In this document: positions 1-64,000 of the stretch, piece after piece
Position numbering within the stretch: the stretch's first letter is position 1
Layout of the letters: the number at the start of each line of letters is the position of its first letter
From: a virus
IMG/VR virus record: IMGVR_UViG_3300005080_000005
DNA length: 64,000 bases
Direction: 5' to 3' (one strand)
The notes under the pieces: model-generated
What the model was told of the DNA's origin: nothing
The model's input: only the letters and a program-made list of their open reading frames with translations
The model's database searches: none
Made by a program: the position numbers and the translations under genes

Positions 1-305
1 TTGTTGAACCCCTCGTACTGTTCTGTAAAGAGATGTTAGAGAAGTATGAAAATGACTGACAGAAATAATAAATACACAGTTTATGATTATGTCGGTAAAA
101 CCTTATAAATGGATAACAATTATATTGACGACTATAACATAGGCCAAGATGAGGTACAATGAGCGAAGAAGTAATTGAGAGTGTGACAGAAAAGAAGAGA
201 GCAAAACGACAAAAACCAGAAGACTTTATAGGTTAGAAAAGTGAGGATGGAAGATTAGAAGTTATAGGCATACATGGAAAACAAGGGAATAGTACAGCAT
301 TTAAA

Positions 306-1202
306 GTGACTTGTACAGAGTGTTCTAAAGATAAAGAGTTATTTCCAGATGGTTATTTTGTTAGCACAAAAGGACGTTTAAAGGCAGGACAGAAGCCTTG
401 TGGTTGTGCGTTTAATCCAAAATGGGAAGGTTGTCAGTACTTGATTTTAGCTAGTAGGGTAGGAGAAAAGAAAGGTTTTATTGTTCATGGTTTTGTTGAA
501 GAATTTAAAAATCAAAAGACAAAATTAAACCTTGAGTGTTTAAAAGATGGGTACAAATGGACTGCAAGTATTACTAAGGTTATTAACAACGGTAGTGGTT
601 GTCCTAAATGTGGTATTGAACAAAAGAAAACACCAGAACCTGTTGCATTACAAAAATGTATTGACATCTGTAGAGAAATGGACTATGATGTTGTTGGTTT
701 TGTTGGTGGTTATAGAACTGCCCGCAAAACTATATTTGAGTATATTTGCAAAATACATGGAAAACAAAATGTTTATTATAACGACTTTGTAAACCACGAG
801 GCACGTTGTAGTGGTTGTTGGAAAGATAGACAAAAAGAGCTAGGGAGTCTTTATGGATATTATCCTGAAAGAAAAGATGAACAAGATTTTCTTTATGTTC
901 TAAATTTCAACAATAAGTTTATCAAGGTTGGAAGATCTTTCGATGTAAATGAAAGGATTAGAAATTTGAGGAAACCTTCAGAATCTGGAATCAAAAAGAT
1001 TTATAAACTAAGAATCTTTACAGCAACCCATCAAGAAATTTATGATTATGAACAAGAGTTACACACTGAACTACGTTCTCGAAACTTTCAACACTATGTT
1101 GATTGGAGTACTGAGTGTTTCGAGAATGATTCTTTGTTTATTCTGAATAAACTACTTGACAGCAGATTAGTTACAGGGAATTTCGAAGAAATTTCTTATT
1201 GA
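306..1202 (+). CDS. Zn-ribbon repeats + T5orf172 (GIY-YIG-like) domain protein, putative homing endonuclease, paralog 1 (N-terminally interrupted)
   Basis: Paralogous to 17900-18898 and 29548-30550 (same CxxC/CGC triple-repeat N-half and FLYVLNFNGKFIKVGRS T5orf172-like C-half). The reading frame runs back to ATG 159 but holds an in-frame TAG at 234-236 where paralog 2 has TGG (Trp). Confidence 0.6.
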   Translation: MTCTECSKDKELFPDGYFVSTKGRLKAGQKPCGCAFNPKWEGCQYLILASRVGEKKGFIVHGFVEEFKNQKTKLNLECLKDGYKWTASITKVINNGSGCPKCGIEQKKTPEPVALQKCIDICREMDYDVVGFVGGYRTARKTIFEYICKIHGKQNVYYNDFVNHEARCSGCWKDRQKELGSLYGYYPERKDEQDFLYVLNFNNKFIKVGRSFDVNERIRNLRKPSESGIKKIYKLRIFTATHQEIYDYEQELHTELRSRNFQHYVDWSTECFENDSLFILNKLLDSRLVTGNFEEISY

Positions 1203-2225
1203 CAACCGTAGTTTATGAGAGTGTTTAATCAAGCATTTAGATCGACCTTCGAAGAATCCTTCTTTTATGTTTTACCTTTCCTATTTGTCTGTCCTAGATA
1301 CTGCATATAATGCACTGTAAGGCATCTGTAGTCAATTCCTACAGTAAAGGAGTACCCTTGTAGCCTAGATGGCGTGGAATGCAATATAGAGCTTCCTATT
1401 AGGTTTTAACATCTATCAATTTTTGAGACCCAAATATAAAAATGAGATCCAAAGACCATACCCATTTTCATCACCAGCGTCCAAAATTTTAGGGTCTAGA
1501 TCAACTTTTGAGTTTCGAGATTGAAAAATGAGAACCAGAGGACATTTTCAAATTTTCAATTTGTGTTTCAAAAAATTTTTAAAAATTAAAATTTTTGAGA
1601 TCCAGAGAGAAAAATCGTTTTGGCCTTTGAAATCTGGAAAAATTTATATAGAAGGGAAAAATGATATTCAGAATCCAAAAGAGAAATTAAGCACGAATGA
1701 TAATCATTCTCGTTTGGCGAATAGCGGGCAGGTCTCACCACCCTACCCTTTAGCTCCTCGGCTGCGGCTCACAGGCTCCGCTCTTTTCTGCTTTTCCTCA
1801 CTTCTTGAATACAGTATAACCCAAGGGCTCACATAGTGCAAGCCCAAGAGTGAGAAAAATTTAAATTATTTTCTACTGTAGCCTTTTGACAGCATGAACT
1901 CAAATTGGGCAGGATCCTGGATGTCTTGTTCCGTCATTTTGCATTCTAGATAACCTTTGTCTGTTTTCTTTATAAAAGAATGCAGACCGTTATCAAAATA
2001 TGACCAATTGAATCCGTTAACTTTAGGCAGACCCTGATAAAACGCTTTATCATGTTTCATTTGTTTAATCTCTCAAATTTAGTTTGGGTTTTTCTACAGT
2101 CCGGCTTTGTTTGCCGTTGAGATAGATGCTATCAAAGCAGATAACCAAGATCAACCTCTTTCGTCGTTTTCTTTTCAGAAAAATTTATCCTCTTTTTGTT
2201 GGCTTGCATCTTGATCTTCTGATCT

Positions 2226-2246
2226 ACCCTTGCTATAGTCACCACA
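2226..2246 (+). promoter_or_regulatory. Extended -10 promoter of the conserved cassette class (cccTTGCTATAGT)
   Basis: TGnTATAGT extended -10 matches the cassettes at 7.3, 7.7, 8.1, 10.1 and 10.7 kb; followed by perfect hairpin GTGAATCaaagGATTCAC (2268-2285). Confidence 0.4.
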
Positions 2247-2334
2247 TTGAAACGAGTTGCCCAATTTGTGGGTGAATCAAAGATTCACGGCATAACCGCA
2301 AAAAACAAGGTTAACGAAAGAGGGGTTGACTGAG

Positions 2335-2487
2335 ATGTTCACATTGATTTTAATGGAATATGAAAACAGCTTGCCAGATGTTCGCCACGATCTTACAATG
2401 ACCCAAGCCTATGAGATTGCATCAAAGGGAGGATACTACAAAGCACAAATCATTAACGAATATGGGGGGATTGAATATGAATTCTAA
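2335..2487 (+). CDS. hypothetical small protein (50 aa)
   Basis: ATG preceded by GAAAGAGGGG SD-like sequence; first ORF after promoter 2226. Confidence 0.35.
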   Translation: MFTLILMEYENSLPDVRHDLTMTQAYEIASKGGYYKAQIINEYGGIEYEF

Positions 2488-2848
2488 TCTGGATATGAAT
2501 AACGCTACTTTTGCACAGCGTCAGGAATATGCATCCAGCTTAAAAGATTACAAGATCTTGGCTAATTTTGACGGACTACTAGTTGCAATCGATAAAAATC
2601 ACCCTGTTAACCTGTATGTAAGCGATCTACCAAACGGCAGGCGGACGGGCATATCAGTCACAGGCAAGGCATATGATTTTGATGGTTTTAAAGGGATTAG
2701 GGCGATTCACCTAGATACACTCAGGTCAAGGTTGCATGATGTCTGTCCGTCGTGGTATGAGCGCCAGCTAGACAAAGAAGGCAAGGGCTCAATTAAGGAA
2801 GTTTTAAAATTTATAAAAGATAATCACCCGATGAATAAGGGCTCTTGA
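2462..2848 (+). CDS. hypothetical protein
   Basis: ORF track 2411-2848; internal ATG 2462 preceded by G-rich SD. Confidence 0.5.
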   Translation: MGGLNMNSNLDMNNATFAQRQEYASSLKDYKILANFDGLLVAIDKNHPVNLYVSDLPNGRRTGISVTGKAYDFDGFKGIRAIHLDTLRSRLHDVCPSWYERQLDKEGKGSIKEVLKFIKDNHPMNKGS

Positions 2849-2849
2849 T

Positions 2850-3038
2850 ATGCAATCTATTACAGTTCTGGAGTTGTTGCTTAAGGTTCACGACTGGCAA
2901 GGCGGAACAATCGGGCAAGCCTTTAGGGAGTTGAAACAAGAGCACAAGCAAATGATAAAAGATCTTGCATTTTCTGGTAATGCTGTTTATACTGTTAAAA
3001 CTGAATCGGCTTTTATAGTGAGTTGCTGGAGTTTATAA
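2850..3038 (+). CDS. hypothetical protein
   Basis: ORF, tightly packed with neighbours. Confidence 0.45.
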   Translation: MQSITVLELLLKVHDWQGGTIGQAFRELKQEHKQMIKDLAFSGNAVYTVKTESAFIVSCWSL

Positions 3039-3039
3039 A

Positions 3040-3240
3040 ATGAAAAAGTTTGCGAAAGTAGCAGGCCAATTTGTAACAGATGGGAATTTCAATAAAATTA
3101 AACTCACAAAAAGCCAAGCCCTGTCTATCGCAAAAAGGCAAACTAAACGCCTAGGCTTACAAGGTTGTAAAATGCAGTATCATATTAACGAAAACGATCA
3201 ATTCTATTCTGTAATTATTCACACTGGTGAAATAAAATGA
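3040..3240 (+). CDS. hypothetical protein
   Basis: ORF, 1-nt spacing to previous gene, ATGA overlap with next. Confidence 0.5.
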   Translation: MKKFAKVAGQFVTDGNFNKIKLTKSQALSIAKRQTKRLGLQGCKMQYHINENDQFYSVIIHTGEIK

Positions 3241-3425
3241 ATCCAATTAAAAATATTGAAACTGAAAACTTTTGTCAGTTGGTTGCTAATGAATATCAAG
3301 TTAACCCGTTGAAAGCTAATCAAATTTTTGCTGATTTTGTCAATGAAAAGAAGCTAGTTAAATGGGCTTGGCTTGCAATGAAAGACCGTGTACAATACCT
3401 TATCAAGCAAAACAAAGGCGATTGA
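3237..3425 (+). CDS. hypothetical protein
   Basis: ORF overlapping previous stop (ATGA). Confidence 0.45.
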   Translation: MNPIKNIETENFCQLVANEYQVNPLKANQIFADFVNEKKLVKWAWLAMKDRVQYLIKQNKGD

Positions 3426-3604
3426 TTATGAAAACTTTCTTATTCCATGTTGAATTTTGCGAACATGAAAAAAGCTGATTACGAAAAATGTTTGGAAGTT
3501 TAACAAAGAACCCGACCCGTACCCACTGGGCAAAGAAAACGTTTGACGATTTTGTTAAAAAACATGCTTTGCAACCATAACCACATCACTCTGGAAAACA
3601 TCAC

Positions 3605-3808
3605 ATGCGCCAAGTCACAAACCAAACCTTTCAAAGCAACTATAACTCCGGCTATGAAGAGAAAATGAAGGAGATCCGCGAAACCGGCTTCAATGCAGCA
3701 AGAGATAGTTTTAATAAAAAGTATCCTATCTGTGTCCCCATCCCCACGATGGATCGCTATTACACATCATGCGGTGAAGTTGACGCGCTCATGGATTTTA
3801 TCAACTGA
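3605..3808 (+). CDS. hypothetical protein
   Basis: ORF. Confidence 0.4.
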   Translation: MRQVTNQTFQSNYNSGYEEKMKEIRETGFNAARDSFNKKYPICVPIPTMDRYYTSCGEVDALMDFIN

Positions 3809-3929
3809 TTTTATTCGAAAAAAGGGGCCGAAAGTTATCTATAGTGCCGTAAAGTGTGTATTTGGCGTAAAAAGGTAAAAGAACATCTGAGAAAAGGTGA
3901 TCATTTCATTATGACATAATCCGACAATA

Positions 3930-3957
3930 GCCAGCCTAACAAGCTGGCTTTATTTTC
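3930..3957 (+). terminator. rho-independent terminator
   Basis: GCCAGC ctaacaa GCTGGC followed by TTTATTTT. Confidence 0.6.
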
Positions 3958-4143
3958 ATTTGATATTAAATTTACTCTGGACGTGCTACCGGCGATCAAC
4001 CTTCGATCTTTTGCAAGTATCTTAGCCATATTTAAAGACGATGGAAGTCTGTTTTCTAGTTTGTAAGTGTATTATAAACCCTGACAAAAGACAAAGCAAG
4101 CATTTTACATAAAAATAAATCAGAATATTTTTAGAAAAATATC

Positions 4144-4172
4144 TTGCACAATGATCGGCCTTGCATTATAGT
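4144..4172 (+). promoter_or_regulatory. sigma70-like promoter
   Basis: TTGCAC - 17 nt - TATAGT, 38 nt upstream of ATG 4210. Confidence 0.5.
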
Positions 4173-4209
4173 CATAAACAGATAAACAACATTAACCAAG
4201 GGATCAACC

Positions 4210-4434
4210 ATGAATAACAAAGATTTTCAAATTATCCAGACAAGTAAAAAAGGTGTTAGCATCTTTTGGTGGGTCTTTTGGCTCATTGTTTTCTGGCCTT
4301 TTCTTGCTTTTGTTGCCATAGTTCACTTGGGAAGTGAAACGATCTATCATGTGCAATACAGGAACAGCCAAGGGAAAATAGTTGTGGACAAGATGACAGA
4401 AAAAGAATATACTCGTTTTGTAAGTATGATGTAG
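4210..4434 (+). CDS. small membrane protein
   Basis: ORF with hydrophobic stretch VSIFWWVFWLIVFWPFLAFVAIVHL. Confidence 0.5.
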   Translation: MNNKDFQIIQTSKKGVSIFWWVFWLIVFWPFLAFVAIVHLGSETIYHVQYRNSQGKIVVDKMTEKEYTRFVSMM

Positions 4435-4488
4435 TTAAATCTAAATTGATTATTTTACCTATCTTATTGAAATTAAAAGGATTCTATC

Positions 4489-4674
4489 ATGGCGATCAAA
4501 CAATCTTATAATTGTTCGGCTTTTGTTCAAACTAAAAGCAATCCTGACGCTTTTATAAATCGAGAGGTTATTGCTGAAAATTTTGAACAAGCACAACAAA
4601 AGTTTAACGTTATCTTGCAAAATTATTCCTTTGTAAGTATTGACTTTGATACGATTAGCGTTAAACTTAAGTAA
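4489..4674 (+). CDS. hypothetical protein
   Basis: ORF with AAAGGA SD. Confidence 0.4.
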   Translation: MAIKQSYNCSAFVQTKSNPDAFINREVIAENFEQAQQKFNVILQNYSFVSIDFDTISVKLK

Positions 4675-4703
4675 GTTAAACAAGCATTAAAGGGGTGATT
4701 ATA

Positions 4704-4925
4704 ATGTGTCAAATATTTTTCAAAAACAGGGAAGCTGCCCGTTATGTTAAATCCGGCAAAATTCAAGACAATGGCAGGGACTCTATAAAACGTTGGAGCC
4801 GTCTTGTAGAAGCAAAACCGACACAAAAAGATCTATTGCCATTGACATGCACAAAAGATTATCGTTATCCTGAAAAGGCTAAGATTGTTCAAGTTTTGAA
4901 GGTTAAGAAAAATAAACTGAAATAA
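4704..4925 (+). CDS. hypothetical protein
   Basis: ORF track 4695 (GTG); ATG at 4704 after AAAGGGGTGA. Confidence 0.4.
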   Translation: MCQIFFKNREAARYVKSGKIQDNGRDSIKRWSRLVEAKPTQKDLLPLTCTKDYRYPEKAKIVQVLKVKKNKLK

Positions 4926-4936
4926 GGAATATTAAA

Positions 4937-5185
4937 ATGCTTACGAAAGAACAAACAAATATGATTTTGGACATCCTTGATTCATCTCATGTTAAACATA
5001 TTACCATGAATGACAGAACCTCGGAATATTGTTATATGGTATCTACATGTGATAGTGATGTAATATGCTTTCATAAGGGAAAATTGGAACCTTGGTATTT
5101 TGACAAGATTGTTGTGTGTGATAGTACCATGACAAAAGAGCCGATTTATAAAGATTGGTATATGACTGTTGCATATCATAGTTAA
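4937..5185 (+). CDS. hypothetical protein
   Basis: ORF with AAGGAA SD. Confidence 0.45.
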   Translation: MLTKEQTNMILDILDSSHVKHITMNDRTSEYCYMVSTCDSDVICFHKGKLEPWYFDKIVVCDSTMTKEPIYKDWYMTVAYHS

Positions 5186-5418
5186 TTTTAGTCTGGATTC
5201 TACCTTTAAACTCTGGTAGAATCCTTTCTAAAGTTAAATTATGATAACAGGAGACAGATAAATCAGTTGACTTACTAGAAATGATAAAGATCACAAATGA
5301 AATACTGGGCAGGATTAAACAAGATCAATAAATAAAAGCTTGCACCAATAGAAAAGTTAGTTTATAATGTTTTCACCAAGTCGGGAATGGTTCCCGATAA
5401 AAACAAAGAGAAAATGTC

Positions 5419-5862
5419 ATGTCAAACAAAATCGAAACCCTGAAATCTGAAATCGCCGATCTGGTTGAACAGCTTAATGCAAAGAAGCAAGAGCGCGCTT
5501 TGAATCTCGCATCTCTGGAAGTTAAGAAAGAGGAGCTAGATAATTATGAAATTGATCCAGATTCTGTGGAAGATAGTTATAAAGATGCGCTAGATGAAAG
5601 TTATGAGATGCCCAACGGATGGTCTTACTCTGATGTCCTAGAACGGATGGATCCGACTATGTATCGCTGTGGATTGAATGATTATGCTGACAGTTTTGAC
5701 AAAGAGGAGTTTGAAGATTACAAAGAATTGCAAGAGGAATTTGAAGAACTTGATAACATTAATGATCAGTTGAATGATGAGATCTTTGATTTGGAACAAG
5801 AGATCGAAGAAAAGCAAGAAGTTCTGGATGATTTGATTGTTGAAGCTGATATGCTTTATTGA
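5419..5862 (+). CDS. highly acidic coiled-coil protein (candidate DNA mimic / host-takeover protein)
   Basis: 147 aa, very D/E rich (EELDNYEIDPDSVEDSYKDALDESYE...); AAAGAGAAAATG start. Confidence 0.55.
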   Translation: MSNKIETLKSEIADLVEQLNAKKQERALNLASLEVKKEELDNYEIDPDSVEDSYKDALDESYEMPNGWSYSDVLERMDPTMYRCGLNDYADSFDKEEFEDYKELQEEFEELDNINDQLNDEIFDLEQEIEEKQEVLDDLIVEADMLY

Positions 5863-5885
5863 TACGAAATAGATTAAGATAGTTG

Positions 5886-5923
5886 TTGATCTTCTGATTT
5901 GATGCGCTTATAATGAGCGCATC
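5886..5923 (+). promoter_or_regulatory. sigma70-like promoter with -10 inside an 8-bp perfect palindrome (operator-like)
   Basis: TTGATC - 17 nt - TATAAT; GATGCGCT tataatg AGCGCATC hairpin/palindrome spans the -10. Confidence 0.45.
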
Positions 5924-5956
5924 TTGTAGAGGAAAACACCAAGCAAAGGTAAAGTT

Positions 5957-6184
5957 ATGAAAAACTGGAATAAAACAAAAGAAGATATTAAAAACGAGTA
6001 TAATCTGAGCGTAAAACTGATGGCGACCCGCTTTTATTATGACAGACGGGATGACACTAATACCCTGTTGAATGATCTTTATTATAGAATTGAGAAAGAG
6101 GGTGGCAATCTGGATTTTGTCTCGGATGTCTCAGATTATATTGACAACTTGAAAGATTATGATAACAGACCATTTTATGATTAA
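5957..6184 (+). CDS. hypothetical protein
   Basis: ORF with AAAGGTAAAG SD. Confidence 0.45.
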   Translation: MKNWNKTKEDIKNEYNLSVKLMATRFYYDRRDDTNTLLNDLYYRIEKEGGNLDFVSDVSDYIDNLKDYDNRPFYD

Positions 6185-6288
6185 AGAAAACAAAAATAAA
6201 CCTTGCAATATAAAATCAGTTTGTTAGAATAGATTAAGAGGTTAGGGAATAATCCCTAACTTAAGACCAAACCAAAGGAATAAACACC

Positions 6289-6567
6289 ATGAAAAACCAA
6301 ATCAAAGCCGTTGTTAATGCAATCCTATCCCATAATGCTGGCGAGTATGTTTACTCTGATGTTAAACAATTGTTTACCGATGTTGCTAACAACTTTGATA
6401 ATGATTTTAATGTTGATTTTGATGGCCGTGAATATCGAGTTATCTCTAATGATGATATTCTTGATATCATGAAAGATGAGTTGTCAAGTGATACATATGT
6501 TTTGGGCTGTGGTTCTGACTGGTTTATGTCTGATGTGACAGGGATTCCCGTTGATGCAAGATGTTGA
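6289..6567 (+). CDS. acidic hypothetical protein
   Basis: ORF, D-rich; AAAGGAATAA SD. Confidence 0.5.
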   Translation: MKNQIKAVVNAILSHNAGEYVYSDVKQLFTDVANNFDNDFNVDFDGREYRVISNDDILDIMKDELSSDTYVLGCGSDWFMSDVTGIPVDARC

Positions 6568-6686
6568 CAGCTTTTGCTGAGGGTATTATTTCACACGATG
6601 GCGCAGGGCATCACTTTAGTGGTTATGATTTTAGTGAAACGGAAGCGGGGGATTATACTGTCTTTTGTGTCAACTAAGGGCTAGTG

Positions 6687-7025
6687 ATGGAGCATGACTC
6701 TTTAGACTGGGCGATTATAGTTATCTTGCTGTTGATTATGATCGCCCCCGTCGCCGCTGGTTTTCTGTTTATAATCTGGTTACTCAAAAAGGTTTATCAA
6801 ACTATGAATACAAACAACGAGCGCTATTGTTATCTAGCATACAAACACAACCAAACTGGACAAGTTTTTGATAGTGGTATTCAGCTTGAAACTGAAATTG
6901 ATCAAACAGAAAATAATGTCATTAGTTCCGGACATTGCATCTTGATCCGCTATAATACAAAAGAAGTCGAAAAGCTGAAAGGATGGATTCAAGCCTTTAG
7001 AATTGAAAACAATGTAATTTGTTGA
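6687..7025 (+). CDS. membrane protein
   Basis: N-terminal TM (WAIIVILLLIMIAPVAAGFLFIIWLL); ORF track starts at GTG 6684. Confidence 0.5.
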   Translation: MEHDSLDWAIIVILLLIMIAPVAAGFLFIIWLLKKVYQTMNTNNERYCYLAYKHNQTGQVFDSGIQLETEIDQTENNVISSGHCILIRYNTKEVEKLKGWIQAFRIENNVIC

Positions 7026-7091
7026 CTTAATAAAATCAAGAGAATCTAGTAGTTTGTTGGTTAACTTATAAATCAAGAGGAAATAAAAATT

Positions 7092-7238
7092 ATGTCTTTT
7101 ACCAATAGTAATGTAACCAAGATCCAAAAGAAGGCACGTTTCAACCATGAGGAAGCTTCGGAGCGACTCACAAAAGGGCGGAAATTGAACAAGACCCAAC
7201 GGAATAACAAGCGGGGTCTGTGGAACGATGAAGAATGA
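7092..7238 (+). CDS. small basic protein (48 aa)
   Basis: ATG after GAGGAAATAAAAATT; K/R-rich; not in ORF track (<60 aa). Confidence 0.35.
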   Translation: MSFTNSNVTKIQKKARFNHEEASERLTKGRKLNKTQRNNKRGLWNDEE

Positions 7239-7261
7239 AAATAAATTAAAATAATCTTATT

Positions 7262-7335
7262 GGAGGGCTTGCCAAGAGCAGCCCTCTTTTGCTATTATGT
7301 AATCAGAAGGGGAGGCAAGGGCCAAACCAACCCAC
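7262..7335 (+). promoter_or_regulatory. conserved hairpin/extended -10/leader cassette (copy a)
   Basis: GGGCTTGCCaagagcaGCCCTC hairpin, tGCTATTAT -10, leader ATCAGAAGGGGAGGCAAGGGCCAAACCA. Confidence 0.5.
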
Positions 7336-7355
7336 AATGCGATAAGGGGCTTGTT

Positions 7356-7505
7356 ATGATCGATATGACCGACATTGTTTTTGGCTGGAAGTCAAACTCC
7401 GGTAAATATTTTTTAAGGAAGAGGTATTGGATCGGTGTCGGATTTCAGTTTGTTGATTTTGAAGTTTCTTCAGACGTATACAATCTATGGAGTGATGTAA
7501 ACTAA
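7356..7505 (+). CDS. hypothetical small protein
   Basis: In frame with ORF track 7260-7505, but the 5' part is the regulatory cassette; ATG 7356 after AAGGGG. Confidence 0.45.
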   Translation: MIDMTDIVFGWKSNSGKYFLRKRYWIGVGFQFVDFEVSSDVYNLWSDVN

Positions 7506-7711
7506 TGTGGGTAACATATTATTTATCTTATGATCTGGGCTGTGTTCGCATCCCGTACCCTATGAAGAAGGGATGTAATCAGCACCCCGAAGATATTCTC
7601 CCCATATATAGATATGACTGGAAATTAATCCCTGAGTTTCCCGACAATATCCGCAGAGAGTATGCCCTAGGTTTCGGAGATTTTGTTGTGGTAGAAGAGG
7701 AAGTGATCTAA
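7505..7711 (+). CDS. hypothetical protein
   Basis: ORF, TAATG overlap with previous. Confidence 0.45.
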   Translation: MWVTYYLSYDLGCVRIPYPMKKGCNQHPEDILPIYRYDWKLIPEFPDNIRREYALGFGDFVVVEEEVI

Positions 7712-7723
7712 TAATTTAAAAAT

Positions 7724-7800
7724 TTTGCTTTAGGGGCTTGCATAGATGCGAGTCCCTTGCTATACTTATTTCATCAGGTGAGGCAAGGGGCCGAACCAAA
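7724..7800 (+). promoter_or_regulatory. conserved hairpin/extended -10/leader cassette (copy b)
   Basis: GGGGCTTGCatagatgcGAGTCCCTTGCTATACT ... ATCAGGTGAGGCAAGGGGCCGAACCAAAGGAG. Confidence 0.5.
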
Positions 7801-7812
7801 GGAGATGAGAAA

Positions 7813-8013
7813 ATGAAAAACTTGATCAAAAAAGCACAACAATTTGCCCATGATGTTAATGCCAACGGATGGGATTATTATCCTGATGAGATGGAAGGTT
7901 TCCCTGAAAACTTTGGAGTTTATAATTACGAGGATGGCATCTGGCTAGTAGATACTAAAGACGAAGCATGTATGTATAAAGCTGAAAAATTAGTATTACT
8001 CATTAAGCATTAA
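7813..8013 (+). CDS. hypothetical protein
   Basis: ATG 7813 directly after cassette SD AAAGGAGATGAGAAA. Confidence 0.5.
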   Translation: MKNLIKKAQQFAHDVNANGWDYYPDEMEGFPENFGVYNYEDGIWLVDTKDEACMYKAEKLVLLIKH

Positions 8014-8060
8014 TTTTTACTGAAAGGAATACATAAAATTATCTGATCTATTTTGTTTTA

Positions 8061-8110
8061 AGGGCTTGCCAAACGGCAAGCCCATTGATATACTTATTTC
8101 AAGAGGTATG
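8061..8110 (+). promoter_or_regulatory. cassette copy c (hairpin + TGATATACT, leader truncated)
   Basis: GGGCTTGCCaaacGGCAAGCCC perfect hairpin then TTGATATACT. Confidence 0.4.
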
Positions 8111-8266
8111 GCGATTTTTACTATAAAAACAATCAAATAAAATATATTGATCTTTAAGTTGTGACATCTTATAATGGTATTGTCGGTTCTACCGATGAAG
8201 CAAAGCTTCACAGGCTAAGCCTGCAAGTCACTTCTTAAGGAAAACACTAACAAAAGGATCAACAAA

Positions 8267-8401
8267 ATGATGGCAATGATTTTTGGATGTATGCTTGGCT
8301 TGGTTTTTGTTGCAACCATCAAGGGTGTTCAACATAACAATAAAGTGATGAAGGAGTCCGCCAAACTGCATGAGGAAAACATGAAACAAGCTTTAAGTTA
8401 A
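8267..8401 (+). CDS. small membrane peptide (44 aa)
   Basis: ATG after AAAAGGATCAACAAA; hydrophobic MIFGCMLGLVFVATI. Confidence 0.35.
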   Translation: MMAMIFGCMLGLVFVATIKGVQHNNKVMKESAKLHEENMKQALS

Positions 8402-8455
8402 TAATTTTTGGTTTGTCAATAGTTAATAAGGCAACAATATAGCAACCTAAAAGGA

Positions 8456-8656
8456 TTGGATGTTATGGTAACGGCTCAAATTTTCGGACTTGTCCTGACA
8501 GCTTGCAGCATTAACAATTCAGGTGATGTTGAGTGTGAAGATCACGTTTTGTCAGTTGTATTTCGTGAATCTGTTTGCTATACTCAATTGGAAAAGGAAA
8601 TTCCTAATCCTTTGGAAATGGAATCCTTGAAATGTATTATTCTGGATGACTATTAA
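8456..8656 (+). CDS. hypothetical protein
   Basis: ORF with AAAAGGATTGG SD. Confidence 0.4.
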   Translation: MDVMVTAQIFGLVLTACSINNSGDVECEDHVLSVVFRESVCYTQLEKEIPNPLEMESLKCIILDDY

Positions 8657-8664
8657 TTAGTGTT

Positions 8665-8907
8665 ATGTATTACAAAGAGGGAACCTTTATGGTATTACCC
8701 AAATCAATAATAAATTATTGTAGAAACAATAATATTCGCTATGAGCAAGAATCTGAAACAGATTTTGAATTTATTGCCCCAGCTTTTAAAGTTTTCAGTA
8801 CAGAGAGCAAATACAGAGTAATTGAAATATACGAACAAGTTGGTTTAAAATATTGTAGGAAACCGGTAGTAGAAATAAAAAGATTACTTACTTTGTTTAA
8901 TCAGTGA
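8665..8907 (+). CDS. hypothetical protein
   Basis: ORF. Confidence 0.45.
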   Translation: MYYKEGTFMVLPKSIINYCRNNNIRYEQESETDFEFIAPAFKVFSTESKYRVIEIYEQVGLKYCRKPVVEIKRLLTLFNQ

Positions 8908-8943
8908 AAAGGATTACCAAAATGATTACTGAGGTTTAATAAG

Positions 8944-9243
8944 ATGAACAACAAATTTAACAACCCTTGGAATGGTGTGGCAGGGTTTACTGATTTGGGT
9001 AGTTTTACAGATAGTAGTGGAGAGTATTACAAGTTATATTGTTTTCCTCAAGCTATCGAGACGGCTATAGGTGCAAGGTTCGGAGAAGATGGAGATTATA
9101 TTTCTGGAAGTTTGACATTAAAAACAAACATCCTGTATGGGAGTTCTGAGCCTATTATCGAAGCAGTTAAACGGATGTACAAATTAGGCATGATTAAGGG
9201 AGAAGTGACTAACCCTAACAGACAAGTAATCGTTAAAGGTTGA
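8944..9243 (+). CDS. hypothetical protein
   Basis: ORF. Confidence 0.5.
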   Translation: MNNKFNNPWNGVAGFTDLGSFTDSSGEYYKLYCFPQAIETAIGARFGEDGDYISGSLTLKTNILYGSSEPIIEAVKRMYKLGMIKGEVTNPNRQVIVKG

Positions 9244-9246
9244 ATT

Positions 9247-9393
9247 ATGCATAATTTCAAACTAAAATCACTGGCAGCTCCTAAAAGCGTTTCAGGTTCG
9301 ACATTAACAACACCGGATCGATTTGCAATGATTGCCAGATGTGCTAGACTTAAACGGGAACTAAAGATTAACCGTAAGATCTTAGGGATTTGA
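9247..9393 (+). CDS. hypothetical small protein (48 aa)
   Basis: ATG 3 nt after previous stop. Confidence 0.4.
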   Translation: MHNFKLKSLAAPKSVSGSTLTTPDRFAMIARCARLKRELKINRKILGI

Positions 9394-9403
9394 GGGATTA
9401 ACG

Positions 9404-9556
9404 ATGATTAACAGAAAATCAACATATAAACATTGCACAATGAAATACTCTGATTATATTAAATTGATCGGTTATCTGTCCGCTAATTGCACGGATAAAG
9501 ATTATCATGTGGCAATGATTAAACTTGATAAATTTGAAATTATAGTAGAGGATTGA
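9404..9556 (+). CDS. hypothetical small protein (50 aa)
   Basis: ATG after GAGGGATTAACG. Confidence 0.4.
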   Translation: MINRKSTYKHCTMKYSDYIKLIGYLSANCTDKDYHVAMIKLDKFEIIVED

Positions 9557-9561
9557 ATATT

Positions 9562-9732
9562 ATGAATAGCGTATTTGTAGTAACAGATGAATCAAAATCA
9601 TGCTATGACGCTGGAGGGATCTTTGTGGGTGTATTCTCTACTTATGAGCAGGCAAAGGCGTATATTGACAGACTAGGCGGAAAGATTGGAAGAGATTACG
9701 ATATAACAGAAGAGTTCATTAATTCACTTTAA
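9562..9732 (+). CDS. hypothetical small protein (56 aa)
   Basis: ATG after AGAGGATTGAATATT. Confidence 0.45.
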   Translation: MNSVFVVTDESKSCYDAGGIFVGVFSTYEQAKAYIDRLGGKIGRDYDITEEFINSL

Positions 9733-9748
9733 ACTAAAGGCAAACACA

Positions 9749-10012
9749 ATGGCTAATAATATATACTACAAATTTATCTGCATTGACGAACAACATGCAA
9801 TCATAGCCGAACAACAATTGAATAATGCAAAAACAAACAAGATCAAAGCTAAACGCTTAGGTCGTGCTGTTGTCGTTTGTATTAGCGGGGACAGCATAGA
9901 ACAAAATGAACTCGCTGAGATTAATTACCTAGTATCTTCTGTGAGAGTCCATGCAATGGCTTATAATGATGATTTGAGCCAGTATGATAGGGAAGAGATA
10001 GATAAAATTTAA
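9749..10012 (+). CDS. hypothetical protein
   Basis: ORF with AAAGGCAAACAC SD. Confidence 0.5.
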   Translation: MANNIYYKFICIDEQHAIIAEQQLNNAKTNKIKAKRLGRAVVVCISGDSIEQNELAEINYLVSSVRVHAMAYNDDLSQYDREEIDKI

Positions 10013-10065
10013 AATGTGTTTGATTAGCTTATAAACCGTTACACATATCACAAAATAACTGACTT

Positions 10066-10150
10066 ATTCTGCTTTAAGGGCTTGCCGTTTGGTGAGCCCT
10101 TGGGCTATACTGTATTCAGAAGGTGAGGCAAAGGCCGAGCCAGAGGAGAT
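10066..10150 (+). promoter_or_regulatory. conserved hairpin/extended -10/leader cassette (copy d)
   Basis: GGGCTTGCCgtttggtgaGCCCTTGGGCTATACT ... TTCAGAAGGTGAGGCAAAGGCCGAGCCAGAGGAG. Confidence 0.5.
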
Positions 10151-10157
10151 AAAGAAA

Positions 10158-10379
10158 ATGAAAATCGACCCAAACACCAAAGCTTTTAAACTTGTTAAAT
10201 TCCAGGCAAATTATCATGTGTATCAGGTTGCGGCTAATGGTGCAACATTGCAACTTTTGAATAACAATCAAACCCCTGTTGTCGTTGGTTCTGTTATTGA
10301 ACTTCGCAACAGATTGGGGAGACTGTCTAGTAAAGGGTTGATTCCCTATGAGATCTTTAATCTCCCTATAGGATTCTAA
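10158..10379 (+). CDS. hypothetical protein
   Basis: ATG 10158 after cassette SD; in frame with ORF track 10089. Confidence 0.5.
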   Translation: MKIDPNTKAFKLVKFQANYHVYQVAANGATLQLLNNNQTPVVVGSVIELRNRLGRLSSKGLIPYEIFNLPIGF

Positions 10380-10392
10380 CGAGTATAAGGAA

Positions 10393-10416
10393 GGCCCTTC
10401 GGGGCCTTTTCTTTTT
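10393..10416 (+). terminator. rho-independent terminator
   Basis: GGCCC ttcg GGGCC + TTTTCTTTTT. Confidence 0.65.
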
Positions 10417-10734
10417 CTGAAAAATCAGAACTAAATACCTATATCGTTTTTTGAGATCTAAACTAATAAATGGTTTTTCTGATTTACAAACAGTAAATGT
10501 GAATATTGGAGACTGAAAGGATCAGGAGGTAAGGAGAAAAATGATGTAAAACATATTGAAAATATCAAATAAAATTTAAATATGTAGACAATATGCAAAT
10601 TAAAAATTATTTGAAAACTTAAACAGGATTAACTGATTAAGCCTATAAAGTTAGCCACAATATCCAGGAGGAGTCAAGACCCAACGGAAAATAAAATTAT
10701 TTAAAATAAGTTGGATTTTCAGGTTGCAAACAGG

Positions 10735-10800
10735 ATCCCCCTGACTATAATAGTAGTCAGAAGGTGAGGCAAGGGGCTGAACCGGTTGGTTTTCTTGGGG
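10735..10800 (+). promoter_or_regulatory. conserved -10/leader cassette (copy e, no upstream hairpin)
   Basis: TGACTATAAT then GTCAGAAGGTGAGGCAAGGGGCTGAACC. Confidence 0.45.
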
Positions 10801-10806
10801 TGATTT

Positions 10807-11238
10807 ATGTCTAAATGTGTTAATTCTATCCTTTCTTTTTCTTGCACCTGCTGTGGTCGCTCTGTAGTAAAACCTGCCTTTATTGGTGGAAAACCTTATG
10901 GTCAAGATTGTGCAAAGAAAATCAAAGGGGTTGCCTTTGGTAAAAGCAAGGCTGTGTTTGTAAAGGCTGAACAAGTATCCATTGACATGGAAAACTATTT
11001 GCCTTCTGCTGTATATGAAATTGAAGGTGTTCCCCAAAAATTTAAAATTACAGCCCCGTTCCCAGCCCACGTGATAGCACAAAAAGGTGGATGCATAGCG
11101 GATTACCTTCCACAAGATGCGCTGATGGTGATAAATCACGAAGGGAAACCGGTGTTTAAAAGTTTGTCTATCTCGTTGAAAGATAGCGCCTTGACCTATA
11201 TTGATAAGTATGGAAAACAGACAACTGTCCAAATCTAA
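10807..11238 (+). CDS. hypothetical protein (Cys-rich N-terminus)
   Basis: ORF downstream of cassette e, upstream of terminator 11254. Confidence 0.55.
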   Translation: MSKCVNSILSFSCTCCGRSVVKPAFIGGKPYGQDCAKKIKGVAFGKSKAVFVKAEQVSIDMENYLPSAVYEIEGVPQKFKITAPFPAHVIAQKGGCIADYLPQDALMVINHEGKPVFKSLSISLKDSALTYIDKYGKQTTVQI

Positions 11239-11253
11239 TAATCGCCTCAGAAT

Positions 11254-11279
11254 AAACCCCTGCAAAGGGGTTTTCTTTT
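11254..11279 (+). terminator. rho-independent terminator
   Basis: AAACCCCT gcaa AGGGGTTT + TCTTTTATC. Confidence 0.65.
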
Positions 11280-11667
11280 ATCTAAATTTTAGATGAGAAA
11301 AGTTATCATTTGCCTTTTGACAACCTATCACAAAATAATATAAAAAGCAAGCATGAAAATTTATGCAGCAAAAGTGACTAAAAACACACCTCATAGAATC
11401 GTCAATATTCAATAGTTCACAGGTAGCCAATACACTTGTATGGACTAGCCCTCCGAGCTAACAGAACGCAATGCATAGCGTTATACACCAAACGCCATCT
11501 AACCAAACCTAAAAAATTGCTACTTTGTAGGTAGTTAATGAGAACAGTTACCAACAAAGACAGACTGGAATATAAATAAATATAAAATAAAGGATGAGAC
11601 AAATAAAAATAAAATAACAGAATAGAATTATTACTTTTTATTTTCTTGAAGGGGCGAGCCTACATTT

Positions 11668-11709
11668 AAATATTATTTGGCGAGGCGGAACGGCTCGCCA
11701 AATAATATT
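11668..11709. terminator. large perfect palindrome, putative bidirectional terminator in convergence zone
   Basis: AATATTATTTGGCGAG gcggaacgg CTCGCCAAATAATATT, 16-bp perfect arms flanked by A/T runs on both sides. Confidence 0.5.
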
Positions 11710-12964
11710 ATATAACCAAGTCAATTTTTAATATTCAAATTATTCAGGGAATAATTATCATAAAATTGCTTTGTTTATATATTTCGGCTCTCTAAATATT
11801 AATCTTTTAATAGTTGTTCGTTAGCCTCAATTATATAAACAAAATTATCTGGCGATAATCTTGGTTATATAATATTATTTATCTTTGATAAATATGAGGG
11901 CTAACTCATACCCCTTTAAGAGTAATATTATACTTTCAGAAGATGAGATTTTCACACGAATAATTTATTATTTGTTTGACAAATCGCAATCTTCGATACT
12001 CACAGAACAATTGTTGCCTTAAACTTTCTTTTATGCTTGCATTCTTGCATTGCAAACAGCAATAAAAACAGTAATACAAAAGGCAATCATTATCATTTGA
12101 GGGCACAGCCCTCAATTGATAGTCAGACGAATTGAGAATCTAGATGTTAATGATTATCATTTAGCGCAAGGCGATTTAGACCAACTCCGAAGGCAACTAG
12201 GCTCAAGCAGTTTTCAATCCTATCTGTTATCTCTCACATCATCAAATCATTATAGTTGTAAGTCGCAACCTCTTTTATAGTAAGCTGTCTAGCTTATTTT
12301 ATCCAGTTTGTAAATCATTATTTTCTAGCTCCGAATCTCATTCGGTCTCAGTTTATAACTGCATATAACGTATCTTATGTTAAATCAAGTTATCTTGAAA
12401 CATTGTATCTTGTTCGGCTCAATTGAATCTAATTATTAATGGTTATCATTGTCATTTGTATCAATATTGTTAGTCTCTTTTGAATCTGTTTATGTTGTCA
12501 TCTGTCAGGGTAAAGCATCTTGCAAAAGTCCAGTTAATTTTAAAAATAAATATAGTTTAAATTGTAGTTTAATAATTAAATAATGTTTTAATGCGATTGT
12601 TAATAGCAATGATAATAATTCGTATTCAGGGCGACTCTGACAAGCAAGAATCATGCCATTGTTGATATAGTTTCACCTGATATTTGAGAATTATAGTGAT
12701 AATGAGAATGAGTCGTATTTGGGTTGTCTAACCCCTTGGAGGTAGACCTTTAATATTGAATTAACATACAATTTCCAACCAAGCTATGTAGACTTATAAC
12801 AGTCGTTAAATCATTAGCAGCACTGGATAAACCTGTACGGATATTTTCTAGATGTAGAAATCTATAGGAGGGGCTATACATTAAACTTGTCTGGCGGGGG
12901 TTGGGGTATATTCCAAGCAAAAGAAAAGACGACACTCTTTCGAGGTCGCCTCATATTGGTTATA

Positions 12965-13297
12965 TTACTTATTCAATTGTTCCTTCAGTTTCTTATTCTC
13001 TTTGACTATCTTGTCAATCTTATATTTACTCCAACCTAACTCTTCATATTTATCCCTGAGTGTTTTAATTTCGTCTCTGTCAATCTCTCGTAATGTTTGT
13101 TCAGGATAAATGATTAGTTTACCGCTATCCCAATCAAAACCTAAGTTAATATCTTTGATATTTGTACTAGGTGTTCCACCAATTAAACCAACTTTGTGCG
13201 AAGCAATAACAACTTGTATCTCTTCTAGATTTAATCGTTGTCTAACAGCCTGTTGTTCCATTTGTTCTACTAGCTCTTTCAGTTCCGATAGTGTCAT
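12965..13297 (-). CDS. hypothetical protein
   Basis: ORF, last gene of the minus-strand block. Confidence 0.5.
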   Translation of the reverse strand: MTLSELKELVEQMEQQAVRQRLNLEEIQVVIASHKVGLIGGTPSTNIKDINLGFDWDSGKLIIYPEQTLREIDRDEIKTLRDKYEELGWSKYKIDKIVKENKKLKEQLNK

Positions 13298-13307
13298 TTT
13301 AGCTCCT

Positions 13308-13637
13308 TTATTTCAGTGTACCGTTCTTGTTGTATTTGTCAGTCAACACTAAATAGTTATAGCTGGTTCTTCTCATGTTACCTAAACTTAATGTCCACAA
13401 TTTATTAATCTGAATCAATACACCTTTCTTAATTAGATATTGTAAATCTGGGTCTCTGCTGACAATCAACTGGTGCCTCCGATTAACAATAAAACCATAA
13501 GGTATGTGCCAACTCATTTCCTTTGTTTGTGTTTGAAGCCACAATAGCAATTGTGTTCTCCGTTCTTTGCCAAAAGGCATGTTCTGTATCTCTCTAAACT
13601 TTTTACTACTGTTTTGGATAAACTGCTCTCTGTCCAT
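13308..13637 (-). CDS. hypothetical protein
   Basis: ORF. Confidence 0.5.
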   Translation of the reverse strand: MDREQFIQNSSKKFREIQNMPFGKERRTQLLLWLQTQTKEMSWHIPYGFIVNRRHQLIVSRDPDLQYLIKKGVLIQINKLWTLSLGNMRRTSYNYLVLTDKYNKNGTLK

Positions 13638-13782
13638 TTATACTCTCCTTTTATTCATAAGACTAAACCTCAACAAGGTCTAACCAAGTCGAGGCCAATA
13701 TGATTTTACTGAAACGTCGGTTTCTGTCAATATGCATATTATAATGTTAATGTCGTGTGAATGATAACTAGTGTGAGGTCGC

Positions 13783-14349
13783 CTATTTCCAACTAAATAT
13801 TGATTTAAAGACGCCACTAATAAAACCGTCTTTGTGTTCAACTACGATACTGTTGTGCTGCTTCCGAATTACTATCTCATACTCTTTAATTTCATCTAGG
13901 ACTTCTGACATACTACCTTGTCTTGCAGTGATAATTGGTTGTGGGAAGTAATAAAAGTTTGCAGATATCACCAACATAATTTCTACTTTGTTGTTGTAAT
14001 CTTTTCCGATAATACCAGCTTCCACTATTGTTGCCATTGTTTGTGTTTGAAGTTTAAGTTGCAACTCATTAACTTCTCTAATGCAGTCAATAATTTCTTG
14101 CTGTGTCAGCCTATTTGGTCTGTCATAGTAATCGTACATATTATTAATTTTCTTGACAACAAGGATATCTGAAATTTCAAAGTCAATATTGTGTTCAATT
14201 GCATACATAACATCTTTGATGTCTTTGTCATTTATCTTGTCTTGTTTTGATGCAAGACCGTACAAATCTGCCACGTTACCTGTGTCAATCTTCAATTCAT
14301 TATAAACTTTGACAAACTTCTCTTTATCTAATTCATATTTGACTTTCAT
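13783..14349 (-). CDS. hypothetical protein
   Basis: ORF 188 aa. Confidence 0.5.
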   Translation of the reverse strand: MKVKYELDKEKFVKVYNELKIDTGNVADLYGLASKQDKINDKDIKDVMYAIEHNIDFEISDILVVKKINNMYDYYDRPNRLTQQEIIDCIREVNELQLKLQTQTMATIVEAGIIGKDYNNKVEIMLVISANFYYFPQPIITARQGSMSEVLDEIKEYEIVIRKQHNSIVVEHKDGFISGVFKSIFSWK

Positions 14350-14591
14350 TATTTCTCCTTAATAAGTTGTTTTGCACTTGATATAATATCTGTATCATAA
14401 AAGCTGTGTGGATTATACCCAGATTCAACCATACCTATCAACATTTGTATTGTATCTTTGTATTTAAATTCATCCTCATCTGTTTTATCTTTTACATCAA
14501 GCAAATCACCATACAATTCTGCTGAGTCAACTTCTAGTTCACCCTTGTTTAGTTTATTACCATATTTTGTTACCAAATCCTCTATGTTCAT
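14349..14591 (-). CDS. hypothetical protein
   Basis: ORF. Confidence 0.45.
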   Translation of the reverse strand: MNIEDLVTKYGNKLNKGELEVDSAELYGDLLDVKDKTDEDEFKYKDTIQMLIGMVESGYNPHSFYDTDIISSAKQLIKEK

Positions 14592-14824
14592 TTATCTATC
14601 CTCTTAATATTCAAGAATTCTTCCCACTCAACTAGTGCTTTAATATATTTGTACCTTCTTTCAAAATTGTTTTGGTATGGAGTAACCCAGTCAAACCAAT
14701 ATTTAGCATACATAATACGAATAAACCTTGGCTGTAAGAATAATGGTAGGAGCCACCATAGTTTTAAGAATGTGTTGTCATACCTCATTATACCTCCTGT
14801 GTTGCTAATCGGACTATAGCCCAT
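14588..14824 (-). CDS. hypothetical protein
   Basis: ORF. Confidence 0.45.
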   Translation of the reverse strand: MGYSPISNTGGIMRYDNTFLKLWWLLPLFLQPRFIRIMYAKYWFDWVTPYQNNFERRYKYIKALVEWEEFLNIKRIDK

Positions 14825-15159
14825 CTCAATTCACTTTCAACTGTTATTACCAACTCTGATACGTACTTTCTGTCTTGCGGGTCAGGTATTGATGGTGTAA
14901 CCTTAATGGTAACAGTGTCAAACAATTCCTTATGTGTTTTATTATTGGCAAATTCTTCTAGGAATCCAACTAGAAAACTTGAAGTAATAAGTTGTTCTTT
15001 ATTAATCCACAGTTCAATGTATTTTGGTAGTGTTGTTTTAAAATGGTTTCTGCGCTCCCATTCTGCCTTTCCGTGCTCTTTTCCTGAAAACAATAATGTA
15101 TTTGGTACGCCGCTGTTAATGCCATTATACATAATGTAAATTACTTCACCTTCTTTCAT
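14788..15159 (-). CDS. hypothetical protein
   Basis: ORF; true start may be internal Met (MYNGINSG). Confidence 0.45.
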   Translation of the reverse strand: MKEGEVIYIMYNGINSGVPNTLLFSGKEHGKAEWERRNHFKTTLPKYIELWINKEQLITSSFLVGFLEEFANNKTHKELFDTVTIKVTPSIPDPQDRKYVSELVITVESELRWAIVRLATQEV

Positions 15160-15731
15160 TTATATTTCTCCGTCATAATTTTAACTTTATCAATATCTTC
15201 TTGCAAATAAAAATTGTAAATCGGAATATTCTGTTTCATTGCCAATTGAACTGCTGTATTTGTGCCGCCTTTAACACCTGTGATAACACCTTGTTTGTTC
15301 TTTGTTGTTGGTGCATAACAGAATAATACACAACTTGGTGTATTCAAGTCAAGCCCTAGAACTTGATAAACATTTCGTGTATGTAGAGCTTTTGCTCCAC
15401 GACTTAGACGATTCCAAGCTGGATGAATAGTTGATGCAATTTCTACAGCTTCATTATAGTTTGGCAGGGTTGGTGTAACAAGGTGTGTACTGTCTTCACG
15501 AATATCCGAGAAGCCTTTCCAAGGAAGGTATGCTTCAAAACTAACATGGTCTGAAACACCATTGATAATCTCATAATGATTAAAACCTTGTTCAAAAGCA
15601 CTATCAGCACCTGCTGCACTCCCAGAACGACCAGTATAACCTCGTCCAGCCAACCAATATGCAACTTGTTCAATAAATTTTAGAATGTGTTGTGGTGTCT
15701 CTCGACTACCCACCCCTGTATAATATTTCAA
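15156..15731 (-). CDS. DprA/Smf-like Rossmann-fold (SLOG superfamily) protein
   Basis: YTGVGSRETP ... GRSGSAAGADSAFEQG resembles the DprA Rossmann motifs GSR / SGxAxGxDxxAHxG. Confidence 0.4.
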   Translation of the reverse strand: MKYYTGVGSRETPQHILKFIEQVAYWLAGRGYTGRSGSAAGADSAFEQGFNHYEIINGVSDHVSFEAYLPWKGFSDIREDSTHLVTPTLPNYNEAVEIASTIHPAWNRLSRGAKALHTRNVYQVLGLDLNTPSCVLFCYAPTTKNKQGVITGVKGGTNTAVQLAMKQNIPIYNFYLQEDIDKVKIMTEKYK

Positions 15732-16075
15732 TTGTGGTTCCCCTTCTTTTGACCATCAGCTTTGTCCCATTTTTCAAACACACCTTTCCAAAACTCTTCA
15801 TTCTTTGTATCAAGTTTCCAATAACCTTTAGAACTTAATAGTATCCAAGGATATTTAGGGTGTTTACGCCAAGTTTAGGGTGGATCTATGATGTTATCAA
15901 AGAAATCAATAACTCTAATTAAACAATCAGTTATTTTCATCAATTCTCTCCAAACACCTACCTCCACATTTGATTATGCGTCGTTCTGATTCAGACCAAT
16001 ATGTTTGTGTACACCATTTTACATTGTGCTTATATGCGTGTCTGCATTTATAACAAATATAAATATATTTCATAA

Positions 16076-16456
16076 TTATTCCCCACTTGTAAATTTACCG
16101 TAAGGGCACGGAAGGTTCCCGTTGTAGTGATATTTCCAACAAACCAAACACTTACTGTAATTACTCCGGCATTGTGGAATAGGCGCAGGTATTGGATTGT
16201 GTGTTATACTAATCTTGTGTTGTTTCCAAGACAACTGACTAATCTGTTCTGCAAAAGAACCAACAACAATATCATTTAGTGCAAAAGTTCGTTCACACTA
16301 TTTATCTAGGTCATATACAGTCGTTAACCATTGGTTTTCTGGGTGAAATTCTGTTGCACCAAAATATAGTGACATAGGGATAACATTTCGTGTTGATTTG
16401 ATTACTTTGTAATTAATATACTCAAATTGTGTTTGTTGTCCAAAGATTATGTTCAT
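16076..16456 (-). pseudogene. Cys-rich protein gene interrupted by in-frame TAG (52 aa + stop + 73 aa)
   Basis: ATG 16456; TAG at complement 16300-16298; continues in frame to TAA 16076 with plausible Zn-ribbon-like C-terminus CRSNYSKCLVCWKYHYNGNLPCPYGKF. Confidence 0.45.
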
Positions 16457-16465
16457 CTTCTCTCC

Positions 16466-17017
16466 TTATTCAAACAATTTACAATATTCAATGTTATTCT
16501 TGAGGTCGCGCTCAAGTTGTTCTAGTTGTTTTTGAAGATTCTTGTATGTTATGGTGTCTTCAACTTTTCCTGTCATCTTGTCAGTAACAACAATTACCCA
16601 CAGTTCACCATAATTGTGCCAACCTTCATAACTGTCCCACTCATAAACATAACAGTTACCGTGTTCTTCATCCCAACCAAATTGGTCAACATCTGATTCT
16701 GGGCATTCGTCTTTATGCTTTATTTTACAGAAATCAACGTTTAAATACTTTCCTGATTCTACTGCTTTGTCGTATTCAGATTTGAACTCCAAAGTCAACT
16801 CTACAAGACTATCCAAATCTAAACTATAGTTATCCCAAAGACCTTTATGATAAAGAATGTAGGGCTTATTTTCATAAGTTTCTTGGTGTTTAACCATATC
16901 TTCAAGTCTTGTCTTCATGTGTTTGATTTGTTCCGTGCATTCAACAATACAATGCAAATAGTATGAATCCGTGGATGATTGGTTCATTAATGTTTCATAT
17001 ACTTTATCTTTATTCAT
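16466..17017 (-). CDS. hypothetical protein
   Basis: ORF 183 aa. Confidence 0.5.
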   Translation of the reverse strand: MNKDKVYETLMNQSSTDSYYLHCIVECTEQIKHMKTRLEDMVKHQETYENKPYILYHKGLWDNYSLDLDSLVELTLEFKSEYDKAVESGKYLNVDFCKIKHKDECPESDVDQFGWDEEHGNCYVYEWDSYEGWHNYGELWVIVVTDKMTGKVEDTITYKNLQKQLEQLERDLKNNIEYCKLFE

Positions 17018-17374
17018 TTAAACTTTACTCTCCGTTTTAAGATAGTTGATGGTGTTTTCCAACATAGTAATGTAGTTATTGTGCGTGGTATTGTGGTACA
17101 CTTTATAGGCTTCAATAATATTTTCTAGCATATCAACACAAATTTCACCAACTGTTTCTGTTTCAGTTGCTTTGAACATTGCATAAAATGCTTCTCGCAT
17201 ATTAACATTATCATCTTCGTTATTATTTGGGCTTGAATCCCAAGCATCTATCATCTTCTTTGTTAATTCGTCAGGTAATACCTTGTAATTAACATATTTA
17301 TACCAAATCATGTAGCTCTCCCTATTCGTCAACCAACACAAACCATTGCTTATGGAAGAACAGTTCCCTTCCAC
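17018..17374 (-). CDS. hypothetical protein
   Basis: ORF. Confidence 0.5.
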   Translation of the reverse strand: MEGNCSSISNGLCWLTNRESYMIWYKYVNYKVLPDELTKKMIDAWDSSPNNNEDDNVNMREAFYAMFKATETETVGEICVDMLENIIEAYKVYHNTTHNNYITMLENTINYLKTESKV

Positions 17375-17543
17375 GAGAGTCCAGTACTACCAGATTCTGA
17401 CCTACTTTGTCAACACAAATATACTCACACCCTTCTAGTACCTCAGGCCTGTTTGGCTGACCAATAGCCAATACTGTACATGGAAAAGTTATATCCTCAA
17501 ATTCACAATAAACATCTACTTTCTTCTTAGGTTTTCGTGCCAT
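17322..17543 (-). CDS. hypothetical protein
   Basis: ORF. Confidence 0.45.
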   Translation of the reverse strand: MARKPKKKVDVYCEFEDITFPCTVLAIGQPNRPEVLEGCEYICVDKVGQNLVVLDSRGRELFFHKQWFVLVDE

Positions 17544-17613
17544 TAATTATTCTTCCTCTTCAAGATCTTCATTATAAAATTGCTCTTCATTATCATACCA
17601 ACTATCCCGTACA

Positions 17614-17802
17614 TCATCCCATGCACCGCACACATTCATTTGGTTCATAGGCAGCACAGAAACAATAGTCTTCAACTTCACCTGTTCCGTGGCAGATATG
17701 GCAATCCTCTTCTGTTACAACTATTGTGTCATCGTCAAGGTACTCTACTTCTTTTCCATTTTCACAACATGTGTTAAAACAAGGTCTCACTCTATTTCCC
17801 AT
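17614..17802 (-). CDS. small Cys-rich zinc-finger protein
   Basis: CFNTCC...CHICHGTG...CFCAAYEPNECVRC. Confidence 0.45.
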   Translation of the reverse strand: MGNRVRPCFNTCCENGKEVEYLDDDTIVVTEEDCHICHGTGEVEDYCFCAAYEPNECVRCMG

Positions 17803-17852
17803 TTTGTCTTAATTATGTTTGTATACTACAACATAAATATTAAAGTGTCAAT

Positions 17853-17888
17853 ACAAAATTCAAATAAGGGTGCCCCTAAGGGCACCTA
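17853..17888 (-). terminator. rho-independent terminator (minus strand)
   Basis: GGTGCCC ttag GGGCACC + TTATTTGAATTTT on the minus strand. Confidence 0.55.
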
Positions 17889-17899
17889 GATATATCACA

Positions 17900-18898
17900 T
17901 CATTGTTTTATTTCTTCTAGACCACAACTATCCAGAAATTTATTGAGAACGAACAGTGAATCATTTTCAAAACACTCTGTTGACCAATCTACATAATGTT
18001 GGAAGTTTCTTTCTCGTAACTCGTTATGTAGTTCTTGTTCAAAATCATAAATCTCTTGATGTGTTGCTGTGAATATTCTGAGTTTGTGAATCTTTTTGAT
18101 TTTAGATATAGACTTTAAAGCATCAACTCTTTTATCAACAAGAAAAGACCTTCCAACTTTAATGAATTTACCATTGAAGTTCAAGATGTACAAGAAATCA
18201 GTTTCATCTTTTCTTTCGGGATAGTATCCATTACCATTTCCATCTTCCCTTAATCTTCTAATGGTTTCATCTTTAGCACAACCCCGACAACGTGTTCCTT
18301 TGTTTACAAAATTACCATATCTAACATTCTGTTTTCCATGAATTTTGCAGATGTACTCAAAACGAGAAGTGTTGTTTTTATATCCACCAACAAAACCAAC
18401 AACATCATAGCTCATTTCTTTACAAATATCAATACATTTTTGCAATGCTTCTTGTTCTGTTGGCCTATATACACCAGCACACTTTGAACAACCTTTGCCA
18501 CTATTAATAATATCATTAATACTTGCAGTCCACTTATGCCCATCTTTCAAACATTCAAGGTTTAGTTTGGTGTTTTGATTTTTAAATCCTTCAACAAAAC
18601 CATGAACAATAAACCTGTCTTTTGATGCTCTACGGGCTAATATTAAATATTGAAAGTCCCTCCATCTTACATTTTTCCCACAACCACAAGGTTTGATTTC
18701 TTTAACCAAACTACTTTTGACACTAACAAAATATCCATCATGGAATAATTCAGGATCTTTGGAACATTCCGTACAGGTAACTTTAAAAGTGGTATGCTTC
18801 GATTTCTCAATAATACCAATAACTTCTAGTTTTCCATCTTTACTTTTCCAACCTATGAAATCTTCAGCTTTTTGTTGTTTCTTTTTATTTTCAGTCAT
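17900..18898 (-). CDS. Zn-ribbon repeats + T5orf172 (GIY-YIG-like) putative homing endonuclease, paralog 2 (intact)
   Basis: 332 aa; three CxxC...CGC/CxKC zinc-ribbon-like repeats then FLYILNFNGKFIKVGRSF T5orf172/MUG113-like motif. Confidence 0.7.
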   Translation of the reverse strand: MTENKKKQQKAEDFIGWKSKDGKLEVIGIIEKSKHTTFKVTCTECSKDPELFHDGYFVSVKSSLVKEIKPCGCGKNVRWRDFQYLILARRASKDRFIVHGFVEGFKNQNTKLNLECLKDGHKWTASINDIINSGKGCSKCAGVYRPTEQEALQKCIDICKEMSYDVVGFVGGYKNNTSRFEYICKIHGKQNVRYGNFVNKGTRCRGCAKDETIRRLREDGNGNGYYPERKDETDFLYILNFNGKFIKVGRSFLVDKRVDALKSISKIKKIHKLRIFTATHQEIYDFEQELHNELRERNFQHYVDWSTECFENDSLFVLNKFLDSCGLEEIKQ

Positions 18899-18986
18899 TT
18901 AGACTCCAATCCAATACTATCAATATACATATGTAATATACCCATGCTAAAATAGCACAAGGAGCAAACTGCTCCTTGTGCTATAT

Positions 18987-19865
18987 TTAATTTGTAATCT
19001 TTGATTTTATTTCTTTGATAATCTTAGAAGAAAGTTGTTCTCTGGTATTGTTCAGTGAATATTGTATATCCATATCATTACAGAGGCTTCTAAACTCTTC
19101 TGTACTAAATCCTGAGTCAACAACAAAGTAAGCTGGTGTAAAATCTCCATTGATATCATATTCAATATTGTCAATTTTAAAAATATATTCTCTTGCATCC
19201 TCATTAAACAACACTACAATATCATCTGTCCAAGAATAAATACGAATCAAACTGTCATCGTACTCCTTAACACCAATCGTGCATGTTTCTTTATTTACGA
19301 CAGCTTCACTGGATTCTTGCTCCCCGAAAAACATGTTAATCAGCTCGTCTTTTGAAAGGTTCTCTGCAACTTCTCGTGTTATAGGTTCAGATTCTTCTTC
19401 TAGTTGAACGACAGTGATTTCACCACCAGAATAAACATCCCGTTTCATTGCAATTTTGACTGCATCTTCTGCTGATGCACCAGCATCCATGGCTGCAAGG
19501 GCGAATACACTACCTGAACCAATTGATGCTTGAACATCGTGCCCAAGATTAAGAGCGACATTACCATCATACATCAAAACTTGTTTGTCTGGAGTCAAAA
19601 CCAACGCCGTAAACTCCTCGTCGTCCTGTAGAACAGGCGGAATCAAATCAACAAGATCTCCAACTTCTTGATTAACAATTGTGTAATCTGTGTGTTTCTG
19701 CAACCATTGGGCAAAGGTGCTGATAGACCGTGCTCGTCCTGCCCCACCCATCAAGTGGTTGTTAACCCAAAAGACTTTTACCATATCATCTTTGATTACG
19801 GTGCTACCAAGTGAACAACGACCGTCACCTACCATAATACCATCTTTTACTGCGATTGTAGTCAA
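18987..19865 (-). CDS. HslV/proteasome-beta-like Ntn peptidase domain with ~130-aa C-terminal extension
   Basis: MTTIAVKDGIMVGDGRCSLGSTVIK (Thr2 nucleophile) and ASIGSGSVFALAA match HslV TTIVSV..GDGQ.TLG and GSGG.YALAAA. Confidence 0.55.
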   Translation of the reverse strand: MTTIAVKDGIMVGDGRCSLGSTVIKDDMVKVFWVNNHLMGGAGRARSISTFAQWLQKHTDYTIVNQEVGDLVDLIPPVLQDDEEFTALVLTPDKQVLMYDGNVALNLGHDVQASIGSGSVFALAAMDAGASAEDAVKIAMKRDVYSGGEITVVQLEEESEPITREVAENLSKDELINMFFGEQESSEAVVNKETCTIGVKEYDDSLIRIYSWTDDIVVLFNEDAREYIFKIDNIEYDINGDFTPAYFVVDSGFSTEEFRSLCNDMDIQYSLNNTREQLSSKIIKEIKSKITN

Positions 19866-19904
19866 ATTAATTTCTCCTTCTGTTATTAAATAGTAATTTA
19901 CAAC

Positions 19905-20354
19905 TTAAACATTCCTAATATAACTACGGATCTCTCCTTCGTTTTTGTATAGGAAATTCAACCAAGAAACAGTGTTATAGTCTACTTGTACCGGATTATC
20001 AGAGAACAAATATAAACGAATAATTTTCTGCAATGCAACAAGACAATTGTAGATTTTCATTAACCTCTTCATCTCTGATACTTGCCACGGCTCCAAACAA
20101 TGCAGATGTTTTAGTGTATCAATATCCTTGTGAAGTTCACGGTAATCTTTGAAGATAGATTCAAACTGTTGTTTAAGAACTTCTTCAGAAGTATATCCAA
20201 ATTTCATGAAATTAAACTTTTTTCGGTTCTTGTAGACATAGTTGCTCTCAGCTACCGCATAAAGTCGTTCCATGTGTTCACGGATAACTTCAGGGTATAC
20301 CAATTGTGTGTCCATAAGTGCATTTATCTTGGTACAACTCATACTTGTTTGCAT
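19905..20354 (-). CDS. hypothetical protein
   Basis: ORF. Confidence 0.5.
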   Translation of the reverse strand: MQTSMSCTKINALMDTQLVYPEVIREHMERLYAVAESNYVYKNRKKFNFMKFGYTSEEVLKQQFESIFKDYRELHKDIDTLKHLHCLEPWQVSEMKRLMKIYNCLVALQKIIRLYLFSDNPVQVDYNTVSWLNFLYKNEGEIRSYIRNV

Positions 20355-20368
20355 ATTAGTATCCTCCT

Positions 20369-20572
20369 TTAATTACAGTGGTCATTCTCAAAATCAATAT
20401 AAAAATTAACCTCGTTGTCTCTGATATTACACAGGTGTTGTATGAATTCTTCCATTTTATCACTGTCATGCTCTAAGACAGTATCCATATTTTCCAGCTT
20501 TTCAATAATATCAGAGATAGTTTGGCAAGCTCGATGTGCAATACCATATTCTTTTAGATCACGTTTATCCAT
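20369..20572 (-). CDS. hypothetical protein
   Basis: ORF. Confidence 0.45.
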   Translation of the reverse strand: MDKRDLKEYGIAHRACQTISDIIEKLENMDTVLEHDSDKMEEFIQHLCNIRDNEVNFYIDFENDHCN

Positions 20573-20588
20573 TTATTCCTCCCTTTTG

Positions 20589-20888
20589 TTACCGACCAAC
20601 AATCAATTCTTGCAGACCCTCTTCGCTGTTCTCTCCAATTTCAAGAACGTAGTATTGACAGTTATTATAACTAATCTTGTCACCTATATTATACTCACCT
20701 TCAACCATGATGTCAATACACTCAGTAAACAATTTGCAAACCTCATTAAAGTCTTTTGTATATCCAAGAACCTTATCTGGTTTCTGGACACTTGTAATTA
20801 TATCAGATATTGTATTTTGTGCAAGTACGAAACCTTCATCTGATTGACAGAGAAAAATGTAATCGTTGGGATTATATTGTTTTGTCAT
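20589..20888 (-). CDS. hypothetical protein
   Basis: ORF. Confidence 0.5.
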   Translation of the reverse strand: MTKQYNPNDYIFLCQSDEGFVLAQNTISDIITSVQKPDKVLGYTKDFNEVCKLFTECIDIMVEGEYNIGDKISYNNCQYYVLEIGENSEEGLQELIVGR

Positions 20889-20920
20889 GTTAAATACCTC
20901 AATTAATACGTCGATACAAT

Positions 20921-21118
20921 TTACTTTGATGCTGTATTGTCTAGAAATTCAATATATTTACTTAATTCTTTCTGCATTTTCCTTAACTTTGCAATATATT
21001 GTTGTGCTGTATCAGTTCTGCTCTTATGTAGTCTAGCTATCTCATGGCAACTGGATACCTCTATAAACATATCAATTTGCTCACCATCCCAACTACTTTT
21101 ACCATAATAACAAACCAT
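20921..21118 (-). CDS. hypothetical protein
   Basis: ORF. Confidence 0.45.
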   Translation of the reverse strand: MVCYYGKSSWDGEQIDMFIEVSSCHEIARLHKSRTDTAQQYIAKLRKMQKELSKYIEFLDNTASK

Positions 21119-21222
21119 GCTACCTGTTGATGGGGGACTGTGAAGAGTTAAGCCACACTCTAGAATTGTAGTGTTTTGTCATTATTTGTTTCCCCTCTAT
21201 TTCATTACATTTAAACATATTT

Positions 21223-21402
21223 TCACCCATCAATTGCACATACTAGAGTGCAGCCAATAACCATAACAATATATACAATACGTGCTTCAATAGACCATGT
21301 TGTAAAATCTAGATATGTCCAATCTAGATTAATAAAAGCACCTATACCTGCTGGTGCGATATAAATCCCAATACATAAAATTAACCAAACTACAAAATTC
21401 AT
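21223..21402 (-). CDS. small 2-TM membrane protein (holin-like), tandem paralog B
   Basis: Internal Met of ORF 21223-21495; GIGAFINLDWTYLDFTTW motif shared with upstream paralog. Confidence 0.45.
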   Translation of the reverse strand: MNFVVWLILCIGIYIAPAGIGAFINLDWTYLDFTTWSIEARIVYIVMVIGCTLVCAIDG

Positions 21403-21605
21403 TGTGTTTTCTTCTCCGCACAAATATAACAAATAGCTAGGATTGTCCACATTAATACAAACATGGCGTAAGTGGCTCGTGAGTTTATGTCCCAAGTGTA
21501 GAAATCAAAAAACTCCCAATCTAGGTGTGCAAATGCACCAATGCATGAAGGTATAAAGTATAGTAAAGCACACCCAATCATGTAAATTATAATACACTTC
21601 ATCAA
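21399..21605 (-). CDS. small 2-TM membrane protein (holin-like), tandem paralog A
   Basis: CIGAFAHLDWEFFDFYTW motif between two hydrophobic segments. Confidence 0.5.
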   Translation of the reverse strand: MMKCIIIYMIGCALLYFIPSCIGAFAHLDWEFFDFYTWDINSRATYAMFVLMWTILAICYICAEKKTQ

Positions 21606-21699
21606 TATCTCCTCTTATATCAACACACTTAAAAGTTTACCATAAACATACAATGGTAACAATTATTAACAATAAAATTGTAAAATATTAGCTATTGGA

Positions 21700-21864
21700 C
21701 TATTTTGGAATATTCTCTAGAAGAACAAATGTCAAGTTCAACCAAAGAAGTGCCAACAAGACCCGATCTAACCAACTATCTTTTTTCATTTCTTCATAAC
21801 CTAGAATTGAACGGCAGGCTGCAATTACAGTAACAACCAAACAAATTAGAATCACATAAACCAT
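21700..21864 (-). CDS. small membrane protein (54 aa)
   Basis: ATG after AAGGAGAAATAG SD; hydrophobic N-terminus VYVILICLVVTVIAA. Confidence 0.4.
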   Translation of the reverse strand: MVYVILICLVVTVIAACRSILGYEEMKKDSWLDRVLLALLWLNLTFVLLENIPK

Positions 21865-21874
21865 CTATTTCTCC

Positions 21875-22450
21875 TTAAATCTTACCTTCAAACTCATAAA
21901 CAAACCAAGCACTTTCGTTCTTTGGATTATTTTCAACAAGTTTACACAACGTTTGATATGCTGTCAATACTTCTTGTTCATATTGTTTTCGGTCAAAACT
22001 ATAAAACATTTTATCTAGAATTTTTTCATAACCATCATGTTTATCCTTGATTCTCCACTCTACACTATTCTTACGCCATTTGACATGAACACCATCCCAT
22101 ATACTGGCGCACACAGATACTCCACAAGAACAAGTAAACGGATAAAAACAAGTGAGGTTATAATGCCAAGATTTGGTAATTGGAATATATTCTATTCCGG
22201 TATCTTTGTAACTTTCACCACACCAATCAGCATAGTTTGATACGACACTTTTATTTACAAATTCACGAATAAAAGCATATAAATCCGTGTAGTGCTTAAT
22301 CTCTTTTCCGTTAATTTCAACTTTACACTTAATATCGTATTTGGTTACATTATTATCTGTTTCTTCGTAGTTGTCAATCTCTTCGTTATAGGTTTCTTCA
22401 GGTTGTCCCCAAGAACGTTCTTCCACTTTAATTTTGATGGTATCTTTCAT
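21875..22450 (-). CDS. hypothetical protein (Cys-rich)
   Basis: ORF 191 aa. Confidence 0.5.
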   Translation of the reverse strand: MKDTIKIKVEERSWGQPEETYNEEIDNYEETDNNVTKYDIKCKVEINGKEIKHYTDLYAFIREFVNKSVVSNYADWCGESYKDTGIEYIPITKSWHYNLTCFYPFTCSCGVSVCASIWDGVHVKWRKNSVEWRIKDKHDGYEKILDKMFYSFDRKQYEQEVLTAYQTLCKLVENNPKNESAWFVYEFEGKI

Positions 22451-22523
22451 TCATAATCTCCTTTTCTCTCAAGTTCAATATTGTTATATTCGCATACTTT
22501 CTCAAGGATGTCAAGATAAGATT

Positions 22524-23510
22524 TTAATCTTTATACACTAAATTCGCAATCTCTTTTAGTTTTGGGAGGTGCACTTTAAAGAAATAAATATCTTTGTTAA
22601 TTTCATCTACATCAAACCCAGAATTGTTCAAATTATAAATACTTGTTGGAAATCCTTCAAAAACCAACATTGTAGCTAGGTCATAAGCAGATGCTGCCTC
22701 TTCCTCTGTTTCATATCTAAAGATCCGTCCTCCATAGAGATTTCCCCCGGAACTGATGGTAAATCTTGCTGACCACTTATCTGCTGCTTTATCATAGCTA
22801 ACCCCTTTATACTTTGATGTTTTAGAAGTCTTTGTTTTTAACCTGTTCCTTGCTTGAATGTGCGGGCTGGCCCATCTACAATTTTCCTTACTGTAACTTA
22901 GGTTGCAATCTACTCTGTCCACCGTATAACCCTTACATGGGCATTTACCTACATCTTGATAAAATCTAAGGAAATTATCTTTCCACTCCTCCGGCATTGT
23001 AATACCGACAGCTCCATAATTTTTATAATCAGAGTTGTTTATATCATAGCACCGTTCTTTCATCTTTCTCCAAGAATTATACTCAGGCGTGTTTTTCATT
23101 CCGTGATAATTACTTTTAAAAGGTATTACCTCATTCTTCAAACAACCACAAGATTTTGTATGCCCAAAGTTCAGTCTTCCTATGGTTGTTATCGTACTTT
23201 TGCCACAATCACACTCACAGTACCATAAGGCATCCCCATTTTTTGATTTTTCTCCAGTCGGCATTACTGCTATTAGTTTTGTAAACCTCTCACCACTAAT
23301 GTCTTTTGTCTTACGTTTTCTTGGGATACATCCGCAAGACCTTGGCCCTCTTTTGTTTGTTACTTCATTTTTGGTTTTAAATGTTGTGTTGCCACAATCA
23401 CATTGTAATTCATATATTTTTCTGTTATACTTGTCTACTTTATCTGTTATTGCTATAACAGTCAGTTTACCGTGTTTTGTGTTAATAAAATTATCCAACT
23501 TCGCCTCCAA
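22524..23510 (-). CDS. HNH homing endonuclease with AP2 DNA-binding domain
   Basis: Multiple CxC/CGC clusters; C-terminal YKGVSYDKAADKWSARF...ETEEEAASAYD is an AP2-type domain. Confidence 0.7.
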   Translation of the reverse strand: MEAKLDNFINTKHGKLTVIAITDKVDKYNRKIYELQCDCGNTTFKTKNEVTNKRGPRSCGCIPRKRKTKDISGERFTKLIAVMPTGEKSKNGDALWYCECDCGKSTITTIGRLNFGHTKSCGCLKNEVIPFKSNYHGMKNTPEYNSWRKMKERCYDINNSDYKNYGAVGITMPEEWKDNFLRFYQDVGKCPCKGYTVDRVDCNLSYSKENCRWASPHIQARNRLKTKTSKTSKYKGVSYDKAADKWSARFTISSGGNLYGGRIFRYETEEEAASAYDLATMLVFEGFPTSIYNLNNSGFDVDEINKDIYFFKVHLPKLKEIANLVYKD

Positions 23511-23589
23511 TTTTGATTACAAAAGAATATTTTATCAGTTTTGGCACAAAATGTCAAGTATTTTGGGTAAGATTCTTCCTTACTATTGA

Positions 23590-23621
23590 AGCAAAATAAA
23601 AGCGACCTCTTGGGTCGCTTC
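23590..23621 (-). terminator. rho-independent terminator (minus strand)
   Basis: GAAGCGACC caagag GGTCGCTT + TTATTTT on the minus strand. Confidence 0.5.
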
Positions 23622-23637
23622 ATCTTATATAAACACT

Positions 23638-24474
23638 TTATTTTACTCTACCATTTCGGCGCTCATATTTCTCAAATGCCATACCCCAAGCTTTTGCTTC
23701 TTGAGAACGTACACAGTATTCCCATTTATCAAAATCAATAATACTCATATCAATGTTACCGTACTTTGAAACTTCGAGTAACAGCTCTAGTCCACTATAA
23801 CTTTTAAGATCTTTTTGGTCAATATCCCCAGTGATCACTGTGATAGAATTTACACCTTGCCGTCCTACAAGAGATTTAGCTACCTCTGGGGCCAAATCTT
23901 CAGCTTCATCCACAATTACAAAGGTGTTGTCCCAAGAACGACCCTTCACTTGTTCAAGTGAGAGTAGTTCAATCTTCCCATTTTCAACATAAGCTTCGTA
24001 GTGCCCGATACCCAGTCGCTTCTTAAATACATCTGCAATTGGAGCCACCCAACCTTCGAGTTTTTCGTTCTTAGTTCCTTTATAGAACCCTACAGATTTA
24101 GCCTTACCTTCTGCGGGACGAGCTACTACAATTTTGTCAATCTTTTTGGCAAGCAACATATCACAAGCAATAACAGACGGGATGTATGTTTTACTTGACC
24201 CCCAAACACCAGTGGCAATAACCACGGCATGGTTGTAAATAGCGTCAATGTACTCTGCTTGACGGTCATTCATCGGACGAAGAGGTGTTGTGTCCCTATT
24301 ACTATCTGTTTTCGCTTTAAAAGTGTTAGGAGTATTGTTGCGTCCTTTCATCTTTTTATTCACCTCTTTATGTTGTTGAAAACTGGAATCTTGCTCGTGT
24401 GCGTCAGACCAATAATCTTCTCTCACTATAACACCTCCTTGGTGTTGATTAAAATGGAATTGTGTGTTTAACAC
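23638..24474 (-). CDS. phoH: PhoH-like ATPase
   Basis: Walker A GVWGSSKT; IVDEAEDLAPE Walker B; overall PhoH architecture. Confidence 0.8.
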   Translation of the reverse strand: MLNTQFHFNQHQGGVIVREDYWSDAHEQDSSFQQHKEVNKKMKGRNNTPNTFKAKTDSNRDTTPLRPMNDRQAEYIDAIYNHAVVIATGVWGSSKTYIPSVIACDMLLAKKIDKIVVARPAEGKAKSVGFYKGTKNEKLEGWVAPIADVFKKRLGIGHYEAYVENGKIELLSLEQVKGRSWDNTFVIVDEAEDLAPEVAKSLVGRQGVNSITVITGDIDQKDLKSYSGLELLLEVSKYGNIDMSIIDFDKWEYCVRSQEAKAWGMAFEKYERRNGRVK

Positions 24475-24480
24475 TACTCT

Positions 24481-24861
24481 TTAGAATGGAATTGTATGCT
24501 GAATGCAATTCTTAAAAATAAAAGCTACTTGTTCATCATAACCATCTGTGATACAAAATTGACTATACATGTATGTTAACATATCTAAACCTAATGTCAA
24601 CCCTTGCATCTTTAGTTTAGCAATATCTGCATAAACATAATCATTATGAATAGACGGTAACAAAAACAACATTGCAATATATGTATCCAACCCTTCTGGA
24701 AGTTTCATATCTGCAACAATCTTGCAAACATCTTCGATGTCTTGTGAATCAATTCGAGTATTGAATTTTGTCTCGAAGAGATTAACTTGCGATATTACAT
24801 GTACTTGCAACCAATCTGCATCTGTCATGCTGGACACAATTTTATCTAGAGGTACAGACAT
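24481..24861 (-). CDS. hypothetical protein
   Basis: ORF. Confidence 0.5.
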   Translation of the reverse strand: MSVPLDKIVSSMTDADWLQVHVISQVNLFETKFNTRIDSQDIEDVCKIVADMKLPEGLDTYIAMLFLLPSIHNDYVYADIAKLKMQGLTLGLDMLTYMYSQFCITDGYDEQVAFIFKNCIQHTIPF

Positions 24862-24876
24862 ACTTTTAAACCTCCG

Positions 24877-25146
24877 CTATAGTGCATCATTTTCTTGTCC
24901 TTCTACCAACAAACCCAGAGTTTCACGAACAACTTGTTTCCTAAATCTCTCCATCATCTTCCACACAGCATAGGCAGAACCAAAAGTAATTAGGTCACAA
25001 TAGTTCCCATCTTCATCTAGTTCAGAGCGAATATTTGCACCATAAGAATCTAACCATTGCTTCAATGTTGCTTCATATTTATCATCATAGATAATGTCGT
25101 CTGAATATTTCTTAAGTATTTGGTAGCTATCTTTATTTATTTTCAT
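24877..25146 (-). CDS. hypothetical protein
   Basis: ORF. Confidence 0.45.
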   Translation of the reverse strand: MKINKDSYQILKKYSDDIIYDDKYEATLKQWLDSYGANIRSELDEDGNYCDLITFGSAYAVWKMMERFRKQVVRETLGLLVEGQENDAL

Positions 25147-25148
25147 AA

Positions 25149-25565
25149 CTATACTAACTCAAAGTGAGGGGAATCAGTTTCACCTTTTTCTCCCCTGATA
25201 CCGTCCATGTCCCAATCACGGCCCCATCGAATGTTGATGTTTAGTTCCTTAGCGGCTTTAAACATTGCATCAGCCATTTTATCAAACATTTTCAAGTCGT
25301 TCCAGTTAATACTTCCATCTTTATTGCAGGGAGCAATATCAACGGCCAGCCCATCAATATGCTTAGATTTCATCGTCCATGTGACAACCTTTCCGGGTTT
25401 GGTTCGTCCTTGTGCATACAGCTCCTCTTGTCGCTGTTTTGTACGAAGACCTTCGATAACCATGAAATCTACTTCACTGATTTCAATTGCACGTTTTACA
25501 ACGTTAACCAAATTTTCATTAACTCCAACAAGCCGATTCAAACTACGTTGTGATAGTTTAAACAT
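25149..25565 (-). CDS. lys: endolysin, L-alanyl-D-glutamate peptidase (M15/VanY-like, T5 Lys-type)
   Basis: 138 aa; SKHIDGLAVDIAP (H..D zinc ligands) and C-terminal DSPHFELV; recalled similarity to the phage T5 endolysin. Confidence 0.8.
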   Translation of the reverse strand: MFKLSQRSLNRLVGVNENLVNVVKRAIEISEVDFMVIEGLRTKQRQEELYAQGRTKPGKVVTWTMKSKHIDGLAVDIAPCNKDGSINWNDLKMFDKMADAMFKAAKELNINIRWGRDWDMDGIRGEKGETDSPHFELV

Positions 25566-25573
25566 TTAACCTC

Positions 25574-25975
25574 CTATGCCGATAGTTTCTGTTCACCAGA
25601 GATATTTTCCGCAAGATCAACAATCATAGTTGTCATGTTCTTAGAAATACCTTTTACTTTGAAAATTAGTTCTTGTTGCATAATCAGATGTTGAACTTGC
25701 TCAAGAGTCAGGACTTCCATTTCTTTCTTGTATTGCTCTTTGTACAGTTCGGCAAAACTATTAGATTTAAAGTATTCAAGAACTTTCACCTGTTTGTCAT
25801 ATTCACTTTTAGCGTTTTTGTATTCTTTACTATTCTTGTGATATTCCCCCATTAGTTGTTCGAACGTTTCAAAAATCATCATTTCTGTTTCTACTTGAGA
25901 ATCAATGTACTCTTGGCTGTACTGATCTACATATTCAGAAATTAGTTTAGTCTTTAGTTCATTGTTTTGTTCCAA
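25574..25975 (-). CDS. hypothetical protein
   Basis: ORF. Confidence 0.45.
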   Translation of the reverse strand: MEQNNELKTKLISEYVDQYSQEYIDSQVETEMMIFETFEQLMGEYHKNSKEYKNAKSEYDKQVKVLEYFKSNSFAELYKEQYKKEMEVLTLEQVQHLIMQQELIFKVKGISKNMTTMIVDLAENISGEQKLSA

Positions 25976-25986
25976 TTATTTTCTCC

Positions 25987-26133
25987 TTAGTCTTTAAAAG
26001 TGTTATCAAGTTCACTAAACAGTTGATGTTCCTGTGAAGGTTGACGTTGCTGTTTAGTTTTCTTTGTGTTCTGACGAAGAGATTTTTGTAGTTCACGTTG
26101 GAATGTTTTACGTGCTTGCTTGCGTGTAGCCAT
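25987..26133 (-). CDS. small basic protein (48 aa)
   Basis: ATG after AAAGGAGAATAAATA SD; K/R/Q-rich. Confidence 0.4.
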   Translation of the reverse strand: MATRKQARKTFQRELQKSLRQNTKKTKQQRQPSQEHQLFSELDNTFKD

Positions 26134-26230
26134 TATTTATTCTCCTTTGTTTTATAAAAGGCTTGTCAGAGTTAACAAGCCATAATTTATGTTACCAGTT
26201 TGGACTTAAAGATTCAAGTCGGGTTAACAA

Positions 26231-28009
26231 TTATTTTGCATAATGTCTTGTTGACTCTTCTTGTTGTCGTGCAGAAGAGAAGTTAGTAACTCGTTTCAAA
26301 TAACCAACCACTCGTGTGGCGGAATCTACGTCCGATGAACCACATTTCTTGCAGTAACGATCTGTTGTCCTCGAGATGTGTTCACAATCATTACAAATAG
26401 TCATTTTAGTATTGAAACAGAAGTATGGCACACCAAGTTGTGCTGATGCTTCAATAATTGCATAATATTGTTGTTCTGTCAACAAATCTTCAAGATTAAT
26501 GTGTGCTGCACTACCACCGGAAGTTTTAGATGTAAGTTGTTTTCCGTGAGCAATAAGTTTATCCATAAAATTAGTATTGTCAGACGGAACATACATATAG
26601 CTTGTATAAACATCACGGTTAACTTTCAAACCATCTTCTTTTGCCCATTGTGCAAGTTTATACCCTGCTGACTCTAGTGGAGCTTGCTCTGCATTGATTT
26701 TGAAACCAAAGTACTCTTGTGCTTCAGAATTAAGCTGTTCAACCATAACCAACACGTTTTCCATAAAGTTCATATAATCTTTGTCTTTATGGATCGGAGT
26801 ATAACCGTGATATTCAGCAGCCTCCACCAAACCGCCAAGACCCACTGTTGAGTATAGTTTATCAAGCTCAATGTACCCAGCTTTATAAATAGGAATCATA
26901 CCTTTATCATCAAGCTCTGCAATAAACGCTCGACGTGCTGCGAGATACTTATGAACACGTTTAACCTGTTCTTTAATCTCTTTTTCGTTCATTGTCTGAT
27001 AGATTCGATTAAAGTCAATGGTAATCACACCAACACTACCTACTTTAACACCACCAACACCAGAACTATTTGCAAACTCTTTGAAATTAGTTTTATTAGC
27101 AAGGCGGCAACAGCTCGAAATACTGTCAGGGTTATCGCTCAGATAAATAAAGAAACTATTTCCTTTGTGCAATTGTTGTGCTGCATAGTTGTGGTACTCT
27201 TTATCTTTCGGGCTACCATTCTCTGTCAGCATACTAAATGTTACAACAGGGAAAGTAATAATACCGTTATCACGTTCTTTGTCTAGGGTCTCAACAAACA
27301 ATTTTTGAAGTTTACTAATACTGTTCCAAACAGGTTGTGTAAAATCAGGATAAACCATTTGACCGAACACTGCTTCAAAATAATATTTGTCGTAAATCAA
27401 AAAGTTAGTAAAGGGGGATTGATATGACCTAGCGCCCGATGGTTCATTGAGTTTATAAATCAAACCTTGGAGTAGTTGTTTTGTTAGCTCATTTTCATGA
27501 TAATTATTACCAAAAGATTTACGGAAATAGTAATCTGCATAAACTAAAGCTTCCGGTACACCTACTGCACCAGCAATTTGAGCACTAACAAGATAAACAG
27601 TAGAACAAAGTTGGTCAATAAAACTAAAAATATTCTTTGGTGCATTGCTCATTCCACCGAGACTTTTCAATCCTTCTGTGACCATTGGGAAAATAGAGAT
27701 TGAGGCACAATAGCCGAAGACCGGATTAGTTTCATCATGTACGTAAATACGATGTTCTTCTAGGTCCTTAAGGCACTGTTCTGCAAGGTCTTTACCAAAC
27801 ATTTCTTCAATTTTATCGTAAGTTGTTTTACGATGGAGTTGAATACCGAAGTCTTCGTACAAACTTCCTTGTAGTGTTGTAACATTCTTCATGGTTACAT
27901 TTGAATTACTATTAAATTTACTCCCTGTTGCTGCATTTTCTGCATCAATGTATTGGTGGATATATTTGATTTTATTATTAAGTTGTTTTTCCGTTAGCTT
28001 AGTGAACAT
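26231..28009 (-). CDS. nrdD: anaerobic ribonucleoside-triphosphate reductase
   Basis: 592 aa; C-terminal CNDCEH...CKKCGS zinc site and glycyl-radical region RVVGYL. Confidence 0.85.
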   Translation of the reverse strand: MFTKLTEKQLNNKIKYIHQYIDAENAATGSKFNSNSNVTMKNVTTLQGSLYEDFGIQLHRKTTYDKIEEMFGKDLAEQCLKDLEEHRIYVHDETNPVFGYCASISIFPMVTEGLKSLGGMSNAPKNIFSFIDQLCSTVYLVSAQIAGAVGVPEALVYADYYFRKSFGNNYHENELTKQLLQGLIYKLNEPSGARSYQSPFTNFLIYDKYYFEAVFGQMVYPDFTQPVWNSISKLQKLFVETLDKERDNGIITFPVVTFSMLTENGSPKDKEYHNYAAQQLHKGNSFFIYLSDNPDSISSCCRLANKTNFKEFANSSGVGGVKVGSVGVITIDFNRIYQTMNEKEIKEQVKRVHKYLAARRAFIAELDDKGMIPIYKAGYIELDKLYSTVGLGGLVEAAEYHGYTPIHKDKDYMNFMENVLVMVEQLNSEAQEYFGFKINAEQAPLESAGYKLAQWAKEDGLKVNRDVYTSYMYVPSDNTNFMDKLIAHGKQLTSKTSGGSAAHINLEDLLTEQQYYAIIEASAQLGVPYFCFNTKMTICNDCEHISRTTDRYCKKCGSSDVDSATRVVGYLKRVTNFSSARQQEESTRHYAK

Positions 28010-28085
28010 CTAAAATAATTTCCTCTTTGTTATTGTATGTGGACATCTATTTTATCACATTTTCATGTTTTGACATTGATTCAAA

Positions 28086-28361
28086 TCAACTATCTTTCAG
28101 AAAACGAACAACTTCCATCAAACCACCAACATGTTTCAGAACATTTCCTTCTCCCATGACAAATACTTGCGGGATACTCCTAGAATTGACCCCAAGATCG
28201 ATCAACTCTTGAAGCTCGTAATCTTCTCCGAAGGATTTGTAGATAAAAGCCTTGTTCTTTTGGTTCAACAATTGAACTACCTGCTGGCAATTACTACAAC
28301 CTGCACCACCATATACAATAAAAGTATTTTGTGCAACAACGATATCACTTTCTTTATTCAT
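28086..28361 (-). CDS. glutaredoxin/NrdH-like redoxin
   Basis: CSNC active-site motif in a ~90-aa thioredoxin-fold protein between nrdD and nrdB. Confidence 0.7.
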   Translation of the reverse strand: MNKESDIVVAQNTFIVYGGAGCSNCQQVVQLLNQKNKAFIYKSFGEDYELQELIDLGVNSRSIPQVFVMGEGNVLKHVGGLMEVVRFLKDS

Positions 28362-28435
28362 AATTTTCTCCTTTTGTTATTTGATGCTGTAAATATTAAA
28401 TTAATTATAAGCACTTCCATGTGCTTTGTCAACAT

Positions 28436-29521
28436 TTAAAACTCTAATTCATCATCCCCAAGGTCATCTTTAGTTGCATTCAAAACATAATTGACAATAG
28501 TAGCTTCTTGTGCTGCTACTTGATGGGAGTCAATGTCAATCCAGTCATTCAACCAAGGAATTGGGTGGGATTCGGGAACTACATTGTCATTATGAACATT
28601 CAACACTTTGTACAATGGGGTTGCAGACCAAACAACCCACTCATCCAATAGTTGCTTGTTCAAGCCCAGAATACTACGCCCTTCTGAGAACAAGTATTCG
28701 TTCCAGTTTAGCTCTCGCTGTACAACCTTGTCAAGATATTCTTTTGTCCAAGGTTTAATATCTTTAAATGTTTGCTTCCATTCAGGGTCGTTTTGTAGGG
28801 TCTCAATAACAATTTTATCAAGTTGGGTATGATATTGTTCATCGATCATAATTTTCTGAACTAATTTGGCAACACCGATAAACAAATCTTGTTGTGCTAG
28901 TGCAAATGTGCAAGCAAACGATGCCATGAAACTAATACCTTCAAGAGCATACAGGGCTACTAATGTTTTTGCAATAGTTTCTTTGACGATTGGGTCATTT
29001 TTATCTACAAGACCAAGATTATACTTAGCACCAAGTTGTTCAAGTTCTTTGAACACGATACCAAAATCATAGCCACGTTCAGTAACTTCATTTCTCTCTA
29101 CTTCAGCAAACAATACTTCTGGATTCTTGAAACACTGTCGACCAATTTCGGAATATGTTAAACTGTGAAGCACTTCATTTTGCGATACATAAGAAGCTGC
29201 TGCCCAATATTCACTATTTGATACAAATGGTGCAAGAAGCGGTGCAATAGAACGAGAAGCAATGCTATCAAGCTCCCACTGATAGGCCAGAGTTTTAACC
29301 ATTACTTCGTATTGATTCTTTGGGCAATTCTCGAAATCGAAGCGGGATTGTTGAAGGTCAACCTCATCTTCACTCCAGTCAACAGACTTCAGTTTCTTGT
29401 AAAGTTTAAAGATCTGTGGGTATGTTGTGTTGATGCTATCGTGAAGTGCTGGTTGCTGCCCAAGGAATAGAGGGTAGTGCCCTTCGTGTCGTTGAGTATT
29501 TTCATAATTAAAAACTGCCAT
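28436..29521 (-). CDS. nrdB: ribonucleotide reductase small subunit
   Basis: 361 aa; ferritin-like di-iron RNR beta architecture. Confidence 0.85.
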   Translation of the reverse strand: MAVFNYENTQRHEGHYPLFLGQQPALHDSINTTYPQIFKLYKKLKSVDWSEDEVDLQQSRFDFENCPKNQYEVMVKTLAYQWELDSIASRSIAPLLAPFVSNSEYWAAASYVSQNEVLHSLTYSEIGRQCFKNPEVLFAEVERNEVTERGYDFGIVFKELEQLGAKYNLGLVDKNDPIVKETIAKTLVALYALEGISFMASFACTFALAQQDLFIGVAKLVQKIMIDEQYHTQLDKIVIETLQNDPEWKQTFKDIKPWTKEYLDKVVQRELNWNEYLFSEGRSILGLNKQLLDEWVVWSATPLYKVLNVHNDNVVPESHPIPWLNDWIDIDSHQVAAQEATIVNYVLNATKDDLGDDELEF

Positions 29522-29547
29522 TTATTTCCTCCTTTATTCAATTTATG

Positions 29548-30550
29548 TTATTTTACTTCTTCTAAATCACAGTTGTCAAGAAGTTTGTTTAGAGTGTATT
29601 GACAGTCATTATCAAAACACTCTGTACTCCAATCTACATAATGTTGGAAATTTCTTTCTCGTAGTTCAGTATGTAGCTCTTGTTCGTAGTCATAAATCTC
29701 TTGATGTGTTGCTGTAAAAGGTCCTCAATTTATAGATCTTTTTAATTTTAGATAAAGACCTTAACTTCTTAATCCTATCGTCAACAATAAAAGATCTTCC
29801 AACTTTGATGAATTTACCATTGAAGTCTAAGACATAAAGAAAATCAATTTCATCTTTTCTTTCGGGATAGTATCCGTTGCCGTTTCCGTTATCTCTTAGT
29901 AATTCAACTTGCCTATCTTTCCAACAACCACCACAACGTGTCCCATTGTTTACAAAATTGTGATAGCTGACACCCTGTTTTCCGTGAATCTTACAATTGT
30001 ATTCAAAATGAGAACGGTTATTTTTATATCCACCAACAAAGCCAACAGCATCGTAATCCATTTCTTTGCAGATATCAATACATTTTTGCAGGGCTTCTTG
30101 TTCTGTTGGTCTGGCATTTCCAGAACACTTAGGACAACATCTGCCGTTATTGATTACATTATCAATACTTGCAGTCCACTTATAACTGTCTTTTAAACAT
30201 TCTAGGTTTAGTTTTGTATATGCCCCATGAAACTCTTCTGCAAAACCATGAACAACAAATCCTTTCTCTTCTCCTGCTCTACGAGCAAGAATCAGATATT
30301 GCCAATCTTCCCATTCGTACTTAGAACAACCGCAGGGTTTCCGCCCATTCTTCAGGTTACTTTTTGTACTAACAAAATAACCATCTGGAAACAGTTCAGG
30401 ATCTTTAGAACATTCAGTACAAGTTACTTTAAATAATGAAATTCCCCATTTATCCTTACCTGCAATTCCTACAACCCTTAATCTGCCATTATTAAACGTC
30501 TCACCTATAAAATCTTCAGCTTTTTGTTGTTTCTTCTTATTTTCAGCCAC
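29548..30550 (-). pseudogene. Zn-ribbon + T5orf172 homing-endonuclease paralog 3, frameshifted near 29705-29715
   Basis: ORF track 29690-30550 ends ...KLRTFYSNTSRDL. The conserved C-terminus (FTATHQEIYDYEQELHTELRERNFQHYVDWSTECF...) continues in another frame to TAA at 29548. The region has one extra base relative to paralog 2. Confidence 0.6.
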
Positions 30551-30619
30551 TTAATTCTACCTCCTTTTACTATGAACTTGCATTATACTACCTTAATTTG
30601 AAAATGTCAATACAAATCC

Positions 30620-30652
30620 ATAATAAAAGAGGCTCATTATAAGCCTCCTCTT
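30620..30652 (-). terminator. terminator-like hairpin (minus strand)
   Basis: GAGGCT tataatg AGCCTC + TTTTATTAT on the minus strand. Confidence 0.45.
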
Positions 30653-30661
30653 GTTTACAAC

Positions 30662-32920
30662 TTACAAACTGCAACCACCTGACGCACAACCAGATTCTTG
30701 CGAAGTCAGTTGCTCAACTTCATCGGATTTGGATTTTGTATTGCAGTAATAATGAGTCTTGAGTCCCATCTTACACATATATAGCAAGTTCGTCAAGTCT
30801 TCCTTCGTACCGATCTTACCATCTTGATATTTAGAGGTATCGAAATAAAAGTCAGCACTAATAGCTTGCCCACAGAACTTCTGAACAATTGCATACATGT
30901 CTACCAAGTCCTTAAATGGGACATCCCAACACTTCTCGTAACTGTATCGAGTAATCAAATTATCATAATCTGGTACAAACACTGGAATTTTGTTTATATC
31001 CGAAGATTTAATAATCAGTTCACTACGAATTGGATAAAGACCGTTAGTTGTGTTTGATGCTAGAGAACTACTTTCTCCGGGCATGTGTGCCTCAAGGACA
31101 CTATTGCGCAACCCGCCTTGTTCAATAATTTCTTGTCGTAACTGTTCCCAGTCAAATACCAACGAACTATCAACAACATCATCTACATTTTTATTGTATG
31201 TGTCAATAGGCAACCAACCTTTAGGATATTTAGTTTTACCAATCCATTCTGCATTACCCTTTTCTTTTGCAAGACGAAGAGAAGCTTTGTGCATATAGTA
31301 GCTGTGCATTTCTGCTAGTTCGTGAATAAGACGTTTACCTTTATTGCTTGTATAACCTGCATTCTGTGATGCAAGATAGTTTGCTAGGTTAACAATACCA
31401 ACACCAATACTTCTGCGAGCTTTTGCTGTTACTTCCATCTGGGGGAATGGGTATTCCATCAAGTCAATAGTGTTGTCGATTAGTAAGGTTGTATAATAAG
31501 CAACATCTTCGTACTCTTCTTGTGTAACACGTCCTGCTACAATTGCACCAATAAAACACAATGCTACTTCTCCTGCATCACCATCTGTTCCATACAAATC
31601 TACAATACTCTTAAATCCTTTTGTAGGTAGCGTGATTTCTTGGCATAAATTTGAGCTGTAGATTGGCTCTTTAAATGGAGTATGTCGATTAATCTCGTCA
31701 ATAAATGTCTTGTATGTTCGACCAGATTCACGCCAGTTCTTTTGAATATCAATTGCCAATTCACGAGCATTGACATACTTCTTTTCTTTAATATCTGATT
31801 TGTCGTATTTGTCATACAGTTCAACAAAACCTTCATAATCTGAACTATAAAACTTATCATACAAATCTTGAGCGTAGTATGGACTAATTAACATCCACTG
31901 CTCGTTCTTAGCAACTTTCTGAATAAACAGTTTGTTCATGCTGTTACTATAATCCAACCCACGAATCTGTTTTTGTGTCGGTGTAGTTGGATGTTTTAGA
32001 CGAATCAAATCTTCAATTTCAGGATCTAGAATATTAATGTGCATTGTTGCACTACCGCCACGTACTGCTTGCTTTGTAGATTTGACAGCACTTTCGTAGT
32101 ACCGAAGGTAAGGTAGTTTACCATAGTGTACAATGTCGCCACCACGAACAGGGTCTTTTACTGAACGAGTATGCATGTAACCACCAATCCCTGCTGATGC
32201 GCAAGTCATCATATAGGCAATGTGGCTACCTACTTCAATACTCTCTGCTGTATCGTGCGTAGTAAACAAACAGCAACTTGCATAACCTTTAAACTTAGTT
32301 CTCATACCAGAAAGAGTTGGTGTTGGAACATTAATCTTCAAATCTGACAGATAGGTGTACAGTTTGATTACATCTTCAACTCTCCGCTCTTGTGGTTGAT
32401 TCTGCATAGCCGCCAGAGCAATACCCACATACATAAACTGAGGTGATTCAAACAGTTGTCCAGTATGCTTGTTTTTAAGCATGTATTTATCACACATTTG
32501 ACGAAGGCTTGAGTATTGGTATCCGAAATCTTTATTGTGGATAACAAAAGAATCAATTTCGTCAAGTTCTTCTTCAACGTACTCCATGTCAATCCACTTT
32601 TCTGATTCTACCATTTTTGTATAGAACTCAAAAAGAGAGGGTGGTTCTACAAAATCACCAAACACTTCTTTATAGATATCCCCAACAAGGAGTCGTGCTG
32701 CAACATCTGCATGTTGGTATGTTGCCTTTTCAAGACAGGTGTCAATAAGCGCCTTGTGGATATCTTTGGTAGAGCACATATCGGACAGTTTCTTAGTTGC
32801 ACTCATTACAATTTCTGACCAAGATACTTTAGATTCACTGGCCCACTCAGCCCACTTATTCAGTTTGTTTGGGTCGAACTCAACAACTTCACCATTACGT
32901 TTGATTACACTTTTAATCAA
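30662..32920 (-). CDS. nrdA: ribonucleotide reductase large subunit
   Basis: 752 aa; N-terminal ATP-cone, catalytic NLCQEITLP motif, C-terminal CxxC tail. Confidence 0.9.
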   Translation of the reverse strand: MIKSVIKRNGEVVEFDPNKLNKWAEWASESKVSWSEIVMSATKKLSDMCSTKDIHKALIDTCLEKATYQHADVAARLLVGDIYKEVFGDFVEPPSLFEFYTKMVESEKWIDMEYVEEELDEIDSFVIHNKDFGYQYSSLRQMCDKYMLKNKHTGQLFESPQFMYVGIALAAMQNQPQERRVEDVIKLYTYLSDLKINVPTPTLSGMRTKFKGYASCCLFTTHDTAESIEVGSHIAYMMTCASAGIGGYMHTRSVKDPVRGGDIVHYGKLPYLRYYESAVKSTKQAVRGGSATMHINILDPEIEDLIRLKHPTTPTQKQIRGLDYSNSMNKLFIQKVAKNEQWMLISPYYAQDLYDKFYSSDYEGFVELYDKYDKSDIKEKKYVNARELAIDIQKNWRESGRTYKTFIDEINRHTPFKEPIYSSNLCQEITLPTKGFKSIVDLYGTDGDAGEVALCFIGAIVAGRVTQEEYEDVAYYTTLLIDNTIDLMEYPFPQMEVTAKARRSIGVGIVNLANYLASQNAGYTSNKGKRLIHELAEMHSYYMHKASLRLAKEKGNAEWIGKTKYPKGWLPIDTYNKNVDDVVDSSLVFDWEQLRQEIIEQGGLRNSVLEAHMPGESSSLASNTTNGLYPIRSELIIKSSDINKIPVFVPDYDNLITRYSYEKCWDVPFKDLVDMYAIVQKFCGQAISADFYFDTSKYQDGKIGTKEDLTNLLYMCKMGLKTHYYCNTKSKSDEVEQLTSQESGCASGGCSL

Positions 32921-33138
32921 TTATTCCTCCATTATATTTTTATTATTTATATTCAATCTGAATTAATAATCTTCAATGTTGATTGTTTTTCCTGTGAAAG
33001 CATCCTGATAGATATTATCATATGTTGCTTCTTCAGAGACAAGTCCATTGAAGTAGAGCCAACCTTGGTATGATTTCTTGCACTCAAACCCTTTTAATTG
33101 CCATGCTGGAATTTTACCTTCTTCTTTTTCTTTCTTAC

Positions 33139-33426
33139 TCATTGATCCTCCACCTTTTCATAAGTAATTTCAAAGATATCGGGTTTACAAGGATAGTATT
33201 CACCTTTTACACCTTTTATAATAAAATCACCTTTTGAAACAATATGTGTTCCTTCCAGTGTTTCAATATTAAATGAGTAGGAACCCATTTCTCCGGGAGT
33301 CCATTTGATATCTTTGAATGTATCCATGATAGCATTAAAAGAGATTGCTGTACCTTCCCATTGAATAGCTTCAATAACTACTGGTTTCTTTCTATATTTC
33401 ATTTTATACCTCGTATTTAAATCCAA
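33139..33426 (-). CDS. hypothetical protein
   Basis: ORF. Confidence 0.45.
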   Translation of the reverse strand: MDLNTRYKMKYRKKPVVIEAIQWEGTAISFNAIMDTFKDIKWTPGEMGSYSFNIETLEGTHIVSKGDFIIKGVKGEYYPCKPDIFEITYEKVEDQ

Positions 33427-33968
33427 TGGAGTGTTGGTTGTCCTACATAATCACTATCAAAATGGCACCAACAGTATGTTACACTATTTGCTGTTTCTTT
33501 TTGTTCAACACCTTCTGTGCAACTGATGCGACTAACAAACACATAAACATTCTTCAAATGACCTTTACTGAATAGTTGTTCGTATCGTTTCTTGCTTTCA
33601 AGGAATTGAAGTCGAAGAAGTAAGTATTGTTCTTTTGCACATTCAAAACCTTTGTTGACAAATTCGTTTGCTAACTTATAAGGAGGATTTGAAATAATAG
33701 TATCGTAATTAAACTCAATATCTGTATTCAAGAAATCTTCGTTGTATTCTGTTGTATAACCATGTTCAAACAACTCATTAGTTACAACAAACAAACCTCT
33801 ATTACGAAGATACTCACTAACAATACCAATACCTGCACAGGGTTCAAAATATTTTTTATCTTTACTGAAATTCACAATTTCAAATAATTTATCAAGTGCA
33901 ACTTCTGGTGTTGAATACAAATCTGAATAGTCTTTGCTCTTATTTCTCTTAGAGTTTGGTGATGCCAC
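33417..33968 (-). CDS. DNA N6-adenine (or N4-cytosine) methyltransferase
   Basis: Motif I FEPCAGIG and motif IV NPPY. Confidence 0.55.
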   Translation of the reverse strand: MASPNSKRNKSKDYSDLYSTPEVALDKLFEIVNFSKDKKYFEPCAGIGIVSEYLRNRGLFVVTNELFEHGYTTEYNEDFLNTDIEFNYDTIISNPPYKLANEFVNKGFECAKEQYLLLRLQFLESKKRYEQLFSKGHLKNVYVFVSRISCTEGVEQKETANSVTYCWCHFDSDYVGQPTLHWI

Positions 33969-34516
33969 TATTTATCCTCTTCAAAAGGTGATTCGAACAA
34001 ATTATCTTGCTTCATCAACTCACTCAAACTTAGATCTTGTGGATTAATAATTTTATATCGTGATTTCTCTTCTTGGCTGCGATTATAGTTTTTCTCGCTA
34101 ATACCATTAACGCCCTCATAGTCGGGTACATCAAACGGCAAATCTGTAACTACTTTCTTGCTTTCAGCTTGAAGCATTTCTACGACAACATTAAATTCTT
34201 TGCCTGTCTTAGGGTCTTTAGCATTTACATCAAGTACATCATGATTCTTATAGATACTTTTGTAAGGATAATCACTTCGTAGTTGTCCTTGGAAAATAGT
34301 TGTTTCACGAACATGCATCGGACTATGGCGATAACGGACTAGAACACCTTCTACACAGTCAAATTTCTTTGAAACATCAAAACCAATTACATGTAGAGCA
34401 GCCATTAGGTGATTTTTATTGTTATCTACATCAAGTTCAGGGAGTGATCGAAGAAAGTCAATAGTAACAGACTTATATTTATCTTCAGGGGACAGGTTTG
34501 AAATTGATTGATTCAT
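33968..34516 (-). CDS. hypothetical protein
   Basis: ORF 182 aa. Confidence 0.5.
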   Translation of the reverse strand: MNQSISNLSPEDKYKSVTIDFLRSLPELDVDNNKNHLMAALHVIGFDVSKKFDCVEGVLVRYRHSPMHVRETTIFQGQLRSDYPYKSIYKNHDVLDVNAKDPKTGKEFNVVVEMLQAESKKVVTDLPFDVPDYEGVNGISEKNYNRSQEEKSRYKIINPQDLSLSELMKQDNLFESPFEEDK

Positions 34517-34633
34517 TAATACTCTCCTTTGTTAAGATAGCAACCTACAACTTTTTATGATTACTATCTTTTGTTATTTTGTTTGTATGATTATAATGAT
34601 TTAAATTAGAAAGTCAAGTTATATTTTAATTAA

Positions 34634-34960
34634 CTACCAAACATGGAGTTCACTAATAACTTTCAAATCTTCTTCGGTATATTCTACATTAAATTTAGAA
34701 TTAATCGTATTCAAAAACGACTCTTTGTTGTTATTAACTTCTTTTAGATTGCTTCCGTCTACAATAAAGTACCAATAGTCTGTACCGCCATAACAACCAT
34801 TTCCTGCTTTTTCGTAAGTAATACCTAGATATTCCATACAAGCATATGGGTCTTCGTCCCACTCTTCTTCTGTAAAATATTCCAGCTCAATTGCTTTGTA
34901 TTGTAAATCATCATTAAATTCAACACCGATTCCGCCAACTGCATTGTAATCAACACCCAT
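34634..34960 (-). CDS. hypothetical protein
   Basis: ORF. Confidence 0.45.
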   Translation of the reverse strand: MGVDYNAVGGIGVEFNDDLQYKAIELEYFTEEEWDEDPYACMEYLGITYEKAGNGCYGGTDYWYFIVDGSNLKEVNNNKESFLNTINSKFNVEYTEEDLKVISELHVW

Positions 34961-34971
34961 AAACTTCTCCT

Positions 34972-35511
34972 TTATTTAATTCTTTTCAAAACATTAATTG
35001 TAAAATGTGTATCTGATTTTTCATCATAACATTGTTTGATTCTTGTACCTTTATCAAAATCTTTGACCATCTTATCAATTGTCTTATCAGTCAAGAATTT
35101 ATTTGCTTCTGGATAACTCTTTTCAATTTGTGTCCAATGAATTTCATCTACATAGTCAATAAACGCTTCATAAATTTGAGACCCACCAATAAGCCAAGAC
35201 TCTTTACAACACACTGATGTATCTTGTACAGCATTTTCCCACAACGGATAAACTAAACACGTATTCGTATCCAATCGTTTAAATCTGTCCTTAATAGACA
35301 TTTCTTGGTTTGTAAGTACCATGTTATATCTATCTTTTAATCCAAAAGGTGAGTTCAAAGATTCAAATGTCTTTCTACCCATTATAACAAAACTAGACTT
35401 CAGTGTTTTCTCTTTAAAGTATTTCATATCTTCTGGTAGGTGCCACAATAATTTATTATCAATACCGATTTCAAAATTACTACCTGTTGCTACAATCATT
35501 TTAAGACTCAT
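34972..35511 (-). CDS. frd: dihydrofolate reductase
   Basis: MIVATGSNFEIGIDNKLLWHLPEDMKYFKEKT...IMGRKTFESL matches DHFR N-terminal signature. Confidence 0.8.
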   Translation of the reverse strand: MSLKMIVATGSNFEIGIDNKLLWHLPEDMKYFKEKTLKSSFVIMGRKTFESLNSPFGLKDRYNMVLTNQEMSIKDRFKRLDTNTCLVYPLWENAVQDTSVCCKESWLIGGSQIYEAFIDYVDEIHWTQIEKSYPEANKFLTDKTIDKMVKDFDKGTRIKQCYDEKSDTHFTINVLKRIK

Positions 35512-35531
35512 ACACTCTCCTTATTTAAGTA

Positions 35532-36377
35532 TTACTCGCTAAAAGGGAATACAATCTTTCCTTGGTGCTCGTAACCAGTAAGGGTATAGTAGTCTTTGGC
35601 AACATGATTGTCAATCAAAATGTCCTCGAAAGTTTTAATATTGTCTGTAAATTCAAACTTTGGTTTAATCTTCAATGGTTTACGTGTCAATTGCTGTTCT
35701 TTCAAGATTTCTAACTGATCTTCGTAAATATGAGAATTCACAATATGATGTGTCGCACGACCAAATTTAAAACCTGTTATATGACACATAAGTTTCAATA
35801 AGAACCAGACTTGAATCATGTTAAATGATAAACCTAGTGGAACATCACAACTTCGCTGATAACTTGTTAAATACAGTTTGTCATTAATAATTGTAAAATG
35901 ATGTTGCATCAAACAAGGGCGAAGGCAACCTTTATCGAAATCAGCAGGATTCCAGAACGTGATAATTTCCCCGCGATCATCTTTTCCTGAAATCAAATCA
36001 TCAACAACTTTCTTGATTAAATTAACCCCATTAAAGTCTTTGGCTGTCGCGCCATAGACTCGCCCCATATCGTTTTCACCTTTACGACTAGGATTATCTA
36101 ACCAAGCTTTTGTTTGATTCGCATTAGCATACCAAGTCTTTGTCCCAATACGGTCAAATTCTGAAGCATCTGTATAACCTCTGAGATACCCAATAATCTC
36201 AGCAATTGCACTGTTGACTGCAACTTGTTTTGTTGTCAACACTGGAATATCTTCAGAATAATACATTGTTGTATTTGGAATAGTCAAACAACGTTTTCCA
36301 GTACGTTCATTACATACCCATTCCCCAAATTCGATAATTTGTTCACATAATTTTAGATATTGTTTCTCTGGACTCAC
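35532..36377 (-). CDS. thyA: thymidylate synthase
   Basis: 281 aa; catalytic PCLMQHHF...YQRSCDVPLGLSFN motifs. Confidence 0.9.
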   Translation of the reverse strand: MSPEKQYLKLCEQIIEFGEWVCNERTGKRCLTIPNTTMYYSEDIPVLTTKQVAVNSAIAEIIGYLRGYTDASEFDRIGTKTWYANANQTKAWLDNPSRKGENDMGRVYGATAKDFNGVNLIKKVVDDLISGKDDRGEIITFWNPADFDKGCLRPCLMQHHFTIINDKLYLTSYQRSCDVPLGLSFNMIQVWFLLKLMCHITGFKFGRATHHIVNSHIYEDQLEILKEQQLTRKPLKIKPKFEFTDNIKTFEDILIDNHVAKDYYTLTGYEHQGKIVFPFSE

Positions 36378-36385
36378 CTAACCTC

Positions 36386-36664
36386 CTAACCATGCATTAT
36401 TGGTAGAACATGTTGTTCAGCAACATATACCAAATAGTCGCCTTCGGCGTACTTAACGTAGTTAATAGGTTTTTCACCACCTAACCAACTATTGGTAGCC
36501 TGAAACCAAACACAAATTTCAGCTTCACTCTTGTTGTAACTTTTCATTAAACTAATTACTTCACCAATCTCACCTTTGTCTGGCAAACCTAAATCTGAGA
36601 GTTTTGTTTTTAGATTGTGTTTCTCAGCAAATTCATAAATACTTATAGTTTTAAACTGTTTCAT
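36386..36664 (-). CDS. hypothetical protein
   Basis: ORF. Confidence 0.45.
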   Translation of the reverse strand: MKQFKTISIYEFAEKHNLKTKLSDLGLPDKGEIGEVISLMKSYNKSEAEICVWFQATNSWLGGEKPINYVKYAEGDYLVYVAEQHVLPIMHG

Positions 36665-36906
36665 CTTATCCTTACTCCATCAAGGTATATCTGCACGTTG
36701 TTTATGTCTGACATTGGGATATTATATATTGTTACTAACTCAATATCAAATTGTTTTCTGCATTTGTTATGTTTAATTGTTGTCTCTACCAGCCTATTCC
36801 CTGTTGAATCAATAACAACCAGATACTGTCCTCGTTGTGCGTAGTATTTATTATTTGTCACATGAAATATCTCCTTCATAAACAACCCCGGCATTCCATA
36901 TATCAA
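36661..36906 (-). CDS. hypothetical protein
   Basis: ORF. Confidence 0.4.
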   Translation of the reverse strand: MIYGMPGLFMKEIFHVTNNKYYAQRGQYLVVIDSTGNRLVETTIKHNKCRKQFDIELVTIYNIPMSDINNVQIYLDGVRIR

Positions 36907-37108
36907 GCATGTCTTGCCACTCTATCAAATTACTACCGCCATCATCAAACTCTACGCAAATTTCGTTACCACAATCTTTACATAATACCCAACCACTCTG
37001 ATAACAAACACCTCTTATTTCAAGACAACCTGTAGAATCTGTTTCTAGATTATAACTTCCACATTTTATGCATGGTTTTAGTTTATAAATTTCTGCATCT
37101 TTGCTCAT
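36851..37108 (-). CDS. zinc-ribbon protein
   Basis: CIKCGS...CKDCGNE. Confidence 0.45.
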   Translation of the reverse strand: MSKDAEIYKLKPCIKCGSYNLETDSTGCLEIRGVCYQSGWVLCKDCGNEICVEFDDGGSNLIEWQDMLDIWNAGVVYEGDISCDK

Positions 37109-37680
37109 AAGACTTCTTCAAGGAATTTACCAATACTTTGCCAATTATTGCTGTGAAAGTCAATAGAAACTTCCAGATCTTCACATTGAGTGTATGGTGT
37201 GTTGAATTTAATTTTAATAACTTTATCACCAAAAGAATTTAAGAACAGATTACGGTCATCAATCATTACATCAACATTAACAAAATGTTTCTCTTTTGTT
37301 GCAATAAAACCAAAGGAATCTTTTGGAATATCAAACCACTCTTTTGCTGCAACTACCTTACTCTTGAAGTGGTTCTGCTGGCAGTGGCTAATAAACACAA
37401 TTTTGTGCCCTTGCTTTGCAAGATTATTGATAACTTCAACAGCACTTCTATATGGTTTCAGTTTTTGATACAGTGAAGTATCTTTCCAGAAACTAAAGCT
37501 TTCTGATTCAGTCAAGTCTGGATAATATCTACCAAGATTATAATCAATTTCTTTCATTACTGCAAATTGTTCTTTTGAAATATAATGATACGACATTGCG
37601 TTCAAGTGGTCTATCCAACCTCCTTGTTGAAAGACACAATCAACAACTGTCAAATCAAAATCAATTCCGATTGTGGTCAT
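37105..37680 (-). CDS. HAD-family 5'(3')-deoxyribonucleotidase
   Basis: HAD motif I IGIDFDLTV at N-terminus; size and layout of NT5C-type phage nucleotidases. Confidence 0.55.
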   Translation of the reverse strand: MTTIGIDFDLTVVDCVFQQGGWIDHLNAMSYHYISKEQFAVMKEIDYNLGRYYPDLTESESFSFWKDTSLYQKLKPYRSAVEVINNLAKQGHKIVFISHCQQNHFKSKVVAAKEWFDIPKDSFGFIATKEKHFVNVDVMIDDRNLFLNSFGDKVIKIKFNTPYTQCEDLEVSIDFHSNNWQSIGKFLEEVL

Positions 37681-38372
37681 TAATTTTCACCTTTTTCTTT
37701 AATAATACGTATAACAGTGTAGTATATTCTGCTATCTATTTCATCCATTTCTGGTTTTAATTCTAACGCTAGTTCTAATTTTCTCATAATCCATGCAAGA
37801 TGTGCTTGGTTTTCATCATTAAAGTAACCAAGGTGATCTCTCTTTTTAGTTTTTGGATTACTACATGCACTTTGAAATTTATTAGCTCTCTTGTTCCAAT
37901 ATACACCTATTTTATATTTACCGCGAGATTTATCTCTTCCTAATGTGAATGAATTCAACCATTGTGGAACAAACACACATGTTTCTGGTGAATACTTTTT
38001 ATTACCAAAAATCAATAGATCTTTATCTAGCTGATAACCCTCTTTGTAATTATCAATATACCACACTCTAAAATTAGAAAACGACAACCATTCATCACAA
38101 ACAGTAATATCTTCGTAAGTTGGTTGCACTTTATGTCTGTTGTGACTATATGCTCTGGATAGCATACTCTTCCACTCAGAATACACAGGGCACATATTAT
38201 GCTCTTTCCTTATTCGTACCGCAACAGAGTAATTTGCATCATTTACACCAACACCATGTATTAGTTTTCTAACACCACCCCTATTATCTTTATTATACAG
38301 TGGTAAGTTGTGTTCAAACCAATAGGTTAAGTTAATTTTAGTTATGTTTTTAGGGTAACTTGTCATTATCAT
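37680..38372 (-). CDS. homing endonuclease, NUMOD4/HNH-type, paralog 1
   Basis: HGVGVNDANYSV...YSEWKSMLSRAY...VCDEWLSFSNFRVW...LDKDLL, shared with 39227-39790 and 52056-52643. Confidence 0.6.
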   Translation of the reverse strand: MIMTSYPKNITKINLTYWFEHNLPLYNKDNRGGVRKLIHGVGVNDANYSVAVRIRKEHNMCPVYSEWKSMLSRAYSHNRHKVQPTYEDITVCDEWLSFSNFRVWYIDNYKEGYQLDKDLLIFGNKKYSPETCVFVPQWLNSFTLGRDKSRGKYKIGVYWNKRANKFQSACSNPKTKKRDHLGYFNDENQAHLAWIMRKLELALELKPEMDEIDSRIYYTVIRIIKEKGEN

Positions 38373-38992
38373 TATTCTTCACCTCGGTATTCACGAATTT
38401 TATTTACACTGTAATCAATTTTGTTGAGTTCGTAGTCAAGACTATTACCCTTCTTTCCTGCACCATTCACTGTTCCCCATGCACGAACAAGAGACTTAAA
38501 AGCATTAGAGAAATCAAAATCATTATCGAAAATATCATAAATCAGCATTTCTGTCTTGACATAACCATTTTCTTTAATAAAATCAATTGTTTTCTGGCTA
38601 AGTTGTAGATCGTAGTAACTGGATGATTTGCCATCTGATTCAATCGGTTCTTTATTCTGTTTTTCAGCAGCACTTAATGTTTCCTTGGCCCACTTGTGGC
38701 GTGAATCTCTATCCAAACCTTGAGGCATTCTGTGGTGTTCCTCTTTTGTAAATTCTGATAGCCGTTCTACATCAGAAATTTTTACACTTCTACTGTACAA
38801 CTTACAATACCGCCCATGTACAGCATACACACTTTTTCCGCTGAAAACATCTTTACCATAAAGAAGTTGTACCTCATCTTGTACAACAATATTGTCAACC
38901 TCAAAAATAAATTCCTTATTTTCATTATGAATATTTCTAGCAACCACTATATCACCTGCTTTATATTCCATATTTCCTCCTTTATAAAACAA
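38372..38992 (-). CDS. hypothetical protein
   Basis: ORF 206 aa. Confidence 0.45.
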   Translation of the reverse strand: MFYKGGNMEYKAGDIVVARNIHNENKEFIFEVDNIVVQDEVQLLYGKDVFSGKSVYAVHGRYCKLYSRSVKISDVERLSEFTKEEHHRMPQGLDRDSRHKWAKETLSAAEKQNKEPIESDGKSSSYYDLQLSQKTIDFIKENGYVKTEMLIYDIFDNDFDFSNAFKSLVRAWGTVNGAGKKGNSLDYELNKIDYSVNKIREYRGEE

Positions 38993-39226
38993 AAGCCACC
39001 GATTATAATCAAGCGGCTTAAAATAATTATACTTAAGTTATTCTACAATTGCAAGTTGAATTGTCTTAAACTCTTTAACTGAACTCTTACCAATATTATC
39101 CTCTGGTTCATGCCACATAACTACTTGTGCAGGTATAGAACTAAAACCAAGAACACCAGAATATTCAGTTGCTGCTGTATCTACTCCAAAATTATACTAC
39201 TTTATAAATATAATCTACTAATAAAT

Positions 39227-39790
39227 CTAAGATAGTCTTATTAAAATAATACCTCGATCATGAAACTCTAAACATAACTCTAGTTTTCGTACTTTCCATG
39301 CATTATGAGCATCATCTTCATTTTTAAACCTACCAAGGTATTCTAGTCTTTTTGTAAATGGGTTTGAACAATAGCTTTCATATACTTTATCACGACTATG
39401 GTAATAACTTCCACGTTTATTTGCTTTGTTTTTAACTCTATCTTTAATAAAAACGTTTACTGATTCGGGGATAAACAGACATGTTGTTGGTGAGTATTCG
39501 ATACCACTAAGTAAGTCTTTATCCAATACCTTATTTTCCCAATCTTGTTTACTCATCCAATCTTTAAATTTTGAAAACACAGCCCAGTCTTCACATACTG
39601 TTACTTTTTCATAACTATTTCTTTTACTTAATGCTCTTTTATTATAACACCGCCGGATCATGTCGTACCATCTAGAGTAATAAGGGCACGTATGTACCCT
39701 AACCACTTTTCCTTCTGAATAACACATTGTCTGTACTTCATAGTTTGCATCGTTTATACCAAAACCACAAACAGTCTTTATTTTTGTCAT
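39227..39790 (-). CDS. homing endonuclease, NUMOD4/HNH-type, paralog 2
   Basis: FGINDANYEV...YSRWYDMIRRCY...VCEDWAVFSKFKDW...LDKDLL. Confidence 0.6.
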   Translation of the reverse strand: MTKIKTVCGFGINDANYEVQTMCYSEGKVVRVHTCPYYSRWYDMIRRCYNKRALSKRNSYEKVTVCEDWAVFSKFKDWMSKQDWENKVLDKDLLSGIEYSPTTCLFIPESVNVFIKDRVKNKANKRGSYYHSRDKVYESYCSNPFTKRLEYLGRFKNEDDAHNAWKVRKLELCLEFHDRGIILIRLS

Positions 39791-39793
39791 TTA

Positions 39794-40753
39794 TTACTCT
39801 CTTACGTTTGTCAGTATTGTACTTTTCTTCTCTTTTGTCAACAGATTTTTACGTCCACGATAATGTTTCCCACAATCCTCACAAATATATTGTTGGAATT
39901 TTGATACATCAGTTGTTGCAAAACCATGTTCTTTCAGTCTTGCAGATCCACAAATACATTTAATTTTTAACGAATCAGAGTACAAGTTCGGGTTTGGAAG
40001 TTTATCATACCAAGGAACAAGGGCAAAGTAAAGTTCTTCAAGACTTAAGATATCGAACTTATTATATGTTTCCATTTCCTCCCAAGCTTCAACATTCCCT
40101 TTCATGCACTCAGACCAAAGTTCAAACCCAGCAAACTTGTTATGTTTTTGTTTTTTATATTTTGTACATAGTTTATCTGTCATATACTCAAGTTTGTTAC
40201 TTGTAAATCCGAAACAACGTTTTGCGATTTCTAATGTATCAATGTGACGTACAGGAGAGAATGGCTTCATCTTATTTAGTACCATACGAGCTCGAATTTT
40301 GGGGATATCGAATTTGCGACCATTTTGATGCACAACCCAATCTGCTTGGTCAAGAAGCTCCCATAGCTTTTTAAGCATCTCTGAATCATCCTCTGGACTC
40401 TTATTGTTTCGGGAATCCATGTAAATAATATCATCTTCGGAAGATCCCAGCCATTTTGCAGCAAAGGACATTAAATACCAATCTGTGTTTATTTGGTTCA
40501 ATCCTACATTCTGTTTCCACAGTCGCCACACATACCCGAGGATAGGTGCTGTCTCTATGTCTAATACCAATACTTTTGGTCCGTCTTTAACATCATCATT
40601 AATAATATTATTCTGTTCAAGCCAAGCAGAATAATACTGGTTCACTGTTGACTTGCCAATATTCAGTTGTTTTGCAATTTGACGGGAACCGACACCTTGT
40701 TGCTTTAGTGATACAATTTTATCTATGATTTCGTTGTAATATTTAAAATTCAT
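39794..40753 (-). CDS. DnaQ-like DEDDh 3'-5' exonuclease with N-terminal HTH
   Basis: Exo I VLDIETAP, Exo II HNGRKFDIP, Exo III YMTDKL; N-terminal GVGSRQIAKQLNIGKSTV helix-turn-helix. Confidence 0.6.
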   Translation of the reverse strand: MNFKYYNEIIDKIVSLKQQGVGSRQIAKQLNIGKSTVNQYYSAWLEQNNIINDDVKDGPKVLVLDIETAPILGYVWRLWKQNVGLNQINTDWYLMSFAAKWLGSSEDDIIYMDSRNNKSPEDDSEMLKKLWELLDQADWVVHQNGRKFDIPKIRARMVLNKMKPFSPVRHIDTLEIAKRCFGFTSNKLEYMTDKLCTKYKKQKHNKFAGFELWSECMKGNVEAWEEMETYNKFDILSLEELYFALVPWYDKLPNPNLYSDSLKIKCICGSARLKEHGFATTDVSKFQQYICEDCGKHYRGRKNLLTKEKKSTILTNVRE

Positions 40754-40935
40754 TTATTCTCCTTAAACTTGAAATGTATGCCCAACTTTAATTGCTTTAG
40801 CAGTTTCTTCGGTTGAACACATAATATTGGTTTCAGATACCTGTCCGTAACAATTATACTCAACATCTACCCAATACTTATTAAATAGTAGATATGGTTC
40901 GCTTAGAACTTTTGTAACAACTGCATCAACTAGGT

Positions 40936-41445
40936 TCACTTGTTCTCCTTTCTTATGTCTCTATAGAATACATGATTTCCAACAATTTGTACTTTTTCTA
41001 ATTTATTATAATTCCAACTAGGCTTAACTTTTGTTGTGTGGTAATATTTAGAATTATCAGTAAAATCAACTCCTAGTCTGTCTGACCAGATAGAAATAAA
41101 TGAAGCAAGCTCAACTTGTCGGAAAGTTTGCTTCTCTAATTCAGTCTTAGGTCTAACATTTTGTTTGTTCATGGGTATTTTATGGGCGAAACTGAACTGA
41201 TACTTTTGATAAACCACCTTGCATATTGATTGTGGAAATCTTTCACTTCTTGTTCTGTTCAATATTGTCTTCGCAGTCCAAAGTTTCCCTTTAAACTCCT
41301 CTCCTCTGCTTTCGTGCCAAACCGCTCTTAAAAGGCACCTATATTCGTTGTTACTAGCAACTATATTCTCCCTCCATTGAAGTGGAGGGCCATGCAAGAT
41401 GGCCCCAACAATTAGATGATAAGTTAAAATACTTTCAAGAATCAA
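40936..41445 (-). CDS. SleB-like cell wall hydrolase (Hydrolase_2 family)
   Basis: LLRAVWHESRGEEFKGKLWTAKTILNRTRSERFPQSICKVVYQKYQFS matches SleB family core. Confidence 0.55.
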   Translation of the reverse strand: MILESILTYHLIVGAILHGPPLQWRENIVASNNEYRCLLRAVWHESRGEEFKGKLWTAKTILNRTRSERFPQSICKVVYQKYQFSFAHKIPMNKQNVRPKTELEKQTFRQVELASFISIWSDRLGVDFTDNSKYYHTTKVKPSWNYNKLEKVQIVGNHVFYRDIRKENK

Positions 41446-41617
41446 TAGTTACTTCCTCATAGTATTTAATCGCAGCATACAAATTAGTGAAGTCTCGGAT
41501 AAACCGTTCATCTTTAAACAACTCTAGTTTATTGTGTAAGGTACTAGATACCAGACAATATCTGTCATCTAAATGCAGTTTAACCTTCCCTGCAAGTTTC
41601 GTTAACTGCAACATGAG

Positions 41618-41968
41618 TTACTCTCCTTGCTCTACAACAGTATCTGTATCACCAGTAATCTGGATAACTACTTCATTTGGTGTACCTGATGTAGCACCAT
41701 TACTTACAGGAATATCACTATTGCTACCTTTATTCAAAGTTGGGTCAAAAGTAAAACGAACACCATTTACACCAAGAATATTCATTAACTCTGTTAGTGT
41801 CACATCTGGACGAACAATAACTTTTGGATTACCGCCTGCATCTACAATTGCTTTATTCAGGCTGTCAAGAAACTCTTTATTAGCTTTGAATACAGCAATA
41901 GCTTCAATACTATCGGTGAATGGGTTAAGAGTCAGGGTTGGGTTAGAGCTGTATTGAGATTCGTACAT
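41618..41968 (-). CDS. hypothetical protein
   Basis: ORF. Confidence 0.45.
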   Translation of the reverse strand: MYESQYSSNPTLTLNPFTDSIEAIAVFKANKEFLDSLNKAIVDAGGNPKVIVRPDVTLTELMNILGVNGVRFTFDPTLNKGSNSDIPVSNGATSGTPNEVVIQITGDTDTVVEQGE

Positions 41969-41982
41969 ATTATTTGTTCTCC

Positions 41983-42306
41983 TTATTTATTTTCAAGTAG
42001 TTTGTCAACACTTTTAATTAGACTTTCGATTTCATTAATGCGTTTGTTATAAATATCTAATTGTGTATGCAAAATTGGAATAAAACTTTCAGTAATGTCA
42101 CTGTCAGGTTGACACAGAACTGCTTCATGTACTGGGCCAGTACTTTGTTTTACACCAATAATAACACTAGGTTGTTGGTCTTTGTATGGACTATCGTAAT
42201 CTCCGGTTAATATCTTAATTGCCCAGATCAAAGAAGACCTGTGATTTACAAGGTAGGCTAACTCCTTTGTAAGTAGTTCGTAATTTGTGGATTTACTACT
42301 ATTCAT
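41983..42306 (-). CDS. hypothetical protein
   Basis: ORF. Confidence 0.45.
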   Translation of the reverse strand: MNSSKSTNYELLTKELAYLVNHRSSLIWAIKILTGDYDSPYKDQQPSVIIGVKQSTGPVHEAVLCQPDSDITESFIPILHTQLDIYNKRINEIESLIKSVDKLLENK

Positions 42307-42920
42307 TGATTCTCCTTCTCTTTGACAAACTGATTAATATACATTTCTACTATTTGTTGACGATTATACTCTTCTACTGGTAAAAGTTCAAGTTTATTTT
42401 TAAGTTTATTGAGGATGGTTTCTGTCTTCCACCGACTTATTCGCTTTAGTTCAGCATCAACAATACGGAAGTCTAACATATAATTTCCAGTTTGTCTATC
42501 TTCTTCTGATGATTTTAAGTAATTTAATAGTCCTTCAAGAACTTCTATCAGAGATAATCCAGTTTTACCTAAAATCTTATTATAGTATTTCTCAATACGT
42601 CCCGCAAAAATATTGATATCGCTTCTAAGAACGCCCCTAATCACCCCTGTAGAGTGACAATGGTCTAAGGTGTACCCTTGTAGCCCCTCACTACTGAAAT
42701 GCAATCCAGAGGCCATACAGGAGCTTTCAGAGGCATTTTCAATAAGCATCTCACGATGCTTCTTTATCTGAGTTGAACCTTTAATCCATTTGTCTTTATC
42801 GTACACAAAGTTATAGATTACTCTTCGCCTACTCGTTGTTCTTTTTGTTACTGATTTCTTTCTTGGTTTTCTCAATTCTTCTCCATGTACTCTTTTAAAT
42901 ATGAAACATCTAATTTCCAA
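42303..42920 (-). CDS. recombination endonuclease VII (T4 gp49-like)
   Basis: GYTLDHCHSTGVIRGVLRSDIN and LEGLLNYLKSSE resemble T4 EndoVII HLDHDH..GKVRGLLC..N and LENLLTYLKSDY. Confidence 0.65.
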   Translation of the reverse strand: MEIRCFIFKRVHGEELRKPRKKSVTKRTTSRRRVIYNFVYDKDKWIKGSTQIKKHREMLIENASESSCMASGLHFSSEGLQGYTLDHCHSTGVIRGVLRSDINIFAGRIEKYYNKILGKTGLSLIEVLEGLLNYLKSSEEDRQTGNYMLDFRIVDAELKRISRWKTETILNKLKNKLELLPVEEYNRQQIVEMYINQFVKEKENQ

Positions 42921-43309
42921 TCAACTTTGTTTCTCTCATTCCACAAAGAAAAACAAGAGTTAACATATTTAATTGCCTCTTGTTTTGATACGTTGTTTAC
43001 TTTCATGAAGTGATTTAATGCAGGGTAGAATCTACCACGAATTTGTGCCAACCCTATATGTTTTACTTCATGGCAATCGGGGCACAGTGCAATCAACCCT
43101 TTAAGTTTTACTTTACGTGCTTTAGTGTACTCCCAAATCTCGTGGCACTCTACAGGCCAATTATCTCCTTGACTCCCGCAAATCTCGCAGCGGTGGTTTG
43201 CTTCTTTGTAACACTTCTTCCGCACAATATCCCATTCTTCTTTTGTCAAGAAACTGCGGAGATTATTAAACCACGCAGTTTTTGGGACAAGTTCGATTTC
43301 CAATTTCAT
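42872..43309 (-). CDS. HNH-family nuclease
   Basis: HRCEICGS...ECHEIWEY...LCPDCHEVKH. Confidence 0.55.
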   Translation of the reverse strand: MKLEIELVPKTAWFNNLRSFLTKEEWDIVRKKCYKEANHRCEICGSQGDNWPVECHEIWEYTKARKVKLKGLIALCPDCHEVKHIGLAQIRGRFYPALNHFMKVNNVSKQEAIKYVNSCFSLWNERNKVDWKLDVSYLKEYMEKN

Positions 43310-43503
43310 TATTTCTCCTTTAACAAAACTTCCATTCGGAATAGAATAACAAATTCATGGCTTGCTGTTGTCTGTACAATCTTAGTGTTAATGATATCAT
43401 AGTTTCCTTCGTCTGCATACCGTATTGCGTTCGAAGTTGCATGATTTAATAATATAAGATCAATACAATTGTTTGAACCACTGACATCATATTGAAGTTT
43501 CAT
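43309..43503 (-). CDS. hypothetical protein
   Basis: ORF. Confidence 0.35.
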   Translation of the reverse strand: MKLQYDVSGSNNCIDLILLNHATSNAIRYADEGNYDIINTKIVQTTASHEFVILFRMEVLLKEK

Positions 43504-44057
43504 TGTTTTTCCTTGATAAACTTAAGACCAATAAAATAAGCATCTGCATAATCTGCTTTCCCTGACGCTAATGTCAAACCTTCAAGAAAACCTTCTTCTG
43601 TTAATTCACAAGCTCGTACCATATCTTTCTTCTCCATCTTTCTTTTCTTGTTGTTAACAAACCGTTCTTCTTCAGGAAGGTATTCACGAGCAAAAGCTTT
43701 GACGCTTGTTGGAGTATAACTTGAAATTTGGTCTTTTGTCAAGTATGTTTTTTCAACTAATGTTTCATTTATTGCACGGAACAGTATCAGCAGTGTTGCT
43801 TTAGCATCACCAAATGCCCCCATTGCAGGGGACTCTAAGACAAAATAATCAGGCTGAAAATCTTCAATATATTCGCACAACTTATCACAAACAAAATCAA
43901 TCTGTTGTGTAATAATAGGAAAATAGTTGACATTTTTAGACTTTGTTTTTGAATGTGTTGAACCTGTTCTGATAAGTTTTTTATCAACAGGTTTATCATC
44001 TTGCCAGAATATAACGGCGCAATGAGATGTGGATTGATCACAGGATATTAGTCGCAA
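43500..44057 (-). CDS. RuvC-like Holliday junction resolvase
   Basis: N-terminal LISCDQSTSHCAVIF and QPDYFVLESPAMGAFGDAKATLLILFRA parallel RuvC ILGIDPGSR.TGYGV and [27 protein letters not shown]. Confidence 0.55.
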   Translation of the reverse strand: MRLISCDQSTSHCAVIFWQDDKPVDKKLIRTGSTHSKTKSKNVNYFPIITQQIDFVCDKLCEYIEDFQPDYFVLESPAMGAFGDAKATLLILFRAINETLVEKTYLTKDQISSYTPTSVKAFAREYLPEEERFVNNKKRKMEKKDMVRACELTEEGFLEGLTLASGKADYADAYFIGLKFIKEKQ

Positions 44058-44066
44058 TTATTCTCC

Positions 44067-44330
44067 TTATTTAAATAATTTACTAAACCAAGATTTAACC
44101 TTAGTAACTTTAACAATTTTATAACCTTTCTTTTGACAATCCCAGCATGGTTGAAAGATTCCATTACTCATGTTATAAACGGCAGAAGTAACTTTACAAA
44201 CAGGGCATGGATAGTCGTGTGTTGCAAACATCATGCTGTCATGAATATAAACAGTAATATCAGCCAATTCAACTTCTGATGGGTATTCTGGGAGACCTTT
44301 TCCATTTGTATCTTGAATTTTAAATGTCAT
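44067..44330 (-). CDS. zinc-ribbon protein
   Basis: CPVCKV...CWDCQKKG. Confidence 0.45.
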   Translation of the reverse strand: MTFKIQDTNGKGLPEYPSEVELADITVYIHDSMMFATHDYPCPVCKVTSAVYNMSNGIFQPCWDCQKKGYKIVKVTKVKSWFSKLFK

Positions 44331-44332
44331 TA

Positions 44333-44503
44333 TTAAACCTTACTAAAACTAATGCCGTATTTCCAAACCCTGAATTCCTTTGGTTGAAATACAGGCAAAT
44401 CATAACTATTAAGAATTGGATTGCGTTTTCGGTCTACGATTTGAAGTCTATATCCGAACAGATGTAGGACAGTAAATCCACCTTCGCTAAAGAAATGTGC
44501 CAT
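44333..44503 (-). CDS. hypothetical small protein
   Basis: ATG after AGGAGAATAAATA SD; fills gap between annotated ORFs. Confidence 0.4.
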   Translation of the reverse strand: MAHFFSEGGFTVLHLFGYRLQIVDRKRNPILNSYDLPVFQPKEFRVWKYGISFSKV

Positions 44504-44506
44504 TAT

Positions 44507-44749
44507 TTATTCTCCAATCTTGAGTTCAATACCTTTAAAAGCAATATCATGACCTACAAATTGTGGACTTGTAGTTTCACCGTTGATTTCACCAATCAGA
44601 CTAAAATCACCGCCTCCTTGACTTGCATATAGCAAATCATCTAATGCAGAGGCTAATTGGTGTGCTTGGTCAACATCATGTAATTTAATAGTTACAGAGC
44701 AAGGTTGGTTCCATTTGTGTGACCCGTTAATATTTACAATATCTACCAT
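44507..44749 (-). CDS. hypothetical protein
   Basis: ORF. Confidence 0.45.
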   Translation of the reverse strand: MVDIVNINGSHKWNQPCSVTIKLHDVDQAHQLASALDDLLYASQGGGDFSLIGEINGETTSPQFVGHDIAFKGIELKIGE

Positions 44750-45921
44750 TATTTATTCTCCTTCTTCGTTAACGTTCTGCTGTAATCAACACCAAACTTA
44801 TCAAATAACATTTTAATTGTCAATGGATCATTTAATGTTCGTTTCATATAAACACACTGCCACTGCAACTCTAACCATTCAAGTGTACTCAGGTTTTGTT
44901 CATTTCCTTTCCAGTCCACATACTGTGTTCCTTCAGGAAACCACATAACATAAGTATCTACTACACATTGTAGCAATTCTTTTGGATCTTCGCAAGACAT
45001 TAACAATTTAAAAAACTTAGTCTCACCCATCTGTTGCTCTTTCGGTAATCTTGGAAGGTGTTTATGTGGTGCATAGGTGTCACTTGTATCCCCTGCCAAG
45101 AGTTGATAACAGTAGTTAATAAAACCAAGATACTTACCTTTCCCCTTATTAAATTCACCAACCCCAACAGATTTAGAACTGTCTGGAATTAACCAAGGAA
45201 ATTCTTGCTTAAATTGTCCATCTTCTCTTGACCAATCAAACAACAATGATGGTGTAGCTCGTGCATCCTTGTCGTTACTTCCAACAATATAACTAAACTT
45301 ACCAGATTTCAAATAATCAAGATAACCTTTGAACCCATAAATTTCAAGTTTATCGTCAGACTCCAGCCCTTCTGTAATCTCAACATTGTAGTTATCAATC
45401 AAGTATTGCCTTACTTGTTTTAATCTGGTAGGTGTCAAATCACGATTTCTGTCCGATTTGTATTGAATTGGGAGAGGTAAGTCTAACCTAAAATTTTCCT
45501 TGCCCCCAAGCAACAATATTGTCCGTTCTACCGGAACCTTGAGTTTTTCACAGATCATGGAAATATGATTATCGATAGCATTGGTTGCAATGTCAATCTT
45601 CATTTTTTCACGAATCTTTGGTGTTACTTCAAAATCTTCCAATAAAAACGGTTGTTGCCCTTTTGCAATACGAGAGACATTCAAAGAGCCTAACCAAGAG
45701 TCGTCTGATACAGCTTTAGTTCTGCCTTTAAATTCTGTGATGTTTTTGAACTCTTTAACATTACCAGAAGATTTATGAAGCACTTCGATATACATCTCAT
45801 CAATAATACTTGCTGGCATATAACATATACCATCTGCGTCTATCACTAATTTTGTATCTTGTGTGATATAATCTTCGATATTTTTAATTTGGAATTCTGG
45901 AAACAATATTCCTCCTAACAA
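44749..45921 (-). CDS. 5'-3' exonuclease / flap endonuclease (T4 RNase H-like, PIN fold)
   Basis: LVIDADGICY near N-terminus and EGLESDDKLEIYG acidic cluster, as in FEN/RNase H family metal sites. Confidence 0.45.
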   Translation of the reverse strand: MLGGILFPEFQIKNIEDYITQDTKLVIDADGICYMPASIIDEMYIEVLHKSSGNVKEFKNITEFKGRTKAVSDDSWLGSLNVSRIAKGQQPFLLEDFEVTPKIREKMKIDIATNAIDNHISMICEKLKVPVERTILLLGGKENFRLDLPLPIQYKSDRNRDLTPTRLKQVRQYLIDNYNVEITEGLESDDKLEIYGFKGYLDYLKSGKFSYIVGSNDKDARATPSLLFDWSREDGQFKQEFPWLIPDSSKSVGVGEFNKGKGKYLGFINYCYQLLAGDTSDTYAPHKHLPRLPKEQQMGETKFFKLLMSCEDPKELLQCVVDTYVMWFPEGTQYVDWKGNEQNLSTLEWLELQWQCVYMKRTLNDPLTIKMLFDKFGVDYSRTLTKKENK

Positions 45922-45961
45922 ATAGGGTCACACTACGTGACCACCTTATATTATTTAAAAT

Positions 45962-46258
45962 TTATTCACTACGGCCCATAAGAATATCCAGCTCATTAAT
46001 TTTCTCAACTTTTTCCTCAAGAGACTTGCGTTCCTTCTCTGCCTTGTATCGCTTATCGAATTCCAGTTTTGCATAGAATTTTAACATAGTTGGTTTGTAT
46101 TGGTGAATTTCTTTTTCTGAATCAACAATATCTTTGAGTGCTTCTTTTAGATCTTGCAGTTGTAGCATTACTTCAACCATTTCTTCAATGGTTTTGCTCA
46201 GACGCTTACGCTCTTGTTGATCTTGCGGGAGTTCATTCTTCAGTTCAACTTTAGCCAT
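45962..46258 (-). CDS. coiled-coil protein
   Basis: ORF, heptad-rich. Confidence 0.45.
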   Translation of the reverse strand: MAKVELKNELPQDQQERKRLSKTIEEMVEVMLQLQDLKEALKDIVDSEKEIHQYKPTMLKFYAKLEFDKRYKAEKERKSLEEKVEKINELDILMGRSE

Positions 46259-46285
46259 ATTTTATTTCTCCTTTATATTTTAATA

Positions 46286-46666
46286 TTAATAAAATTCTTT
46301 ATAGTATTTTACGTATGGGATTGTTTCATGACTCGGATTAAACAGTTTATCTCCAAATTCATCATACAAATTCTTAATTTCACGCCAAATAACTTCTTGG
46401 AAACCGGATTCGACTAGGACAGACTCATTCTCATCTTCTGGTTTATTAGAGTCGTCATAAAAACTAAGAAGCTTACTAAAGCCAGAAGTTCGATAACACC
46501 AATCCATATAGTTATCTTGTACTGCTGGATCCTTTCCTTTAATCAACATTGCAATTCCATGGCCTACGTGTTTCATACTACATTCGTCTTGATCCCCAAT
46601 ATCGTATAGAACATTGGTCAACACTTTAATTCGTTCTTGTGCTTTCTTTAACTTCTTCTTACTCAA
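46286..46666 (-). CDS. hypothetical protein
   Basis: ORF. Confidence 0.45.
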   Translation of the reverse strand: MSKKKLKKAQERIKVLTNVLYDIGDQDECSMKHVGHGIAMLIKGKDPAVQDNYMDWCYRTSGFSKLLSFYDDSNKPEDENESVLVESGFQEVIWREIKNLYDEFGDKLFNPSHETIPYVKYYKEFY

Positions 46667-46669
46667 AAC

Positions 46670-46990
46670 TTATTTCTCCTCTTTTAGAATATTTTTAACT
46701 TCTTCTTTAACTGTGATAGTTTCATTAATATTACGTTCTTTTGGTTTACTTAGACTATCTTTCAATTCAACTTCTTTTTGTTCAAAAGTCACACCTTGCA
46801 TTCTTGGTGCTTTCCCTTTTGGGAGGTAAGATGGCTGAATCAACATATAAATCATCATAGCCACAACCATAATAACACCAGTATTAATTACTGTCAATTT
46901 GTTTTTAGTTTTATTATATCGCCACATCCCTGCGGCGAGTACAGACAACAACAAAACTGGAAGCAAAATATTAAGAATAATAACCATCAA
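46670..46990 (-). CDS. 2-TM membrane protein, putative partner of SPFH lipoprotein (NfeD/YqiJ-like position)
   Basis: Two hydrophobic segments then charged tail; 9 nt downstream of SPFH gene. Confidence 0.5.
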   Translation of the reverse strand: MMVIILNILLPVLLLSVLAAGMWRYNKTKNKLTVINTGVIMVVAMMIYMLIQPSYLPKGKAPRMQGVTFEQKEVELKDSLSKPKERNINETITVKEEVKNILKEEK

Positions 46991-46998
46991 TGTTTTCC

Positions 46999-47868
46999 TT
47001 ATTTATTATTCAAAGTAACCATTGGGATTGCGTTACCCATTGAAGTTGTAGGAAGCTGACCATTCCATTTTTGGATCCATTCACGTTCATTCTCAAGGCG
47101 ACGAAGTTCAAGCACTTTATCATCAACAACTTCTTTTTGAACTTTCTGTGCAGCAGCTTCACCTTGAGCTTTTTCAAAATCAATTTGACGTTGCAGACGA
47201 GCTTCTTGCAGTTCACGTTCAAGTTTCACTTTAGAAATTTGAAGCTGTGCTTCTTCTTGTTGAATCTGTTCACGGCGTTGTGCTGCATTCTCCTGTGCAT
47301 CAGTAATAATCTTAGGATACTGAACTCGTGTCACACCGACATATCGTACATCAAATGGAGTACGTGATGCAATAGCTTTACTCAAAATATTACGAAGGTC
47401 ATTGTTTACCTTTTCCATACTACTTGCGATCTGTCCAATGGAATAATTAGAAAGATATTCACGTACCTCAGCTTGGACGATTTGTTGCGCATATGTTGCA
47501 TAAACTTTTTCCCAAGGAATCAGTGTCTTATCTCCAGTCTCTACAGGAGAGATAGTTCCAAATAGTGCTGCTGTTTTAGTTGGATTCAGACTAAGCGTAG
47601 TTCGTACATCTACTGCCAGTTCAAGTTTATCAGTTGGAATAAAGATTGACAGACTTTCAACTGTGGAACGATCTGATGTATCGAGTAGAACAAGTTTATC
47701 ACAATAAGACCAGCATGGTGCAAGACGGAACTTAGAGGTTCCAATCTCTTCTGGTTGATAACCATCTTTTGTCATGATCTTACCTACATGGGCAGGCGGG
47801 ACTTCAACCATTTGACCACAACCGGAAAGCATTGCAACCAGAGCAGCAATACCAATAATTTTCTTCAT
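46999..47868 (-). CDS. SPFH/band-7 (stomatin/prohibitin-like) domain lipoprotein
   Basis: Signal peptide + lipobox LSGC; SPFH-like core; C-terminal Ala/Gln/Glu coiled coil (AQRREQIQQEEAQLQ...AQGEAAAQ). Confidence 0.6.
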   Translation of the reverse strand: MKKIIGIAALVAMLSGCGQMVEVPPAHVGKIMTKDGYQPEEIGTSKFRLAPCWSYCDKLVLLDTSDRSTVESLSIFIPTDKLELAVDVRTTLSLNPTKTAALFGTISPVETGDKTLIPWEKVYATYAQQIVQAEVREYLSNYSIGQIASSMEKVNNDLRNILSKAIASRTPFDVRYVGVTRVQYPKIITDAQENAAQRREQIQQEEAQLQISKVKLERELQEARLQRQIDFEKAQGEAAAQKVQKEVVDDKVLELRRLENEREWIQKWNGQLPTTSMGNAIPMVTLNNK

Positions 47869-47914
47869 ATTTTCTCCTTTTGTTTATTTGATAAATTATA
47901 CTAATTGTTTTAAC

Positions 47915-48184
47915 TTACTGGGTCTTTAGATCTTTAATAACTTCAAGTGAACCATGATCTTTAAATGTCTCATCTTTTACAAATTTAAAACACTCGTATA
48001 CATCTACAATTGAAGCATTATCGTCTGTAAAATTCAACATATCTTTTACTGTCTTTTCCATCAGAGGGTAATGTTTAATTCCTTTAAAAGAAACATAACC
48101 CAACATTTCATGAAGAAGATTAATTTCAGCTTGTGACATCTTGACAACATAATCACCATCTTTGTTGATTTTCTTAAGTTTCAT
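47915..48184 (-). CDS. hypothetical protein
   Basis: ORF. Confidence 0.45.
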   Translation of the reverse strand: MKLKKINKDGDYVVKMSQAEINLLHEMLGYVSFKGIKHYPLMEKTVKDMLNFTDDNASIVDVYECFKFVKDETFKDHGSLEVIKDLKTQ

Positions 48185-48187
48185 TAT

Positions 48188-48400
48188 TTATTCTCCTTCT
48201 ATTGTTTTGGTTTTACTATTAATGAAGTTCAAGATTTTATTCTTAACTTTTACCTTATTGCTTGCCTCAATATTACCACATTCTCTAGAATTCATCAACT
48301 CATTTTCTTCACTGACTTGAGAAATAATATTATTGTACATCATAAACTCTTCAAATGTCTGTGCTTTCTGAAGTAGATTATAAATTATTCCTAGATCCAT
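48188..48400 (-). CDS. hypothetical protein
   Basis: ORF. Confidence 0.4.
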   Translation of the reverse strand: MDLGIIYNLLQKAQTFEEFMMYNNIISQVSEENELMNSRECGNIEASNKVKVKNKILNFINSKTKTIEGE

Positions 48401-48414
48401 AAATTAATTCTCCT

Positions 48415-49194
48415 TTAACTTAGCCAACAACTTGCAAAGTCTGGCTCACTGAAGGTTGCAGTGGGTTTGACATACTTCGGTGCTTTAAATTCTTTGATTG
48501 AACCATTTTTCTGTTTCTCACCTTTAGCCCAGAAGATAATCCGATCTTCCCCAACAGACTCATCATAACGAAGTTCATGGTAAACGTCAACATAACGCCC
48601 TTGTTTTTCGATCTCAACAATCTGATGTTCAATCAATTCACGAAGTTTAACTTTTTCGTTACACTTAACACTTACATTTGACCACCAATTGCTCTCCCCA
48701 AACTCTGTTACAGTTGGGAACTTAGACCAATTCGATTCAAGAACCTCGTTGACAGCTTTCAGATGGTTAATATCAAGTTGGTAGAAAACACTTTCCATTA
48801 CTTCCAATACTGAATCATAATTATTCTTTGAAAGGTAGCCGTTGTATGCCCATTCGATCTCATAGTGAATTGGGTCTGGATTATCACTGATCCAAATCAG
48901 ATTCTCTGGATTATCACCTTCACGTAGGAAGAATTCATAACCAACAATCACCAACCCATCAACAATAGCATCAAGGAACTCTACTTTATCCCCATTTTCA
49001 ATAGCGGTAAACAATTCACCAACTTCCTCAATACGAAGCTTATAATAAGTATCTTGAAGTTCAGGACTATTTTCTAGTCCAAGGAAGTTATTTGTAGCAC
49101 GGACACCTTGATAGAGTTTTATTAGTGCTTTCTTAACTTCATTATCTTTCTTGACAAGGCTATTCAGAAATTCTGTTTTATTTTGAAAGTTCAT
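48415..49194 (-). CDS. MazG-like nucleoside triphosphate pyrophosphohydrolase (dUTPase/dCTPase-type, all-alpha)
   Basis: EEVGELFTAIENGDKVEFLDAIVDGL resembles MazG EExGEL..A......ExxDxL metal-binding helix. Confidence 0.45.
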   Translation of the reverse strand: MNFQNKTEFLNSLVKKDNEVKKALIKLYQGVRATNNFLGLENSPELQDTYYKLRIEEVGELFTAIENGDKVEFLDAIVDGLVIVGYEFFLREGDNPENLIWISDNPDPIHYEIEWAYNGYLSKNNYDSVLEVMESVFYQLDINHLKAVNEVLESNWSKFPTVTEFGESNWWSNVSVKCNEKVKLRELIEHQIVEIEKQGRYVDVYHELRYDESVGEDRIIFWAKGEKQKNGSIKEFKAPKYVKPTATFSEPDFASCWLS

Positions 49195-49205
49195 TTGTTC
49201 TCCTT

Positions 49206-50300
49206 TTAATCTTGTGGATTCCAGTTTTCATCAAGTTCACGAACAGCAATACCAACAGGAAATTGCGGTACACCATCAACTGTCAACGTTTGATAGGTAA
49301 ATGTAACATGTTTTCCAATAAGTTTCAACTGCTCTTCGTAAAGACGTTCTTCATGCGAACCTTTCATTTTGCAACGGAATTCTGTACCATTCTTCATTCG
49401 ACACAAAAGTACACCTTCTTCATTTTTATCAATTTCTACATCATAAACAAATGCTTCATCACTCTCGAATACTTTCCATTTCAGAAGATCATTACTTCGT
49501 TGTCCAAACTCGTATTTCCCAACAAGATTTCTGATAATCAACCCTTCGTAGCCTTGTTCCATGTACTTATTAATGGATACCTTGGCTTGTTGTTCATCAT
49601 AGCAAACTTCTGTAAGTACTGTATGAATACTAAGTGTAGGATAACCAGCTAACTTTGTCAAATCTTTTACTCGTTCTTCCCAAACTTTATCCGAAGGGAT
49701 ATCATAGATTCTATATTCAAGTTTAGCACTATCTGGTTGTACTTTCTTGACAAGACTTACAATTTTCTGCAAAGGCATTCCATGAACATACAACTCACCA
49801 TCAAAACTATCAAATCCAGTCTTATCTCTCAGATACTTTAGTTGTTCTGCAAGGTGTTTGTGAGAAGGATAAACTTTAGCTCCACGACTATTAAAAATAG
49901 GTTCGCCATCTTCATCAAAAGTAACTAGCATTCTATTCCCGTCTAGCTTGGGTTGAATGTGACAAGGGTACTTAACAAAGTGTGGCTTTTTGCTTGCGTC
50001 AGCCGCCAACATAACAGATTTTTTATTTGCATTAAATTCAACATCTTCTACACGTTCAACATAACCTTTACGAATCTGGTCACGATACTTAGACTCAGCT
50101 TCAAGCACGGCTTGTTGTTCTGGTGTCGTTTCATTAGACCTACCTACATTCTTAGACTCGCATACAGTTTTCTTAGTCTGTAGTTTTCCACCCCACTTTC
50201 CATACTTTACAGCAACAATATTACCATCAACATATACAGACCATTCTTGGATTGATTTATCTTTGTTAGGTGCATAGATTGTGTTATAAATTTGTTTCAT
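49206..50300 (-). CDS. lig: ATP-dependent DNA ligase
   Basis: Adenylation motif I KLDGNR; 364 aa T7/T4-type ligase size. Confidence 0.75.
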   Translation of the reverse strand: MKQIYNTIYAPNKDKSIQEWSVYVDGNIVAVKYGKWGGKLQTKKTVCESKNVGRSNETTPEQQAVLEAESKYRDQIRKGYVERVEDVEFNANKKSVMLAADASKKPHFVKYPCHIQPKLDGNRMLVTFDEDGEPIFNSRGAKVYPSHKHLAEQLKYLRDKTGFDSFDGELYVHGMPLQKIVSLVKKVQPDSAKLEYRIYDIPSDKVWEERVKDLTKLAGYPTLSIHTVLTEVCYDEQQAKVSINKYMEQGYEGLIIRNLVGKYEFGQRSNDLLKWKVFESDEAFVYDVEIDKNEEGVLLCRMKNGTEFRCKMKGSHEERLYEEQLKLIGKHVTFTYQTLTVDGVPQFPVGIAVRELDENWNPQD

Positions 50301-50524
50301 TCTTTCTCCTTATCTTCTTTAACATGTACAACTATTTTAGTTTTGATTGCTTTAATAATAGTAATGATTGGATACCAGACAGGCCATGTCAATACTGACC
50401 ACTTAATAACAAAGAATGCAAAATAAAACATAGCTGGGATAAATAGCGGTGCGTAGAGCCACCACTGACTAAACACCCAGATATCAAATAAATATAGTTG
50501 TTCCAAAACATTTATAATTTCCAT
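50297..50524 (-). CDS. small membrane protein
   Basis: Two hydrophobic helices. Confidence 0.45.
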   Translation of the reverse strand: MEIINVLEQLYLFDIWVFSQWWLYAPLFIPAMFYFAFFVIKWSVLTWPVWYPIITIIKAIKTKIVVHVKEDKEKE

Positions 50525-50538
50525 AATTTCTCCTTAAA

Positions 50539-50769
50539 TCAATAAATACTAGGACAACGCTTACCTTTGCTAATCGAAGTAGATTTTGTCTCACCTCTAA
50601 CATTGCGGTACAAACAGGTCTTATATTTCCCTGAAACCGACTCAGAAACAAGTTTATATCGTGAGTATGCCTTGCTCTCAGTAGCGCTGACACTAGGCAC
50701 AAATGTAGCGATAACAATAATGATACCAATAAATACCAACATTGTCAACCATTTGATTTTGCTTTTCAT
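50539..50769 (-). CDS. small exported/membrane protein
   Basis: N-terminal signal/TM MKSKIKWLTMLVFIGIIIVIATFVPSVSA. Confidence 0.45.
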   Translation of the reverse strand: MKSKIKWLTMLVFIGIIIVIATFVPSVSATESKAYSRYKLVSESVSGKYKTCLYRNVRGETKSTSISKGKRCPSIY

Positions 50770-50809
50770 AATTACCTCTTAGATAAGTTTGATACTTTTA
50801 TAAAGGCGT

Positions 50810-51151
50810 TCAGCTTGTTTCTGTCGTGTTTCCTCTGGAACATTGTGAATCGACGATCACTGTGAAAACAGTATATCCGTATTTTTCAGCAAGGTCAAGG
50901 TAAGGTTTCATTTCCCACTCTGTTGTGAATGTATTAGAAACAACAATATCATAACCAAACTTCATTTGTCTTTCTGTCTCAGATTGACACCAACCATGAG
51001 CCTGTTTTAATTTAGAAGGTTCAAACAAATATTTACCGTCTCTCATGAAGTACATATCTGCTTCAAGATTGCAAAACCGTCCAAAACATTCTTGGACAAA
51101 TGTTGACTTTCCTGCACCGCTCACACCTCTGACCAGAATACACGTTTTCAT
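50810..51151 (-). CDS. polynucleotide 5'-kinase (P-loop; T4 Pnk kinase-domain-like), apparent 3' frameshift
   Basis: GVSGAGKST Walker A; C-terminus truncated. An alternative frame from ~50855 reads SIHNVPEETRQKQAERLYKSIKLI, ending at TAA 50779 next to the following gene start. Confidence 0.55.
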   Translation of the reverse strand: MKTCILVRGVSGAGKSTFVQECFGRFCNLEADMYFMRDGKYLFEPSKLKQAHGWCQSETERQMKFGYDIVVSNTFTTEWEMKPYLDLAEKYGYTVFTVIVDSQCSRGNTTETS

Positions 51152-52053
51152 TCCTGTTCTCCAAAATATTTTTCAATAAAAGCCCTACGTTGTTGATCAT
51201 TATAAGACTTCCATTGGTCTTTGTCAACAGTTTTTACAATAAAATCTGTAATCCCGTAAAATTCTTCATCAATTCGTTGTTTAAATTTCTCAGGATTATC
51301 AAACATATCATCAACTTTAGCTTGTCCAAGTCGCATAATTGCCTTCTTAGATAGGTAATGATTTGATTTCAATTTACACAGTGTTTTACCAGTTTCATGA
51401 TCAATAATCATAAAACCTTCATGTTTGCAAGATTTAGATTCTTCTAAAATATCTGAGAATTTTCCTACTGTCAATCTTGGGCGATAAAACCCATCAGCAT
51501 CTGCAATAACATTTAGTGTGTACTCTGACATCATTTTACCAGAGCTGTGTTTTCTTACTCCGATTAGATACGCCCCGAACTCTTCTTCTATAATGTGCGG
51601 ATCATCTGGATGACAGATCTCAAACAAATACGTCCTTCCTTCTTCAAATTGCTCATCTTTAAACATTTGGTTTTCAATAACTTCTTTTGCCATTTTAGCA
51701 AATTTAGAATCCAATGAGCCAGTTGTTGAATAAATTGGCTCTCCTTTATAAACAGAAACAGCACACATAAAACCATTAATTTTACGTGGTGCAATTACAA
51801 TCTTATCTCGTGAGACTTTTGTATTATTTTCATAAAGATTAAAAACTTTTGTAAAAGGCCAAACAATAATGTTATCTTCAGAATCAACTACCATACCACG
51901 ACAATCCAACAGTCGTTTGTCTCTATTCCATAGATTGTTATAAAAGACTTTCTTAGAATATTTAAGAATAGAAAGTCCTGCAAACTCTCCTGAAGTATAG
52001 GTCTTTTTCTTTACAAGACCTTGTTCTACCAAATCTTCGACATTAAATTTCAT
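51148..52053 (-). CDS. RNA ligase (Rnl-family ATP-dependent polynucleotide ligase)
   Basis: Motif I KINGFM (KxNG), motif IV EGFMII, motif V CKLK; ATGA overlap with kinase gene. Confidence 0.6.
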   Translation of the reverse strand: MKFNVEDLVEQGLVKKKTYTSGEFAGLSILKYSKKVFYNNLWNRDKRLLDCRGMVVDSEDNIIVWPFTKVFNLYENNTKVSRDKIVIAPRKINGFMCAVSVYKGEPIYSTTGSLDSKFAKMAKEVIENQMFKDEQFEEGRTYLFEICHPDDPHIIEEEFGAYLIGVRKHSSGKMMSEYTLNVIADADGFYRPRLTVGKFSDILEESKSCKHEGFMIIDHETGKTLCKLKSNHYLSKKAIMRLGQAKVDDMFDNPEKFKQRIDEEFYGITDFIVKTVDKDQWKSYNDQQRRAFIEKYFGEQE

Positions 52054-52055
52054 AG

Positions 52056-52643
52056 TTATAACCTCTTTGTTTCTTGATTGTTCAATTTTTCTATTTTGAG
52101 TTTTTCATACACCCTATTTAACCCTCTGACCACATCAGGATCCTTTTCGTTTTTGATATATTCGTTTAATAATTTCATTTTCTCATTTCTCCATGCACAG
52201 TGTGCTTCGTACATGGTTCTAAAACTACCAAGATATACATTATTACTATTAACCGATACTGTTGCTACAAAATTATTACCATCATTTTGCCTTGTTACGC
52301 CCAATGGGCATTCTCCCCGATAATTATGCTTTGTTGTAATAAACTTATTAAGTGCACTGCTTATAAAAACGCAAGTATCTGGTCCATATATTAGATTATT
52401 TTCTATTAATAAATCTTTATCTAACTGTTTTCCTACCCAATCTTTAGTGTCCATCCACTTTTTAAAATTTGAAAAACTTAACCATTCTTCGCACACCGTG
52501 TGATTTTCATAGTTTTTACTTTTGTGATAGTTTGTATTATAGCATCTGGAGATCATACTTCTCCATACTAAATATTCAGGTATATGTTTTCCTTTTATTT
52601 TAACAGGATATTCGTAATCATTTATCCCTACTCCGTAAATCAT
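52056..52643 (-). CDS. homing endonuclease, NUMOD4/HNH-type, paralog 3
   Basis: YGVGINDYEY...WRSMISRCY...VCEEWLSFSNFKKW...LDKDLL; inserted between RNA ligase and phosphatase genes. Confidence 0.6.
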   Translation of the reverse strand: MIYGVGINDYEYPVKIKGKHIPEYLVWRSMISRCYNTNYHKSKNYENHTVCEEWLSFSNFKKWMDTKDWVGKQLDKDLLIENNLIYGPDTCVFISSALNKFITTKHNYRGECPLGVTRQNDGNNFVATVSVNSNNVYLGSFRTMYEAHCAWRNEKMKLLNEYIKNEKDPDVVRGLNRVYEKLKIEKLNNQETKRL

Positions 52644-52652
52644 AATCCCTCT

Positions 52653-53210
52653 TTATTTGTGTCTATCGATAATATCTTTTCTGTTTGCTATATCAATAAG
52701 TTCAGGCAATGATAATATCTTTCCGTTGTTGTCCCAACCAACATCCCAACCTCTGCCTTCAACTTGATAACTCCCATGAACATGGCCGTGGGCATGGATC
52801 GCTCCGTAATTTTGTCTATTCCATCTAACTATAGGATAGTGACTCATACATATTTTTATATTATCAAAACTTACTTCGAAATAATGGTGATACTCTATAT
52901 TCATCTGATTAAAAACACGATAGTCATGATTTCCTGCAATCCAAACAACATCACCATTGAGTTTAGAAAGAATCTCTTGTGTCTTTTCTTTTGCAACGAA
53001 ACTAAAGTCCCCAAGATGGAAGACAATATCGTCCTGAGATACTTTACTATTCCAGTGTGAAATCAAAGATTCATGCATCTCTTCTAGTGATTTCCATGGA
53101 CGAGTTTCAGAACAAAAATCCATGATACGTTTGTGATAGAAATGTAAATCTGATGTTACGAAATATTTCCTATTGTCTGTGCTTTTTAGTTTTTGTCCAA
53201 ATTTAATCAC
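52653..53210 (-). CDS. calcineurin-like metallophosphoesterase
   Basis: DLHFYH, HLGDFSF, GNHDY, HAHGHVHG metal-ligand motifs. Confidence 0.6.
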   Translation of the reverse strand: MIKFGQKLKSTDNRKYFVTSDLHFYHKRIMDFCSETRPWKSLEEMHESLISHWNSKVSQDDIVFHLGDFSFVAKEKTQEILSKLNGDVVWIAGNHDYRVFNQMNIEYHHYFEVSFDNIKICMSHYPIVRWNRQNYGAIHAHGHVHGSYQVEGRGWDVGWDNNGKILSLPELIDIANRKDIIDRHK

Positions 53211-53569
53211 GTTTTCTTACCTCCTTTCTTCTTTCCTTCATAAAGTCCTGTGACACGACTCTCAATAGCATTCAACAGCATAACCTTATCACCTTCGGAA
53301 AGTGCTGTCAAATAATCCTTTTTCAATTGGCAATACACTGAACACTCGTCCTGTGAAGGCCAGTCCACTTCCTTATCTTCACAGGAAGAATCAAATGCAT
53401 CTAGCCATGCTTTAATATCTTCAATTGGATAACTGAAAACAAAAGCTGTTGTGTCAAACTTAGGCTTAGGTTGTGCAGATTTTGATGTTGTACTTTTAGT
53501 TGCTGTCTTTTTCTGAGTTACTTTCTTTTCCACTAATTTTCTCCTTTTCTTGTTCTGACATAACTTCAA
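53207..53569 (-). CDS. lysine-rich hypothetical protein
   Basis: ORF; start uncertain (overlaps next ORF). Confidence 0.4.
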   Translation of the reverse strand: MKLCQNKKRRKLVEKKVTQKKTATKSTTSKSAQPKPKFDTTAFVFSYPIEDIKAWLDAFDSSCEDKEVDWPSQDECSVYCQLKKDYLTALSEGDKVMLLNAIESRVTGLYEGKKKGGKKT

Positions 53570-53774
53570 AAATTAATTTTAAAGGTAGTGCTTTTAGAAG
53601 TTGTTTCATGTGAGGCAATAATGCACCTTCTTCCTGCCCTACCCAACGATCTCCACCGAGAGACAAGATCCCTGCCTCAAATATTGAGGTATTTGCCAAA
53701 TTAGTAGCGGCACTATTAATTTCCAATAGTTGTTTTGCAGAAAACAGTTGTTTTGGTTTATCTTTAAAAGTCAT
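53496..53774 (-). CDS. hypothetical protein
   Basis: Internal ATG 53774 after AAAGAAGGAATTAAAT SD. Confidence 0.4.
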   Translation of the reverse strand: MTFKDKPKQLFSAKQLLEINSAATNLANTSIFEAGILSLGGDRWVGQEEGALLPHMKQLLKALPLKLIFEVMSEQEKEKISGKESNSEKDSN

Positions 53775-54021
53775 ATTTAATTCCTTCTTTATCAAGCTGT
53801 TCTTTAAGTTCTGAAACTGTCAAAGCATTTCCTTTGCAATGTTCAGGCAATTGTACAACAATAGATTCTCGTGAAGCTTCCCATGCGAACCAAGCTAGGT
53901 TTGTCCTGTGACACATGCACTGCTGATCTTCGGGTTTTGTCATAGCATAATTAGTCCTATATGTATCAAAATCGGTTGTTGATCGCAACCACTTTTCAAA
54001 ATCTTCTCGTGCTTTATCCAT
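53764..54021 (-). CDS. hypothetical protein
   Basis: Internal ATG 54021 after TTAAGGAGAAACAA SD (ORF track start 54132 would overlap upstream gene by 100 nt). Confidence 0.45.
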   Translation of the reverse strand: MDKAREDFEKWLRSTTDFDTYRTNYAMTKPEDQQCMCHRTNLAWFAWEASRESIVVQLPEHCKGNALTVSELKEQLDKEGIKYDF

Positions 54022-54031
54022 TTGTTTCTCC

Positions 54032-54310
54032 TTAATCTTTACTCGGAATCCAAGTATAATCTTTCCCTTCACTGGAGTCAAACAGTTTGTCATCCAAAAC
54101 ATCAAAAGCTTGTTCAAGACCGATTCTTGCAAGCTCTACATATCTTAGCACAACAGCCAGTTCTTCACAAGGGTGTTGTCTATGAAAGTCATAAATATAA
54201 CGATATACATCTTGCAACTCGCTTGCCTGTGATAGCAGCATATCCCGAGTAAAAATCATGTCCTCATTAACGCTGAACTCTTCGAAATTTTCATCAAAAT
54301 TATCTGACAT
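54032..54310 (-). CDS. acidic hypothetical protein (first gene of minus-strand block)
   Basis: ORF after AAAGGAGAATCTT SD. Confidence 0.45.
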   Translation of the reverse strand: MSDNFDENFEEFSVNEDMIFTRDMLLSQASELQDVYRYIYDFHRQHPCEELAVVLRYVELARIGLEQAFDVLDDKLFDSSEGKDYTWIPSKD

Positions 54311-54343
54311 AAGATTCTCCTTTAGTTTGTCTTAAGTTTTATT

Positions 54344-54372
54344 AGTGTATCACGTAAGAAAAGTATGTCAAC
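54344..54372 (-). promoter_or_regulatory. sigma70-like promoter for minus-strand block
   Basis: On the minus strand TTGACA - 17 nt - TACACT, ~35 nt upstream of ATG 54310. Confidence 0.45.
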
Positions 54373-54415
54373 AGTTAACATACGAAAAATCTTTCAAAAG
54401 TTTTTCATTGTTCTC

Positions 54416-54444
54416 TTGACACCACGAGAGTTGTGTATTACTAT
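54416..54444 (+). promoter_or_regulatory. sigma70-like promoter for right plus-strand block
   Basis: TTGACA - 17 nt - TACTAT, 33 nt upstream of GAAGGAGACATAAGTGAATG. Confidence 0.55.
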
Positions 54445-54476
54445 ACTCACATCTAGTTAGAAAGAAGGAGACATAA

Positions 54477-54932
54477 GTGAATGTAATAATCTATAAGGTA
54501 TCACTCAAGGGTGTCTGGGATAATAAAATTAACGATAGCTTTCGCAACCTGTTGAAACTTAACGGATTTATTCTCAAATCAGATGAGGATAACTTTGGAT
54601 ATGAATGGAATGATTACGGAGGATATCCAGAAGGCCATGACTTTAGTAGTTGGTATAAAGATGACCAATACAAACAGTTTACGTATGCTGATTATCCAGC
54701 TTGGATTCCAGAAAACAAGAAAGAGACGCAACTACTAATTCTTCCCGAGGATTTTGCGAGTCTAATGTTCATGTTGGAGTTACAGGAAGATAAAATCAAG
54801 TTTGACTCTATTTCCAAGAGTACTATTATTGTTGATCATCCAATTGAAAAGATGATGAAAGACTTATCACAGATGTTGACTAATGGAATCAACAATGGTA
54901 TTTTAAAACAACTAACGAACCAAGATAAATAA
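54477..54932 (+). CDS. hypothetical protein
   Basis: ORF 151 aa. Confidence 0.5.
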   Translation: MNVIIYKVSLKGVWDNKINDSFRNLLKLNGFILKSDEDNFGYEWNDYGGYPEGHDFSSWYKDDQYKQFTYADYPAWIPENKKETQLLILPEDFASLMFMLELQEDKIKFDSISKSTIIVDHPIEKMMKDLSQMLTNGINNGILKQLTNQDK

Positions 54933-54944
54933 GGAGAAACAACA

Positions 54945-55100
54945 GTGTATCAATATCTTAAATCTAAGTTTAAATGGAATCCAGTAACAATTCGAATTGT
55001 ATGGGTCATGTTGCTTGCATTTTCATTTGTGTTCTGGTATTATTCTTTCAAACTGTTTGATTTCATTATTAAATCTGTAGCAGCTTTTATTTTTATTTAA
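54945..55100 (+). CDS. small membrane protein (GTG start, 51 aa)
   Basis: GTG 8 nt after TAAGGAGAAAC; hydrophobic IVWVMLLAFSFVFWYY. Confidence 0.35.
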   Translation: MYQYLKSKFKWNPVTIRIVWVMLLAFSFVFWYYSFKLFDFIIKSVAAFIFI

Positions 55101-55115
55101 CAAAGGAGGATAAGA

Positions 55116-55361
55116 ATGTCTAAAATTATACTATCCCGCATCAACGATTACACCCATACTGAGGTATTTGATACTTCTGTGGCGTGGGGTAGGATCTTTA
55201 CTCTCATTTTTGACGATGTTGTCAATCTCTACGATGAAGATCTTACAAATCTTGTTTACGATATGCTCTCAGATCCAACAACCTCGGCAAAAGAAGATGT
55301 GATTGAATTGATGAAAGATGAGCATATTGGTTCTATGTTTATTTTGGAGTACAATAAGTAA
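55116..55361 (+). CDS. hypothetical protein
   Basis: ORF after AAAGGAGGATAAGA SD. Confidence 0.5.
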   Translation: MSKIILSRINDYTHTEVFDTSVAWGRIFTLIFDDVVNLYDEDLTNLVYDMLSDPTTSAKEDVIELMKDEHIGSMFILEYNK

Positions 55362-55543
55362 TGAAAACAAGTAGGAACCTTGAGCAGCTACTTGAACACT
55401 CACTCTCTTGTTTCTGTTACAAGGCTGATAAGATTGTTGTTCATGATCTAAATATCAAACAAGATAAAGCTATATTGTCTCTTGAAGTGTGGTATAAAGA
55501 TAAAGGACAACAGAAGATTAAATTTAAAAATCTTATTCTGTAA
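55361..55543 (+). CDS. hypothetical protein
   Basis: ORF, TAATG overlap. Confidence 0.45.
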   Translation: MKTSRNLEQLLEHSLSCFCYKADKIVVHDLNIKQDKAILSLEVWYKDKGQQKIKFKNLIL

Positions 55544-55614
55544 AAACATAGTTTGTTAACACATTGAAAATTTTATAAAAATATGTTAATATAAGTTTGT
55601 CAAGTAACTATTAA

Positions 55615-55650
55615 CCCTATTTTGCTCTTGTGGCAGAATGGGGTTTTATC
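55615..55650 (+). terminator. rho-independent terminator
   Basis: CCCTATTTTGC tcttgtg GCAGAATGGGG (11 bp incl. 2 G-U) + TTTTATC. Confidence 0.65.
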
Positions 55651-55951
55651 AGTTAGTGCGTAAAACCATGCTCTTTAGGGCATGGATGCAAGCATTAATA
55701 GTCTAACCAATCAAAAGGATCTGTTGGGAACTCATATGGATCAGGTTGGATTATAGAGCCAAATAAGGAAATACTGTTAGAAATAGAATCATTAGAGGCA
55801 GCGCAAAACATAAGTGCTAGATTAGAATTGTATAACGGATTGTTAGATTTACCATTATAATAAAATACTTGTACAATAAAGTTCTTGAATAATTAAAAAT
55901 TTTATGATAAAGTTAAATCATATACTAATTTATTAACAAGAACTATTAATT

Positions 55952-56296
55952 ATGGAACAACAAAACAACAAACCGTCTGGTAAGGAAAACCTCAGCAAGG
56001 AAGCTGTTCTTTTATCTCACGAAGAAGTAGAATATTTCAAGGCTGTCCCAACAAACCTTCATGTCGTATACTCCAAGATATGTAACAGTGTTTTGATTGA
56101 AAAAACGGATACTGTTTTCACAAATGAAGATGAAGCAACCACTTTTTCTGAAACATTAGCAACAACTGTTAGTGGTCTTCCCTTGAGTTTCTGGGAATAT
56201 TCGTTCAATGATATCGCTGTCAAGTATGCTATTAATGATTTAGAAAAAGTGGGATTGGTACATCGCATTACTATTTATCCTAAAAATAATTCTTGA
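55952..56296 (+). CDS. hypothetical protein
   Basis: ORF 114 aa. Confidence 0.5.
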   Translation: MEQQNNKPSGKENLSKEAVLLSHEEVEYFKAVPTNLHVVYSKICNSVLIEKTDTVFTNEDEATTFSETLATTVSGLPLSFWEYSFNDIAVKYAINDLEKVGLVHRITIYPKNNS

Positions 56297-56629
56297 CAAG
56301 TTTAATTTTAAATGTTAATATTATTTATAGATTATAAAATAAGTTTAGGCTCACAGAGCCGCAAGTGATGTACAATGATCATGAGTCCTCCTTCTCTAGT
56401 TGTACATCCACCCTATCCTCTCCTTGCTCTTTGTCCACGCAATGTGGTTTGATTTTATATTAGGTAGCATCAAAGATGCCGAGACATTAATGTCTCAATG
56501 TATTATGTAGCGCAGGCAACAGGGACTCCGTTGCGGTGGTTGCCAATATTTACGCAGCGACGAGTGAGACCTACATGATATACAATCTATTTCTATTTTC
56601 TCTCATAATCTCCTCTCTTTAATCATACT

Positions 56630-56665
56630 GGGCCACATCTTCGGGTGTTGGCCCTTTTCTTTTAT
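56630..56665 (+). terminator. rho-independent terminator with UUCG tetraloop
   Basis: GGGCCACATC ttcg GGTGTTGGCCC + TTTTCTTTTATC. Confidence 0.65.
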
Positions 56666-56677
56666 CTAAAATTTTTC

Positions 56678-56706
56678 TTGACACACATGACAATCTATCT
56701 TACAAT
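56678..56706 (+). promoter_or_regulatory. near-consensus sigma70 promoter
   Basis: TTGACA - 17 nt - TACAAT. Confidence 0.6.
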
Positions 56707-56853
56707 ACACAAAGGCTCATAGAATCGTTTCTAAGCAATTTTATAGCATTAGTGCTACGATGGTATTGACAAGCTAACAGAATTGATTTAAAGTGCCATA
56801 GGAGCTGTTTAAACAAGCTTAGATAGTTACACAACTAATAGAGGAGAAACGTA

Positions 56854-57081
56854 ATGGAAACTAAAGATATTTATGAATGTTATTCGCAAGGATTTGTATT
56901 CTCAGACAGAGAACTAAAAATGGCAATCAAGCACTACAAAAACCTCTCCAATATCCTGATGGCTAGTGGTAGAGAGTTCAAATTTGCAGCAGATGCTGCG
57001 TTTAGTGTTTACCAGAACCTCTATCAATACGGTATTGCACGAGAACTTTTTACATATGAAACAAAGGAGTATAAACTGTGA
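56854..57081 (+). CDS. hypothetical protein
   Basis: ORF after AGAGGAGAAACGTA SD. Confidence 0.5.
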   Translation: METKDIYECYSQGFVFSDRELKMAIKHYKNLSNILMASGREFKFAADAAFSVYQNLYQYGIARELFTYETKEYKL

Positions 57082-57338
57082 AACTTCAAATTAAAACAAA
57101 ATTTGAAAAGAGTAGCAAAATTACTAAACTTGCAACATTATCAACAGAAACAAGATGGGGTGCAAAAGTTACCAGATACAGTTATCTTGAAGATGTTACT
57201 TGGACTGTCTATGCTGGGCAATTAGTAATGAAATCAGGAAAATCTTTCCTGTTTAAAGACGCTTTACATGAGGCAACTACCATGTTAGAGTCATGTATGA
57301 ACGACCCATTGTTTAAATATTTAGGAGAAAACAAATGA
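57078..57338 (+). CDS. hypothetical protein
   Basis: ORF overlapping previous stop. Confidence 0.5.
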   Translation: MKLQIKTKFEKSSKITKLATLSTETRWGAKVTRYSYLEDVTWTVYAGQLVMKSGKSFLFKDALHEATTMLESCMNDPLFKYLGENK

Positions 57339-57544
57339 ATAACCTCAACAATTTTGAACTACACGAAGAAGCAATGAACCTATCTGTTGTACAAACTTCA
57401 TATAAACTTGCAAAAATGTACTTGCAAGAAAAACAGGAACTAGAAGAACTGAAAGAAAAGTATGAAAACTTGAATCAGATATTTGAAGATTACCTTGCTG
57501 CCCATAAAGTTATCCAAGCCGAGTTGGAGAGACTTCAATTGTAA
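57335..57544 (+). CDS. coiled-coil hypothetical protein
   Basis: ORF. Confidence 0.5.
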   Translation: MNNLNNFELHEEAMNLSVVQTSYKLAKMYLQEKQELEELKEKYENLNQIFEDYLAAHKVIQAELERLQL

Positions 57545-57767
57545 CATAGTATTGATACGACCAAATCTCAACCTGAATTGGGGTGTTAACTGAGATTAAA
57601 CATTATCAGACTCTGAATATCAATTTTAAAGGCTACCAGAAGCTCCCTACTGGATAGTTTGAGAATAGGAGTATGTTGGTAGCCTGAACTACCGAGAATT
57701 GATTATAGAGCTTTCTATGAATGTTTTAAGGTTTGATAGGTTATTTGAGATATTTAAATAAAATCTA

Positions 57768-57796
57768 TTGACTTTTTATTTATTACATTATATACT
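57768..57796 (+). promoter_or_regulatory. sigma70-like promoter
   Basis: TTGACT - 17 nt - TATACT, 31 nt upstream of TAGGAGACTAAAATG. Confidence 0.55.
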
Positions 57797-57827
57797 TAAT
57801 ACGTAACATAGTAAATAGGAGACTAAA

Positions 57828-58094
57828 ATGGAAATGTACAAAGAAAATGACATGAGCCTTGGTGAATTTATTCGTGAGGTCTATATGTCGGAAGAAGGTG
57901 GTAAAATGACTATGCAACAAATTGCAGATGCTTGTGGTGTAACTCAGGCTACGATTAGTCGTCTTATCAACAACAAATCTGACTTGACTATTGAGATGGC
58001 ATTCAAGCTTGAAAAAGGTCTTGGCCGTAGTGCTCAGTCTTGGATGAACTTGTGGGTTAACTATAAAATTTGGGAGTACAAACACAAAAGTTGA
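57828..58094 (+). CDS. XRE/HigA-like helix-turn-helix DNA-binding protein
   Basis: MTMQQIADACGVTQATISRLINNKSDLTIEMAFKLEKGLGRSAQSWMNLWVNY follows HigA antitoxin-type HTH consensus. Confidence 0.6.
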   Translation: MEMYKENDMSLGEFIREVYMSEEGGKMTMQQIADACGVTQATISRLINNKSDLTIEMAFKLEKGLGRSAQSWMNLWVNYKIWEYKHKS

Positions 58095-58202
58095 AACTAT
58101 GGTTATTACGCTCTAGCCCTTGTGTACCAAGGCTTCCAGACAGATAAAAATTTCAAGAGTGGATGATAATGGTTATGGTTAGTAGTTAGTTGGTTAATTG
58201 GA

Positions 58203-59513
58203 GTGTGTATGGTTGAGAGAGAGTATCGAGATTATTTATTTAGGAGTAATTATAAACCTAAATATTTAAATAATATAAAAGATAAACTTAGAGATTTATA
58301 TATAAAAGAATATAACGTTAAGTCTTTCAGTCAAATAACTGATGGTTTTTATTGTGTGTTGTACAATATTGTTCGTGCATACAATTATGGTTGTGTTGGT
58401 TTATATGTTTCTAGGGATTACAATTTTTATAAGACAGATGTGATATTTAATGGTAAAGTTATGAATTTTCGTATTGGTTACGAATCTATAACTAAAACAT
58501 TAGATTTTCTTGAAAAATATAATTTCATAGAATCAAGTAAGGGATTTTACATATCCGATAAACATAAGAAAACTGGGCATATCACATTCAAACCAGCACT
58601 TATCGAATTGATTGAAGAGAATGTGGACAAGTCTAAACTAAAGTTTAAATTATTAGAAAACGTAGTAGTATTAAGAGATGTCAAGGGTGAAAACTTACCT
58701 TTTCGCAGAACAAAGGAGATTCGTAGCATGATTGATTTGATTAACTCTTATAATGCCTTTATGGAAGGTGTAGAAGTGACTTTTCAAGGTAAGAGGTTGA
58801 ATACACAAGTACATCGCTCTTTCTCCCGCAGTTCCTTCGATAAAGGTGGGAGGTACTATAGTAGCGGTCGTGGTATTCAACAGTTAAGTAAACAAGATAG
58901 AGAGTACGTATTAATTGATGGTGAATTTACGATAGAGATGGATTTCAAAGCACTCCACCCTTCTATTCTTTATGAGAAAGAAGGTATCGTACTCGATGAA
59001 AACTTTGATGTTTATGGCGGAGAAGGTGCGGCATATACTTTCCAAGTAGTTCCAGATATTGTGCTGAAACGTAGGGAAACAGATCGTAAGTATAATCCTG
59101 TTCGTAACTTCCTGAAGAAAACACTGTTGGTGATGATTAACGGTAGGTCAAGTGGACAGGTTGCTGGTAAAATGCAACAACTGTTACTAGAAGATAGACA
59201 GAAGCCAGAAGATGAACAAGATTTTGCAGGATTGGTTGACGTAGACCCATACAATGCAATTGAGTTTCTTAGTGATCACAATGAAATGATTAGTAAATAC
59301 TTCCATAGTGATGCTGGTATTGACTTGCAAAGACTAGACTCTGATATTATTAGTATGGTGATTGAATATTGTGTTCAAAGGGAGATCCCTATTTTGACTG
59401 TACATGATAGTGTAATTGTTCCACAAAGTCATGTTGGCGAGGTGTTGTCAGTAATGAAAGCATCTTATAAGAGTGTAGTTGGTAGTGATTTTAATTGTAG
59501 GATAGAGGTATGA
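58203..59513 (+). CDS. miniature family-A (Pol I / T7-RNAP-like) polymerase-domain protein
   Basis: Ordered motifs with Pol I-like spacing: T/DxxGR (FDKGGRYYSSGRGIQQLS vs Pol I TATGRLSSTDPNLQNIP), motif A (YVLIDGEFTIEMDFKALHPS vs YVIVSADYSQIELRIMAHLS), motif B (RNFLKKTLLVMINGRS = RxxxKx7[Y->N]G), motif C (ILTVHDSVIV, cf. T7 RNAP ALIHDSFGT). Confidence 0.55.
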   Translation: MCMVEREYRDYLFRSNYKPKYLNNIKDKLRDLYIKEYNVKSFSQITDGFYCVLYNIVRAYNYGCVGLYVSRDYNFYKTDVIFNGKVMNFRIGYESITKTLDFLEKYNFIESSKGFYISDKHKKTGHITFKPALIELIEENVDKSKLKFKLLENVVVLRDVKGENLPFRRTKEIRSMIDLINSYNAFMEGVEVTFQGKRLNTQVHRSFSRSSFDKGGRYYSSGRGIQQLSKQDREYVLIDGEFTIEMDFKALHPSILYEKEGIVLDENFDVYGGEGAAYTFQVVPDIVLKRRETDRKYNPVRNFLKKTLLVMINGRSSGQVAGKMQQLLLEDRQKPEDEQDFAGLVDVDPYNAIEFLSDHNEMISKYFHSDAGIDLQRLDSDIISMVIEYCVQREIPILTVHDSVIVPQSHVGEVLSVMKASYKSVVGSDFNCRIEV

Positions 59514-59516
59514 ATT

Positions 59517-59945
59517 ATGTCAATATCATGTTATTCTAAAAATTGTGTAAGAGTAAAACATCTTCCTTCAGGACACGAAGTTATTTGCAATAGTTCAAGG
59601 TACATGCACAAAAACAAGGACTTAGGTGTAAAAACAATCAGAGCTAGGCTTCATGCTGATGAAATTGGGTTAGAACGCCCTTCTATTTGTGAAGATACAG
59701 AAGGAACTATTTGCCCAATCTGTGAGAAAGGGATTCTAAAACAAGTTCATGAATACTTGCATTATGAGTACAAAAATGGTAACTTCTATGAAAATCCACT
59801 AAGTAATGAGTACGAAGTTCTTAGTATTTACTTAGTTTGTGAAGGTGGAGAAGGTGCTTGTGGTAGTGAACAAATTGATGGTTATTGTCTGAGTTATAAT
59901 AAAGAGACAATGGAAATGCTTTATAAAATGAAGGAAAAATCGTGA
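59517..59945 (+). CDS. Cys-rich (multi zinc-ribbon) protein
   Basis: CYSKNC...C...CPICEKG...CEGGEGACGS...C. Confidence 0.5.
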   Translation: MSISCYSKNCVRVKHLPSGHEVICNSSRYMHKNKDLGVKTIRARLHADEIGLERPSICEDTEGTICPICEKGILKQVHEYLHYEYKNGNFYENPLSNEYEVLSIYLVCEGGEGACGSEQIDGYCLSYNKETMEMLYKMKEKS

Positions 59946-60409
59946 GGTGTTGGACAGGAGAACAAATAACTCAACTTGAACCAAACTATGTTTTTGTCTT
60001 CGGTTCTAATCCTGAAGGAAGGCATGGAGCTGGTGCAGCAAAGGCAGCATTGAAGTTTGGTGCTAAGTATGGCATTGGCCGTGGATTACAAGGACAAACT
60101 TATGCTCTTGTGACAAAGAACCTTAAAGAATGTTTTGTTGAGAAACTTGCAAATGGCACTACTAAAACGCACCATAAAGTAGGCTATCGTAGTATCAGTA
60201 AAGAAGATTTGATTGAAAATATCAAAGAGTTTTATGAGTGTGCTGAACAAAATAAACATCTTAAATTCTTTGTGGTGTACAAAGCTGATAGCAAAAACCT
60301 TAACGGATATTCTTCAAAAGAGCTGTATGAAATGTTGACAACACATAAGATCCCTGATAATGTGTACCTACATTCAAGTTTTAGAGTATTTGATGAGGAA
60401 ATAAAATGA
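59942..60409 (+). CDS. Rossmann-like hypothetical protein (Gly-rich FVFGSNPEGRHGAGAAKAA motif)
   Basis: ORF 155 aa; Gly-rich loop suggests nucleotide binding; family not resolved from sequence. Confidence 0.45.
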   Translation: MRCWTGEQITQLEPNYVFVFGSNPEGRHGAGAAKAALKFGAKYGIGRGLQGQTYALVTKNLKECFVEKLANGTTKTHHKVGYRSISKEDLIENIKEFYECAEQNKHLKFFVVYKADSKNLNGYSSKELYEMLTTHKIPDNVYLHSSFRVFDEEIK

Positions 60410-60645
60410 ATCGCAGCAAAGGTAATTATATCCAAGGAGTAAAATATGCCGAAAGCTTACTGGAAAAATCTTTAGAAGCAGGAGAAGACCCTTCTGAAAG
60501 ATTTCGTCAAATACTTCGTACAGAGAGTGAACCTTCATATTACTATGACGGAAAAGATTATTGTGATGGATTTTATGACTATGTTCATTATTATCTTGAT
60601 AACAAAGAATTGATTGTTAATCATTTTATAGGGGAATATAAATGA
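60406..60645 (+). CDS. hypothetical protein
   Basis: ORF. Confidence 0.45.
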   Translation: MNRSKGNYIQGVKYAESLLEKSLEAGEDPSERFRQILRTESEPSYYYDGKDYCDGFYDYVHYYLDNKELIVNHFIGEYK

Positions 60646-60800
60646 AATATGGAAAACACTTGACAATTACTAAAGCGATTGCTATTGTAGAAAACATGAG
60701 GAACTGGAAAGAGAAGCATAAAAATAACAAGAATGTTCCTCCTGCGGATTATACAAGCTACGCTGTTGCACTCTCACTTTTGAAAGATAATGGTTTTTAA
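60642..60800 (+). CDS. hypothetical small protein (52 aa)
   Basis: ATGA overlap with previous stop. Confidence 0.4.
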   Translation: MKYGKHLTITKAIAIVENMRNWKEKHKNNKNVPPADYTSYAVALSLLKDNGF

Positions 60801-60819
60801 TGTTGAAGGAGAATAGGAA

Positions 60820-61062
60820 ATGAAAAATGAGTCGACAGAATTTGATATTTTCCAAGCTCTTGATAGGACTTCAGTTCTTATTAATATGGTTTCTGAAACA
60901 TTAGGAAGTGTATTTATTCCAAATGAAGATGGCGGTTTAGATTTAGATGACGTTCTTCCTGCTGTCAAGAAACATTACAAACTACTTGAGAATGTTCAAG
61001 AGAATCTTATGGAGTTGTATCAGCAACTAGGTAGTGATTTAGCTACCTATGAAAAGGAGTAA
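60820..61062 (+). CDS. hypothetical protein
   Basis: ORF after GAAGGAGAATAGGAA SD. Confidence 0.5.
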   Translation: MKNESTEFDIFQALDRTSVLINMVSETLGSVFIPNEDGGLDLDDVLPAVKKHYKLLENVQENLMELYQQLGSDLATYEKE

Positions 61063-61066
61063 ATAA

Positions 61067-61474
61067 ATGAAAAATAAAATTTTAGCAATCGTAGTATATA
61101 TAATTCTTTTGGTTTGTGTGGTTGGTGGTTATACTTATTATCAATCATTCCGTAAAGAAGTCACATGGCAGGAACTACAAGTTCTAACAGAGGTTTCTAG
61201 CAAACGAGATTACTGTTCTGCTATTGGGTTGATTTCTAATGATAATTCAGAACTGTTTTATTCTACTGTTAATCACATCTATGCTCTTGATAGGCCCGAA
61301 ACCAATGGAAAACAAATTATTGTAGAACAAAAGTACAAACAACTTGTCAATAATGGAGTTCAGGTTTATAATGATTCTCCTGATAAAAATAATCCGATTG
61401 TTCATGAAATGTTGAAAAGTTTTTGCCAACAGATTGAACAGCAAGCCGTTAATCTGAAGAAGAAATATAAGTAA
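61067..61474 (+). CDS. membrane-anchored protein
   Basis: N-terminal TM ILAIVVYIILLVCVVGGYTYY. Confidence 0.5.
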   Translation: MKNKILAIVVYIILLVCVVGGYTYYQSFRKEVTWQELQVLTEVSSKRDYCSAIGLISNDNSELFYSTVNHIYALDRPETNGKQIIVEQKYKQLVNNGVQVYNDSPDKNNPIVHEMLKSFCQQIEQQAVNLKKKYK

Positions 61475-61484
61475 GGGGTATTGT

Positions 61485-61919
61485 ATGCGCAAGTCAAAAG
61501 GTAAGTGGGTTGCAAGTCGTCGTGATGTTTGGGATTTAGATTATACACTATCTCAGATTATTCTTGCTGGTTTGGTCAAGTTTAAAGAAACAATTACTAG
61601 TTCACAATTTTCAGTGGTTCCATCATCATTTGTCAAAGGGTCAGCCATAACAGATGAAGATGTTGCAGAATGGCACGGTGTTATCGATAAGATGATTTAT
61701 GCTTTTGATAAGACTAATATACCAGATATCCGAGATTTCAAATTCAAAATTGAAATGGAACGTAAAGAGACAAAGACTAACGGGTCAACACAAATCTTTT
61801 TGAAGTACGATAATGAAGAAGAAAGAGAACGTTATTATGATGCTCTTGAAGAACATAACAAGAAGTGTGAAGAAGGAAGAGTGTTATTCGCAAAATACTA
61901 TGAGAATTTGTGGTACTAA
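61485..61919 (+). CDS. hypothetical protein
   Basis: ORF 144 aa. Confidence 0.5.
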   Translation: MRKSKGKWVASRRDVWDLDYTLSQIILAGLVKFKETITSSQFSVVPSSFVKGSAITDEDVAEWHGVIDKMIYAFDKTNIPDIRDFKFKIEMERKETKTNGSTQIFLKYDNEEERERYYDALEEHNKKCEEGRVLFAKYYENLWY

Positions 61920-61931
61920 TCGTTTTAAGTA

Positions 61932-61960
61932 TTGACTCTTTTAGGTTTCTTTGATAAGAT
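61932..61960 (+). promoter_or_regulatory. sigma70-like promoter upstream of tRNA cluster
   Basis: TTGACT - 17 nt - TAAGAT. Confidence 0.45.
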
Positions 61961-62054
61961 AATTACATAGGTTTTAAAATCCTATGAACTTGATAAGAAT
62001 AGGTTCTTGTTGGTCTCTGCAAGATAAAAGAGAGACTTCTTTAGAGTATTTAGT

Positions 62055-62137
62055 GTTGGATTCCGTTAGTGGCGATACGACTGGTTTTGTAATCCAGCAG
62101 GGAAACCTCATCGTGAGTTCGAGTCTCACATCCAACA
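62055..62137 (+). tRNA. tRNA-like gene, type II (long variable arm), non-canonical anticodon arm (anticodon UGU if 7-nt loop)
   Basis: Acceptor GTTGGAT/ATCCAAC, D-stem CGT/ACG with GG loop, T-arm GTGAG-TTCGAGT-CTCAC, 15-nt variable arm with AGG/CCT hairpin; anticodon stem only 4 bp with a U-U closing pair; no encoded CCA. Confidence 0.4.
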
Positions 62138-62159
62138 CTAAGTATTTTAAAGATTTACA

Positions 62160-62234
62160 GGGCCTATGGCAGTCTGCGAATGCAGCCAGCTCATAACTGG
62201 TTCAAGGATGGTTGGATTCCATCTAGGCCCACCA
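62160..62234 (+). tRNA. tRNA-Met (CAU)
   Basis: Acceptor GGGCCTA/TAGGCCC, anticodon arm GCCAG-CTCATAA-CTGGT, T-arm GATGG-TTGGATT-CCATC, discriminator A + encoded CCA. Confidence 0.7.
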
Positions 62235-62243
62235 AATTAACTT

Positions 62244-62318
62244 GCAGGTATGATGTAATGGATAGCATATCTTTCTTCTAAAAAGATTGTCAGCGTTCAA
62301 ATCGCTGTACCTGTGCCA
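62244..62318 (+). tRNA. tRNA-Arg (UCU)
   Basis: Acceptor GCAGGTA/TACCTGT, D-arm ATGT-AATGGATA-GCAT, anticodon arm TCTTT-CTTCTAA-AAAGA, T-arm CAGCG-TTCAAAT-CGCTG, G + encoded CCA. Confidence 0.8.
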
Positions 62319-62360
62319 ATTTAAATTTAACCAACAAGCCTCGTTTCCTCGTTTCCTCGT

Positions 62361-62392
62361 GATTCGGGGCTTTTATTTTATCCACAACAAAA
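62361..62392 (+). terminator. terminator-like hairpin after tRNA cluster with 3x CCTCGTTT direct repeat
   Basis: CCTCG tgatt CGGGG (G-U wobble) + CTTTTATTTT; preceded by CTCGTTTC CTCGTTTC CTCGTG. Confidence 0.45.
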
Positions 62393-62401
62393 GGAAAACA
62401 T

Positions 62402-62806
62402 ATGGAACTAAAACTTGTACTTGAATTTGTTAAAAAATATTGGGTTCAATCTTTGATTGTAATCTTGATTGCTACAATATTTTATCTGAATGTTAGTAAC
62501 AGTATTCTTGAGTCAGAACTAGCTCTTGCAGAGCAGAAGAATGTTCATGTTGAAGAACGCCTTAAAGTTAGCAATGCTTCTATAGACCAACTTCAGATTA
62601 AATTAACTGAGCAGAATGTTAAGTTGAAAGAGCTGTCCGACAAATCAAAAGAAAAACAAGAATCATTGAAAGAGCTACTTGACAATGAAAAGCAAAAAGC
62701 CGAGTTGGCAAATCAAAATCTGGAAGAGTACATCAATTCAAAAGAGGGATTGACAAAGGATGAGTGCGTTGATACTCTAAGAGAACTATCAAAGATTGGA
62801 GAGTAG
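62402..62806 (+). CDS. i-spanin-like protein (N-terminal TM + periplasmic coiled coil)
   Basis: TM SLIVILIATIFYL then long heptad coiled coil, Rz-like architecture. Confidence 0.45.
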   Translation: MELKLVLEFVKKYWVQSLIVILIATIFYLNVSNSILESELALAEQKNVHVEERLKVSNASIDQLQIKLTEQNVKLKELSDKSKEKQESLKELLDNEKQKAELANQNLEEYINSKEGLTKDECVDTLRELSKIGE

Positions 62807-62901
62807 TTTTATTATGGTGTACAATGTTACACCTTTAATTAAATATTATTAGTTTACATACAAAAAGTGTAGTGTTGGTTACTTTTATAAGGAATAAAAA
62901 C

Positions 62902-63246
62902 ATGAGAGACTTAGTTGAAATTTTAAATGGTATAGGTGCATGGATTAGGTATCTATTGACACCAGTTAATATTGTTATTGTTTTGCTACTTGCTTTGTTA
63001 ATTTTATCAGGATGTTCATCTAAGCCCGAACCTGCTGTCAAGGTTGTAATTCAGGAAGTAAAAGTACCAGTTTACATGCCTTGTCTTGATAAAAAGGATT
63101 TGCCTGTCAGAACAGATTATGTTACTATCAGTATCAAGAAAAGCGATAACCCTGTTGTAAAGGTGCGTAAACTTGATAAACTGACACAACAGCAAGACGG
63201 GTATATTGATGTGCTTGAAAAGGTATTAATCAGTTGTAGCGAATAA
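62902..63246 (+). CDS. outer-membrane lipoprotein, o-spanin-like
   Basis: Signal + lipobox LILSGC at internal Met 62902 of ORF 62872-63246; immediately downstream of the i-spanin-like gene. Confidence 0.45.
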   Translation: MRDLVEILNGIGAWIRYLLTPVNIVIVLLLALLILSGCSSKPEPAVKVVIQEVKVPVYMPCLDKKDLPVRTDYVTISIKKSDNPVVKVRKLDKLTQQQDGYIDVLEKVLISCSE

Positions 63247-63260
63247 TCAAGGAGATTACT

Positions 63261-63566
63261 ATGAGTATGCACAAGATTGAGTTGACAGAGTGGGAACGAG
63301 AAGGACTTGAGTTACATAGATTGCCTATTGGAAAGCCTAGCCAACTGAGTGACACATTTAGGGCAGGGGTTCAGTTTGCAACAAGAAAAAGCAATGAAAC
63401 TATCATTGACCTTGCTAAACGCAATTGTGCATTACAAGCTAAAATTGATGCACTGATGCTAGAGTTCTGTCCTGAAGAAATGACACAAGAGCAGATTAGA
63501 CATTGGGGAGAGAATCAAGTTGTTAGTACACATTCCACCAAGGACAATATAAATGATCTATTGTAA
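63261..63566 (+). CDS. hypothetical protein
   Basis: ORF after AAGGAGATTACT SD. Confidence 0.5.
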   Translation: MSMHKIELTEWEREGLELHRLPIGKPSQLSDTFRAGVQFATRKSNETIIDLAKRNCALQAKIDALMLEFCPEEMTQEQIRHWGENQVVSTHSTKDNINDLL

Positions 63567-63981
63567 AATTAAAAATGAACAATTTGATAATTTTATTTAT
63601 CTAAATGGAGGATGGGTGTACTATGAGAAGTGCCCTGTTTGCAGTATGAGGTTACATAGCGATGGAAGCAACCACAAAGAGTTCTGGAAGAGCCATGTAG
63701 AAGTTTATGAAGATGATCTTGAAGAAGATTCAGGTTTCTATTATGACATTGAAGAAATGGACAGGAGAATCAAGAATGCTCATGAGAATCCTATTGTGGT
63801 TCCTGAACATATTAAAACACCAGAAGAATTTTGTGAATGGATTATAAATTATGATACAACAAAGATTGAATCAGCTATTGAATTGTCAAAATCAGTAGAA
63901 GGCGTAGAGGTGTTAGGTTACACTAAAGAGGCTAGAGTAAAACATATGAAACAGATCTTTGAAGATTATAAGGAGAAGTAA
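63553..63981 (+). CDS. hypothetical protein (CPVC zinc-binding motif)
   Basis: ORF 142 aa. Confidence 0.5.
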   Translation: MIYCKIKNEQFDNFIYLNGGWVYYEKCPVCSMRLHSDGSNHKEFWKSHVEVYEDDLEEDSGFYYDIEEMDRRIKNAHENPIVVPEHIKTPEEFCEWIINYDTTKIESAIELSKSVEGVEVLGYTKEARVKHMKQIFEDYKEK

Positions 63982-64000
63982 ATGGGCTACTTAGTAGTAG

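Follow-up and report, generated by a model that had tools for sequence, protein, structure and literature searches.

A phage-borne accessory cassette encoding an SPFH lipoprotein and a hairpin membrane partner, with a predicted role at the host envelope

The window analysed here comprises 64,000 nucleotides of IMG/VR virus record IMGVR_UViG_3300005080_000005, and the two genes under study lie next to each other on its minus strand, between positions 46,670 and 47,868. The source is an Aeromonas phage whose closest relatives, at 90-92% nucleotide identity, belong to the genus Plateaulakevirus (family unassigned). A first-pass annotation, made from the sequence alone, had considered the phage T5-like, which has to be corrected, as its NrdA is closest to those of rV5-like and FelixO1-like phages (~50%) and reaches only 39% with T5-like ones; the best matches given by the depositors are likewise rV5-like/FelixO1-like myoviruses (PVP-SE1, FV3, CR9, 4MG). 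The first gene of the pair (46999..47868, minus strand) starts with an ATG preceded by AAGGAG, encodes 289 amino acids plus stop, and has been delineated from its open reading frame, Pfam and PHROG matches, AlphaFold and Foldseek results and dN/dS. Its product begins with MKKIIGIAALVAMLSGC, in which two lysines (KK) and a hydrophobic core lead into the lipobox L-S-G-C, a textbook lipoprotein signal with Cys17 as the predicted acylated residue (residues 1-17; 47818..47868, minus strand). The lipobox fits the pattern [LVI][ASTVI][GAS]C of Lgt/LspA substrates, and Cys17 has been found invariant in 13 diverse homologues (alignment A1) as well as in 49 closer ones (alignment A3), which bears out the lipoprotein proposed at first reading. 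Weak matches to the signal-peptide models LPAM_1, LptM and TraN have been obtained from Pfam and NCBIfam, and we infer that the protein is acylated at Cys17.

Behind the signal, an SPFH alpha/beta domain occupies residues 20-183 (47320..47811, minus strand), as delimited by the AlphaFold secondary structure and pLDDT and by a Pfam Band_7 match (PF01145, residues 55-209, E=9.4e-12, 45.8 bits against a gathering score of 23.6). It is followed by a long Ala/Gln/Glu-rich segment, residues 186-267 (47068..47313, minus strand), which the AlphaFold model (mean pLDDT 84) renders as one 82-residue helix with pLDDT 81-95 and which, supported by the Foldseek alignments, is predicted to correspond to the wall that coiled coils form in SPFH cages. 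The C-terminal tail, residues 268-289 (47002..47067, minus strand), is disordered in the monomer model (pLDDT ~42) and carries the motif W..KWNG.LP..MG..P, conserved in alignments A1 and A3. Prohibitin and HflK/C are the best Foldseek matches, with E down to 4.6e-12 over the full length, and a probability of 1.00 has been returned for prohibitin (8rrh), HflK/C (7vhq and 9cz2), erlin, QmcA and stomatin, the scores of all five being similar and the identities amounting to 11-18%. The protein also matches the PHROG_200 'lipoprotein' profile (E=9.1e-54, residues 2-288 against profile positions 82-361 of 379). Given a profile score above threshold and a predicted fold in agreement with it, the product of 46999..47868 belongs to the SPFH/Band_7 superfamily, and both the SPFH/band-7 core and the coiled-coil tail of the first-pass annotation are upheld. 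Within the domain, Cys52 and Cys56 form a CxxxC pair that is invariant in the close clade (alignment A3) and jointly missing in KVP40 and PAK_P3. Such paired conservation and loss fits a disulfide in an oxidising compartment, and the pair, together with the invariant lipobox cysteine, leads us to predict a periplasmic location of the protein.

The second gene (46670..46990, minus strand) encodes a predicted two-helix inner-membrane protein, the assignment being based on its open reading frame, homologues, a transmembrane model, synteny and dN/dS. The first-pass annotation had given a two-helix protein of 106 residues beginning 9 nt after the SPFH gene. The hairpin has been retained, and its dimensions have been revised: the start in the list of open reading frames (TTG at 46990) does give 106 residues, with a gap of 8 nt, and the next codon, ATG at 46987, gives 105 residues, a gap of 11 nt and an AAGGA 8 nt upstream. 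The ATG is the likelier start, since the database homologues are all 105 residues long and begin with MV(I/L)(I/L)LN. In ATG numbering, the transmembrane hairpin spans residues 2-50 (46838..46984, minus strand), its helices being confidently modelled at residues 2-27 and 30-50 with pLDDT 84-88 and joined by the basic loop RYNKTKNK. The charge analysis of the family has found no K/R in the N-terminus and the loop to be the most basic segment, with a mean of 3.2 K/R. Directly after the second helix stands the family motif QPSYLPKG (residues 51-58; 46814..46837, minus strand), of which the lysine is nearly invariant in alignment A2 and which, as QPSYxPKG, occurs in 42 downstream open reading frames among the fetched loci. 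A second motif, LKDSLSKP (consensus I-x-D-R-x-x-K-P; 46742..46765, minus strand), lies in the predicted periplasmic tail, and its proline is nearly invariant in alignment A2 and common to both partner subtypes. Beyond the hairpin, the model contains helices alone, with no OB-fold or beta-barrel, the tail being of low confidence (pLDDT 45-60).

A partner-family reading frame of 95-140 residues has been observed directly after the SPFH lipoprotein gene, or within ~1 kb downstream of it, in 62 of 69 loci drawn from IMG/VR phages, GenBank phages and chromosomes of Comamonas, Acidovorax and Lampropedia. Searching in the other direction, with the partner alone, each of the three matches whose loci were inspected immediately follows a Band_7 gene, and the partner subtypes track the SPFH subtypes. 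The pairing of the SPFH gene with a small membrane protein is real and conserved. A word-indexed search with the partner returned near-identical proteins only and wrongly suggested an orphan; the family was uncovered by reading synteny and by a local iterative HMM, and comprises ~110 representative clusters of uniform length, all unannotated; it seems never to have been described before. More distant SPFH lipoproteins of PAK_P3 and PhiSH19 stand without a hairpin partner, which indicates that the SPFH protein is able to work on its own. The neighbour in PhiSH19 that is annotated 'superinfection exclusion protein' is a soluble acidic protein and not a homologue of the partner.

The gene order, an SPFH gene and then a small membrane protein, resembles the bacterial stomatin/NfeD and YqiK/YqiJ operons, with which the first-pass annotation had equated the pair, in effect taking it for a classical operon of this type copied into a phage. 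The likeness has turned out to be analogous rather than homologous. NfeD (PF01957) is matched neither by the window partner at E<=1 nor by any of 30 family members at E<=0.1, among which no consistent Pfam match of any kind has appeared; NCBIfam returned no match for the partner; and the family profile matched no solved structure and, at E<=1, no NfeD chain in the PDB, which includes NfeD proteins such as YbbJ in 8z5g. On the strength of these searches and the helical model, an NfeD/YqiJ homologue has been rejected. As the SPFH protein is in addition predicted to be lipid-anchored and periplasmic, unlike the cytoplasm-facing QmcA and YqiK, we regard a copied SPFH-NfeD operon as highly improbable. 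The Imm family has likewise not been matched by any of the 30 members.

Phages acquire or lose the two genes together. The pair is flanked downstream by a gene for a soluble 126-aa protein (46286..46666, minus strand; 50% identical to 2L372X_160) and upstream by one for an 89-aa protein (47915..48184, minus strand; 97% identical to 2L372X_159), both outside the module. In phage 2L372X, 30 nt separate 2L372X_160 from the upstream-flank orthologue and the SPFH cassette is absent, and in the congeneric 2L372X and 2L372D alike both flanking genes are adjacent, with precisely the SPFH and partner genes missing, whereas 4L372XY and phiA047 carry the cassette. It is thus an accessory cassette, dispensable for the basic lytic cycle, as its congeners without it indicate. 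Both genes are real coding sequences under strong purifying selection, with dN/dS against phiA047 and 4L372XY of 0.02 for the SPFH gene and 0.10-0.11 for the partner. A scan of promoters and terminators gave 31 promoter-like sites where 25.9 +/- 5.5 were expected, which does not exceed the shuffled expectation. The wider neighbours are DNA-metabolism genes (an exonuclease, a MazG-like pyrophosphohydrolase and a DNA ligase), in line with the 'metabolic block' to which the genes had been assigned.

This setting bears on the question whether the two proteins might instead form a trans-envelope or lysis device, with an outer-membrane lipoprotein and an inner-membrane hairpin reaching across the periplasm in the manner of spanins, acting as a regulator of lysis timing, or masking receptors as Llp and Cor do. 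The classical signal that retains lipoproteins in the inner membrane is Asp at position +2. Here the residue after the lipid cysteine is Gly18, invariant across the 49 closer homologues (alignment A3). Under the default rule of E. coli, such a lipoprotein is expected to end up in the outer membrane, and the simple model in which a cage surrounds an inner-membrane partner would then no longer hold. A weak PHROG match to Cor (E=0.0075) points the same way, but it is limited to the signal peptide (residues 1-24), and a Cor-like exclusion lipoprotein has been rejected on that ground. Two-component spanins combine a small outer-membrane lipoprotein with a type-II inner-membrane protein bearing a periplasmic coiled coil, within a lysis cassette; they have been discarded as well, as the lipoprotein here is a 289-aa SPFH protein, the partner a hairpin, and the neighbourhood one of DNA metabolism rather than lysis. 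Since size and fold are moreover unlike those of o-spanins, Llp and Cor, and the cassette also occurs in bacterial chromosomes without phage genes, a device of this kind appears very unlikely.

The nearest full-length relatives of the SPFH subclade are in fact chromosomal proteins of Comamonadaceae, and the same module, 65-67% identical, has been found in Comamonas and Acidovorax chromosomes outside prophages. Its base composition is ameliorated in both settings (GC 0.36-0.39 in phages against ~0.35, and 0.60-0.63 in Comamonas against ~0.64), so that neither direction nor date of transfer can be told, and composition has been dropped as a mark of recent transfer. This double occurrence, the prevalence in large virulent phages and a review that links bacterial SPFH proteins to stress resistance would all suit a general membrane stabiliser, in which cage and hairpin keep up inner-membrane integrity and proton-motive force through a long lytic cycle, a generic function equally useful to Comamonadaceae under envelope stress. 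The cassette is, however, dispensable within the genus, and the bacterial loci are variable accessory regions, with an H-NS-like gene, a methylase fragment and T6SS effector genes as neighbours, which look more like conflict than housekeeping; general stabilisation is considered unlikely as the main explanation. Membership in a known defence system has also been rejected: PADLOC gave no meaningful match to defence-system models for the SPFH protein or its partner, and a truncated methyltransferase is all that such models recognise among the bacterial neighbours, with nothing defined. An exclusion or defence role consequently receives no direct support from these searches or from the bacterial context.

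Taken together, the reading we favour, with a probability of roughly one half, is that the accessory cassette specifies an SPFH cage facing the periplasm, together with a hairpin partner in the inner membrane, and would in this way remodel or insulate the host envelope to the advantage of the phage. The product of the first gene would be secreted and lipid-modified at Cys17 and hence periplasmic, anchored by acyl chains where HflK/C and prohibitin have an N-terminal transmembrane helix, and the SPFH domain, the long helix and the C-terminal motif would build a ring or cage on the membrane face. The partner would be an inner-membrane hairpin, of which the short N-terminus and a charged tail of ~55 residues are predicted to face the periplasm. 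This tail, with its QPSYxPKG and IxDRxxKP motifs, may dock to the SPFH lipoprotein, a contact suggested by synteny, and the hairpin would thereby fix the cage, or seed its assembly, at the outer face of the inner membrane, in the topology of HflK/C. The inner-membrane location of the lipoprotein and the formation of a cage are both presumed here, as is the biological role, in which the cassette would remodel or insulate the interface of inner membrane and periplasm in the infected cell. Most probably it would keep competing phages out or shield the cell from attack on its membrane, with general membrane stabilisation ranking just behind. The roles suggested in the first-pass annotation (superinfection exclusion, protection from membrane-acting abortive-infection systems, timing of lysis) are conjectures. 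A more far-reaching version, offered as speculation and rather doubtful, takes the NfeD-independent, lipid-anchored periplasmic cage for a new mobile conflict module, present both in large virulent phages and in the accessory parts of Comamonadaceae genomes, that would keep foreign DNA or toxins from crossing the inner membrane, serving superinfection exclusion in the former and defence or immunity in the latter.

The predicted topology also invites the idea of an HflK/C mimic, a periplasmic cage that would bind host FtsH, or some other inner-membrane protease, by its periplasmic domain and so change how fast membrane or regulatory proteins (phage membrane proteins, LpxC, SecY) are turned over in the infected cell. 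To our knowledge, HflK/C is the sole periplasm-facing SPFH pair of E. coli, and the phage protein is expected on the same side of the membrane; prohibitin and HflK/C, the top structural matches, have AAA-protease partners, and several homologues have been named 'regulator of protease activity HflC' by JGI. Set against this, the similar Foldseek scores for all SPFH types and the low identities speak for no specific affinity to HflK/C, the conserved membrane partner suggests a self-sufficient complex, and a link to FtsH is missing, all of which makes a mimic of HflK/C quite unlikely compared with an envelope-remodelling cage.

Listings of SPFH genes in phage genomes go back to 2003-2006, and Band-7 genes of T4-like phages were among them in 2006. 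Relatives of the SPFH protein have been matched by tblastn in 142 phage records, mainly of large virulent phages, and PHROG 200 SPFH lipoproteins are already annotated in T5-like, T4-like, Vi01-like and jumbo phages, with KVP40.0339, PG07 gp051, PAK_P3 gp041, 44RR ORF098c, Sajous1 gp200 and RisingSun gp131 as examples. The same pair is carried by the Demerecviridae Vibrio phage PG07 (gp051, 'SPFH domain / band 7 family protein') and Aeromonas phage AhSzq-1, so that the first-pass annotation, which was not aware of any in a T5-like virulent phage, is contradicted by the databases. In the literature on phage SPFH proteins and SPFH lipoproteins, we have found annotations and trace detections by mass spectrometry and no experiments, and a 2026 paper states that the reason for SPFH genes in phages still 'remains unclear'. 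The detections consist of trace peptides of distant phage SPFH proteins in virion or crude preparations, and the protein is not a structural or lysis component in relatives. While the scaffold gene is hence known from many phages, the hairpin partner family seems to be the new part.

The present analysis turns a lone phage SPFH annotation into a defined, testable unit, with a specific and previously unannotated hairpin partner, gain and loss as a cassette, strong constraint and an occurrence in bacterial chromosomes as well. The phages 4L372XY and phiA047 with the cassette and 2L372X and 2L372D without it provide natural isogenic-like controls, and phenotyping should therefore be straightforward. 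If borne out, this would be the first SPFH system for which a lipid anchor on the periplasmic side and a non-NfeD partner are predicted, and would widen the known architectures of SPFH cages.

Among known systems, E. coli HflK/HflC and the prohibitins PHB1/PHB2 share with the SPFH protein the domain, the long helix and a C-terminal closing segment, and their bulk lies on the non-cytoplasmic side of an energy-transducing membrane, as predicted here. They differ in sequence (11-18% identity), in being anchored by an N-terminal transmembrane helix instead of the predicted lipid-modified cysteine, in forming a heteromeric pair where a single SPFH gene with its own hairpin partner is found here, and in their AAA-protease link, of which none is known for the phage protein. 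The SPFH-NfeD operons (QmcA-YbbJ, YqiK-YqiJ, FloA-NfeD, PH1511-PH1510) likewise couple an SPFH protein with a small membrane protein in two genes, the latter being thought to assist assembly; the partner described here, in contrast, lacks PF01957, a PDB match and an OB-fold, and those complexes face the cytoplasm whereas the phage complex is predicted to be periplasmic. With T4 Imm, T4 Sp, T5 Llp and Cor, superinfection-exclusion proteins that are likewise encoded by non-essential phage genes and act in the envelope as small membrane proteins or lipoproteins, the likeness is one of gene type only, without homology. The closest kin are the phage SPFH (lipo)proteins of PHROG_200, which belong to the same family and have the lipobox in common with the window protein, the latter being set apart from other members as part of a subclade marked by the CxxxC pair and a C-terminus with KWNGxLP.

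Two adjoining minus-strand genes make up the cassette (46670-47868). The first (46999..47868) encodes the SPFH lipoprotein, 289 aa long, from an ATG preceded by the ribosome-binding site AAGGAG; the gene for its small membrane partner (46670..46990) follows after 8 nt if translation starts from TTG at 46990, or after 11 nt if it starts from the next codon, ATG 46987. As the partner homologues in the databases all comprise 105 aa and begin with MV(I/L)(I/L)LN, the ATG is considered the likelier start. The pair is under purifying selection, with minus-strand dN/dS values of 0.02 for the SPFH gene and 0.10-0.11 for the partner gene in comparisons with the nearest phages, which are 92-93% and 90-91% identical in nucleotide sequence. 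Overlapping plus-strand ORFs have been dismissed as antisense artefacts.

The large protein starts with a canonical lipoprotein signal (MKKIIGIAALVAMLSGC, lipobox LSGC) and matches both Pfam Band_7 (45.8 bits vs the curated threshold of 23.6, E=9.4e-12) and PHROG_200 'lipoprotein' (E=9e-54); a PDB sequence search has returned prohibitin and stomatin as marginal matches only. An AlphaFold model built from a 49-sequence alignment (mean pLDDT 84) comprises an alpha/beta SPFH domain (residues 20-183), a single Ala/Gln/Glu-rich helix of 82 residues (186-267) and a C-terminus that is conserved, yet disordered in the model. In Foldseek, the model aligns over its full length with subunits of the human prohibitin complex, E. 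coli HflK/C, erlin, QmcA and stomatin (E-values from 4.6e-12, probability 1.00), and many viral Band-7 proteins are matched as well. Profile, model and structural matches therefore make the SPFH assignment secure, and the SPFH/band-7 core that the first-pass annotation had recognized in this lipoprotein is borne out.

The SPFH gene adds a new member to a family already annotated in phages. By tblastn, the family has been found in 142 phage records, including T4-like KVP40, PAK_P3, KPP10, phiKZ-like jumbo phages and true T5-like Demerecviridae, and several of these relatives are labelled 'SPFH domain / band 7 family protein' or 'lipoprotein', so that the earlier impression of a gene undescribed in T5-like phages does not hold. 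The T5-like label of the phage itself is not supported, either: matches of the window are found in 4L372XY and phiA047, Aeromonas phages of the genus Plateaulakevirus, which has no family assignment, and NrdA together with the depositors' notes points to rV5-like and FelixO1-like myoviruses as relatives. Band-7 genes of 44RR, Aeh1 and RB43 were listed in a 2006 paper, the SPFH protein of Erwinia phage RisingSun has been detected in traces, and according to a 2026 paper, why a phage should carry such a gene 'remains unclear'. In the literature, we have found neither an experimental study on any member of the phage SPFH family nor a paper describing the partner family.

The partner is confidently predicted to form a transmembrane hairpin (residues 2-27 and 30-50), followed by a charged 55-residue tail modelled as helices at low confidence. 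Pfam has given neither NfeD nor another consistent match, NCBIfam and PADLOC searches gave nothing, and a word-indexed search has retrieved near-identical proteins only. The orphan status suggested by the latter is ruled out by gene context: in Comamonas and Acidovorax chromosomes, the end of an SPFH lipoprotein gene (65-67% identical) overlaps by 4 nt the start of a gene for a 96-97-aa protein with the same hairpin and the same two motifs, QPSYxPKG right after TM2 and IxDRxxKP ~25 residues further. Loci were fetched with the SPFH alignment (18 bacterial, 39 from IMG/VR), and a downstream-ORF scan combined with a local iterative HMM has identified a single partner homologue in each of 62 out of 69 loci, which always follows the SPFH gene immediately or within ~1 kb. 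A second subtype, in Alteromonas V22-like phages, carries NT(F/Y)K instead of QPSY and keeps (I/V)xDRxRKP; a third, related at the level of architecture (2 TM, then SPI(T/M)RP), is encoded behind SPFH genes that are more distantly related, those of KVP40, T5-like Vibrio phage PG07 and Aeromonas phage AhSzq-1. Conversely, the partner profile alone has retrieved proteins directly downstream of a Band_7 gene in all three independent contig sets examined, and its exhaustive search has yielded 110 representative clusters, nearly all of them 105-150 aa long and aligned over their full length. As synteny, reverse test and family searches agree, the pairing is real and conserved. The stomatin/NfeD-like kinship proposed at first pass fails on the side of the partner, since NfeD, whether as Pfam model or as solved structure, is matched neither by 30 members scanned singly nor by the family profile.

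In Pseudomonas phage vB_PseuGesM_254, a 73-aa soluble ORF (L008:3461-3682) lies between both genes, which therefore need not be translationally coupled. JGI lists two partner homologues (P0153, P0163) as 'cell division protein FtsL' and 'FtsB'; both are small membrane proteins with a charged helical tail, and these names are very likely wrong.

Within the window, the cassette is surrounded by minus-strand genes for an exonuclease, a small regulator-like protein, a MazG-like pyrophosphohydrolase and DNA ligase. Scans for promoters and terminators have given no signal above shuffled expectation. Only ~4 of 16 related Aeromonas phage records carry it, and in 2L372X and 2L372D orthologues of both flanking genes (50% and 97% identical in 2L372X) stand side by side with nothing between. 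The pair is therefore a co-inherited accessory unit that moves as one and is dispensable for lytic growth; as its composition is adapted to each carrier genome, no recent transfer can be inferred. At the position of the gene for the MazG-like protein (48415-49194, minus strand, 259 aa, phrog_671), phiA047, 2L372X and 2L372D have a 125-aa dUTPase, and the similarity of the window at nucleotide level, to phiA047 as well as to several other relatives, ends at ~48417; the gene block seems to contain a further swap slot here. In several phage contigs (L074:3368-3637, L076:3366-3632, L077:1706-1972, L058/L059 at +388 to +424 nt past the SPFH stop, and L029), the partner gene is succeeded by a third small one. 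Its 88-100-aa product is pseudopilin-like, as it carries the prepilin N-terminal methylation motif (PF07963, 'GFTLIELMIV'), and a 2006 paper on T4-like phages places 44RR ORF097c (N-methylation motif) next to ORF098c (SPFH). Some phages may thus possess a three-gene envelope set, of which the third gene is absent from the window.

The bacterial copies occupy strain-variable stretches. The Comamonas pair (L002-L005) is located after an H-NS-like gene, sometimes with a methylase fragment (truncated C5-methyltransferase), and adjoins thiF-cpoB-pal-tolB, and the Acidovorax pair (L006) adjoins DUF6708 and VasX_N (T6SS effector-type) genes; neither prophage genes within 5 kb nor a known defence system nearby have been found. 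A 3.4-kb contig binned as a Phocaeicola MAG (L029) carries a 38% identical SPFH gene that, with its hairpin partner, is nearly the same as in T5-like Aeromonas phage AhSzq-1; it is probably misbinned phage DNA and not evidence for the module in Bacteroidota.

The predicted lipid-acceptor Cys17 is unchanged in 13 diverse and 49 closer homologues. Gly at +2 and a CxxxC pair (CWSYC, Cys52/Cys56, residues 52-56; 47701-47715, minus strand) are invariant across the latter 49, and the distant KVP40 and PAK_P3 proteins have lost both CxxxC cysteines together. This conservation suggests a periplasmic, lipid-anchored protein, with inferred acylation and sorting and with Cys52/Cys56 as candidate disulfide. 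Among 30 partner members, the N-terminus contains zero Lys/Arg, the short inter-helix loop on average 3.2 (net +2.7), and the whole tail is roughly neutral; by the positive-inside rule, the loop is predicted to be cytoplasmic, and the N-terminus and motif-bearing tail periplasmic, in the presumed compartment of the lipoprotein. The latter may oligomerise on a periplasmic membrane face like its structural relatives, and the partner tail would bind it, tying it to the inner membrane, where the complex could alter the properties of the membrane/periplasm interface. The main uncertainty of this mechanism concerns lipoprotein sorting, as the invariant Gly at +2 is not a classical inner-membrane retention signal; a role at the outer membrane, or one like that of a spanin, is considered a minor alternative. 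As the cassette is optional, sits in variable bacterial regions and is common in large virulent phages, we favour a conflict role, either exclusion of competing phages or protection from membrane-directed attack, over general membrane stabilisation, one of two main alternatives.

The other is HflK/C-like control of FtsH. The predicted membrane side would be the same as in HflK/C, but the N-terminal helix there would be replaced by acyl chains. With its cage-type SPFH fold, lipobox and hairpin partner bearing conserved motifs on the predicted periplasmic side, the module is clearly defined and readily testable. It shares with SPFH-NfeD operons the combination of an SPFH gene and a small membrane partner, to which it is analogous, not homologous; new with respect to this theme is that the conserved partner is not NfeD and that the architecture is predicted to be periplasmic and lipid-anchored.

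Follow-up and report, generated by a model that had tools for sequence, protein, structure and literature searches.

Organization of the locus

The locus described here raises two questions: whether neighboring phage genes for a P-loop kinase, a nucleotidyltransferase-type ligase, and a metallophosphoesterase form an RNA repair system, and in what state that system is found. The window, that is, the whole 64,000-nucleotide stretch analyzed (IMG/VR record IMGVR_UViG_3300005080_000005), comes from a Plateaulakevirus-type Aeromonas phage, of which phiA047 and 2L372X are close relatives. An ORF check confirmed the four ORFs of the locus, all on the minus strand, at the positions given in a preliminary description. 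The features of the locus are as follows.

52653-53210, minus strand: metallophosphoesterase (MPE), 185 aa, GTG start
52056-52643, minus strand: homing-endonuclease-like gene, 195 aa; phrog_953
51148-52053, minus strand: Rnl1-type ATP-dependent RNA ligase, 301 aa; PF09511, phrog_562
51199-51227, minus strand: perfect match (12/12) to the sigma-70 consensus, TTGACA-17-TATAAT
50810-51151, minus strand: truncated ORF of a Pnk-type P-loop kinase, 113 aa; PF13671, phrog_2071
50779-50849, minus strand: out-of-frame remnant of the kinase 3′-end, from the alignment with phiA047, 2L372X, and contig L084

The genes, motifs, and positions of the preliminary description stood, except for the end of the kinase gene, placed at 50779, and the assignment of the endonuclease to the NUMOD4/HNH type. 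The start codon of the kinase overlaps the stop codon of the ligase (ATGA). The sigma-70 consensus precedes the kinase ATG by 48 nt, within the 3′-end of the ligase ORF, and, judging from its sequence, may be an internal promoter. The relatives read TTGACA-17-TAcAAT at the same position, but this conservation is no proof of function because the site is coding sequence. A scan for sigma-70 sites showed no enrichment (32 matches compared with 24.7 ± 5.4 in shuffles).

Three tRNAs were found with ARAGORN at positions 62055-62318 (Thr-TGT, Met-CAT, and Arg-TCT), in agreement with the earlier statement that the phage carries its own. An ATP-dependent DNA ligase is encoded at 49206-50300, two small genes downstream of the cassette, which as a whole is embedded in a block of DNA and nucleotide metabolism genes. 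This setting counts against an RNA repair reading.

The ligase is related to T4 Rnl1

The motifs KING, EGFMII, and CKLK, on which the ORF had been called an Rnl-type ligase, are all present. The protein matched PF09511 (RNA_lig_T4_1) at 1e-11, above the curated cut-off, and phrog_562 at 9e-65. Single-sequence and profile HMM searches against PDB sequences returned nothing relevant, so the link to T4 Rnl1 rests on the predicted structure, compared by Foldseek, and on hhalign. The best PDB matches of the AF2 model (pLDDT 91.6) were T4 Rnl1 structures (2c5u, 9do4, and 5tt6; E 3e-12). The ligase domains of T4 Rnl1, archaeal Rnl3, and fungal Trl1 matched at E 1e-12 to 1e-7, and DNA ligases (ASFV, LigIV, and Lig1) only at E≥1e-3; the clustering with DNA ligases that the preliminary description had named as evidence against its reading was therefore not seen.

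Alignment to authentic T4 RnlA by hhalign (96.6% probability) placed the catalytic residues in register: R52, K69, K91, G94, E145, E212/G213, and K227/K229 correspond to T4 R54, K75, K99, G102, E159, E227/G228, and K240/K242. Nucleotidyltransferase motifs I, III, IV, and V are present, with their residues invariant in 27 family members, and the predicted nucleophile is Lys91, in K-I-N-G. R52 and K69 are also invariant in the family, and their counterparts Arg54 and Lys75 are essential in T4 Rnl1 (PMC6379707). Sequence and model thus support placing the enzyme among the T4 Rnl1-type RNA ligases and apart from the DNA ligases. The label "tail fibre attachment" in public annotations of the ligase was set aside as an inheritance from T4 gp63.

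The 301-aa ligase nevertheless differs from T4 Rnl1 in several respects. Motif I reads KxNG instead of KxDG, and T4 Lys119 aligns with a Thr that is invariant in the family, which counts against the RNA repair reading. The helical stretch beyond motif V is about 65 residues long, compared with about 120 aa in the C-terminal domain of T4 Rnl1 (about aa 255-374), which confers specificity for the tRNA anticodon loop (PMC6379707). The profile alignment stops at T4 residue 268, and the whole-model TM-score in Foldseek is 0.57-0.61. The short C-terminal module is a further point against the RNA repair reading; appended C-terminal domains define the ligase clades (PMC6379707).

The metallophosphoesterase and the kinase family

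The MPE matched the profile anticipated for it, Metallophos PF00149, at 6e-8, as well as Metallophos_2 PF12850 at 2e-8 and phrog_547 at 1e-49. The sequences DLHFYH, GDFSF, and GNHDY, pointed out in the preliminary description, are all found. The binuclear metal-site motifs DxH, GD, GNH[DE], H, and GH are all kept, and the metal ligands D21, H23, D68, N94, H95, H124, H143, and H145 are invariant in the family. By both sequence and structure (AF2 model, pLDDT 96.3), the nearest relative is aq_1665 (PDB 1xm7) together with phrog_547, and aq_1665 is the sole close structure (profile E 1e-23, Foldseek E 1e-8). It is a structural-genomics protein of no known function, so the likeness is silent on the substrate.

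The MPE reads GDFSF where the lambda-phosphatase/Pnkp clade has GDxxDRG with its phosphate-binding Arg. In Foldseek, lambda phosphatase matched the model only at E 9e-4 with a TM-score of 0.39, and the Pnkp phosphatase was not among the best 50 fold matches. Because of the GDFSF motif, the prominence of aq_1665, and the missing Pnkp phosphatase, the MPE belongs to the calcineurin-like superfamily but lies outside the Pnkp/lambda-phosphatase clade. Its nearest NCBIfam match is PdeM (TIGR04123), described by NCBIfam as a ligase-associated DNA damage response endonuclease, at 27.6 bits against a cut-off of 150. We propose, from gene linkage only, that it heals 2′,3′-cyclic-phosphate or 3′-phosphate ends, the substrate probably being the 3′-end of an RNA.

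The kinase ORF, with its P-loop GVSGAGKST, matched PF13671 (AAA_33) at 1.6e-11, the profile that the preliminary description had suggested. Its PHROG matches were phrog_2071 (2e-31) and phrog_505, "polynucleotide kinase" (5e-6). Matches in the PDB required a profile of the family, the single-sequence search being marginal (E 0.04). With the profile, the kinase domain of Clostridium thermocellum Pnkp (CthPnkp) was matched best, at 5e-13 and over its full length, followed by Pnkp1 and T4 Pnk (5e-10 each) and then by mammalian PNKP. All family members share the P-loop and D32, in "EAD", and the window ORF retains both. In CthPnkp the residue opposite D32 is the Asp of "issD", which we take to be Asp38, the general base. 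These sequence matches support placing the family in the polynucleotide-kinase clade.

The three genes travel together

Linkage was counted in 54 dereplicated ligase-anchored phage loci, with partners sought within 6 kb. An MPE was found in 46/54 loci, a kinase in 45/54, and both in 40/54, at median gaps to the ligase of 94 nt and 0 nt, respectively. Among 36 dereplicated loci anchored on the MPE, 21 had the ligase and 23 the kinase, and only five had a DNA ligase. All six possible gene orders occur among phage lineages. In addition, single ORFs of 421-432 aa fuse an N-terminal kinase to the ligase, and the "RNA ligase" phrog_8238 likewise bears an N-terminal kinase. The trio is common in Aeromonas, Vibrio, Klebsiella, and Escherichia phages with genomes of roughly 100-150 kb, and it is also present in many metagenomic phages. 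Public annotations call its members "ATPase", "RNA ligase/tail attachment", "phosphoesterase", or "hypothetical".

The family assignments, the linkage conserved in every order, the occasional fusions, and the intergenic endonuclease insertion described below are direct observations. The tight linkage in all six orders and the kinase-ligase fusions make an RNA heal-and-seal module well supported. We therefore favor, with a probability of about 0.65, the reading that the trio is a three-enzyme RNA heal-and-seal module in which a selfish endonuclease gene has come to separate two of the three genes. The RNA repair function suggested in the preliminary description agrees with the Rnl1-type ligase, the Pnk-clade kinase, and the tight linkage of the trio, but not with the broken state of the kinase in this window.

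The reaction would start when a host ribonuclease cleaves an RNA, in the most plausible case a tRNA at its anticodon loop, and thereby generates a 2′,3′-cyclic phosphate end and a 5′-OH end. The MPE would open or remove the 3′-terminal phosphate, as the linkage of its gene suggests. The Pnk-type kinase would then phosphorylate the 5′-OH, as expected from its homology to the CthPnkp and T4 Pnk kinase domains. Finally, to judge from its catalytic residues and fold, the Rnl1-type ligase would join the 3′-OH to the 5′-PO4 through a Lys91-AMP intermediate. The trio thus most likely mends cut RNAs such as tRNAs. Counter-defense against tRNA-cleaving host systems (PrrC/RloC/retron-type), proposed in the preliminary description, would be one possible role for it.

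An endonuclease-like gene in the spacer

The gene at 52056-52643 had been presented as a NUMOD4/HNH homing endonuclease splitting the cassette. It does lie between the ligase and the MPE, but it occupies the intergenic spacer, with its own ribosome-binding site, and interrupts no gene. In phiA047 and 2L372X the ligase directly adjoins the MPE and the endonuclease-like gene is missing from the site; therefore, the gene is an insertion.

The NUMOD4 or canonical HNH identity was dropped. No Pfam match to NUMOD4, HNH, or HNH_3 was detected even at E≤10, and "HNH" comes only from the name of its PHROG match, phrog_953 "HNH endonuclease" (2e-77). Moreover, where relatives have "vDH...N" the protein reads "LDKD...N". 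Since this places a Lys at the position of the catalytic His, nuclease activity is uncertain.

In the alignment the protein has an AP2-like C-terminus. Its homologs, present in 1520 phage records, include proteins of ICP1 (E 5e-13) and Barba phages, and "AP2 domain" proteins of Bacillus phages; three to four paralogs lie within the window. The HNH-AP2 "IPA-HNH" class of ICP1 (bioRxiv 10.1101/2023.03.23.533998) likewise has an HNH-like N-terminus that escapes Pfam HNH_3 and an AP2-like C-terminus, and its genes, too, stand free between others, with several paralogs to a genome. The likeness is one of shared features and of the ICP1 homolog, and the Lys in LDKD sets the window protein apart from that class. 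From its sequence, we classify the gene as a divergent, free-standing homing-endonuclease-like gene of the HNH-AP2 type.

The kinase gene carries a 23-nt deletion

A clean, frameshifting deletion of 23 nt interrupts the kinase gene of the window, with the junction at 50850|50849. The ORF ends at 50810, and the ancestral TAA at 50781-50779, taken as the cassette limit in the preliminary description, is now out of frame. The P-loop polynucleotide kinase reported there is thus correct as to family, but here it is truncated to 113 aa. The deletion takes out "EKRHGNKDV", the conserved ENRHGN lid motif of the family, and shifts the frame of the rest, which leaves the protein without the lid motif, the H.VP motif, and the C-terminal helix. 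Contig L084 and every relative retain the lid motif, whose counterpart in the CthPnkp alignment is Arg116. The lid arginines of T4 Pnk are presumably Arg122/Arg126.

The state of this gene is the strongest ground for a different explanation, namely that the module is being lost: the deletion would be real, the kinase a pseudogene, and its two partner enzymes either acting on ends that require no 5′ phosphorylation or superfluous. The cleanness of the deletion and the two motifs it removes fit this explanation, as does the finding of no second copy of the kinase, ligase, or MPE within the 64-kb window, and the locus is in flux, as the endonuclease insertion and the mosaic makeup of the 5′ half of the kinase gene indicate. 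The comparison with other genomes makes it rather unlikely. The JGI contig L084, which aligns with the window over 12.9 kb without a single mismatch, has an intact kinase of 131 aa, and the kinase measures 131-133 aa in 8/8 close relatives (L084 plus seven others), whereas the 113-aa product is absent from public records. Contig L084 itself carries a private 43-nt deletion in another gene; therefore, such indels resemble differences arising in assembly or from minority variants. Furthermore, neither the ligase ORF nor the MPE ORF is disrupted. Exact-match scans of viral and metagenome contigs missed the deletion junction and also the known intact version, and are uninformative about the deletion. 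Since the deletion removes the lid arginine motif, the window kinase is either a defective allele or an assembly variant, and the normal state of the gene in this lineage is intact, at 131-133 aa.

Other possible functions for the trio

A module serving the RNA metabolism of the phage itself, for maturation or repair of tRNAs or transcripts and not to counter a host nuclease, is improbable. The tRNAs of the phage, the tRNA-His guanylyltransferase in the corresponding region of the sister phages 2L372D and 4L372D, and the identity of the enzyme set with that of eukaryotic Trl1 (LIG-KIN-CPD), which is among the best fold matches, would suit such a role. Against it, there was no sign of an intron-containing tRNA or of a splicing endonuclease, as far as ARAGORN alone can tell, and the one role that has been established physiologically for a phage Rnl1 is the repair of damage by host nucleases (PMC6379707, citing Amitsur 1987).

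The chances are slimmer still that the kinase and MPE process DNA ends for the neighboring DNA ligase, with the Rnl1-like protein as a bystander or a sealer of DNA/RNA hybrids. T4 Pnkp acts on DNA ends too, a DNA ligase gene lies two small genes downstream here and within 6 kb in 18/54 ligase-anchored lineages, and the weak match of the MPE to PdeM points the same way. However, the MPE-anchored lineages contain Rnl1 (21/36) or the kinase (23/36) far more often than a DNA ligase (5/36), the DNA ligase lies at a median distance of about 2 kb as opposed to 0-650 nt for the partners of the triad, and the kinase is found fused to the RNA ligase and never to a DNA ligase.

Least probable is that the MPE is a diesterase for host immune signaling nucleotides or a protein phosphatase merely co-located with the kinase-ligase pair: phage calcineurin-like phosphodiesterases have been proposed to target signaling nucleotides (PMC7824862), and lambda Ser/Thr phosphatase, the cyclic-nucleotide phosphodiesterase Rv0805, and MJ0936-type diesterase are among its fold neighbors, but those matches are weak (E about 1e-3 to 1e-2), and the steady median gap of 94 nt between MPE and ligase in 46/54 lineages, despite the shuffling of gene order, favors a shared function because it is otherwise hard to explain.

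Comparison with known RNA repair systems

The heal-and-seal module favored here resembles three known systems. T4 Pnkp and Rnl1, which counter PrrC, share with it an Rnl1-type ligase whose catalytic residues align, a P-loop kinase of the Pnk clade, the heal-and-seal logic, and the phage as carrier; their genes also sit amid nucleotide-metabolism genes. In contrast to T4 Pnkp, the kinase and the phosphatase are separate proteins, and the phosphatase is a binuclear metallophosphoesterase and not a HAD (DxDxT) enzyme. The preliminary description had pointed this out. The metallophosphoesterase gene is indeed there, but the arrangement is not new (PMC3675462, PMC7824862).

C. thermocellum Pnkp-Hen1 combines the same three chemistries, with a metallophosphoesterase as the 3′ healer (PMC3675462), in one polypeptide. 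The phage enzymes are encoded by three separate genes, or by two where a kinase-ligase fusion exists; the ligase is Rnl1-type and not Rnl4, and the MPE, of the aq_1665 clade, is without the GDxxDRG arginine of the CthPnkp phosphatase. No Hen1 partner was seen beside the cassette. The fungal and plant enzymes Trl1/AtRNL also consist of an Rnl1-like adenylyltransferase, a P-loop kinase, and an opener of the cyclic phosphate; the Trl1 ligase domains are among the best fold matches of the phage ligase, and kinase-ligase fusions occur in the phage relatives. However, Trl1 heals with a 2H cyclic phosphodiesterase, whose product keeps the 2′-phosphate that the Trl1 ligase requires, and the domain order is LIG-KIN in Trl1 and KIN-LIG in the phage fusions.

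The likeliest earlier description of such cassettes is reportedly that of Burroughs and Aravind (2016, in NAR), cited in PMC7824862. The trio is an uncharacterized example of an already known kind of system, and the concept is not new. Precedents are T4 Pnkp with Rnl1 (PMC3592404), bacterial Pnkp with its calcineurin-type 2′,3′-phosphatase (PMC3675462), and phage Rnl1/Rnl2 ligases acting with kinases and phosphoesterases, a few of them calcineurin-like (PMC7824862). The interest of this window is tempered accordingly, its kinase reading frame being broken as well.

A tentative extension is that the ligases of about 300 aa form a separate clade, with an Rnl1-like core and a short C-terminus, that works with the stand-alone kinase and the aq_1665-type MPE in widespread, modular phage RNA repair. 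If so, their C-terminal module would be unrelated to the tRNA-specificity domain of T4, aq_1665/phrog_547 would gain a first function, RNA 3′-end healing, and the substrates could differ from those of T4, including other tRNAs or RNAs cut by newer defense nucleases.

The mending of nuclease-cut tRNA by phages is a classic counter-defense, with nearly all studies of it confined to T4. If the RNA repair reading is correct, it would provide a function for the aq_1665-type metallophosphoesterases and a compact three-protein RNA repair kit for biochemistry, and the trio would mark phages likely to resist tRNA-cleaving defense systems.

Results

The window comes from an Aeromonas phage of the genus Plateaulakevirus, and its nearest isolates are phiA047 (~87% nucleotide identity across the region) and 2L372X. 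The flagged region consists of four minus-strand ORFs in succession, and all the motifs named in the preliminary description, which had proposed an RNA-repair-like cassette, were found in them:

53210-52653, minus strand, metallophosphoesterase (MPE), 185 aa ORF
52643-52056, minus strand, endonuclease-like ORF, 195 aa
52053-51148, minus strand, ligase, 301 aa ORF
51151-50810, minus strand, P-loop ORF (kinase), 113 aa, with an ATG that overlaps the ligase stop codon

Downstream of the kinase come two small membrane-type ORFs, then an ATP-dependent DNA ligase (50300-49206) and a MazG-like ORF. The cassette is located 1-3.5 kb into a long minus-strand block that begins at the divergent intergenic region 54310-54477 and continues with genes for DNA ligase, an exonuclease, resolvases, a DNA polymerase exonuclease subunit, thymidylate synthase, DHFR and ribonucleotide reductases. 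This gene content identifies it as an early or middle nucleotide-metabolism block, a setting comparable to that in T4, where rnlA adjoins nrdB. The leftward block with the cassette probably starts at the strand-switch region 54310-54477. Promoter-like sites are present there in both directions (54371-54344, minus; 54416-54444, plus), and the promoter scan showed no overall enrichment. A perfect sigma-70 consensus, TTGACA-17-TATAAT, was found at 51199-51227 (minus) within the 3' end of the ligase gene, 48 nt upstream of the kinase ATG, and the relatives have TTGACA-17-TACAAT at this site. It may be an internal promoter, a reading confounded by coding constraint. The phage does carry its own tRNAs, as had been stated, in the form of three genes (Thr, Met, Arg-TCT) at 62055-62318. 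The sister phages 2L372D (NC_048769) and 4L372D (NC_048771) have an annotated Thg1-like tRNA-His guanylyltransferase, another tRNA-end-repair-type enzyme of this phage group, near the region homologous to the upstream flank of the cassette; it was not found at the corresponding place in the window (~53.5-54.4 kb).

The ligase matched PF09511 RNA_lig_T4_1 with 45.5 bits (cut-off 28.3). A structural model built from a 27-sequence family alignment was confident (pLDDT 91.6), and its top PDB matches were three T4 Rnl1 entries (E 3e-12 to 2e-11), followed by archaeal Rnl3 and fungal Trl1 ligase domains. DNA ligases appeared among these matches only at E>=1e-3, so the assignment as an RNA ligase stands and the protein does not group with DNA ligases. 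When the family profile was aligned with T4 RnlA, taken from the authentic rnlA gene in GenBank KJ477686, the match had 96.6% probability over 199 columns with R52, K69, K91 (the nucleophile), G94, E145, E212/G213 and K227/K229 in register with T4 R54, K75, K99, G102, E159, E227/G228 and K240/K242, respectively. The essential role of Arg54 and Lys75 in T4 Rnl1 is documented (PMC6379707). The ligase residues aligned with the T4 catalytic set are all invariant across the family. The other essential residues of T4 Rnl1 were reportedly defined by Wang et al. in 2003. The two enzymes differ in that motif I of the phage ligase is KxNG, T4 Lys119 lies opposite an invariant Thr, and only ~65 helical residues follow motif V, compared with ~120 in T4 Rnl1. 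The C-terminal domain of T4 Rnl1 is the source of its tRNA specificity, and such a domain defines ligase clades (PMC6379707).

The kinase matched PF13671 AAA_33 with 45.1 bits (cut-off 27). The first matches of a profile of 26 family members were polynucleotide kinases: the kinase domain of C. thermocellum Pnkp over its full length (E 5e-13), Capnocytophaga Pnkp1 (5e-10), T4 Pnk (5e-10) and mammalian PNKP (8e-9). The Asp of the 'EAD' motif and the Arg of 'ENRHGN' were aligned with the CthPnkp Asp and lid Arg. The relatives' kinases have 131-133 aa, and the window gene is damaged by a clean 23-nt deletion (junction 50850|50849) that takes out 'EKRHGNKDV' and shifts the frame, with the consequent loss of the conserved H.VP motif and the C-terminal helix. 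The cassette had been described as starting at 50779, which is exactly the end of the ancestral stop codon (50781-50779). This codon is out of frame here, where the ORF ends at 50810; the earlier reading had therefore passed through the frameshift. The JGI metagenome contig Ga0068536_1000013 (L084), from sample 3300005066, matches window 45128-58053 at all aligned bases, with no substitutions over 12.9 kb. The two differ by a pair of frameshifting indels, each sequence having one of its own. L084 has the 23-nt segment and encodes an intact 131-aa kinase. It lacks a 43-nt segment present in the window at 48312-48354, within a 70-aa ORF (48188-48400); 15 other public contigs carry this ORF intact, and the window form of the site is the common one. 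Since L084 has the intact gene and no record of the 113-aa product was found anywhere, the truncation is either a variant private to the window or a difference in assembly. Such a pattern of indels points to differences of assembly or of minority variants, not to divergence. The kinase step in the window is genetically disrupted if the deletion is not an artefact, and no second copy of the kinase, ligase or MPE genes was found in the 64 kb. The kinase gene is also a mosaic: in alignments judged by eye, its 5' half (50930-51151) has ~65% nucleotide identity to phiA047/2L372X, and its 3' half (50779-50930) and the downstream gene have >90%. The break looks like a recombination boundary near the endonuclease insertion.

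The MPE has significant matches to PF00149 and PF12850, a very confident predicted structure (pLDDT 96.3) and invariant ligands of the binuclear site (D21/H23, D68, N94/H95, H124, H143/H145). Its sole close solved relative is Aquifex aq_1665 (PDB 1xm7; profile E 1e-23, Foldseek E 1e-8), which carries no known function. Lambda phosphatase was a weak match (E 9e-4), and the Pnkp phosphatase domain was absent from the top 50 fold matches. The protein reads GDFSF and lacks the GDxxDRG arginine; a sub-threshold NCBIfam match was to PdeM, a ligase-associated DNA damage response endonuclease. The sequence and fold matches therefore place the MPE in the right superfamily, outside the clade with proven RNA 2',3'-phosphate healing. 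Its role as a predicted end healer rests on gene context.

That context was analyzed in 80 IMG/VR loci with ligase homologues (35-57% identity), dereplicated at 80% identity to 54 lineages. The proteins of the window seeded the profiles that were used to search the six-frame ORFs. An MPE was present within 6 kb of the ligase in 46 of the 54 lineages (median gap 94 nt), a kinase was near it in 45 (median gap 0 nt), and both were near it in 40. All six possible gene orders of the trio were represented. At least six loci have an N-terminal kinase fused to the ligase in a single ORF of 421-432 aa, and the same N-terminal kinase is found in phrog_8238 'RNA ligase'. Beside the MPE and ligase of some loci (L099:7730-8194, L118:6542-7003, L131:5460-5924), the main kinase is replaced by a second, more T4-Pnk-like subtype with the motifs 'STD', 'RL..RPGK.IP' and 'EGF'. 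The two subtypes are ~18% identical, and the exchange looks like a non-orthologous replacement inside the module. Reverse anchoring on MPE homologues yielded 36 lineages, with the ligase in 21, the kinase in 23, both in 19 and a DNA ligase in only 5; these counts are all lower bounds because the contigs were often short.

The preliminary description had also placed a NUMOD4/HNH homing endonuclease gene between the ligase and the phosphatase. The insertion is real and separates the two genes, none of which is interrupted. In phiA047 and 2L372X the MPE and ligase genes abut or overlap; in the window the spacer is taken up by a 588-nt ORF that has its own ribosome-binding site, and homology picks up again at the ribosome-binding site of the ligase. 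HNH, HNH_3 and NUMOD4 Pfam domains were all absent from the ORF even at E<=10, so there is no support for the NUMOD4 label. Homologue alignment revealed an HNH_3-like segment ('LDKD...N' versus 'vDH...N...N' in canonical relatives) followed by an AP2-like 'GV..F.A.V...YLG.F.T..EA' region. The ORF has homologues in 1520 phage records, among them ICP1, Rheinheimera Barba phages and 'AP2 domain' proteins of Bacillus phages. As judged from sequence, the gene fits the divergent class of free-standing homing endonuclease genes termed HNH-AP2 or 'IPA-HNH' (bioRxiv 10.1101/2023.03.23.533998). The same MPE-ligase junction holds unrelated members of this class in two distant phage lineages with ligases ~50% identical to that of the window (L011, 5375-6016; L019, 5508-6002), and it may be targeted repeatedly by homing. 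This family of elements has colonised the genome heavily, with three further minus-strand paralogs in the window (22524-23510, 37680-38372, 39227-39790), two of which adjoin the DNA polymerase exonuclease-subunit gene (39794-40753). Another endonuclease-like ORF (29690-30550, minus; phrog_681 'endonuclease', phrog_559 'HNH endonuclease') sits between the genes for the large (30662-32920) and small (28436-29521) subunits of ribonucleotide reductase.

Discussion

The kinase and MPE could be thought to serve the neighbouring DNA ligase. The linkage of the trio persists through rearrangement, fusion and non-orthologous replacement, which strongly indicates that the three enzymes function jointly and argues against this possibility. 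The best reading of the cassette is a modular RNA heal-and-seal system composed of the kinase, the MPE and the Rnl1-type ligase. T4 Pnkp and Rnl1 are the functional analogue of the trio, in which the MPE would replace the T4-type HAD phosphatase. The arrangement proposed has a counterpart in bacterial Pnkp, which has a metallophosphoesterase instead of a HAD phosphatase (PMC3675462, PMC1920235). The MPE family is phrog_547. The literature searched contained no biochemistry of the trio and no function for an aq_1665-type MPE. The general scheme has already been stated for phages on comparative-genomic grounds, with calcineurin-like phosphatases as an occasional component (PMC7824862, section 3.4.9), and the concept is therefore not new. 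By analogy, we infer that tRNA would be the target of the system and counter-defence its purpose.

Follow-up and report, generated by a model that had tools for sequence, protein, structure and literature searches.

The cassette described here is carried by an Aeromonas phage, and the stretch of DNA that was analysed (hereafter the window) is 64,000 nt long. An earlier note on this DNA had reported a promoter followed by an HTH gene, a polymerase-like gene and a Cys-rich gene, and inspection of the open reading frames (ORFs) and the sequence bore out the positions of all of them. The gap of 3 nt between the polymerase-like and Cys-rich genes was also correct, and the HTH and polymerase-like genes are separated by 108 nt. 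The features of the locus are as follows:

57615–57745, + strand: conserved non-coding element, left border of the variable cassette, present in 16 of 16 Plateaulakevirus records
57768–57796, + strand: candidate sigma-70-like promoter, TTGACT-17-TATACT, matching 10 of 12 consensus positions
57828–58094, + strand: gene for a HigA-family (XRE-type) HTH protein of 88 aa (HTH_3, TIGR02607; assigned to PHROG 1381)
58095–58202, + strand: HTH-polymerase spacer, with a hairpin, TGGTTA repeats and a recombination junction
58203–59513, + strand: polymerase-like gene, 436 aa in the ORF list
58203–58697, + strand: N-terminal domain of the polymerase-like protein (approximately residues 1–165), helical with a PadR-like winged helix
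58698–59513, + strand: minimal family-A polymerase domain (thumb, palm and fingers) of the TV-Pol type
59517–59945, + strand: gene for a Cys-rich protein of 142 aa, with an RF-1-domain-like N-terminal fragment and a C-terminal zinc-ribbon-like beta domain

The start codon of the polymerase-like gene is more probably the ATG at 58209, which lies behind a GGAG sequence (58200–58203) and would give a protein of 434 aa. Neither a second TV-Pol copy nor a helicase was found within the window.

The element at 57615–57745 is unannotated. It shows 78–92% identity among all 16 Plateaulakevirus records, occurs in a second copy in some, and is kept regardless of which polymerase allele comes next. A structured stretch with inverted repeats had been proposed upstream of the genes, and the 9-bp repeat AGGCTACCA/TGGTAGCCT was indeed found at 57630–57638 and 57677–57685. 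RNA folding of this stretch gave a z-score of -3.0. None of the 40 predicted pairs of the element showed compensatory changes, just one-sided changes of the G-U type, and an Rfam search of 55400–60500 returned no match. The element may act as a structured RNA or as a binding site for a protein.

The promoter was present as claimed, with the -35 box (TTGACT) at 57768–57773 and the -10 box (TATACT) at 57791–57796, separated by a 17-nt spacer. By itself this match says little because such matches are abundant in the AT-rich DNA here (51 promoter-type matches in 7.5 kb, compared with 31 +/- 6.6 expected). The core TTGACT..TATACT..CGTAACAT..TAGGAG has been retained with the HTH gene in four HTH-carrying loci (the window, 4L372D, L030 and L032), and the sequence directly to its left diverges completely among them. 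The predicted promoter probably serves the HTH gene and the polymerase gene too. An inverted repeat around the -35 box (TAAATAAAA/TTTTATTTA) was considered as a candidate operator for the HTH protein and was rejected, as neither L030 nor L032 has kept it.

The assignment of the first gene as a HigA-like HTH gene was well supported by both Pfam (HTH_3, 1e-11) and NCBIfam (TIGR02607, "HigA family antitoxin", 64.6 bits with a cutoff of 47.7). The protein is likely a transcriptional regulator of the cassette. A HigA-like HTH gene was also detected immediately before a TV-Pol-like gene in the 2017 isolates of ICP1 and in four other Vibrio phages (eugene 12A10, K460, qdvp001 and CoeS_P1), where identity to the window is ~33% for the HTH protein and ~25% for the polymerase. 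Because this arrangement recurs, it is plausible that the HTH and TV-Pol-like genes form a two-gene unit. At 11 other homolog loci, no Pfam HTH was found among the ORFs upstream (six downstream ORFs were scanned alongside), and most of the polymerase homologs examined lack a Pfam-detectable HTH upstream. A search for related loci with the HTH alignment returned 4L372D only, and a search of the literature on HigA in ICP1 found nothing relevant.

The spacer between the two genes contains a bulged hairpin (~58113–58134) that lacks a U-tract, four TGGTTA repeats (at 58100, 58170, 58176 and 58191) and a recombination junction with PAc-type cassettes at ~58164. No intrinsic terminator was predicted between the HTH and polymerase genes. 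A 14-mer of this spacer, CTCTAGCCCTTGTG, recurs in the corresponding spacer in Rheinheimera phage Barba19A. As a general signal it was rejected: of 120 viral contigs that contain it, only those of the Barba type have an adjoining TV-Pol gene.

It had also been suggested that the HTH protein and the polymerase may form an addiction pair, with the former as antitoxin. The protein does resemble HigA antitoxins and XRE phage regulators in having an HTH_3 fold of 80–100 aa and in reaching the TIGR02607 cutoff. However, it differs from HigA antitoxins in lacking an adjacent HigB: no + strand ORF of at least 40 aa that might encode a HigB/RelE-type toxin is present in the 283 nt upstream (57545–57827), and the downstream gene is the polymerase. 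In phage PAc, a 92%-identical polymerase allele lies behind an unrelated 62-aa gene and the HTH gene is absent, so that sister phages carry another gene in its place. Considering also the 108-nt gap and the junction within the spacer, a toxin-antitoxin reading of the two genes is unlikely.

The idea of a three-gene module was not supported either. In relatives, a methyltransferase gene (L032) or genes for a CapR endonuclease and a methyltransferase (L030) lie between the polymerase and Cys-rich genes, or the Cys-rich gene is reduced to a remnant of 62 aa (2L372D) or replaced by dam (phiA009); in addition, the PAc polymerase allele occurs without the HTH gene. Thus, when co-occurrence across related phages is considered, the pairing of HTH and polymerase recurs but the Cys-rich gene is not tied to the polymerase. 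The 142-aa gene is an unrelated backbone gene outside the cassette, a mere neighbour. Its description as a multi-zinc-ribbon protein was an overcall, since the protein has one clear ribbon (CxxC...Cx6C) and six Cys residues that are invariant among 13 homologs (C5, C66, C69, C108, C115 and C124). Residues 9–49 resemble the part of the RF-1 domain just past the GGQ loop (E ~1e-4, below cutoffs). Unlike class-I release factors and ArfB, the protein lacks the GGQ motif of peptidyl-tRNA hydrolysis; it begins with MSISCYSKNC. Its AF2 model was poor (pLDDT 56.9).

Sequence-only searches with the 436-aa protein (Pfam, NCBIfam, PADLOC and phmmer against PDB) gave chance-level matches, such as Skp1 and RecX. 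The description of the middle gene as polymerase-like was nevertheless confirmed by structure: a high-confidence AF2 model was obtained, its structural matches belong to family A, and Foldseek placed DNA polymerases at the top. The model has a palm of the family-A/T7-RNAP type, fingers inserted after the first palm strand, and a helical thumb. No exonuclease or polymerase domain was detected by Pfam in the 434–436 aa, and the structural matches span polymerase domains only.

The key residues are R205 in the beta-hairpin that precedes the palm, D247 in motif A, R301xxxK305..N313 in motif B, D379, and H401-D402-S403 in motif C. The metal-binding residues D247 and D402 show no variation among 26 homologs or among the 13 phage alleles that were compared. 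R301 and K305, which both lie in helix 299–313 of the model, are likewise invariant. R205 lies in strand 203–207, which is paired with strand 216–220 in the model; it is invariant in alignment A1, but in a separate MAFFT alignment this column contains K, M, E, Q or C in some phage alleles, most of which have a basic neighbour. An invariant histidine (H252) stands where DNA polymerases have their steric-gate Glu, and motif B has N313 where T7 RNAP has the Tyr responsible for ribose selection (Y639). Motif C (VHDSVIV) resembles that of T7 RNAP (IHDSFGT), unlike that of T7 DNAP (VHDEIQV). The allele of ICP1-2017 and K460 has a steric-gate Glu of the Pol I type, a motif-B Tyr and a DE motif C.

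With regard to the N-terminal domain, positions 40–156 of the family profile matched a PadR-like regulator (PDB 1xma, E 0.0025), and the secondary structure of the AF2 model is helix-helix-wing. This modelled winged helix is presumed to bind DNA. It probably represents the "TV-PolN" domain (Iyer 2008; PMC2579912), to which it is a putative match, although that work described the domain only as "all-helical".

The 436-aa protein fits the TV-Pol family of minimal family-A polymerases as a new member. TV-Pols were proposed in 2008 as primase-polymerases of mobile elements (Iyer, Abhiman & Aravind, Biol Direct 3:39; PMC2579912). Features shared with TV-Pols that have TV-PolN include a length of 400–600 aa, a minimal thumb, palm and fingers, an additional N-terminal domain, occurrence in phages, the hairpin Arg, two catalytic Asp residues, RxxxK in the first fingers helix, the lack of a nuclease domain, and homologs located beside a D5-like helicase, resolvase, integrase or transposase. 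The family comprises 11,104 clusters at 50% identity and has no Pfam model. Among the bacterial homologs, one gene lies 12 nt after a D5_N/DUF5906 helicase gene (P0017), one adjoins a resolvase and an integrase (P0021), two have integrases nearby (P0023 and P0025), and one adjoins a DDE transposase (P0026). Genes of this kind are not present beside the window member, which differs from other TV-Pols in residing in a large lytic phage, in a cassette lacking a recombinase and a helicase, and in being paired with a HigA-like HTH gene. In phage qdvp001, the gene that follows the TV-Pol-like gene downstream encodes a DNA helicase. A TV-Pol element inside phage Ma-LMM01 had already been noted (PMC2579912); our family HMM gave no match in 1–50 kb or 110–160 kb of that genome (100 of 162 kb). 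The "putative primase" MAP_134 of Ma-LMM01 was tried as a named TV-Pol relative, but hhalign was negative and it is apparently unrelated. Sputnik V13 was absent from the top 50 structural matches in BFVD. A role as plasmid replicon is unlikely because only 4 of 72,556 plasmid records contain a family match.

The sole TV-Pol characterised so far is CcPol of SCCmec, which together with MP is a primase-polymerase (PMC7581432) and is the only member with demonstrated de novo priming of DNA synthesis. Similar to the window protein, CcPol (Bebel et al. 2020 eLife; "PolA-SSB primases", Rice lab 2023) is a family-A polymerase without an exonuclease, and its gene, carried by a mobile element, is directly followed by a small gene, as is the window polymerase gene. 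However, CcPol is recognisably Pol I-like, annotated as A-family and nearest to the CHEAP subfamily, whereas the window protein has no Pfam polymerase match; and CcPol retains a partial exonuclease remnant where the window protein has a winged helix. MP, the partner of CcPol, is an SSB with an OB fold and is followed by a helicase, in contrast to the RF-1-like/zinc-ribbon protein here. Assignment to the PolA-SSB type was rejected, as this downstream protein shows no OB barrel (in a low-confidence AF2 model) and is separable, and the window has no helicase. The protein also departs from the T7-like single-subunit RNAPs (including mitochondrial RNAP). At 434 aa it is less than half the length of T7 RNAP (883 aa), it has no promoter-recognition N-terminal domain and no specificity loop, and Asn replaces Tyr639; motif C (HDS) alone agrees.

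A TV-Pol-like gene was found at the same position in all 8 Plateaulakevirus-like loci compared. Three alleles occupy this position; they are 27–30% identical to one another, all retain the catalytic residues, and they sit in genomes that are otherwise ~90% identical. Initiator/origin modules swap likewise in mosaic phages, as in the replication modules of lambdoid phages. In ICP1 isolates, TV-Pol alleles are located at 53–61 kb and alternative cassettes are found between gp97 and gp103; both there and in the Vibrio phages, the switch from tail or neck genes comes shortly before the cassette. Some phage genomes hold 2–3 TV-Pol copies, and homing endonuclease genes are inserted nearby in L030. 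The theta origin of ICP1 lies in the same genome region; it was mapped at ~1-kb resolution with a strain offset of maybe several kb, and has never been tied to TV-Pol. Cumulative GC skew in the window reaches its minimum at ~54 kb, 4 kb before the cassette, but this is not independent evidence because the switch in skew coincides with a change in gene orientation.

The reading that we tentatively favour, to which we give nearly an even chance, is that an HTH-regulated cassette promoter controls a primase-polymerase which binds DNA and assists in starting phage replication. It draws on the fold and the intact active-site motifs, the gene neighbourhoods of the family, the activity of CcPol, the HTH-polymerase linkage, the conserved promoter and the exchange of alleles at this position, whereas DNA binding, priming, involvement in replication and control by the HTH protein are inferred. 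The locus would then be an accessory cassette of two genes, situated at a hot-spot for recombination in the early region of the phage. The HTH gene would be transcribed from its own sigma-70-type promoter, which the HTH protein may repress or tune. The enzyme would represent the smallest known form of the family-A/T7-like RNAP fold, devoid of an exonuclease and fused to an N-terminal winged helix. This winged helix might dock it on a specific site of the phage DNA, where the polymerase domain could start a short strand de novo or extend one; the primer would then be passed to the main replisome, and phage DNA replication would be initiated or re-started. Divergent alleles and extra copies would also fit a selfish or arms-race gene. 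The near absence of the family from plasmids also weighs against this reading. Moreover, an additional primase is not obviously needed, because a gp4-type primase-helicase and Pol I are already present in ICP1-like phages (PMC9040626).

An alternative, which we consider unlikely, is that TV-Pol is the remnant or active core of a small mobile element that is spread by recombination and brings the phage little or no benefit. The bacterial relatives within integrated mobile elements with a resolvase, integrase or transposase, and the TV-Pol element of Ma-LMM01 (Iyer 2008; PMC2579912), are consistent with such a selfish cassette, and so are the exchange of 27–30% identical alleles at one locus, the alternative cassettes of ICP1 between gp97 and gp103, the genomes with 2–3 copies and the homing endonuclease genes of L030. 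However, none of the phage copies examined has a recombinase beside it. The location does not change across the genus, and each genome examined retains one copy whose catalytic residues are intact, implying purifying selection on activity.

It is quite improbable, in our view, that the protein is instead a specialised RNA-making enzyme, a tiny T7-like RNAP acting on a particular template, for instance the element at 57615–57745 or a transcript from the origin. The T7 RNAP-like motif C, the invariant H252 in place of the steric-gate Glu, and the statement that ICP1 encodes no RNAP could be taken to favour this. Yet CcPol uses dNTPs (PMC7581432), Foldseek ranks DNA polymerases first, Y639 of T7 RNAP corresponds to Asn, and neither a promoter-specificity loop nor a T7-type N-terminal domain is present. 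Furthermore, an RNA primer made at an origin would merge this possibility with the primase-polymerase reading.

A role for the polymerase in phage-host or phage-satellite warfare (anti-defence, competitor exclusion or damage-tolerant synthesis), with the HTH protein as switch or antitoxin, is very unlikely: the HigA antitoxin match, the high allelic diversity in an early, hyper-variable region, and the variation of ICP1 isolates at this locus as at known anti-PLE loci would agree with it, but PADLOC gave no match for the polymerase, the same allele occurs in PAc without the HTH gene, there is a 108-nt gap and no HigB-like partner, most family members have no detectable upstream HTH, and no toxin is known to have a family-A polymerase fold.

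A more specific form of the primase-polymerase reading is doubtful at present. In large lytic phages of the ICP1/Plateaulakevirus type, the regulator and the winged-helix TV-Pol may constitute an exchangeable "initiation cassette" that acts at a cassette-linked site to prime theta replication de novo, with alleles differing in chemistry. Within this proposal, the partly T7 RNAP-like H252/N313/HDS residues suggest that the window allele might make RNA primers, and the Glu/Tyr/DE residues of ICP1-2017/K460 suggest DNA primers.

The window polymerase belongs to a family that is already known but barely characterised. Among the relatives of DNA polymerase I and T7 RNA polymerase, TV-Pols are the smallest, and only the atypical CcPol has ever been assayed. 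What is new is that the family is very large and that, in a clade of lytic phages to which ICP1 belongs, it keeps to one position at which alleles are exchanged. For annotation, PHROG 4756 and its relatives could be named "TV-Pol-like minimal family-A polymerase" in place of "hypothetical protein". Because ICP1 is a genetically tractable model with its theta origin in the same region, the role of the enzyme, the nature of its product (RNA or DNA) and the definition of the origin are directly testable. If true, the initiation cassette would represent a third kind of phage primase beside DnaG and AEP, namely an origin-specific initiator.

The window belongs to a Plateaulakevirus phage of Aeromonas; its nearest record is phage 4L372D, with 91% identity across the region. 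The minus-strand portion of the window carries genes for ribonucleotide reductases, ligases, and endonucleases of the CapR and AP2 types (CapR-domain gene, 17900–18898; AP2-domain gene, 22524–23510), and small genes of early type fill a plus-strand block from about 54 kb onward. The features considered, which include all those that the earlier note had named, are:

57615–57745, plus strand: core of a conserved non-coding element
57768–57796, plus strand: putative promoter TTGACT-17-TATACT, located by sequence match
57828–58094, plus strand: HigA-family HTH gene (88-aa ORF)
58203–59513, plus strand: polymerase-like gene (436-aa ORF), 108 nt past the HTH ORF
beginning 3 nt past the polymerase ORF, plus strand: Cys-rich gene (142-aa ORF)

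For the polymerase-like gene, translation more likely starts at the ATG at 58209, behind GGAG; the product would then have 434 aa, the length listed in UniProt for 4L372D. A gene at 59942–60409 overlaps the last 4 nt of the Cys-rich gene, and its product is assigned to PHROG 2072 and to the "phage non-structural proteins" of the A1S_2505 family (NF049995, 2.5e-27). All relatives keep this gene, the backbone that bounds the variable region on the right. Three clustered tRNA genes (Thr-TGT, Met-CAT, and Arg-TCT) lie at 62055–62318.

The 436-aa protein had no match in Pfam, NCBIfam or PADLOC and belongs to PHROG 4756, which is labelled "unknown". Its AlphaFold2 model is confident (pLDDT 91.5), and the protein is a family-A polymerase with palm, fingers and thumb and no exonuclease, which bears out the name mini-polymerase that the earlier note gave it. 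Multiple alignment of 26 homologs revealed invariant residues R205, G216-R217, E245-x-D247, H252, R301-xxx-K305, N313, D379-S380, and H401-D402-S403. Residues 1 to ~165 are similar to winged-helix regulators of the PadR type (PDB 1xma, E 0.0025), and this domain, fused N-terminally to the minimal polymerase, probably binds DNA.

Minimal family-A polymerases of 400–600 aa were defined as the TV-Pol family by Iyer, Abhiman and Aravind in 2008, with a helical thumb, a hairpin Arg, two palm Asp residues, and RxxxK in the fingers as hallmarks (PMC2579912). They occur in bacteria, phages, and Sputnik, either standalone, fused to a D5-like helicase, or with an extra N-terminal domain, and their gene neighbors include D5 helicases, resolvases, integrases or transposases (PMC2579912). 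The window protein shows every one of these structural hallmarks. The bacterial homologs that we looked up match the published gene contexts: one (P0017) lies 12 nt downstream of a D5_N/DUF5906 helicase gene, another (P0021) adjoins resolvase and integrase genes, two (P0023 and P0025) have integrases nearby, and one (P0026) adjoins a DDE transposase gene. The assignment rests on features and context because the comparisons gave no direct link by sequence to any named member. Judged by these features and the predicted fold, the window polymerase adds a phage-borne member to a known, almost uncharacterized family, and nothing at the locus is categorically new. The family is very large, comprising 11,104 representatives at E <= 1e-3, and is nearly absent from plasmids. 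Only one member has been assayed: the SCCmec protein CcPol, which together with MP, its OB-fold partner, works as a primase-polymerase on dNTPs (PMC7581432). CcPol is much nearer to canonical Pol I than the window protein is.

Catalytic residues are retained in every polymerase allele compared; polymerase activity is therefore under selection. At the sugar-discriminating positions, the window protein departs from Pol I-type enzymes: the steric-gate Glu of T7 DNAP is replaced by H252, Y530 of T7 DNAP (Y639 of T7 RNAP) corresponds to N313, and motif C reads HDS as in T7 RNAP, not HDE. In contrast, the allele shared by ICP1 2017_Dha_X (L019:3803–5107) and Vibrio phage K460 (L155:3391–4683) has Pol I-like active-site residues: motif A reads D..FE, motif B contains Tyr, and motif C is YDE or FDE, carrying the Asp-Glu of Pol I-type HDE. 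Most other alleles have H, N, and HDS at these positions. These differences hint that the alleles may differ in sugar selectivity.

We compared eight Plateaulakevirus-like loci (the window, 4L372D, PAc, 2L372D, phiA009, and relatives L030, L031, and L032). The order is common to all: conserved non-coding element, promoter, small gene, ~100-nt spacer, and TV-Pol gene; the parts exchange independently of one another. Three polymerase alleles, only 27–30% identical to each other, were distinguished: A (window, 4L372D, PAc, L030, and L032), B (2L372D and phiA009), and C (L031). The small gene encodes the HigA-like HTH protein in the window, 4L372D, L030, and L032, and an unrelated 61–63-aa protein in PAc, 2L372D, phiA009, and L031. 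PAc combines a 62-aa gene with allele A, and its homology to the window starts at 58164, within the spacer.

In ICP1 2017-type isolates, a HigA-like HTH gene (33% identical) lies ~106 nt upstream of the TV-Pol-like gene. Vibrio phages eugene 12A10, K460, qdvp001, and CoeS_P1 have the same arrangement, and in each the downstream gene matches the family HMM (1e-52 to 1e-77). By these matches, HTH and polymerase are linked outside Plateaulakevirus too; no Pfam-detectable HTH was found upstream of TV-Pol in 11 other homolog loci. ICP1 isolates (L018 vs L019) carry alternative cassettes in the gp97–gp103 interval, one with ORF98 (HTH_37), ORF99, ORF100 (555-aa TV-Pol-like), and ORF101/102, the other with gp97.1, a 97-aa HigA-like protein, and a 434-aa TV-Pol-like protein; the two TV-Pol-like proteins are 28% identical. 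Several Vibrio phages have 2–3 TV-Pol-like copies, and Aeromonas phage 2L372X has a second, divergent paralog (L029:3468–4733, record 10377–11642; 30% identical) elsewhere in its genome, with a 54-aa gene before it. No second copy was found in the window.

The HigA-family, XRE-type identity suggested earlier for the first gene was confirmed (HTH_3, 1e-11; TIGR02607, 64.6 bits, cutoff 47.7). The proposed promoter is likewise present. It matches 10 of 12 consensus positions, and such matches are not rare in this DNA (51 observed vs 31 expected in 7.5 kb); however, the promoter core accompanies the HTH gene in four loci, although the sequence to its left is unrelated among them. Most likely, the HTH protein regulates this accompanying promoter. 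Comparison of promoter regions turned up one candidate operator, an imperfect TTACAT-N12-ACGTAA that overlaps the -10 element; no other conserved palindrome of this kind was found. An exact 11-nt repeat, GTAACATAGTA, occurs at 57541–57551, overlapping the stop codon of an upstream 69-aa gene, and at 57803–57813, 3' of the -10 element but 5' of the HTH ribosome-binding site; this second copy is kept in the other HTH modules.

Just 5' of the polymerase start, TGGTTA occurs four times within 97 nt (58100–58196), three of them within 27 nt; the window has 63 matches vs 46 expected. These repeats may mark an iteron-like site, or they may just be 5' UTR sequence. The spacer also holds a 14-mer, CTCTAGCCCTTGTG (58111–58124), identical to one in Rheinheimera phage Barba19A (L021:3837–3850), so that two unrelated phage groups carry it 5' of TV-Pol. 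Elsewhere it shows no enrichment beside TV-Pol genes, and the sharing may be chance.

The unannotated element at 57615–57745 is present in 16/16 Plateaulakevirus records with 78–92% identity, whichever cassette follows, and has a second copy in phiA009, phiA019, PhAER-3, and PhAER-4. It is a real conserved feature of the backbone, not of the cassette. The earlier note had called the stretch around it structured. The predicted RNA fold of the element scores better than shuffles (z -3.0), but across nine sequences no predicted pair shows a compensatory change, and the structure draws support from one-sided G-U-type substitutions only; Rfam gave no match. Among these sequences, PhAER-3 breaks one predicted helix and long unpaired stretches are invariant.

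The Cys-rich gene does not belong to a three-gene module as the earlier note had proposed, since it is not co-conserved; by the note's own test, the independent behavior of the genes counts against both the module and the addiction pair. It directly follows allele A in three genomes. A methyltransferase gene intervenes in L032, and a CapR-domain, homing-endonuclease-like gene plus a split N6/N4 methyltransferase intervene in the metagenomic relative L030 (2139–3119); 2L372D retains a 62-aa remnant, and phiA009 has dam instead. Homologs are confined to this phage group. Of the multiple zinc ribbons proposed, one (CxxC...Cx6C) accounts for the only six invariant Cys residues. The predicted structure is poor; residues 9–49 resemble the RF-1 domain directly past the GGQ loop, with GGQ itself absent. 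At 59511–59519, the polymerase TGA stop and the next ATG are in frame, one codon apart. Readthrough would fuse the two proteins, but this arrangement before an RF-1-like protein without GGQ is probably a coincidence.

The evidence points to the winged-helix TV-Pol as a site-directed primase-polymerase that would help start phage replication: it has a winged-helix domain, its family occurs in helicase and recombinase contexts, and its alleles exchange as cassettes, the way initiator and origin modules usually do. In qdvp001, a DNA helicase gene directly follows the TV-Pol-like gene, and in ICP1 and the Vibrio phages named above the cassette lies just past tail or neck genes; both observations lend circumstantial support, as does the cumulative GC-skew minimum of the window at ~54 kb, although gene orientation confounds the latter. 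The sole biochemical precedent is the primase activity of CcPol (PMC7581432); against an extra primase, ICP1-like phages already encode a gp4-type primase-helicase and Pol I (PMC9040626). A selfish cassette is a rival reading of the exchanging parts. A dedicated RNA polymerase is another, and H252, N313, and HDS set against the Glu, Tyr, and (Y/F)DE alleles give no choice between RNA and DNA product. A conflict gene is the third; its toxin-antitoxin version, the addiction pair of the earlier note, is unlikely, as small gene and polymerase swap independently, for example in PAc. This cassette is a worthwhile experimental target because a HigA-like partner recurs in it, its alleles swap, and its position is close to the ICP1 theta origin.
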